Under the pieces are notes generated by a model that searched no databases, was not told the origin of the DNA, and saw only the letters and a list, made by a program, of their open reading frames with translations. Positions 1 through 64,000 of a stretch of 64,000 bases of DNA are shown here, in pieces (within the stretch, counting starts at the first letter, position 1; each line of letters opens with the position of its first letter). The stretch is from assembly GCF_045037415.1 (NCBI RefSeq), contig NZ_CP173438.1; one strand, written 5' to 3'. A program made the translations under genes and the position numbers. This DNA is from Escherichia coli (GTDB lineage Bacteria; Pseudomonadota; Gammaproteobacteria; Enterobacterales; Enterobacteriaceae).

Positions 1-153
1 TTGGCGCTGCCGGTACGTTCTGGCTCTACACTGCGCTGAACATTGCGTTTGTGGGCATCACTTTCTGGCTCATTCCGGAAACCAAAAATGTCACGCTGGA
101 ACATATCGAGCGCAAACTGATGGCAGGCGAAAAGTTGAGAAATATCGGCGTCT
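1..153 (+). CDS. araE: Arabinose:H+ symporter AraE, C-terminal fragment (gene starts upstream of window)
   Basis: Open frame from window edge translating to ...[30 protein letters not shown], recognised as the AraE C-terminus; followed by a hairpin plus T-run near 160-195. Confidence 0.8.
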
Positions 154-283
154 GATTTCACGGGCCGGATGTGCTGTACATCCGGCCCTTTTTTCGTTAA
201 TAGAGATTAGGCACCTGGCCGTTGAGGCGTTTGCCTCGTTCCTTATTCAGCCTTGTTGCGGTAACACTCATCAGGAGAGAGGA

Positions 284-976
284 ATGAAAACAATTGGTTT
301 GCTGGGAGGAATGAGCTGGGAATCCACTATTCCTTACTATCGTCTGATAAATGAAGGCATTAAACAGCGGCTTGGTGGGCTTCACTCTGCGCAAGTGCTG
401 CTACATAGCGTCGATTTTCATGAAATAGAAGAGTGCCAGCGTCGCGGTGAGTGGGACAAAACCGGGGATATTCTGGCTGAGGCGGCGCTTGGCTTACAGC
501 GGGCGGGCGCAGAAGGTATTGTGTTATGCACCAATACGATGCACAAAGTGGCGGATGCCATTGAGTCTCGTTGCTCTCTGCCTTTCTTACACATAGCGGA
601 TGCCACTGGACGTGCAATTACCGGGGCAGGAATGACTCGTGTGGCGCTGCTGGGTACACGTTACACCATGGAACAGGATTTTTATCGCGGGCGGCTGACG
701 GAACAATTTTCCATCAACTGTCTTATTCCTGAAGCGGATGACCGGGCGAAAATTAATCAGATTATTTTTGAAGAACTGTGTCTGGGGCAATTTACCGAAG
801 CGTCACGCGCTTATTATGCGCAAGTGATTGCTCGCCTTGCAGAACAGGGCGCACAGGGCGTCATTTTTGGCTGCACAGAAATTGGTTTACTGGTGCCAGA
901 AGAGCGCAGTGTTCTGCCTGTGTTTGATACCGCGGCGATCCATGCCGAGGATGCTGTCGCTTTTATGCTGTCGTAG
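284..976 (+). CDS. ygeA: Asp/Glu/hydantoin-type amino-acid racemase YgeA
   Basis: 230-aa ORF; position between araE and lysR matches E. coli backbone; racemase-like sequence. Confidence 0.85.
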
Positions 977-1898
977 CTGACGACAAAATAGCGTCAAGAG
1001 AAGTGACCAGTTTCGGTAATCCCGCTTGTAAATGCTCACTAAACGCCTGCACCAGCGCTGATGACGGGCGGTGCAGGGGGCGGATCAGGCTGACGGTGAA
1101 TGGAACCGCAATGCTGAACCGCCGCACCACTAAACCGCTTGCCGCATAATCCAGTGCGGTGAGCGGGTTAACCACTGAAACGCCTACCCCCGCCCGTACC
1201 ATTGCGCAGACTGACGCGGCGCTGTGGGTTTCTACGATCATGCGTCGTTTAACCTGATTCTCAGTAAACAATTGATCCAGCAACTGGCGATAGCTGTCAG
1301 TACGGGAAAGGCTGATGTAGTTCTCACCGTGAAAATCATCCGGCGTTAATACCTTTTTTACCGCCAGCGGATGGCCCGGAGGTAACACACACACTTCATC
1401 TAAAGAGAGTAATTCGGTACGTTCTGTTCCCGCAGGCGTATGGAGCGTTTCAGTGAGTCCTAAATCATGACGCTGGGCCGAGAGCCACTCTTCAAGTAGC
1501 GGTGATTCCTGGGGCACGATATTTAAGCTGACATCGGGATAACGTGCCAGAAAGGGTTGCAGGAGCTGCGGTAAAAAAGATTGCGAAAAGACCGGCAGGC
1601 AGGCAATAGACAGTTCTCCCTGGCGAAACTCGCGCAGACTTTCTGCGGCACTGACAATGCGATCCAGTCCGTACCAGGATCGTTGCACTTCTTCAAACAG
1701 ACGCAGTCCTTGCACGGTAGGATGTAATCGTCCACGTATGCGCTCAAACAATTTCAGCCCGATCACCTTCTCAAAGCGCGCCAGTTCGCGGCTGACGGTT
1801 GGCTGTGAGGTGTGTAGCAGGTGTGCCGCCTCAGTCAGGCTTCCGGCGGTCATTACCGCATGAAAAATTTCAATATGACGTAAGTTAACGGCGGCCAT
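963..1898 (-). CDS. lysR: LysR transcriptional activator of lysA
   Basis: 311-aa ORF with N-terminal HTH ([12 protein letters not shown]), divergent from lysA. Confidence 0.9.
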
Positions 1899-2019
1899 TA
1901 GCGCTCTCTCGCAATCCGGTAATCCATATCATTTTTGCATAGACTCGACATAAATCGATATTTTTTATTCTTTTTATGATGTGGCGTAATCATAAAAAAG
2001 CACTTATCTGGAGTTTGTT

Positions 2020-3282
2020 ATGCCACATTCACTGTTCAGCACTGATACCGATCTCACCGCCGAAAATCTGCTGCGTTTGCCCGCAGAATTTGGCTGCCCG
2101 GTGTGGGTCTACGATGCGCAAATTATTCGTCGGCAGATTGCGGCGCTGAAACAGTTTGATGTGGTGCGCTTTGCACAGAAAGCCTGTTCCAATATTCATA
2201 TTTTGCGCTTAATGCGTGAGCAGGGCGTAAAAGTGGATTCCGTCTCGTTAGGTGAAATAGAGCGTGCACTGGCGGCGGGTTACAATCCGCAAACGCACCC
2301 TGATGATATTGTTTTTACGGCAGATGTTATCGATCAGGCGACGCTTGAACGCGTCAGTGAATTGCAAATTCCGGTGAATGCGGGTTCTGTTGATATGCTC
2401 GACCAACTGGGGCAGGTTTCGCCAGGGCATCGGGTATGGCTGCGTGTTAATCCGGGGTTTGGTCACGGGCATAGCCAAAAAACCAATACCGGTGGCGAAA
2501 ACAGCAAGCACGGTATCTGGTACACCGATCTGCCCGCCGCACTGGACGTGATACAACGTCATCATCTACAGCTGGTCGGCATTCACATGCACATTGGTTC
2601 TGGCGTCGATTATGCCCATCTGGAACAGGTATGTGGTGCTATGGTGCGTCAAGTCCTCGAATTCGGTCAGGATTTACAGGCTATTTCTGCGGGCGGTGGG
2701 CTTTCTATTCCTTATCAACAGGGTGAAGAGGCGGTTGATACCGAACATTATTATGGTCTGTGGAATGCCGCGCGTGAGCAAATCGCCCGCCATTTGGGCC
2801 ATCCTGTGAAACTGGAAATTGAACCGGGTCGCTTTCTGGTAGCGCAGGCTGGCGTATTAATTACTCAAGTGCGGAGCGTCAAACAAATGGGTAGCCGCCA
2901 CTTTGTTCTGGTTGATGCCGGGTTCAACGATCTGATGCGCCCGGCAATGTACGGTAGTTACCACCATATCAGTGCCCTGGCAGCTGATGGTCGTTCTCTG
3001 GAACACGCGCCAACGGTGGAAACCGTCGTCGCCGGGCCGTTATGTGAATCGGGCGATGTCTTTACCCAGCAGGAAGGGGGAAATGTCGAAACCCGCGCCT
3101 TGCCGGAAGTGAAGGCGGGTGATTATCTGGTACTGCATGATACAGGGGCATATGGCGCGTCAATGTCATCCAACTACAACAGCCGTCCGCTGTTACCAGA
3201 AGTTCTGTTTGATAATGGTCAGGCGCGGTTGATTCGCCGTCGCCAGACCATTGAAGAATTACTGGCGCTGGAATTGCTTTAA
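2020..3282 (+). CDS. lysA: Diaminopimelate decarboxylase
   Basis: 420-aa ORF, PLP-dependent decarboxylase, divergent from lysR. Confidence 0.9.
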   Translation: MPHSLFSTDTDLTAENLLRLPAEFGCPVWVYDAQIIRRQIAALKQFDVVRFAQKACSNIHILRLMREQGVKVDSVSLGEIERALAAGYNPQTHPDDIVFTADVIDQATLERVSELQIPVNAGSVDMLDQLGQVSPGHRVWLRVNPGFGHGHSQKTNTGGENSKHGIWYTDLPAALDVIQRHHLQLVGIHMHIGSGVDYAHLEQVCGAMVRQVLEFGQDLQAISAGGGLSIPYQQGEEAVDTEHYYGLWNAAREQIARHLGHPVKLEIEPGRFLVAQAGVLITQVRSVKQMGSRHFVLVDAGFNDLMRPAMYGSYHHISALAADGRSLEHAPTVETVVAGPLCESGDVFTQQEGGNVETRALPEVKAGDYLVLHDTGAYGASMSSNYNSRPLLPEVLFDNGQARLIRRRQTIEELLALELL

Positions 3283-3288
3283 CTGCGG

Positions 3289-4320
3289 TTAGTCGCTGGT
3301 TGCATGATGACTTGCCTCCAGCGACGGAGTTGACACTGAATGGCGACGTACCAGCGTCGGACTAAAGACATTAGTGATTTCCGGGAGAGGGCGATTATCC
3401 GCCAGCGCCAAAGCCAGTTCGGCAGCCTGCGTCGCCATCGTCACGATTGGGTAACGCACGGTGGTCAGGCGCGGACGCACATAGCGTGACACCAGCACAT
3501 CATCAAAGCCAATTAACGAAATCTCACCCGGTACATCAATACCATTATCATTGAGCACGCCCATCGCGCCCGCCGCCATTGAATCGTTATAACAGGCTAC
3601 CGCAGTGAAATTTCTGCCTCGTCCCAAAAGCTCGGTCATTGCCTGTTCGCCGCCGCTTTCGTCTGGTTCGCCAAATGTCACCAGCCGGTCATTGGCCGGA
3701 ATACCACTTTCAGCAAGGGCATCGTAATACCCTTGCAGACGATCTTCGGCGTCAGAAATAGAGTGGTTAGAGCACAGATAACCAATGCGGGTATGACCTT
3801 GCTGAATTAAATGACGCGTTGCCAGCCAGGCACCGTAACGATCGTCCAGAGCAATACAACGGTTTTCAAAGCCAGGCAGGATACGGTTGATCAGCACCAT
3901 ACCGGGCATTTGTTTCATTAATGAGGCTAAATCGGCATCCGGGATCATTTTGGCATGGACAACCAGCGCAGCACAGCGATGGCGGATCAGTTGCTCAATG
4001 GCCTGACGCTCTTTTTGTTCGTTGTGGTAACCGTTGCCAATCAATAAAAAATTACCAGTGTGATAAGCCACCTGTTCGACCGCTTTCACCATTGCACCGA
4101 AAAACGGATCGGAAACATCACCAACGACCAGACCGATCGTTTCAGTGGTCTGCTGCGCCAGCGCACGGGCGTTGGCGTTCGGGTGATAGCTAAGAGACTC
4201 CATTGCACTATGCACAGCCAGTCGGGAAGCTTCGCTGGCTTTGGGTGAATTATTAATGACGCGGGAAACGGTGGCGACTGAAACGCCTGCCAGTCGGGCT
4301 ACATCCTTTATGGTCGCCAT
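3289..4320 (-). CDS. galR: Galactose operon repressor GalR (LacI family)
   Basis: 343-aa ORF starting MATIKDVARLAGVSVATVSRVIN (LacI-type HTH). Confidence 0.9.
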   Translation of the reverse strand: MATIKDVARLAGVSVATVSRVINNSPKASEASRLAVHSAMESLSYHPNANARALAQQTTETIGLVVGDVSDPFFGAMVKAVEQVAYHTGNFLLIGNGYHNEQKERQAIEQLIRHRCAALVVHAKMIPDADLASLMKQMPGMVLINRILPGFENRCIALDDRYGAWLATRHLIQQGHTRIGYLCSNHSISDAEDRLQGYYDALAESGIPANDRLVTFGEPDESGGEQAMTELLGRGRNFTAVACYNDSMAAGAMGVLNDNGIDVPGEISLIGFDDVLVSRYVRPRLTTVRYPIVTMATQAAELALALADNRPLPEITNVFSPTLVRRHSVSTPSLEASHHATSD

Positions 4321-4533
4321 GAAAATACCTTAGTGGGTAAACGCTTACATTCTTTCAGTGTTACGGAAAACGCCCGTTGGTTCAAGGGGCGGCGTGTTTT
4401 CATTGTGGGAATGTGAGCCAAACGCAAATAAGTAAGACAAAAAAAGAGATTGCAAACCTTTGGTTACACTTTGCGAAACGCTGTTGCGATTGACCGCTGG
4501 TGGCGTTTGGCTTCAGGTTGCTAAAGTGGTGAT

Positions 4534-4616
4534 CCCAGAGGTATTGATAGGTGAAGTCAACTTCGGGTTGAGCACATGAATTACACCAGCCTGCGCAGAT
4601 GCGCAGGTTTTTTTTT
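4534..4616 (+). ncRNA. omrB: OmrB small regulatory RNA (OmpR-regulated, Hfq-dependent)
   Basis: Starts CCCAGAGGTATTGATAGGTGAAGTCAACTTCGGG and ends in the hairpin CTGCGCAGATGCGCAGG plus T9; matches my recall of OmrB. Confidence 0.85.
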
Positions 4617-4730
4617 GCCGGTCATCAATCTGTAACAGTAACCGACAATTTACACACCTCGTTGCATTTCCCTTCATTCCTTTGCGTTTTCTCGCTGGCG
4701 AAGAGTCGTCGTGCAGACCACAATCAAGAT

Positions 4731-4818
4731 CCCAGAGGTATTGATTGGTGAGATTATTCGGTACGCTCTTCGTACCCTGTCTCTTGCACCAACCTGCGCG
4801 GATGCGCAGGTTTTTTTT
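4731..4818 (+). ncRNA. omrA: OmrA small regulatory RNA (OmpR-regulated, Hfq-dependent)
   Basis: Starts CCCAGAGGTATTGATTGGTGAGATTATTCGG and ends in the hairpin CTGCGCGGATGCGCAGG plus T8; shares 5' and 3' ends with OmrB. Confidence 0.85.
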
Positions 4819-4884
4819 CGCACCTAATTTACTGTCGCTCGCGTTCTTTATCTCGTGTAATCTCCCTCCATTCGCTTTTACTGA

Positions 4885-8251
<3,367 letters not shown>

Positions 8252-8256
8252 TATTT

Positions 8257-8278
8257 AACGCCGGTTTTAACCGGCGTT
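8257..8278. terminator. Bidirectional hairpin between convergent lplT and tas
   Basis: Inverted repeat AACGCCGGTT-TTAA-CCGGCGTT directly after the lplT stop. Confidence 0.5.
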
Positions 8279-8282
8279 AATC

Positions 8283-9323
8283 TTATGGTGCAGGATACGT
8301 ATAAACCTGATGCACCGCTTCAATTTCAGCTAATACGTCTTCGCTCAACTCCAGATGCAAACTTTCGACGTTAGTTTTCAGCTGCTCCATCGTGGTTGCG
8401 CCCAGCAGAGTGCTGGCAACAAACGGTTGACGGCGTACAAATGCGAGCGCCATCTGAGCAGGGTCCAGGCTATGACGTCTGGCGATATCAACATACGCCG
8501 CGACGGCTTTTTGCGTTTGCTCACCGCTATAGCGGGTGAAGCGACTAAAGAGCGTATTACGTGCGCCAGCGGGTTTTGCACCATTGAGATATTTCCCGGT
8601 CAGCGTGCCGAAACCCAGGCACGAATAGGCCAGCAGTTCGACCCCTTCATACTGGCTGACTTCTGCCAGACCTACTTCAAAACTGCGGTTTAACAGGCTG
8701 TAGGGGTTCTGAATGGTGACAATACGCGGCAGATCGTGTTTGTCCGCCAGATGCAGGTAGCGCATTACGCCAAATGCAGTTTCGTTCGACACGCCTATAT
8801 AACGAATTTTTCCCGCGCGTTGGTACTCTGCCAGTGCGTCCAGCGTATCCAGCAGCGAAACCGCAGGCGCAGAATCTGTCCAGCTATAACCGAGTTTGCC
8901 GAAGCAGTTGGTTGGGCGCTGCGGCCAGTGCACCTGATAGAGATCGAGGTAATCAGTCTGCAGACGCTTGAGGCTGTCATGCAGCGCTTCACGGATATTC
9001 TTCCGATCCAGCGCCTGATCCGGGCGGATGCCTTTGTCATTATTGCGCGACGGTCCGCTCACTTTGGAGGCGATAATTAACTTTTCGCGGCTGCCATGTT
9101 TCGCCAGCCAGTTGCCGACGTAGGTTTCGGTTAGCCCTTGAGTTTCGGGGCGCGGAGGTACTGGGTACATTTCGGCAACGTCGATAAGGTTAATGCCCTG
9201 AGCGACGGCATAGTCGAGTTGTGCGTGGGCGTCGGCTTCGCTGTTCTGTTCACCAAACGTCATCGTGCCAAGCCCCAGCGTGCTGACTTCCAGCGAACTG
9301 TGGGGTATACGGTGATATTGCAT
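8283..9323 (-). CDS. tas: Aldo-keto reductase Tas
   Basis: 346-aa ORF, aldo/keto reductase family. Confidence 0.85.
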   Translation of the reverse strand: MQYHRIPHSSLEVSTLGLGTMTFGEQNSEADAHAQLDYAVAQGINLIDVAEMYPVPPRPETQGLTETYVGNWLAKHGSREKLIIASKVSGPSRNNDKGIRPDQALDRKNIREALHDSLKRLQTDYLDLYQVHWPQRPTNCFGKLGYSWTDSAPAVSLLDTLDALAEYQRAGKIRYIGVSNETAFGVMRYLHLADKHDLPRIVTIQNPYSLLNRSFEVGLAEVSQYEGVELLAYSCLGFGTLTGKYLNGAKPAGARNTLFSRFTRYSGEQTQKAVAAYVDIARRHSLDPAQMALAFVRRQPFVASTLLGATTMEQLKTNVESLHLELSEDVLAEIEAVHQVYTYPAP

Positions 9324-9430
9324 AGCCGTTTCCTTTTTATAATCACGACATAAGGAATATAAAAATGGCAGAGGGAAGGGAAAAGGGAAAGAGAAAAATC
9401 TTAAGGCCAGCCGGATGCTGACCTTATTTG

Positions 9431-9649
9431 TTAACGTTCAATAATTTGCGAAACATCATCACGGTTAATTTGCATCGCGTTACCTTGCTGATCGTGATAA
9501 CTCACCAGCCCGGTATCATCATCAATTTCAGGTTTTCCATCGGTCAAAATCATACGGCCATCTTTGGTCGCCATGACGTAATCACTGGAACACCCGGAAA
9601 CAGCAAACGCCAGTCCGACTGCAGAAATTATTACTGCCCATTTTTTCAT
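9431..9649 (-). CDS. ygdR: Small lipoprotein YgdR
   Basis: 72-aa ORF with signal peptide and lipobox (AVSGCSS). Confidence 0.75.
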
Positions 9650-9786
9650 CCGGTTATCCTCATTTGGCCCACCTATGATAATAGTCTGTTTATAAACCGA
9701 CGTTATATATCTTGAAAGCAGGAAAATCTTAAACTGTGAGGGTAACAGGAGTGAGTACGCCCTCCCGCAGGAGAGCGTACGGAGTA

Positions 9787-10500
9787 TCAGAGCGGATTCT
9801 TTTTGTTGCGAATCAGGTTTAGGCTTTCAACCGCAATAGAGAAGAACATCGCGAAGTAGATGTAACCTTTCGGTACGTGGATGTCGAAACTTTCCAGAAT
9901 CAGGGTAAAGCCCACCAGAATCAGGAAAGAGAGCGCCAGCATTTTTACCGAAGGATGGCGCTCGACAAAATCACCAATCGAGCGCGCGGCGAACATCATC
10001 ACGCCTACGGCAATCACCACGGCAGCCATCATAATAAACAGGTGATCTGACAGACCCACAGCGGTAATCACCGAGTCGAGGCTGAAGATAATATCCAGCA
10101 GCATAATCTGCACGATAGCGCCGAGGAATGATGAAACGCGTGTTTTCAGCCCTTCTTCTTCACCTTCGATGGATTCGTGGATTTCCTTGCTGGCTTTCCA
10201 GATAAGGAACAAGCCACCCAGAAGCAGAATCAAATCACGGGCGGAAATTTCCTGACTGAATATTGTAAAAAGCGGATTCGTCAGGCGCGTAACCCAGGCG
10301 ATGGATGCCAGCAGCGCCAGACGCATGACCATGGCTCCCGCCAACCCCAGACGGCGCGCATGAGCACGTTGTGCTGTTGGGAGCTTTGCCACCACCAGAG
10401 AAAGGAAAATAATATTGTCGATCCCAAGAACGATCTCCAGCAGCGTCAGCGTACCGAGCGCAAGCCAGGCGTTAGGATCGGTTATCCATGCAAATAACAT
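9787..10500 (-). CDS. ygdQ: TerC-family inner-membrane protein YgdQ
   Basis: 237-aa multi-TM ORF. Confidence 0.8.
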
Positions 10501-10568
10501 CTAAAAAGCCCTGCCAAAAAAATGAAGCGGTAATTATATGCCCGGAAAGCGGCAGGTCAAAGCGATGG

Positions 10569-11258
10569 CTACTGGATCAGAAAATGACGGGCCAGTAGCG
10601 CACTGGTGAAATTCTTCTTCAAATAAAATCCGCGCGGCAGCGTCAGAATCCGTTCGCCCCGGGCACCAATAGCTTCGGTCAGCGCTTTCGCATTCGCTGC
10701 TTTCGGTCGTATCTGTAAATATTCCCCGTGACGAGCGGTGATCCGCTCAATCTGACCGAGAACAATCATATCCATTAATTCTTCCCAGTCTTCGCGTAGC
10801 TGCCGGTCTTCCTCTTCATTCGGGCTCCACAGCAACGGTGATCCTACGCGACGCTTTGCCAGCGGGATGCTGCGCTCGCCTTCAACCGGTATCCACAGCA
10901 CGCGTTTGAGCTTGTGGCGCACGTGGCTGGTTTCCCATGTCACCCCGCTATTGCCCGTTAACGGGGCAACACAAACGAATGTTGTTTCCAGCGGACGACC
11001 AAGACTATCCACAGGGATAGTTTTAAGTTCCACGCCCAGAGCAGCAAAATCTTGCTCAGGTTTACTCCCTGCGCTGGCACCTAGCCAGATCTCCAGTAAC
11101 ACGCCAATCCAGCCCTTATCGCGTTTTAAATTCTCCGGCGTAACCAGCCCGGCAAGTGCCGCCAGTTCTCCCAATGTATAACCAGAAAGTTGTTGTGCTT
11201 GCGCTAACAATTGTTCTTCAGTTTCGGGAGGAGAGAGCAGTGGGCGAGGTTGGGACAT
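10569..11258 (-). CDS. mutH: DNA mismatch-repair endonuclease MutH
   Basis: 229-aa ORF. Confidence 0.9.
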
Positions 11259-11942
11259 GTCATGATACCTTGGTTAAAAAACAAACAGCAATTATGTGCC
11301 GAATATTCGCAGTGTAACTTTTTCCACATGCGTTGTTCAATTCTCTGATTTATATTGCTTTTTAGGTTGCCGGTAATCGAGTTGCGCAACACTGCAACGG
11401 GTTTTCCAAATCTGGTCACTGAAAATAAACAGGATCTTACACCATGTTATCCACAGAAAGCTGGGATAACTGTGAAAAACCTTCACTACTGTTTCCATTT
11501 ACAGCCTTGACGTGCGACGAAACTCCAGTTTTTAGTGGTTCAGTGCTTAACTTAGTGGCACATTCTGTGGATAAATACGGCGTTGGTTGATCTTTCGCCA
11601 ACCCGTAAATGAGAGGTGTGACCTGGGTCACGAATTACTCTTTTTTATTACTCAAATCACATGTAATACATTGACTGATAATGAATATTTTAAAATCTCT
11701 ATATCTGTCTTATTCAGAATGCTCCGGGTTTTCCCGTAGTAATTCCGTAGTTCTTCACAACTCTATCCACAGAAAAGGTGAATAAAAACGGCTATCCACC
11801 CCTTCCTCTGTTTATAACTCTGCACATAACTGTGAGTTATTCAATTGTTATTAGTGTGTAATGCCCTGCAGAGAGTGGTTTACCGTCTTCCTGGAGTATG
11901 AAACAATCATTCGTATATAAAGCTTTATTTTGAGGTAGTCCG

Positions 11943-12473
11943 GTGATTGATGACGATGGCTACCGCCCAAACGTAGGTATCGTGATTTGTAATCGCCAGG
12001 GGCAGGTAATGTGGGCCCGGCGATTTGGTCAGCACTCCTGGCAATTTCCGCAAGGCGGAATCAACCCCGGAGAATCCGCAGAGCAGGCGATGTACCGTGA
12101 ATTGTTTGAAGAAGTAGGATTAAGCCGCAAAGACGTTCGAATCCTTGCTTCAACGCGTAACTGGTTGCGCTACAAATTACCGAAACGTTTGGTGCGTTGG
12201 GACACGAAGCCGGTTTGTATCGGCCAAAAACAAAAATGGTTTCTCTTGCAGCTGGTGAGCGGCGATGCAGAAATCAATATGCAAACCAGCAGTACACCAG
12301 AGTTTGACGGCTGGCGATGGGTAAGTTACTGGTATCCAGTCAGACAGGTGGTGTCATTTAAACGTGATGTCTACCGTAGGGTAATGAAAGAGTTCGCGAG
12401 TGTGGTGATGTCACTGCAGGAAAATACGCCAAAACCACAAAACGCATCTGCTTATCGACGTAAAAGAGGTTAA
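11943..12473 (+). CDS. rppH: RNA pyrophosphohydrolase RppH (NudH)
   Basis: 176-aa ORF with Nudix box ([23 protein letters not shown]). Confidence 0.9.
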
Positions 12474-12485
12474 GTCACGCCAATT

Positions 12486-14732
12486 ATGCTCACTCGCCTG
12501 CGCGAAATAGTCGAAAAGGTAGCCAGCGCACCACGCCTGAATGAGGCGTTAAATATTCTGGTTACCGACATCTGTCTTGCGATGGATACCGAGGTCTGTT
12601 CGGTCTACCTGGCTGATCATGATCGACGTTGTTACTACCTGATGGCGACCCGGGGACTGAAAAAACCACGCGGTCGCACTGTAACGCTCGCGTTTGATGA
12701 AGGGATCGTCGGCCTGGTTGGCAGGCTGGCGGAACCGATAAACCTTGCAGATGCGCAAAAGCACCCCAGCTTCAAATACATCCCCTCCGTAAAAGAAGAA
12801 CGTTTCCGCGCGTTTTTAGGCGTACCAATTATTCAACGTCGCCAGTTGCTTGGTGTACTGGTGGTACAGCAACGAGAGTTGCGCCAGTATGACGAAAGTG
12901 AAGAATCCTTCCTGGTGACGCTTGCCACCCAGATGGCAGCTATTCTTTCTCAGTCGCAGTTGACTGCCTTGTTTGGGCAATATCGCCAGACGCGAATCCG
13001 TGCATTACCGGCAGCACCTGGTGTGGCGATTGCCGAAGGCTGGCAGGATGCCACGTTACCTTTAATGGAACAGGTGTATCAGGCATCAACGCTGGATCCG
13101 GCTCTGGAACGCGAACGACTGACCGGGGCGTTGGAAGAGGCGGCTAACGAGTTTCGCCGCTATAGCAAACGCTTTGCTGCCGGTGCACAAAAAGAAACGG
13201 CGGCTATTTTCGATCTTTACTCACACCTGCTTTCGGATACCCGGCTGCGTCGCGAATTGTTTGCCGAGGTTGATAAAGGCTCGGTGGCAGAGTGGGCGGT
13301 AAAAACGGTCATTGAAAAATTTGCCGAACAGTTTGCCGCGCTAAGCGATAACTATCTCAAAGAGCGGGCTGGCGATTTACGTGCACTTGGTCAGCGATTG
13401 CTGTTTCATCTTGATGACGCTAATCAAGGGCCGAACGCCTGGCCGGAACGTTTCATTCTGGTGGCAGATGAACTGTCAGCGACAACGCTTGCTGAGCTGC
13501 CCCAGGATCGCTTAGTCGGTGTTGTCGTGCGCGATGGCGCTGCCAACTCCCATGCTGCGATCATGGTACGTGCGCTGGGGATCCCTACCGTGATGGGCGC
13601 GGATATTCAGCCTTCGGTACTGCATCGTCGGACGCTGATCGTCGATGGTTATCGCGGTGAATTGCTGGTCGATCCGGAGCCGGTACTGCTGCAAGAATAT
13701 CAGCGGCTAATTAGTGAAGAGATCGAGCTTAGCCGTCTGGCGGAAGATGACGTCAATTTACCCGCCCAGTTAAAAAGCGGCGAACGCATTAAAGTCATGC
13801 TCAATGCCGGTTTAAGCCCGGAACATGAAGAAAAACTGGGCAGCCGTATTGATGGCATAGGACTTTATCGCACTGAAATCCCATTCATGCTGCAAAGTGG
13901 TTTTCCGTCGGAAGAAGAACAGGTGGCGCAGTATCAGGGGATGCTGCAAATGTTTAATGATAAACCCGTCACCTTGCGTACGCTGGATGTCGGAGCAGAT
14001 AAGCAGCTGCCTTACATGCCGATCAGCGAAGAGAATCCATGCCTGGGTTGGCGTGGGATTCGCATTACGCTCGATCAGCCGGAGATCTTCTTGATCCAGG
14101 TGCGGGCGATGCTGCGTGCTAATGCCGCTACGGGCAACCTGAATATTCTGTTGCCGATGGTCACAAGCCTCGATGAAGTTGACGAAGCACGCCGCCTGAT
14201 TGAACGTGCCGGACGTGAAGTCGAGGAGATGATCGGTTACGAAATTCCCAAACCACGTATCGGCATCATGCTGGAAGTGCCGTCAATGGTGTTTATGCTG
14301 CCGCATCTGGCAAAGCGGGTCGATTTCATCTCTGTTGGCACCAACGATCTGACGCAATACATCCTGGCCGTTGATCGCAACAATACCCGGGTGGCGAACA
14401 TTTATGACAGTCTTCATCCTGCAATGTTACGAGCTCTGGCGATGATCGCCCGGGAAGCGGAAATACATGGAATCGATCTCCGTTTGTGCGGTGAAATGGC
14501 GGGCGATCCGATGTGCGTGGCAATCCTCATTGGGCTTGGGTATCGCCATCTGTCTATGAACGGACGTTCTGTAGCGCGCGTAAAATACCTGCTGCGGCGC
14601 ATTGATTTTGCCGAAGCAGAAAATCTTGCGCAGCGTAGTCTGGAAGCGCAACTGGCGACCGAAGTTCGCCATCAGGTTGCAGCCTTTATGGAGCGTCGCG
14701 GCATGGGCGGGCTGATTCGTGGGGGGTTATAG
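12486..14732 (+). CDS. ptsP: Nitrogen-PTS enzyme I (EI-Ntr) with N-terminal GAF domain
   Basis: 748-aa ORF with PEP-utilising enzyme motifs. Confidence 0.9.
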   Translation: MLTRLREIVEKVASAPRLNEALNILVTDICLAMDTEVCSVYLADHDRRCYYLMATRGLKKPRGRTVTLAFDEGIVGLVGRLAEPINLADAQKHPSFKYIPSVKEERFRAFLGVPIIQRRQLLGVLVVQQRELRQYDESEESFLVTLATQMAAILSQSQLTALFGQYRQTRIRALPAAPGVAIAEGWQDATLPLMEQVYQASTLDPALERERLTGALEEAANEFRRYSKRFAAGAQKETAAIFDLYSHLLSDTRLRRELFAEVDKGSVAEWAVKTVIEKFAEQFAALSDNYLKERAGDLRALGQRLLFHLDDANQGPNAWPERFILVADELSATTLAELPQDRLVGVVVRDGAANSHAAIMVRALGIPTVMGADIQPSVLHRRTLIVDGYRGELLVDPEPVLLQEYQRLISEEIELSRLAEDDVNLPAQLKSGERIKVMLNAGLSPEHEEKLGSRIDGIGLYRTEIPFMLQSGFPSEEEQVAQYQGMLQMFNDKPVTLRTLDVGADKQLPYMPISEENPCLGWRGIRITLDQPEIFLIQVRAMLRANAATGNLNILLPMVTSLDEVDEARRLIERAGREVEEMIGYEIPKPRIGIMLEVPSMVFMLPHLAKRVDFISVGTNDLTQYILAVDRNNTRVANIYDSLHPAMLRALAMIAREAEIHGIDLRLCGEMAGDPMCVAILIGLGYRHLSMNGRSVARVKYLLRRIDFAEAENLAQRSLEAQLATEVRHQVAAFMERRGMGGLIRGGL

Positions 14733-14882
14733 CGCGGATCATATACATATCTTTTAACGGTATCCGGCAACCAGCCAGGTCCCCTTGTGCTATTATTCGC
14801 ACCTTTGGAGCGCCTGAAACCTGCGGCGCGCATTTCAATCGCTGTTCTCTTTCAGCGAAATAACAAGAACTTGTGGTGACAG

Positions 14883-15758
14883 ATGACCAGTAGCTATCTG
14901 CATTTTCCGGAGTTTGATCCGGTCATTTTCTCAATAGGACCCGTGGCGCTTCACTGGTACGGACTGATGTATCTGGTGGGTTTCATTTTTGCAATGTGGC
15001 TGGCAACACGACGGGCGAATCGTCCGGGCAGTGGCTGGACCAAAAATGAAGTTGAAAACTTACTCTATGCGGGCTTCCTCGGCGTCTTCCTCGGTGGACG
15101 TATTGGTTATGTTCTGTTCTACAATTTCCCGCAGTTTATGGCCGATCCGCTGTATCTTTTCCGTGTCTGGGACGGCGGCATGTCCTTCCACGGCGGCCTG
15201 ATTGGCGTTATCGTGGTGATGATTATCTTCGCCCGCCGTACTAAACGTTCCTTCTTCCAGGTCTCTGATTTTATTGCTCCACTCATTCCGTTTGGTCTTG
15301 GTGCCGGGCGTCTGGGCAACTTTATTAACGGTGAATTGTGGGGCCGCGTTGACCCGAACTTCCCGTTTGCCATGCTGTTCCCTGGCTCCCGTACAGAAGA
15401 TATTTTGCTGCTGCAAACCAACCCGCAGTGGCAATCCATTTTCGACACTTACGGTGTGCTGCCGCGCCACCCATCACAGCTTTACGAGCTGCTGCTGGAA
15501 GGTGTGGTGCTGTTTATTATCCTCAACCTGTATATTCGTAAACCGCGCCCAATGGGAGCTGTCTCAGGCTTGTTCCTGATTGGTTACGGAGCGTTTCGCA
15601 TCATTGTTGAGTTTTTCCGCCAGCCCGACGCGCAGTTTACTGGTGCCTGGGTGCAGTACATCAGCATGGGGCAAATTCTTTCCATCCCGATGATTGTCGC
15701 GGGTGTGATCATGATGGTCTGGGCATATCGTCGCAGCCCACAGCAACACGTTTCCTGA
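14883..15758 (+). CDS. lgt: Prolipoprotein diacylglyceryl transferase
   Basis: 291-aa membrane ORF. Confidence 0.9.
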
Positions 15759-15764
15759 GGAACC

Positions 15765-16559
15765 ATGAAACAGTATTTAGAACTGATGCAAAAAGTGCTC
15801 GACGAAGGCACACAGAAAAACGACCGTACCGGAACCGGAACGCTTTCCATTTTTGGTCATCAGATGCGTTTTAACCTGCAGGATGGATTCCCGCTGGTGA
15901 CAACTAAACGTTGCCACCTGCGTTCCATCATCCACGAACTGCTGTGGTTCCTGCAGGGCGACACTAACATTGCTTATCTACACGAAAACAATGTCACCAT
16001 CTGGGACGAATGGGCCGATGAAAACGGCGACCTCGGGCCAGTGTATGGTAAACAGTGGCGCGCCTGGCCAACGCCGGATGGTCGTCATATTGACCAGATC
16101 ACTACGGTACTGAACCAGCTGAAAAACGACCCGGATTCCCGTCGCATTATTGTTTCAGCGTGGAACGTAGGCGAACTGGATAAAATGGCGCTGGCACCGT
16201 GCCATGCATTCTTCCAGTTCTATGTGGCAGACGGCAAACTCTCTTGCCAGCTTTATCAGCGCTCCTGTGACGTCTTCCTCGGCCTGCCGTTCAACATTGC
16301 CAGCTACGCGTTACTGGTGCATATGATGGCGCAGCAGTGCGATCTGGAAGTGGGTGATTTTGTCTGGACCGGTGGCGACACGCATCTGTACAGCAACCAT
16401 ATGGATCAAACTCATCTGCAATTAAGCCGCGAACCGCGTCCGCTGCCGAAGTTGATTATCAAACGTAAACCCGAATCCATCTTCGACTACCGTTTCGAAG
16501 ACTTTGAGATTGAAGGATACGATCCACATCCGGGCATTAAAGCGCCGGTGGCTATCTAA
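15765..16559 (+). CDS. thyA: Thymidylate synthase
   Basis: 264-aa ORF starting [31 protein letters not shown]. Confidence 0.95.
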
Positions 16560-16580
16560 TTACGAAACATCCTGCCAGAG

Positions 16581-16608
16581 CCGACGCCAGTGTGCGTCGG
16601 TTTTTTTT
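16581..16608 (+). terminator. Rho-independent terminator after thyA
   Basis: Hairpin CCGACGC-CAGTGT-GCGTCGG followed by T8. Confidence 0.7.
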
Positions 16609-16743
16609 GCCCTCCGTTAAATTCTTCGAGACACCTTCCCGAAATTTTGCAACGTCCTGCAACGACGTAAATAGTCCGGAAGATGCGCCGAAGAAATAGA
16701 AACTGGCCCTCGTCTTTTTTTCTCCTCGCTCCATACTGCCGGC

Positions 16744-17214
16744 ATGAAAAAACAACGTGGTTATACGCTGATTGAAACGCTGGTCGCGATGCTGATTCTG
16801 GTCATGCTAAGCGCAAGTGGGCTCTATGGCTGGCAATACTGGCAGCAGTCGCAACGGCTTTGGCAAACCGCCAGCCAGGCGCGGGACTATTTGCTCTATT
16901 TACGTGAAGATGCCAACTGGCATAACCGCGACCACAGTATCAGTCTTATCAGGGAGGGGACGTTATGGTGCCTTGTGAGTTCCGTTGCTGGGGCGAATAC
17001 CTGTCATGGCAGTTCACCATTGGTCTTTGTGCCGCGCTGGCCCGAAGTCGAAATGAGCGACCTGACACCTTCGCTTGCTTTCTTTGGCCTGCGCAATACC
17101 GCATGGGCCGGGCATATTCGCTTCAAAAACTCAACGGGCGAGTGGTGGCTAGTGGTTTCGCCGTGGGGAAGACTCCGGCTTTGTCAGCAAGGAGAAACAG
17201 AAGGATGCCTGTAA
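16744..17214 (+). CDS. ppdA: Prepilin-type N-terminal cleavage/methylation protein PpdA
   Basis: 156-aa ORF with the type IV pilin-like N-terminus [14 protein letters not shown]. Confidence 0.85.
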
Positions 17215-17768
17215 AAGAGCAAGGTTTTTCTCTGCTGGAAGTGTTGATTGCTATGGCGATCAGTAGCGTATTGTTGCTGGGGGCTGCACGCTTTCTGCCT
17301 GCGTTACAGCGTGAAAGTTTAACGAACACCCGTAAGCTGGCGCTGGAAGATGAAATCTGGCTGCGGGTATTTACCGTCGCGAAGCATCTCCAGAGGGCGG
17401 GTTATTGCCATGGCAGCTGTACGGGCGAAGGGCTGGAAATTGTCGGACAGGGTGACTGTGTCATTGTGCAGTGGGATGCGAACAGTAATGGTATCTGGGA
17501 TCGCGAACCGGTAAAAGAGTCCGACCAGATTGGATTTCGTCTGAAGGAGCATGTGCTGGAAACGCTACGCGGTGCGACATCCTGTGAAGGTAAGGGCTGG
17601 GATAAAGTCACTAATCCGGATGCCATCATTATCGACACTTTTCAGGTCGTACGTCAGGATGTCAGCGGCTTCTCGCCGGTGTTGACGGTTAATATGCACG
17701 CTGCCAGCAAGGCTGATCCGCAAACCGTGGTGGATGCCAGCTATAGCGTGACAGGATCCAACCTGTGA
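17205..17768 (+). CDS. ppdB: Prepilin-type protein PpdB
   Basis: Start chosen at [20 protein letters not shown] (prepilin motif) after GGAG; the ORF-track extension upstream overlaps ppdA. Confidence 0.8.
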
Positions 17769-18172
17769 ACCGCGAAAAGGGTGTTTCGTCACTGGCTCTG
17801 GTCCTGATGCTGCTGATTTTGGGTAGCTTGCTATTGCAAGGAATGAGTCAGCAGGATCGCAGTTTTGCTTCTCGCGTGAGCATGGAAAGTCAGTCATTGC
17901 GCCGCCAGGCCATCGTTCAGTCGGCGCTGGAGTGGGGAAAAATGCACTCCTGGCAGACGCTGCCCGCAGTTCAGTGCTTACTGTATGCTGCCACCGGTGC
18001 CCGGGTTTGTCTGCGTTTACTGGCAGATAATGAAGCCTTATTGATTGCTGGTTATGAAGGCGTTTCGTTGTGGCGAACAGGCGAAGTCATCGATGGAAAC
18101 ATTGTTTTTTCGCCACGCGGCTGGAGCGATTTTTGTCCGCTGAAAGAGAGGGCGTTATGTCAGCTTCCCTGA
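17765..18172 (+). CDS. ygdB: YgdB, prepilin-operon protein
   Basis: 135-aa ORF with hydrophobic N-terminus, between ppdB and ppdC. Confidence 0.75.
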
Positions 18173-18480
18173 GGAATCAACAAGGCTTTAGTCTGCCGGA
18201 GGTAATGTTGGCGATGGTGTTGATGGTGATGATTGTCACTGCGTTATCGGGTTTCCAGCGAACATTAATGAACAGTCTTGCCAGCAGAAACCAGTACCAA
18301 CAGCTCTGGCGGCATGGCTGGCAGCAAACGCAACTGCGCGCGATTTCGCCACCTGCTAACTGGCAGGTCAACCGAATGCAGACATCGCAGGCGGGATGTG
18401 TCAGCATCAGCGTTACGCTAGTTTCACCCGGGGGCAGAGAAGGCGAGATGACCCGCCTGCATTGCCCGAATCGTCAGTAG
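18157..18480 (+). CDS. ppdC: Prepilin-type protein PpdC
   Basis: Start chosen at [21 protein letters not shown] (prepilin motif); the ORF-track start at 18070 is probably too long. Confidence 0.75.
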
Positions 18481-18492
18481 TCAGGAGCCGCT

Positions 18493-21400
18493 ATGTTAAG
18501 GGTCTACCATTCCAATCGTCTGGACGTGCTGGAAGCGTTGATGGAGTTTATTGTCGAACGCGAACGGCTGGACGATCCTTTCGAACCAGAGATGATTCTG
18601 GTGCAAAGTACCGGTATGGCACAGTGGCTGCAAATGACCCTGTCGCAAAAGTTTGGTATTGCGGCAAACATTGATTTTCCGCTGCCAGCGAGCTTTATCT
18701 GGGATATGTTCGTCCGGGTGTTACCGGAGATCCCCAAAGAGAGCGCCTTTAACAAACAGAGCATGAGCTGGAAACTGATGACACTGCTGCCGCAACTGTT
18801 GGAGCGCGAAGACTTTACCCTGTTGCGGCATTATCTGACTGACGATAGTGACAAGCGAAAACTGTTCCAGCTTTCTTCAAAAGCGGCGGACCTGTTTGAC
18901 CAGTATCTGGTCTATCGTCCGGACTGGCTGGCACAGTGGGAAACAGGACATCTGGTAGAAGGGTTGGGAGAAGCACAGGCCTGGCAAGCGCCGTTGTGGA
19001 AGGCGTTGGTGGAATATACCGACGAACTTGGGCAACCGCGCTGGCACCGCGCCAATCTCTATCAGCGCTTTATCGAAACGCTGGAGTCCGCGACGACCTG
19101 CCCGCCGGGGTTACCTTCGCGCGTCTTTATATGCGGTATTTCCGCGTTACCGCCTGTTTATCTCCAGGCGCTACAGGCGCTGGGTAAACATATTGAAATC
19201 CATCTCCTGTTTACCAACCCCTGCCGTTATTACTGGGGCGACATTAAAGATCCCGCTTATCTGGCGAAACTACTGACTCGCCAGCGCCGACACAGTTTTG
19301 AAGATCGCGAATTACCGCTATTTCGCGACAGCGAAAATGCCGGGCAGCTCTTTAACAGCGATGGTGAACAGGATGTCGGCAACCCGCTGCTGGCTTCATG
19401 GGGCAAGCTTGGGCGCGACTACATTTATCTCCTTTCTGACCTGGAGAGCAGCCAGGAGCTGGACGCTTTTGTCGATGTGACGCCAGATAACCTGCTGCAT
19501 AATATTCAGTCTGACATTCTGGAACTGGAAAACCGCGCCGTTGCTGGTGTGAACATCGAAGAGTTTTCCCGTAGCGATAACAAACGCCCGCTTGATCCAC
19601 TGGATAGCAGTATCACCTTCCACGTTTGCCATAGCCCGCAGCGTGAAGTTGAAGTTTTACACGATCGCCTGCTGGCGATGCTGGAGGAAGACCCGACACT
19701 TACTCCGCGCGACATCATCGTGATGGTGGCTGATATCGACAGCTACAGTCCGTTTATTCAGGCTGTGTTTGGTAGCGCACCTGCGGATCGTTACCTGCCT
19801 TACGCCATTTCCGACCGTCGGGCGCGGCAGTCGCATCCTGTACTTGAAGCGTTTATCAGCCTGTTATCGTTGCCAGACAGCCGCTTTGTGTCGGAAGACG
19901 TGCTGGCATTACTGGATGTGCCGGTGCTGGCGGCGCGGTTTGACATCACCGAAGAAGGGCTGCGTTATTTACGCCAGTGGGTCAACGAGTCCGGCATTCG
20001 TTGGGGGATAGATGACGACAACGTTCGCGAGCTGGAACTTCCCGCTACCGGTCAACACACCTGGCGGTTTGGCCTGACGCGCATGTTGCTGGGCTACGCG
20101 ATGGAGAGCGCGCAGGGCGAGTGGCAATCGGTTCTACCTTATGATGAATCGAGCGGCTTAATTGCAGAACTGGTGGGGCATCTGGCTTCACTGCTAATGC
20201 AGCTAAATATCTGGCGTCGCGGGCTGGCGCAGGAGCGTCCGCTGGAAGAGTGGTTGCCGGTTTGTCGCGATATGCTCAACGCCTTCTTCCTGCCGGATGC
20301 GGAAACCGAAGCGGCGATGACGCTGATCGAACAACAATGGCAGGCGATTATCGCCGAAGGTTTAGGTGCGCAGTATGGCGACGCGGTGCCGCTGTCACTA
20401 TTGCGTGATGAACTGGCACAGCGCCTGGATCAAGAACGTATCAGCCAGCGTTTTCTCGCCGGACCGGTTAACATTTGTACTCTGATGCCAATGCGTTCAA
20501 TTCCGTTCAAAGTGGTTTGCCTGCTGGGAATGAACGACGGCGTTTATCCACGTCAGCTTGCGCCATTGGGCTTTGATCTGATGAGCCAGAAACCGAAGCG
20601 TGGCGACCGTAGCCGTCGCGATGACGACCGCTATCTGTTCCTGGAAGCGTTAATTTCCGCGCAGCAAAAACTCTATATCAGCTATATCGGGCGTTCCATT
20701 CAGGATAACAGTGAACGTTTCCCGTCGGTACTGGTGCAGGAACTGATCGACTACATCGGGCAAAGCCATTATCTACCGGGCGATGAAGCGCTCAACTGTG
20801 ATGAAAGCGAGGCAAGGGTAAAAGCGCATCTTACTTGCCTCCATACCCGAATGCCGTTTGATCCACAAAACTACCAGCCAGGCGAACGACAAAGTTATGC
20901 TCGTGAATGGCTACCTGCGGCCAGCCAGGCTGGTAAAGCACATTCTGAATTTGTTCAGCCGCTGCCATTTACCTTACCGGAAACCGTGCCGCTGGAAACG
21001 CTACAACGATTCTGGGCACATCCGGTGCGGGCATTTTTCCAGATGCGTTTGCAGGTGAACTTCCGTACCGAAGACAGCGAAATCCCCGACACCGAGCCAT
21101 TTATTCTGGAAGGACTTAGCCGTTATCAAATCAATCAGCAGTTATTGAATGCACTGGTTGAGCAGGATGATGCCGAACGCTTGTTCCGTCGCTTCCGGGC
21201 GGCAGGGGATTTACCGTATGGCGCTTTTGGTGAAATTTTCTGGGAAACGCAGTGTCAGGAGATGCAGCAGCTTGCCGACAGAGTCATTGCCTGTCGCCAG
21301 CCGGGGCAGAGTATGGAGATTGATCTCGCCTGCAACGGTGTGCAAATAACGGGCTGGTTGCCGCAGGTGCAGCCGGATGGCCTGTTGCGCTGGCGTCCCT

Positions 21401-21861
21401 CTTTATTAAGTGTGGCGCAGGGAATGCAACTTTGGCTGGAACACCTTGTCTACTGTGCCAGCGGTGGTAATGGTGAAAGTCGCCTTTTTCTACGCAAAGA
21501 CGGCGAGTGGCGTTTTCCGCCGCTTGCAGCCGAACAGGCTTTGCATTACCTCTCACAACTGATTGAGGGGTATCGTGAAGGAATGTCCGCGCCATTGCTG
21601 GTGTTACCTGAAAGTGGCGGCGCGTGGCTAAAAACCTGTTATGACGCGCAAAACGATGCCATGCTGGATGACGATTCCACGTTGCAAAAAGCCCGTACGA
21701 AATTCCTTCAGGCTTACGAAGGCAACATGATGGTGCGTGGCGAAGGTGATGATATCTGGTATCAACGGCTCTGGCGGCAATTAACACCAGAGACAATGGA
21801 GGCTATCGTTGAACAGTCGCAACGTTTCCTGTTACCGCTGTTTCGCTTTAATCAGTCATGA
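18493..21861 (+). CDS. recC: Exodeoxyribonuclease V gamma subunit RecC
   Basis: 1122-aa ORF starting MLRVYHSNRLDVLEAL. Confidence 0.95.
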   Translation: MLRVYHSNRLDVLEALMEFIVERERLDDPFEPEMILVQSTGMAQWLQMTLSQKFGIAANIDFPLPASFIWDMFVRVLPEIPKESAFNKQSMSWKLMTLLPQLLEREDFTLLRHYLTDDSDKRKLFQLSSKAADLFDQYLVYRPDWLAQWETGHLVEGLGEAQAWQAPLWKALVEYTDELGQPRWHRANLYQRFIETLESATTCPPGLPSRVFICGISALPPVYLQALQALGKHIEIHLLFTNPCRYYWGDIKDPAYLAKLLTRQRRHSFEDRELPLFRDSENAGQLFNSDGEQDVGNPLLASWGKLGRDYIYLLSDLESSQELDAFVDVTPDNLLHNIQSDILELENRAVAGVNIEEFSRSDNKRPLDPLDSSITFHVCHSPQREVEVLHDRLLAMLEEDPTLTPRDIIVMVADIDSYSPFIQAVFGSAPADRYLPYAISDRRARQSHPVLEAFISLLSLPDSRFVSEDVLALLDVPVLAARFDITEEGLRYLRQWVNESGIRWGIDDDNVRELELPATGQHTWRFGLTRMLLGYAMESAQGEWQSVLPYDESSGLIAELVGHLASLLMQLNIWRRGLAQERPLEEWLPVCRDMLNAFFLPDAETEAAMTLIEQQWQAIIAEGLGAQYGDAVPLSLLRDELAQRLDQERISQRFLAGPVNICTLMPMRSIPFKVVCLLGMNDGVYPRQLAPLGFDLMSQKPKRGDRSRRDDDRYLFLEALISAQQKLYISYIGRSIQDNSERFPSVLVQELIDYIGQSHYLPGDEALNCDESEARVKAHLTCLHTRMPFDPQNYQPGERQSYAREWLPAASQAGKAHSEFVQPLPFTLPETVPLETLQRFWAHPVRAFFQMRLQVNFRTEDSEIPDTEPFILEGLSRYQINQQLLNALVEQDDAERLFRRFRAAGDLPYGAFGEIFWETQCQEMQQLADRVIACRQPGQSMEIDLACNGVQITGWLPQVQPDGLLRWRPSLLSVAQGMQLWLEHLVYCASGGNGESRLFLRKDGEWRFPPLAAEQALHYLSQLIEGYREGMSAPLLVLPESGGAWLKTCYDAQNDAMLDDDSTLQKARTKFLQAYEGNMMVRGEGDDIWYQRLWRQLTPETMEAIVEQSQRFLLPLFRFNQS

Positions 21862-22036
21862 GTGTTGTATAAAAATTGCGCAATCTATCCGCTTACTTTA
21901 TGATGCGCACCAGTCACGGACTGATGGTTATATAGACATAGGCTGACTCGTTCAGCACAAGATTAAATTCTGGCAGATGATTTGCGTTAACGTGTTGAAT
22001 CTGGCCAGAAAATAAAGTTGATTATGAGGTCCGTGA

Positions 22037-24925
22037 ATGCCCCGCAGCATCTGGTTCAAAGCATTATTGTTGTTTGTTGCCCTCTGGGCACCCTTAAGTC
22101 AGGCAGAAACGGGATGGCAGCCGATTCAGGAAACCATCCGTAAAAGTGATAAAGATAACCGCCAGTATCAGGCTATACGTCTGGATAACGGTATGGTGGT
22201 CTTACTGGTTTCTGATCCGCAGGCAGTTAAATCGCTCTCGGCGCTGGTGGTGCCCGTTGGGTCGCTGGAAGATCCTGAGGCGTACCAGGGGCTGGCACAT
22301 TACCTTGAACATATGAGTCTGATGGGGTCGAAAAAGTATCCGCAGGCTGACAGTCTGGCCGAATATCTCAAAATGCACGGCGGCAGTCACAATGCCAGCA
22401 CGGCACCGTATCGCACGGCTTTCTATCTGGAAGTTGAGAACGATGCCTTACCCGGTGCGGTAGACCGCCTGGCCGATGCTATTGCAGAACCCTTGCTCGA
22501 CAAGAAATACGCCGAACGTGAGCGTAATGCAGTGAATGCCGAATTAACCATGGCGCGTACGCGTGACGGGATGCGCATGGCACAGGTCAGCGCAGAAACC
22601 ATTAACCCGGCACACCCCGGTTCAAAGTTTTCTGGTGGTAACCTCGAAACTTTAAGCGACAAACCAGGTAATCCGGTACAGCAGGCGCTGAAAGATTTCC
22701 ACGAGAAGTACTATTCCGCCAATCTGATGAAGGCGGTTATTTACAGCAATAAACCGTTGCCGGAGTTGGCGAAAATGGCGGCGGACACCTTTGGTCGCGT
22801 GCCGAACAAAGAGAGCAAAAAACCGGAAATCACCGTGCCGGTAGTCACCGACGCGCAAAAGGGCATTATCATTCATTACGTCCCGGCGCTGCCGCGTAAA
22901 GTTCTGCGCGTTGAGTTTCGCATCGATAACAATTCAGCGAAGTTCCGTAGTAAAACGGATGAATTGATTACCTATCTGATTGGTAATCGCAGCCCTGGTA
23001 CACTTTCTGACTGGCTGCAAAAGCAGGGATTAGTTGAGGGCATTAGCGCCAATTCCGATCCTATCGTCAACGGCAACAGCGGCGTATTAGCGATCTCTGC
23101 GTCTTTAACCGATAAAGGTCTGGCGAATCGCGATCAGGTTGTGGCGGCCATTTTTAGCTACCTCAATCTGTTACGTGAAAAAGGGATCGATAAACAATAC
23201 TTCGATGAACTGGCGAATGTGCTGGATATCGACTTCCGTTATCCGTCAATCACCCGTGATATGGATTACGTCGAATGGCTGGCAGATACCATGATTCGCG
23301 TTCCTGTTGAGCATACACTGGATGCAGTCAATATTGCCGATCGGTACGACGCTAAAGCGGTAAAAGAACGTCTGGCGATGATGACGCCACAGAATGCGCG
23401 TATCTGGTATATCAGCCCGAAAGAGCCGCACAACAAAACGGCTTACTTTGTCGATGCGCCGTATCAGGTCGATAAAATTAGCGCACAAACTTTCGCTGAC
23501 TGGCAGAAAAAAGCCGCCAATATTGCGCTCTCCTTACCGGAGCTTAACCCCTATATTCCTGACGATTTCTCGCTGATTAAGTCAGAGAAGAAATACGACC
23601 ATCCAGAGTTGATTGTTGATGAGTCGAATCTGCGCGTGGTGTATGCGCCAAGCCGTTATTTTGCCAGCGAGCCCAAAGCTGATGTCAGCCTGATTTTGCG
23701 TAATCCGAAAGCCATGGACAGCGCCCGCAATCAGGTGATGTTTGCACTCAATGATTATCTCGCAGGGCTGGCGCTTGATCAGTTAAGCAACCAGGCGTCG
23801 GTTGGTGGCATAAGTTTTTCCACCAATGCTAACAACGGCCTTATGGTTAATGCTAATGGTTACACCCAGCGTCTGCCGCAGCTGTTCCAGGCTCTGCTGG
23901 AGGGCTACTTTAGCTATACCGCTACGGAAGATCAGCTTGAGCAGGCGAAGTCCTGGTATAACCAGATGATGGATTCCGCAGAAAAGGGCAAAGCGTTCGA
24001 GCAGGCGATTATGCCCGCGCAGATGCTCTCGCAAGTGCCGTACTTCTCGCGAGATGAACGGCGCAAAATTTTGCCCTCCATTACGTTGAAAGAGGTGCTG
24101 GCCTATCGCGACGCCTTAAAATCAGGGGCTAGACCAGAGTTTATGGTTATCGGCAACATGACTGAAGCCCAGGCAATAACGCTGGCACGCCATGTGCAAA
24201 AACAGTTGGGCGCTGATGGTTCAGAGTGGTGTCGTAACAAAGATGTCGTGGTCGATAAAAAACAATCCGTCATCTTTGAAAAAGCCGGTAACAGCACCGA
24301 CTCCGCACTGGCAGCGGTATTTGTACCGACTGGCTACGATGAATACACCAGCTCAGCGTATAGTTCTCTGTTGGGGCAGATCGTACAGCCGTGGTTCTAC
24401 AATCAGTTGCGTACCGAAGAACAGTTGGGCTATGCCGTGTTTGCGTTTCCAATGAGCGTGGGGCGTCAGTGGGGCATGGGCTTCCTTTTGCAAAGCAATG
24501 ATAAACAGCCTTCATTCTTGTGGGAGCGTTACAAGGCGTTTTTCCCAACCGCAGAGGCAAAATTGCGGGCGATGAAGCCAGAAGAGTTTGCGCAAATCCA
24601 GCAGGCGGTAATTACCCAGATGCTGCAGGCACCGCAAACGCTCGGCGAAGAAGCATCGAAGTTAAGTAAAGATTTCGATCGCGGCAATATGCGCTTCGAT
24701 TCGCGTGATAAAATCGTGGCCCAGATAAAACTGCTGACGCCGCAAAAAATTGCTGATTTCTTCCATCAGGCGGTGGTCGAGCCGCAAGGTATGGCTATTC
24801 TGTCGCAGATTTCCGGCAGCCAGAATGGGAAAGCCGAATATGTGCATCCTGAAGGCTGGAAAGTGTGGGAGAACGTCAGCGCGTTGCAGCAAACAATGCC
24901 CCTGATGAGTGAAAAGAATGAGTGA
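22037..24925 (+). CDS. ptrA: Protease III (pitrilysin), periplasmic zinc metalloprotease
   Basis: 962-aa ORF with signal peptide and inverted zinc motif HYLEHM. Confidence 0.95.
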   Translation: MPRSIWFKALLLFVALWAPLSQAETGWQPIQETIRKSDKDNRQYQAIRLDNGMVVLLVSDPQAVKSLSALVVPVGSLEDPEAYQGLAHYLEHMSLMGSKKYPQADSLAEYLKMHGGSHNASTAPYRTAFYLEVENDALPGAVDRLADAIAEPLLDKKYAERERNAVNAELTMARTRDGMRMAQVSAETINPAHPGSKFSGGNLETLSDKPGNPVQQALKDFHEKYYSANLMKAVIYSNKPLPELAKMAADTFGRVPNKESKKPEITVPVVTDAQKGIIIHYVPALPRKVLRVEFRIDNNSAKFRSKTDELITYLIGNRSPGTLSDWLQKQGLVEGISANSDPIVNGNSGVLAISASLTDKGLANRDQVVAAIFSYLNLLREKGIDKQYFDELANVLDIDFRYPSITRDMDYVEWLADTMIRVPVEHTLDAVNIADRYDAKAVKERLAMMTPQNARIWYISPKEPHNKTAYFVDAPYQVDKISAQTFADWQKKAANIALSLPELNPYIPDDFSLIKSEKKYDHPELIVDESNLRVVYAPSRYFASEPKADVSLILRNPKAMDSARNQVMFALNDYLAGLALDQLSNQASVGGISFSTNANNGLMVNANGYTQRLPQLFQALLEGYFSYTATEDQLEQAKSWYNQMMDSAEKGKAFEQAIMPAQMLSQVPYFSRDERRKILPSITLKEVLAYRDALKSGARPEFMVIGNMTEAQAITLARHVQKQLGADGSEWCRNKDVVVDKKQSVIFEKAGNSTDSALAAVFVPTGYDEYTSSAYSSLLGQIVQPWFYNQLRTEEQLGYAVFAFPMSVGRQWGMGFLLQSNDKQPSFLWERYKAFFPTAEAKLRAMKPEEFAQIQQAVITQMLQAPQTLGEEASKLSKDFDRGNMRFDSRDKIVAQIKLLTPQKIADFFHQAVVEPQGMAILSQISGSQNGKAEYVHPEGWKVWENVSALQQTMPLMSEKNE

Positions 24926-27900
24926 TGTCGCCGAGACACTAGATCCTTTGCGCTTGCCCTTACAGGGCGAGCGCCTGATTGAAGCCTCTGCCGGCACAGG
25001 CAAAACCTTTACGATTGCGGCGCTCTATTTGCGCCTGTTACTTGGACTAGGCGGTTCGGCCGCCTTTCCCCGCCCGCTGACCGTTGAAGAACTGCTGGTG
25101 GTGACCTTTACCGAGGCTGCCACGGCAGAATTGCGTGGTCGTATCCGTAGCAATATCCACGAGTTGCGCATCGCCTGTCTGCGTGAAACCACCGACAATC
25201 CACTGTACAAACGCCTGCTGGAAGAGATCGACGATAAAGCGCAAGCCGCGCAGTGGTTGTTGTTAGCCGAGCGGCAGATGGATGAAGCGGCAGTCTTTAC
25301 TATCCACGGCTTTTGCCAGCGCATGCTCAACCTGAATGCCTTTGAATCCGGCATGCTGTTTGAGCAGCAGCTGATTGAAGATGAGTCTCTGCTACGCTAC
25401 CAGGCCTGCGCCGATTTCTGGCGTCGCCACTGCTACCCGCTGCCGCGTGAAATTGCCCAGGTCGTCTTTGAAACCTGGAAAGGGCCGCAGGCGTTGCTGC
25501 GCGATATTAATCGTTATCTGCAAGGCGAAGCGCCAGTTATCAAAGCACCGCCCCCCGATGATGAAACGCTGGCTTCCCGCCACGCGCAAATTGTGGCGCG
25601 TATTGATGCCGTAAAACAGCAGTGGCGCGACGCAGTGGGTGAACTGGATGCGCTGATCGAATCTTCTGGTATTGATCGACGCAAGTTTAACCGTAGCAAT
25701 CAGGCTAAATGGATCGAGAAGATCAGCGCCTGGGCAGAAGAAGAGACCAATAGCTATCAGTTGCCGGAGTCGCTGGAAAAATTCTCTCAGCGTTTCTTAG
25801 AAGATCGCACGAAAGCCGGGGGGGAAACCCCGCGACATCCACTGTTTGAGGCGATCGATCAACTGCTTGCAGAACCATTGTCGATCCGCGATCTGGTGAT
25901 CACCCGCGCATTGGCTGAGATCCGCGAAACAGTAGCGCGTGAAAAACGCCGCCGTGGCGAATTGGGTTTTGATGACATGTTAAGTCGGCTCGATTCCGCG
26001 CTGCGTAGTGAAAGCGGCGAGGTATTGGCAGCGGCGATCCGTACGCGATTCCCGGTGGCAATGATCGATGAATTTCAGGATACCGACCCCCAGCAGTACC
26101 GAATTTTTCGCCGTATCTGGCACCATCAGCCGGAAACCGCATTGTTGCTGATTGGCGACCCGAAACAGGCCATATATGCATTCCGGGGTGCGGATATCTT
26201 CACTTATATGAAGGCGCGTAGCGAAGTTCATGCTCACTACACCTTAGATACCAACTGGCGTTCCGCACCGGGAATGGTGAACAGCGTTAACAAACTTTTC
26301 AGCCAGACTGATGACGCGTTCATGTTTCGTGAAATACCGTTTATTCCTGTGAAATCTGCCGGGAAAAATCAGGCGTTACGCTTTGTGTTTAAAGGTGAAA
26401 TGCAGCCTGCGATGAAAATGTGGCTGATGGAAGGCGAAAGCTGCGGCGTTGGCGACTATCAAAGTACCATGGCGCAGGTATGTGCTGCGCAAATCCGCGA
26501 CTGGCTACAAGCCGGACAGCGGGGCGAAGCGTTGCTGATGAACGGCGACGATGCGCGTCCGGTGCGTGCTTCGGACATCAGTGTGCTGGTGCGCAGCCGC
26601 CAGGAGGCCGCTCAGGTGCGCGATGCCTTAACGCTGCTGGAAATCCCTTCCGTTTACCTTTCGAACCGCGACAGTGTTTTTGAAACTCTGGAAGCACAGG
26701 AGATGCTTTGGCTGTTGCAGGCGGTGATGACGCCCGAACGTGAGAACACCCTGCGCAGTGCGCTGGCAACGTCAATGATGGGGCTGAATGCGCTGGATAT
26801 TGAAACGCTGAATAATGACGAACATGCGTGGGATGCGGTAGTCGAAGAGTTCGATGGTTATCGGCAAATCTGGCGCAAACGTGGCGTTATGCCGATGCTG
26901 CGGGCGCTGATGTCGGCGCGTAACATTGCAGAAAACTTGCTGGCAACGGCAGGCGGTGAGCGGCGTCTTACCGATATCTTGCATATCAGCGAACTGCTAC
27001 AAGAAGCCGGAACGCAGCTGGAAAGTGAACATGCGCTGGTACGCTGGTTATCGCAACATATCCTCGAGCCAGACAGTAATGCCTCCAGCCAACAAATGCG
27101 CCTCGAAAGTGATAAACATCTGGTGCAGATTGTCACGATACACAAATCAAAAGGGCTGGAATATCCGCTGGTCTGGTTGCCATTTATTACCAATTTCCGC
27201 GTCCAGGATCAGGCGTTTTATCACGATCGCCACTCGTTTGAGGCCGTTCTGGATCTTAATGCTGCGCCAGAAAGCGTCGACCTCGCGGAGGCCGAACGTC
27301 TGGCGGAAGATCTGCGTTTACTTTACGTGGCGCTGACGCGTTCGGTTTGGCATTGCAGTCTCGGCGTTGCACCGCTGGTGCGCCGTCGTGGCGATAAAAA
27401 AGGTGATACCGACGTCCACCAAAGTGCGCTCGGGCGTTTGCTGCAAAAAGGAGAACCGCAAGATGTGGCAGGGCTTCGTACCTGCATTGAAGCGTTGTGC
27501 GATGATGATATTGCCTGGCAAACGGCACAAATTGGTGATAACCAGCCCTGGCAGGTTAATGATGCATTAACTGCAGAACTGAATGCGAGGACGCTACAAC
27601 GATTGCCCGGCGATAACTGGCGTGTCACCAGCTACTCCGGTTTGCAGCAGCGTGGTCACGGTATCGCTCAGGATCTGATGCCACGGTTGGATGTTGATGC
27701 CGCAGGCGTGGTCAGCGTCGTTGAAGTACCGACGTTAACACCGCATCAGTTCCCGCGCGGTGCGTCACCGGGGACATTCTTGCACAGTTTGTTTGAAGAC
27801 CTCGATTTTACCCAGCCGGTTGACCCGAACTGGGTACAGGAAAAACTGGAGCTCGGTGGCTTTGAACCGCAGTGGGAACCGGTGTTGACTGAGTGGATCA

Positions 27901-28460
27901 CGGCTGTCCTCCTGGCACCTCTCAATGAAACGGGTATTAGCCTGAGTCAGCTTTCCGATCGCGATAAACAGGTGGAGATGGAGTTTTACCTGCCAATTAG
28001 CGAACCGCTCATCGCCAGCCAGCTTGATGCACTAATTCGCCAGTTTGACCCGCTATCTGCTGGCTGCCCGCCGCTGGAGTTCATGCAGGTACGTGGCATG
28101 TTAAAAGGCTTTATCGATCTGGTGTTCCGCCACGAAGGGCGTTATTACCTGCTCGACTATAAATCCAACTGGTTGGGTGAAGACAGTTCGGCTTACACCC
28201 AACAGGCTATGGCAGCGGCAATGCAGGCACACCGCTATGATCTGCAATATCAGCTTTATACCCTGGCGCTGCACCGTTATCTGCGCCATCGTATTGCTGA
28301 TTACGACTATGAGCGCCACTTTGGCGGCGTTATTTATCTGTTCCTGCGTGGCGTTGATAAAGAACATCCGCAACAAGGGATCTACGCGACCCGACCCAAC
28401 GCCGGGTTGATTGACCTGATGGATGAGATGTTTGCCGGTATGACCCTGGAGGAGGCGTAA
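24918..28460 (+). CDS. recB: Exodeoxyribonuclease V beta subunit RecB
   Basis: Starts [30 protein letters not shown] (Walker A); 8-nt overlap with the ptrA stop. Confidence 0.95.
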
Positions 28461-30286
28461 TGAAATTGCAAAAGCAATTACTGGAAGCTGTGGAGCACAA
28501 ACAGCTACGCCCGCTGGACGTGCAGTTTGCCCTGACCGTGGCGGGAGATGAACATCCTGCCGTCACCCTCGCGGCGGCACTATTAAGTCATGATGCCGGA
28601 GAGGGACACGTTTGTTTGCCGCTTTCACGACTGGAAAATAACGAGGCGTCGCATCCGCTGTTGGCGACCTGTGTCAGTGAAATCGGTGAGCTACAAAATT
28701 GGGAAGAATGCTTGCTGGCTTCACAAGCGGTCAGCCGGGGAGATGAACCAACGCCGATGATCCTCTGTGGCGATCGTCTTTATTTGAATCGCATGTGGTG
28801 TAACGAGCGCACAGTGGCACGTTTTTTCAACGAAGTGAATCATGCCATTGAGGTTGATGAAGCTCTACTGGCGCAAACCCTGGACAAACTTTTTCCAGTA
28901 AGCGATGAAATTAACTGGCAAAAAGTTGCGGCGGCAGTGGCGCTGACGCGGCGGATTTCGGTGATTTCCGGCGGTCCTGGCACCGGTAAAACGACCACCG
29001 TAGCGAAGTTGCTGGCAGCCTTAATTCAAATGGCCGACGGAGAACGCTGCCGTATCCGTCTGGCTGCACCAACGGGTAAAGCTGCCGCGCGCTTAACCGA
29101 ATCTCTCGGCAAGGCTTTGCGACAGTTACCGCTGACCGCTGAACAAAAGAAACGCATTCCGGAAGATGCCAGCACTTTGCACCGATTGCTGGGCGCGCAG
29201 CCGGGTAGCCAGCGTTTACGTCATCATGCCGGTAACCCGCTGCATCTTGATGTGCTGGTGGTAGATGAAGCGTCAATGATCGATCTTCCTATGATGTCGA
29301 GACTGATCGACGCCTTGCCCGATCATGCGCGAGTGATCTTTCTCGGCGATCGTGATCAACTGGCCTCGGTTGAGGCTGGGGCTGTGCTGGGCGATATCTG
29401 CGCTTATGCCAACGCGGGCTTTACCGCCGAGCGTGCCGGGCAGTTGAGCCGCCTGACGGGAAGCCACGTTCCAGCAGGAACTGGCACAGAAGCGGCATCT
29501 TTGCGCGACAGCCTCTGCCTGCTGCAAAAAAGCTATCGTTTCGGCAGCGATTCTGGCATTGGTCAGTTAGCTGCGGCGATTAACCGAGGTGATAAAACGG
29601 CAGTGAAAACCGTTTTTCAGCAGGATTTTACTGATATCGAAAAACGGCTTTTACAGAGTGGCGAAGATTATATTGCGATGCTTGAGGAAGTTCTTGCGGG
29701 TTACGGACGTTATCTGGATCTGCTGCAAGCGCGTGCCGAGCCGGATTTAATCATTCAGGCGTTCAATGAGTACCAGCTTTTGTGCGCCCTGCGGGAAGGA
29801 CCGTTTGGCGTGGCTGGATTGAATGAGCGAATTGAGCAATTTATGCAACAGAAGCGCAAAATTCATCGTCATCCGCACTCTCGTTGGTACGAAGGTCGAC
29901 CAGTGATGATTGCCCGTAATGACAGCGCGCTTGGGTTGTTTAATGGCGATATTGGTATTGCGCTGGATCGCGGGCAGGGGACGCGCGTCTGGTTTGCGAT
30001 GCCGGACGGCAATATTAAGTCTGTGCAACCGAGTCGCCTGCCAGAGCACGAAACGACGTGGGCGATGACGGTACATAAATCGCAGGGATCGGAGTTCGAC
30101 CATGCGGCGTTGATTTTACCGAGTCAACGCACGCCGGTAGTAACGCGAGAGCTGGTTTACACCGCGGTGACCCGCGCGCGTCGCCGTCTGTCGCTGTATG
30201 CCGATGAGCGCATTTTAAGTGCGGCAATTGCCACGCGCACCGAGCGGCGCAGTGGTCTGGCGGCGTTGTTTAGTTCACGGGGATAA
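28460..30286 (+). CDS. recD: Exodeoxyribonuclease V alpha subunit RecD
   Basis: 608-aa ORF with Walker [11 protein letters not shown]; start overlaps the recB stop (TAATG). Confidence 0.95.
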
Positions 30287-30294
30287 ACGTAATT

Positions 30295-30362
30295 GCCTGA
30301 TGCGACGCATGTGGGTCTTATCATACCTATGAATGTTGTGCATGTCGCATCCGGCGATTTGC
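30295..30362. repeat. REP-like palindromic element after recD
   Basis: GCCTGATGCGACGC...GTCGCATCCGGCG inverted repeat resembling the REP consensus. Confidence 0.5.
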
Positions 30363-30367
30363 ATCGC

Positions 30368-31699
30368 TTAACCCAAATCCGCCATCAACACTTTGGATTT
30401 ACGCTGGTAGTTGTACAACTGCTTTTTGCTCTCGGGTAGTAAATCAATATCCACTGGGGTAAATCCACGTTCCTGGAACCAGTGAATACTGCGCGTGGTC
30501 AGCACAAACAATTTGCTTAAGCCGCTCTGCTTCGCCTGAGCGGCAATGCGTTCCAGCAGAACCTCGCCCCGTGATGAACTGCGGTAATCCGGGTGAACTG
30601 CCACACAGGCCATTTCCCCAATCTTCTCTTCCGGGAACGGATAGAGCGCGGCGCAGGCAATAGTCGTGTTATCGCGCTGAATAATGGTGAATTTGTCGAT
30701 TTCCATCTCCAGCTGCTCGCGAGAACGGCGTACCAGAATACCTTGTTGCTCCAGCGGGCGAATCAACTCCAGAATACCGCCAATATCGTTGATTGTTGCG
30801 CGACGAATCTGCTCGGCGCTTTCCATCACAATCTGCGTACCGATACCGTCGCGTGAGAACAACTCTTGCAATAGCGCGCCATCTTCCTGATAACTGATTA
30901 AATGACAGCGACGCACGCCGCTGCGGCAGGCTTTCACTGCGCCACGCAAAAAGCGCACCGTACCGGAGTTGTAATCGCCTTTCTCTTCCTGGGCTTCTAC
31001 CCGCGTTTGCGCTTCGTTAGGGAAAAGTTCGGAGACAATATCACCGTCGTCATTAGTGACGCCCTGGGAAGAGCAAAAACCAATCATTTTTTCAGCTTTC
31101 AGTTTGATGGCCAGTTGAGTGGCAATCTCTTCCGAGGTCAGATTAAAGCTCTCGCCAGTGACCGAAACAGCGACCGGCCCCATTAGCACTATTGCACCGC
31201 TGTCCAGTTGACGATGGATCGCGTCTTCATCAATCCGCCGGATACGCCCGCTATGACAGTAATCCACGCCGTCATCGACGCCCAGCGGCTGGGCAATAAT
31301 AAAATTACCACTGACGACGTTGATATGCGCGCCCTGCAGCGGTGTGTTATTGAGACTCATCGACAGGCGAGCAGTAATATCCAGTTGCAATGTTCCCGCA
31401 GCCTGCTTCACCAGTTCCAGTGTTTTGGCGTCGGTCACACGTATATTCTTGTGATACAGCGGTTCGTGGTGATGTGCAGCCAGATTTGCGTCGATCTGCG
31501 GACGTGCGCCATAGACCACCACCAGACGGATGCCGAGGCTGTGCAACAACCCGATATCATTAACGATACTGGAGAAATTCTCATGCTCAATGGCTTCACC
31601 GCCGAGCATGATGACAAACGTTTTTCCCCGGTGGGTATTGATATAGGGAACCGAATGGCGGAATCCCTCGACCAGCTCGGTTTTACGTTCCTTTACCAC
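30368..31699 (-). CDS. argA: N-acetylglutamate synthase
   Basis: 443-aa ORF with amino-acid kinase fold plus C-terminal GNAT domain. Confidence 0.9.
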
Positions 31700-31930
31700 G
31701 GTACACCTCTTTGCATGATTATTCTAAATTATTGTATTTTTATTCTGTTTTTTCGCAGGGTGCAAGTGTAAATTTTATGCGGGAGCGAGTTTTTTATCAG
31801 TAATACCGTGAATATAAAAAGAATGTTTACCGTTTTATAGATGACAGATTATGCGTCTTTCGCTAAAGTTTCCGGTCAAATTGGTCGTTTACTTGTTACA
31901 CAGCTTAGATTTCTTTTGCTCGGGAGAGGC

Positions 31931-33184
31931 ATGTCAGGATCCAACACTGCAATCAGCCGTCGTCGTTTACTGCAAGGCGCGGGTGCCATGTGGCTATTGA
32001 GCGTAAGTCAGGTCAGCCTGGCTGCGGTCAGCCAGGTCGTGGCGGTGCGCGTCTGGCCTGCGTCCAGCTACACCCGCGTGACGGTAGAATCAAATCGTCA
32101 GCTGAAATATAAGCAGTTCGCGTTGAGTAATCCTGAACGCGTGGTGGTGGATATCGAAGATGTAAACCTGAACTCAGTGCTCAAGGGGATGGCTGCGCAA
32201 ATCCGCGCTGACGACCCGTTCATCAAGTCGGCGCGCGTCGGGCAATTTGACCCGCAAACCGTACGTATGGTTTTTGAATTAAAGCAAAACGTAAAACCGC
32301 AGCTGTTTGCCCTTGCGCCGGTCGCCGGGTTTAAAGAGCGTCTGGTGATGGACCTCTATCCGGCCAATGCACAGGATATGCAGGACCCGCTGCTGGCGCT
32401 GCTGGAGGATTACAACAAAGGCGACCTCGAAAAGCAGGTGCCGCCAGCACAAAGTGGTCCACAACCGGGTAAAGCAGGGCGGGATCGTCCGATTGTCATT
32501 ATGCTTGACCCTGGCCACGGTGGCGAAGACTCCGGTGCGGTGGGGAAATACAAAACACGCGAAAAAGACGTGGTATTGCAAATAGCTCGCCGTCTGCGCT
32601 CTCTGATCGAGAAAGAGGGCAATATGAAGGTGTACATGACGCGCAATGAAGACATCTTCATTCCGTTGCAAGTGCGCGTAGCAAAAGCCCAGAAACAGCG
32701 CGCTGACTTGTTTGTTTCTATCCATGCCGACGCCTTTACCAGTCGCCAGCCGAGCGGTTCCTCGGTGTTTGCGCTCTCAACCAAAGGCGCAACCAGTACT
32801 GCGGCAAAATATCTGGCACAAACCCAGAACGCCTCGGACTTGATTGGTGGCGTAAGCAAAAGCGGTGACCGCTATGTCGACCACACCATGTTCGATATGG
32901 TGCAGTCGCTGACCATTGCCGACAGCCTTAAGTTTGGTAAAGCGGTGCTGAATAAGCTCGGTAAAATCAACAAGCTGCATAAAAATCAAGTTGAACAGGC
33001 TGGGTTTGCCGTACTAAAGGCACCAGATATTCCCTCCATTCTGGTCGAAACGGCGTTTATCAGTAACGTTGAGGAAGAGCGTAAACTGAAAACGGCGACT
33101 TTCCAGCAGGAAGTTGCGGAGTCTATTCTTGCGGGAATTAAAGCGTATTTTGCCGATGGGGCGACGCTGGCGAGAAGGGGATAA
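31931..33184 (+). CDS. amiC: N-acetylmuramoyl-L-alanine amidase AmiC (Tat-exported)
   Basis: Start chosen at [19 protein letters not shown] (twin-arginine signal), 417 aa; the ORF-track start at 31841 is an upstream extension. Confidence 0.85.
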
Positions 33185-33351
33185 TGTTTTTATTTATTCA
33201 ATGAATTTATATTTCGTCGAATAGATAACATTTACCTGAATATTAGACGCTGGTTTTGTGACTGATGTCGGATATTTGAATGTCGGCTTGAAAAATAAGC
33301 CGACCATCTCTTTAATTAAGCACAATTCCGTGTAATGTATACGCATTAGTT

Positions 33352-33386
33352 AATCATCTTGTAACTGTTAAATCAGGCAAGGCAAT
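33352..33386 (+). promoter_or_regulatory. RAT-like (ribonucleic antiterminator) element partly overlapping the leader terminator
   Basis: TCTTGTAACTGTTAAATCAGGCAAGGCAA resembles the RAT consensus as I recall it (..TTACTG.TAAAGCAGGCAAAACC); sits immediately 5' of and overlapping the terminator stem. Confidence 0.55.
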
Positions 33387-33430
33387 GTTTGAAGTAGTTA
33401 TTACTTCTGACGTGCCTTGCCTTTTTTTTT
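33374..33430 (+). terminator. Leader terminator upstream of the antiterminator/PTS operon
   Basis: Stem CAGGCAAGGCA...TGCCTTGCC followed by T9, ending about 12 nt before the GGAG RBS of the antiterminator. Confidence 0.7.
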
Positions 33431-33441
33431 GGAGCCATGGA

Positions 33442-34266
33442 ATGATCATCGAAAAAGTCATGAACAATAATTGTGTACAGGCATCGATGAATGGACAGGA
33501 GGTTATCATTTCTGGGCCTGGCGTCGGTTACAACAAAAAATATGGAATGTCGGTCCCTGAGCATCCGGCTAACCGGATTTTTTATGTCAGAAATGAACAA
33601 AAAAACAAACTCTATAAATTGATTGAACATGTAGATATTGAGTATGTGTTTGTTGCCGAAAAAATAGTGCAATATGCGGAGAAAAATCTCGAAAAAAATC
33701 TCAATCCATCGCTACTATTGATTCTTGCGGATCACATTTCGAATGCAATATCCCGAGTCGCTTCAGGTATACAAATTAATAATGTTTTCCTTGATGAAAT
33801 CAAAGCGTTGTACAAAGCAGAGTATGCGATAAGTCGCGATGCATTAACTATCATTAATGAGCAATTCAGCGTTCAACTTCCTGATGATGAGATTGGTTTT
33901 ATAGCATTGCATATTTTAAATAATTATGAAAATTCAGTTGATTATGAATCAGTACGAATTATTGAGTTGTCGCAAATAATCACGGGGCTTATTGAAGTTG
34001 TTTATAACAGAAAGGTGGACAGAAGTTCATTTAACTATTCCAGATTTATGATGCACCTTAAATATTTTTCAAGTCGCGTGTTATGCAATGAAGAAATAAA
34101 ACAGAAAGATATTGGTGATATCTATGAACAGTTTCTTGAAAAGGACATCCTGTTACAGCGCGCAATTCATGAAATTGAACGGTATCTGTATGCCACTTTT
34201 AAATATGAATTAATTTTAGAAGAAAAACTATATCTCTCTATTCGTACCAAAGTATTAATGGACTAA
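33442..34266 (+). CDS. BglG/LicT-family transcription antiterminator (CAT RNA-binding domain plus PRDs)
   Basis: Start MIIEKVMNNNCVQASMNGQEVIISGPGVGYNKK aligns with the BglG/LicT N-terminus (MKIAKVINNNVI...); the ORF-track start at 33385 lies inside the leader hairpin. Confidence 0.75.
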   Translation: MIIEKVMNNNCVQASMNGQEVIISGPGVGYNKKYGMSVPEHPANRIFYVRNEQKNKLYKLIEHVDIEYVFVAEKIVQYAEKNLEKNLNPSLLLILADHISNAISRVASGIQINNVFLDEIKALYKAEYAISRDALTIINEQFSVQLPDDEIGFIALHILNNYENSVDYESVRIIELSQIITGLIEVVYNRKVDRSSFNYSRFMMHLKYFSSRVLCNEEIKQKDIGDIYEQFLEKDILLQRAIHEIERYLYATFKYELILEEKLYLSIRTKVLMD

Positions 34267-34297
34267 TTATATATAACATTTATATGAGATAACCCAC

Positions 34298-35878
34298 ATG
34301 AAACAAAAGAAAGCCTGGAGTTTTTTTCAGAGCCTGGGGAAGGCATTTATGTATCCCATTGCTCTGCTAAGTGTATGTGGCATGATGCTAGGGCTGGGAA
34401 GTGGTTTAGCCAGTGATGATATGGCAAAGTTAATTCCATTTCTGGCTATCCCAATAATTAAAACCATACTTGATTTCATTGTTAGTCTTGGTTTGTTTGC
34501 CTTTGTTAATTTACCTGTATTGTTTGCGATAGCGATTCCCTTAGGATTATTAAAAGATAAAGAGGATAAAGCCTATGGTGCTTTTTCTGGCTTAATTGGT
34601 TTTATGGCGATGCATCTGGGAACGAACTTTTATCTTAAACAGCACGACTTATTGGTCGTTGCTGACCAAATGTCGACACATGGGCAAACCATCATTCTGG
34701 GGATCCAGTCCTACAATACCAGCGTGTTGGGGGGAATTGTTGCTGGGTTATTAGTCGCCAGCATGTATAAAAAGATCGTTAATTTACGCATTCCTGAATC
34801 GTTAGGTTTTTATAGCGGCCCACGTCTGGTGCCTATCATTACACTGATTGTGATGAGTGGATTTGGTCTGATCATTCCTTTTATCTGGCCGCCGTTTTTC
34901 AATCTTTTCATGCTCATTGGACACTGGATTTCAACTTCCGGTCCTGTTGGTTATTTCTTCTATGCAGTTGCCGAACGCGTGACGATTCCTTTTGGCTTAA
35001 ACCATCTGGTGACGTCAGTTTTCCGCTTTACGCCAATCGGCGGTTCGGCTGTGATTGGCGGCGAAGAATATTACGGCACCCTGAACATGTTTATGGCGTA
35101 CGTCAAAGAGAATGCGGTCATTCCGCTGGATTTGGCGGGGAAAATGGAGCAGGGCAAACTGATGATTCAGTATGGTCTGGCTGGTGCCGCGCTGGCGATG
35201 TATCGCACTGCTCATGCTCAAAACAGAAAGGCTATCAAAGCATTGCTTATTTCCGGGGTGCTTACGGTGATTATTGGCGGCGTCAGCGAACCGATTGAGT
35301 TTCTGTTCTTATTTGTCAGTCCACTGCTGTTTGTCTTCCATGCCTTTATGAATGGATTCGCTAACATGGTTCTGCCATATATGGGCGTGAAGATGGGATT
35401 TACTGGCGATCTGATTCAATTTATTAGCTTTGGCGTATTGCGTGGCACAAGAACAGGTTGGCCGATCGCGGTGTGTGTCGAAGTGGCCTATTTCTTCATT
35501 TATTACTTTGTGTTCCGTTGGACCATTCTTAAATTTAACCTGATGACCGTAGGCCGTGAAGAGTCCAGTCCTGTCACGCTGAACGCTCACGAAGATACGG
35601 CTATAGCGGATATCCCAACTCCTGATAAATCAGAGCTGCAAGCGGCGGAGCAGATGGTTAAGGCACTTGGTGGTAAAGAGAATATTAAGTCACTGGATAA
35701 TTGCGTAACTCGTTTACGTTTAACAATCGCAGATATGGGATTGATTGACGAAGTTGCAATAAAAATAGCTGGCGGGATTGCGGTTGTTAAACTTGATCAA
35801 AATACCCTACAAGTCATTATCGGCACTAAAGTCATCGCCCTGCGTCGGGATATGGATAACTATATGGGGATATACTGA
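34298..35878 (+). CDS. PTS glucose/glucoside-family EIICB permease
   Basis: 526-aa polytopic membrane protein with C-terminal EIIB domain and the phosphorylatable-Cys motif NCVTRLRL. Confidence 0.8.
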   Translation: MKQKKAWSFFQSLGKAFMYPIALLSVCGMMLGLGSGLASDDMAKLIPFLAIPIIKTILDFIVSLGLFAFVNLPVLFAIAIPLGLLKDKEDKAYGAFSGLIGFMAMHLGTNFYLKQHDLLVVADQMSTHGQTIILGIQSYNTSVLGGIVAGLLVASMYKKIVNLRIPESLGFYSGPRLVPIITLIVMSGFGLIIPFIWPPFFNLFMLIGHWISTSGPVGYFFYAVAERVTIPFGLNHLVTSVFRFTPIGGSAVIGGEEYYGTLNMFMAYVKENAVIPLDLAGKMEQGKLMIQYGLAGAALAMYRTAHAQNRKAIKALLISGVLTVIIGGVSEPIEFLFLFVSPLLFVFHAFMNGFANMVLPYMGVKMGFTGDLIQFISFGVLRGTRTGWPIAVCVEVAYFFIYYFVFRWTILKFNLMTVGREESSPVTLNAHEDTAIADIPTPDKSELQAAEQMVKALGGKENIKSLDNCVTRLRLTIADMGLIDEVAIKIAGGIAVVKLDQNTLQVIIGTKVIALRRDMDNYMGIY

Positions 35879-37053
35879 TGGATGTTTTTAATACTCCTGT
35901 TTCCCGCAAAGGAACATATTGTACCCAATGGGACTTTTGCGAGGACAGATTTGGTGTAAAAGATGTACTACCATTCTCTATTTCAGATATGGATCTTCCG
36001 ATACCAGACGCTATCACCAGAGCATTAAAAAAACGCCTGGAACACCCGATTTTAGGGTACAGTCGTTGGCAACATGGTGAATATCTGAATGCGATAGTAA
36101 ACTGGTATTATCAACAATATCAAACAGATATTAAACCTGAATGGATAACCTATAGCCCCAGTGTGATGTACTCTATTGCAAAAGCAATAGAGTTATTGAC
36201 ATCGCATGGTGATAATATTCTCGTTTTTACACCTGTCTATAATGCATTTTTTGATGTAATTAAACATAGCGAGCGAAATATTCTGACAGCCTCTTTGATT
36301 ATAAAAAATGAGGGGAGCTACGCTATCAACTGGCAAGATTTTGATCTTAAGATTAAAAGCGCAAAGATGGTGTTATTATGTAATCCTCATAACCCGACAG
36401 GAACAGTCTGGTCGGAAGAAGAACTGCATAAAATCGCTGCAAGCTGTACAAGGCATAATGTCTGGTTATGTTCAGATGAAATCCATAGTGATTTTGTTTT
36501 TAATCGTAGCTTTACATCCGCGCTTAAAATAAAAAAAGAAAAAGTAGTAGTATTTAACTCGATATCGAAAACATTTAATGTTCCTGCACTAACAGGATCG
36601 TATATGATTTCAACTGACGATAATTTTAATCATAAGTTCAGAACGATATCGAGGTATCGCGATTTTGTAAACTCCCCATCAGTACTGAATATAATTGCAA
36701 CTATTATTGGCTATAACGAATGTGAGGGATGGTTAAAGTCATTAAAGGCACATATTGCCTCTAACATTCAATTCACCCAGCAGTATCTGAATGAAAATAT
36801 TCCAGAATTGATCGTAAGGCCAGCTGATGGTTGCTATTTTTCCTGGATAGATTGTTCTGCTATTGGTTATCCTTTTGATGAATTCTACAGTCGATTAATT
36901 CATGAAGGCAAAGTGGGCATTATGGCGGGGCATGTCTATGGAACGGAGGGGGAGGGCTACCTTCGTCTGAACCTGGCCTGCAGTCGAGAAAAATTATATA
37001 TGGGGCTTACGCGTCTTGTGAGTGTAATTAAAAATATTAATCAGGGAGAATAA
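35878..37053 (+). CDS. PLP-dependent C-S lyase / aminotransferase class I (MalY/PatB-like)
   Basis: 391-aa ORF; class I aminotransferase-fold features; gene pair resembles malX-malY. Confidence 0.7.
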   Translation: MDVFNTPVSRKGTYCTQWDFCEDRFGVKDVLPFSISDMDLPIPDAITRALKKRLEHPILGYSRWQHGEYLNAIVNWYYQQYQTDIKPEWITYSPSVMYSIAKAIELLTSHGDNILVFTPVYNAFFDVIKHSERNILTASLIIKNEGSYAINWQDFDLKIKSAKMVLLCNPHNPTGTVWSEEELHKIAASCTRHNVWLCSDEIHSDFVFNRSFTSALKIKKEKVVVFNSISKTFNVPALTGSYMISTDDNFNHKFRTISRYRDFVNSPSVLNIIATIIGYNECEGWLKSLKAHIASNIQFTQQYLNENIPELIVRPADGCYFSWIDCSAIGYPFDEFYSRLIHEGKVGIMAGHVYGTEGEGYLRLNLACSREKLYMGLTRLVSVIKNINQGE

Positions 37054-37055
37054 AA

Positions 37056-37652
37056 ATGAATAACACGGATCTTATCCATCTCATTAAACATTTTATGCGT
37101 AACGAACATAAAGCAGTTGAAGAAGTTATTGATTCCCCTCTTTCGGAGGTCGCAAATTTAATTAAAGTATTACAATCTTGTCAGGGAAAAGTTGTTTTTA
37201 TTGGTGTTGGTAAGTCCGGTATTATTGCCAGGAAACTCGCCGCAACATTTGCCAGCACCGGAACTCCCTCGTTTTTTGTTCACGGTACGGAAGCTGTACA
37301 CGGCGACCTTGGAATGGTGGCGAAAGACGATGTTGTTATTCTTATTTCAAACAGTGGTGAGACGGCGGAAATCCTGGCGACACTGCCTAGTCTGAAAAAA
37401 ATGGGTAATTATTTGATCTCTTTTACCCGCAGTCACCACTCATCGCTTGCGATAAGTTGTGATTTATCTGTTGAAATCCCCGTCAAAAGTGAGGCGGATA
37501 ATTTAGGTTTAGCACCGTCATGCTCGTCGACTGTTGTTCTGGTTGTTGGTGATGCGGTGGCGCTTGCACTCTCTGAATTGAAAAAATTTACTCGTGCTGA
37601 TTTCGGCTTATATCATCCAGGAGGTGCACTCGGCATTAAAGCAAATTCATAA
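37056..37652 (+). CDS. SIS-domain phosphosugar isomerase/binding protein
   Basis: 198-aa ORF with VVFIGVGKSGIIARKLAATFASTG (SIS phosphosugar-binding motif). Confidence 0.7.
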   Translation: MNNTDLIHLIKHFMRNEHKAVEEVIDSPLSEVANLIKVLQSCQGKVVFIGVGKSGIIARKLAATFASTGTPSFFVHGTEAVHGDLGMVAKDDVVILISNSGETAEILATLPSLKKMGNYLISFTRSHHSSLAISCDLSVEIPVKSEADNLGLAPSCSSTVVLVVGDAVALALSELKKFTRADFGLYHPGGALGIKANS

Positions 37653-37714
37653 TTTCAAAATATAAATACAGTAACCGGTCACGCCATCTTTTGGGGTGGC
37701 GTTCTTTGAAGTGA

Positions 37715-64000: not shown

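Follow-up and report, generated by a model that had tools for sequence, protein, structure and literature searches.

Overlapping gene junctions in the ptrA-recB-recD and aas-lplT operons of an Escherichia coli chromosome and their plausible role in translational coupling

The window analyzed here, that is, the whole 64,000-nucleotide stretch of an Escherichia coli chromosome (contig NZ_CP173438.1), encompasses the ptrA-recB-recD and aas-lplT genes, in which the end of each upstream gene overlaps the beginning of the following one. The relevant features are as follows.

4906-7065, + strand, aas (RefSeq annotation)
7058-8251, + strand, lplT (RefSeq annotation)
7058-7065, + strand, aas/lplT overlap ATGAGTGA of 8 nt (spacing -8), with the lplT ATG at 7058-7060 and the aas TGA at 7063-7065
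21987-22022, + strand, 36-nt Hfq-binding region in the ptrA 5' UTR (located by pattern search; function as reported in PMC12342828)
22037-24925, + strand, ptrA (pitrilysin, or protease III), 962 aa, which opens the operon (RefSeq annotation of SK1144, identical in sequence; clean translation)
24898-24917, + strand, recB translation-initiation region inside ptrA, A/G-rich (GAGTGAAAAGA) and devoid of a 4-mer Shine-Dalgarno (SD) core
24918-24925, + strand, ptrA/recB overlap read from the sequence, with the recB ATG at 24918-24920 and the ptrA TGA at 24923-24925
24918-28460, + strand, recB coding sequence, 1180 aa (RefSeq annotation; the RecB chains in the PDB start at this Met)
28448-28455, + strand, recD SD GGAGGAGG in the last recB codons (..L E E A), identified by anti-SD energy and sequence reading
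28458-28462, + strand, recB/recD junction TAATG (spacing -1) read from the sequence, with the recB TAA at 28458-28460 and the recD ATG at 28460-28462
28460-30286, + strand, recD coding sequence, 608 aa (RefSeq annotation; clean translation)

The lengths of PtrA, RecB and RecD are the standard ones and their translations contain no internal stops. The genes lie between thyA and argA on a single strand in the order recC, ptrA, recB, recD (annotation of the identical sequence and open reading frames of the window), and annotated E. coli chromosomes match the region at 100% identity. The first-pass annotation regarded the overlaps as confirmation that the backbone operon structure is intact; the operon is indeed intact, with all open reading frames at full length, but this conclusion rests on the identity to reference genomes and not on the overlaps as such. 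The E. coli K-12 operon, located in the same thyA-argA region with recC in a separate upstream operon, has the same gene order and protein lengths, and in K-12 strains the 58-nt segments around the ptrA/recB and recB/recD junctions are 100% identical to those of this strain. Neither of these two junctions differs from K-12; the 36-nt Hfq site published for the region before ptrA and its counterpart here are distinguished by 2 mismatches, as determined by pattern search. The ptrA, recB and recD genes are reported to be co-transcribed from a promoter upstream of ptrA (PMC12342828). A consensus scan of the sequence yielded 5 promoter-like sites compared with 10.8 in shuffled sequences and an unremarkable 19 terminator-like sites compared with 16.5, none of either kind being located at a junction; although such a scan is weak evidence, it gives no support for a promoter or terminator within the operon at these points. 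In practical terms, the main use of the junctions is to verify that the window carries intact core chromosome here.

Direct reading of the sequence bears out all three overlaps that had been reported. The ptrA and recB genes have 8 nt in common, ATGAGTGA (spacing -8); recB and recD share the single base 28460 within TAATG (spacing -1); and the octamer at the aas/lplT junction is identical to that at the ptrA/recB junction. The starts and stops coincide with those annotated by RefSeq in strain SK1144, whose sequence matches positions 24000-29000 at 100% identity. The span 24900-28470 brackets the two rec junctions, and the aas/lplT junction lies outside it, at about 7060. The three overlaps (24918-24925, 28460 and 7058-7065) involve co-directional pairs and fall within the range of spacings, from -8 to approximately +10 nt, that is compatible with termination-reinitiation. 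Such overlaps are not statistically unusual at these junctions, given that 11 of the 28 same-strand neighboring gene pairs in the window overlap. These junctions are normal for the E. coli operons concerned, have long been known and belong to the commonest types of bacterial overlap; as the already known arrangement of a well-studied operon, they matter little as a discovery.

The overlaps would disappear if the annotated recB or recD start were wrong and the true start were located downstream, a possibility to which we assign next to no weight. Apart from the mechanical open reading frame call, which opens recB 9 nt upstream, at GTG 24909, and so introduces some ambiguity in principle, we detected nothing in its favor, and the use of this GTG would lengthen the overlap rather than abolish it. 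Against reassignment, the recB ATG occupies the homologous position in 80 of 80 Enterobacteriaceae species, and the recD start is ATG in 76 of 79 species and GTG in the remaining 3. Moreover, the N-terminal motif M-x-D/E-x-A-E-x-L-D-P of RecB is conserved from residue 1, no further Met precedes the Walker A motif, which begins at residue 23, the N-terminus agrees with the PDB chains over residues 1-80, and the active RecB in the solved structures starts with MSDVAETL. The alternative GTG start itself was rejected because an in-frame start upstream of the recB ATG exists in only 30 of the 80 species and the PDB chains begin at the ATG. The starts thus stay where they were annotated and have not been displaced downstream.

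With overlaps of 8, 1 and 8 nt between stop and start codons, the site at which ribosomes bind for the second gene of each pair falls within the coding sequence of the first, as already stated for recB and ptrA in a 2025 paper (PMC12342828). Inspection of the initiation regions agrees with this location for both recB and recD and reveals sites of opposite strength, the SD of recB being almost nil and that of recD strong. The best anti-SD duplex of recB has an energy of -2.5 kcal/mol, the second weakest among the 36 valid starts in the window; across species, the median is -3.0 and the 4-mer core is absent in 63 of 80. The recD SD, at -12.1 kcal/mol, is the strongest among the same 36 starts; all 79 species compared have its core, and in every one of these it exceeds the recB SD. 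An SD motif within the upstream gene, a frequent but not obligatory trait of such pairs, is accordingly found for recD but not for recB or lplT, the SD of the latter being weak as well (-3.5 kcal/mol).

The encoded C-terminal peptide of RecB is highly variable (64 different 8-mers), whereas in the last six recB codons GAG outnumbers GAA by 116 to 9 (93% GAG), compared with 3111 to 3871 (45% GAG) in the rest of recB, which corresponds to an odds ratio of 16. This codon usage indicates that the recD SD is under selection at the nucleotide level and is maintained by codon choice; codon-level selection is strong for the recD SD and none was detected for that of recB. A GAAGAAGC-type sequence would be the synonymous SD knock-out form of the recD GGAGGAGG.

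About 89-96% of the more than 5,400 complete E. coli genomes, K-12 among them, carry the junction sequences without change, the 58-nt segments being identical in 5218 of 5425 genomes for ptrA/recB, 4822 of 5424 for recB/recD and 4913 of 5421 for aas/lplT. In the cross-species comparison, which covered 80 Enterobacteriaceae species for ptrA-recB and 79 for recB-recD, the ptrA-recB overlap is present in 78 of 80 species, as the 4-nt ATGA in 46, the 8-nt ATGANTGA in 30 and a 20-nt form in 2. The recB-recD overlap is present in all 79 species, in a 4-nt form in 70 and a 1-nt form in 9. Thus, the form of the overlap changes between genera while the overlap itself stays. Nevertheless, conservation by itself is no proof that coupling is selected for, because an overlap is mutationally 'sticky': the loss of a stop codon only lengthens it, as is the case in L066 and L082, in which the change of TGA to AGA produced the 20-nt form. 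The two species that lack the ptrA-recB overlap have a 2-nt gap (L068) and a 413-nt spacer (L020). The recB SD in L020 and L068 has energies of -5.8 and -5.9; the possibility that a stronger SD compensates for the lost overlap was rejected given that 16 of the 80 loci, most of them overlapping, have an equal or stronger site.

Overlaps of -8, -4 and -1 nt represent the three enriched spacings in prokaryotes and have been linked to termination-reinitiation (PMC12548453, PMC10666635), and both ATGNNTGA (-8) and TAATG (-1) are exactly among the motifs listed for termination-reinitiation pairs (Huber et al. 2019, 2023; J Bacteriol 2025 review). The claim that the overlaps are consistent with translational coupling therefore holds: two of the coupling-linked spacings are present, and 78 of 80 species retain the ptrA-recB overlap and all 79 the recB-recD overlap. 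Translational coupling at these junctions is plausible on the sequence evidence. [quoted passage not shown] 1982, as cited in PMC12342828). In the literature that treats ptrA together with recB, we found no result on the effect of premature stops on recB or recD translation; a Mu insertion in ptrA is only supposed there to affect recB and recD.

Two models of coupling are generally accepted, and under one of these, RNA unfolding, a hairpin would hide the recB or recD start until the upstream ribosome melts it and a new 30S subunit binds. We regard this mechanism as quite improbable here. A small hairpin is able to pair part of the recD GGAGGAGG, but 60- and 100-nt segments spanning each of the three junctions fold with no greater stability than shuffled sequences (z from -1.21 to +1.31), and the start regions of recB and lplT are less structured than shuffles, with the start codons unpaired in the minimum-energy folds. 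Structure-mediated coupling was rejected accordingly. The recD SD is not sequestered in significant structure either (z = -1.2) and, being both strong and unburied, could support independent initiation.

The strength and accessibility of the recD SD speak for a reading in which the overlaps are real but functionally neutral, resulting from genome compaction and stop-codon drift, with free 30S subunits starting each gene on its own; in that case, recD would use its strong SD, and recB would be poorly translated simply from a poor site. We consider this reading unlikely, albeit deserving of serious attention. The high frequency of overlaps in the window, the drift of their form between genera, including the mere extension to 20 nt in L066 and L082, and the existence of two species that manage without the ptrA-recB overlap are all in line with neutrality. 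So is the bioBF pair, one of five overlapping E. coli pairs assayed by reporter, which is uncoupled despite its weak SD (Huber et al.). However, the other four of these five pairs are coupled, and coupling drops steeply with the distance between genes (Huber et al.; PMC10666635). Furthermore, recB lacks a usable SD in 63 of 80 species although it is an important gene. Finally, removal of the Hfq site before ptrA, approximately 2.9 kb upstream, alters the amount of RecB protein per mRNA, increasing its translational efficiency (PMC12342828), an effect that is explained more easily if translation of recB depends on that of ptrA.

These are the native junctions of the ptrA-recB-recD and aas-lplT operons, and the evidence taken together makes it probable that termination-reinitiation serves the translation of recB and recD. 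A ribosome that completes ptrA would terminate 5 nt beyond the recB AUG, and because the recB SD is practically absent, recB would probably be translated mainly through inefficient re-initiation by such ribosomes. Inefficient re-initiation would help to hold RecB at a few molecules per cell, and the weak SD fits a RecB translation rate measured at 0.15 per min, lower than the range usual for E. coli, as well as the count of 3.9 molecules per cell (PMC12342828). A ribosome that completes recB would terminate atop the recD AUG, just past the strong, conserved GGAGG, so that recD might be started efficiently by re-initiation and possibly by fresh initiation too. An efficient start of recD would suit the production of matched amounts of two subunits of one enzyme, in line with the enrichment of overlapping pairs for subunits of complexes (PMC12548453, Huber et al., PMC10666635). 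RecB and RecD belong to this class. [quoted passage not shown]

A more specific proposal, which we put forward tentatively and rate somewhat below an even chance, is that across the Enterobacteriaceae recB has essentially no ribosome-binding site of its own and is translated almost only by ribosomes finishing the unrelated ptrA. Under this proposal, the inserted ptrA gene would act as a translational throttle on RecBCD dosage and as the entry point of Hfq regulation, with recD retaining a selected strong SD that matches its output to RecB; a 2025 eLife paper hints at such an arrangement. The overlap of ptrA with an SD-less recB start may explain the very low translation of RecB. By the same route, regulation by Hfq at the ptrA 5' UTR would be passed on to RecB, and the overlap may thus also explain how binding of Hfq before ptrA reaches RecB.

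The segment 24000-29000 is identical (100%) to several complete E. coli chromosomes and is matched at ≥95% identity by 5425 of the 5426 complete E. coli genomes. Gene coordinates were obtained by converting the RefSeq annotation of strain SK1144, which is identical in sequence, to window positions; the window follows SK1144 until ~49,869, save for four substitutions and one indel. The genes considered here are the following:

18493-21861, recC
22037-24925, ptrA (pitrilysin, protease III)
24918-28460, recB
28460-30286, recD
4906-7065, aas
7058-8251, lplT

On translation, the coding sequences that meet at the junctions have textbook lengths and contain no internal stops. The locus is the canonical E. 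coli ptrA-recB-recD operon, and its junctions show no difference from those of K-12. A similar style of compactness is seen upstream of recC (16744-18493), in an overlap chain consisting of ppdA/ppdB (10 nt), ppdB/ygdB (4 nt) and ygdB/ppdC (16 nt), with a 12-nt gap between ppdC and recC.

The first-pass annotation had reported 8-nt overlaps at ptrA/recB and aas/lplT and a TAATG junction at recB/recD, and reading of the sequence bears out every detail. At ptrA/recB (...GAAAAGA-ATG-AGT-GAT-GTC), recB starts with the ATG at 24918 and ptrA ends with the TGA at 24923-24925, such that the 8 nt ATGAGTGA are common to both genes. At recB/recD (...CTGGAGGAGGCG-TAATG-AAA), the recB TAA (28458-28460) and the recD ATG (28460-28462) have one base in common. 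At aas/lplT, the start codon of lplT (ATG) lies at 7058 and the stop codon of aas (TGA) occupies 7063-7065, and the overlap (7058-7065) is the same octamer, ATGAGTGA, that is found at 24918-24925. This sharing is probably a coincidence within the ATGNNTGA class; RecB and LplT both open with Met-Ser-Asp/Glu. By far the commonest prokaryotic spacing is -4 nt (NTGA), followed by -1 (TAATG/TGATG) and -8 (ATGNNTGA) (2025 review, PMC12548453; Huber et al., PMC10666635). The three overlaps are real and not unusual, belonging to the enriched spacing classes; the -8 and -1 classes are textbook cases, and 11 of the 28 same-strand neighboring pairs in the window overlap.

The start codons on which this geometry depends appear secure. 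In a mechanical listing of ORFs, recB begins at GTG 24909; this candidate was rejected in favor of ATG 24918, which occupies a homologous position in 80/80 related species (only 30/80 have any in-frame start farther upstream), is followed by an N-terminus conserved from residue 1, and agrees with the RecB chains of solved RecBCD structures, which open MSDVAETL. The recD start is likewise at a homologous position in all 79 loci (ATG in 76 species, GTG in 3). Given these homologous positions across species, reassignment of either start further downstream, which would have undone the overlaps, finds no support.

Within E. coli, 58-nt windows centered on each junction were searched against complete genomes and found to be identical in 5218/5425 (ptrA/recB), 4822/5424 (recB/recD) and 4913/5421 (aas/lplT) genomes; at both rec junctions the identical genomes include K-12 strains. 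Sampling a single genome for each species gave 80 Enterobacteriaceae loci (RecB 68-98% identical). In all 80, ptrA precedes recB, with a 4-nt overlap (ATGA) in 46 loci, an 8-nt overlap in 30 (18 ATGAATGA, 12 ATGAGTGA), a 20-nt overlap in two (L066 and L082), a 2-nt gap in one (L068) and a 413-nt non-coding spacer in one (L020). recB and recD overlap in 79/79 loci: 70 have a 4-nt overlap, and the other 9 (those of Escherichia plus a few others) a 1-nt overlap. Overlap as such is retained although its precise form varies, a pattern that fits selection for close spacing. Because point mutation seldom removes an overlap, conservation by itself is no proof of selection. In L066 (Kosakonia pseudosacchari) and L082 (Enterobacter sp. 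Bisph1), the ptrA stop is changed from TGA to AGA and ptrA extends to the next stop (~3989-4008 in these loci), a natural case of an overlap lengthening rather than vanishing. Intestinirhabdus alba (L020, 3588-4000) is the sole species of the 80 with a long spacer, which is GC-rich. In Citrobacter amalonaticus AUH_CA_2023_1 (L078), the recB start and stop are out of frame (3547 nt), reflecting a frameshift or an assembly error, and in E. coli E69 (L075) the RecB match stops at residue 666, the edge of the stored locus.

The ribosome-binding site of each downstream gene lies within the upstream gene, and the sites differ greatly in strength. For the 36 valid starts in the window, the 20 nt preceding the annotated start codon were scored for pairing with the 16S rRNA 3' end. 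The best duplex is -2.5 kcal/mol for recB (second weakest of the 36), -3.5 kcal/mol for lplT (also weak) and -12.1 kcal/mol for recD, the strongest of all (GGAGGAGG, 28448-28455). Across species, the recB Shine-Dalgarno (SD) score has a median of -3.0, with no 4-mer SD core in 63/80 loci, as against a median of -9.5 for recD, with a core in 79/79 (mostly GGAGG starting at -12); the recD SD is the stronger of the two in 79/79. The last six recB codons encode Glu by GAG 116 times and by GAA 9 times across loci, compared to 3111 GAG and 3871 GAA in the rest of recB (odds ratio 16, Fisher p ~1e-29, uncorrected for shared ancestry), and the RecB C-terminal peptide is highly variable (64 different 8-mers among 78 loci). 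Codon choice here preserves the recD SD at the nucleotide level.

What is observed directly is only the geometry, namely intact, contiguous, overlapping genes with the downstream RBS inside the upstream one. A ribosome terminating ptrA would halt 5 nt beyond the recB AUG and, because recB has no usable SD, its translation most likely results from inefficient re-initiation by ribosomes that have just completed ptrA. The published RecB translation rate of 0.15 per min, under the usual E. coli range, the ~3.9 RecB molecules per cell, and the effect of Hfq, which decreases RecB protein per mRNA (deletion of the Hfq site in the ptrA 5' UTR increases it), all agree with this scenario (PMC12342828); that site is found at 21987-22022 with two mismatches. 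For recD, termination atop the AUG beside a strong, conserved SD should yield efficient (re)initiation, which would suit two proteins that, like RecB and RecD, belong to the same enzyme (RecBCD); in E. coli, subunits of complexes are 4.5-fold enriched among overlapping pairs (PMC10666635). Independent initiation of recD at its exposed SD is also possible. In reporter tests of overlapping E. coli pairs, 4 of 5 were coupled and bioBF was not (Huber et al.), so coupling cannot be assumed. The overlap geometry, the spacing classes and the identity to E. coli genomes support the earlier annotation as worded, that is, an intact operon with junctions consistent with translational coupling.

RNA folds of 60 and of 100 nt around each junction were not more stable than shuffles (z -1.21 to +1.31), with the start codons unpaired. 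Promoter-like sites were less frequent than in shuffled sequence, terminator-like sites were at shuffle level, and neither kind fell at any junction. That the recB RBS is located within ptrA, and that coupling may occur there, has already been published (PMC12342828). The contrast seen across species, between a recB start lacking an SD and a recD SD under codon selection, is mildly new and purely descriptive.

Elsewhere in the window, a five-gene block (33385-38671) between amiC and a type VI secretion cluster encodes a PRD-domain regulator, a PTS EIIC, a MalY/PatB-family protein, a KpsF/GutQ-family isomerase and a phosphoglycerate dehydrogenase, and has tight junctions of its own (a 1-nt overlap and a 2-nt gap). 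An insertion of ~2.58 kb (49870-52448), missing from SK1144, carries two minus-strand ORFs, one (513 aa) bearing the Pfam domains rve and Mu-transposase C-terminal, the other (249 aa) matching IstB_IS21 (E 2e-67), and has terminal inverted repeats (49870-49885 and 52435-52450) with ~7 bp duplicated at its ends. It is an IS21-family element, which interrupts the ImcF-related (TssM) gene belonging to that type VI secretion cluster, leaving ORFs 48102-49904 and 52398-54338.
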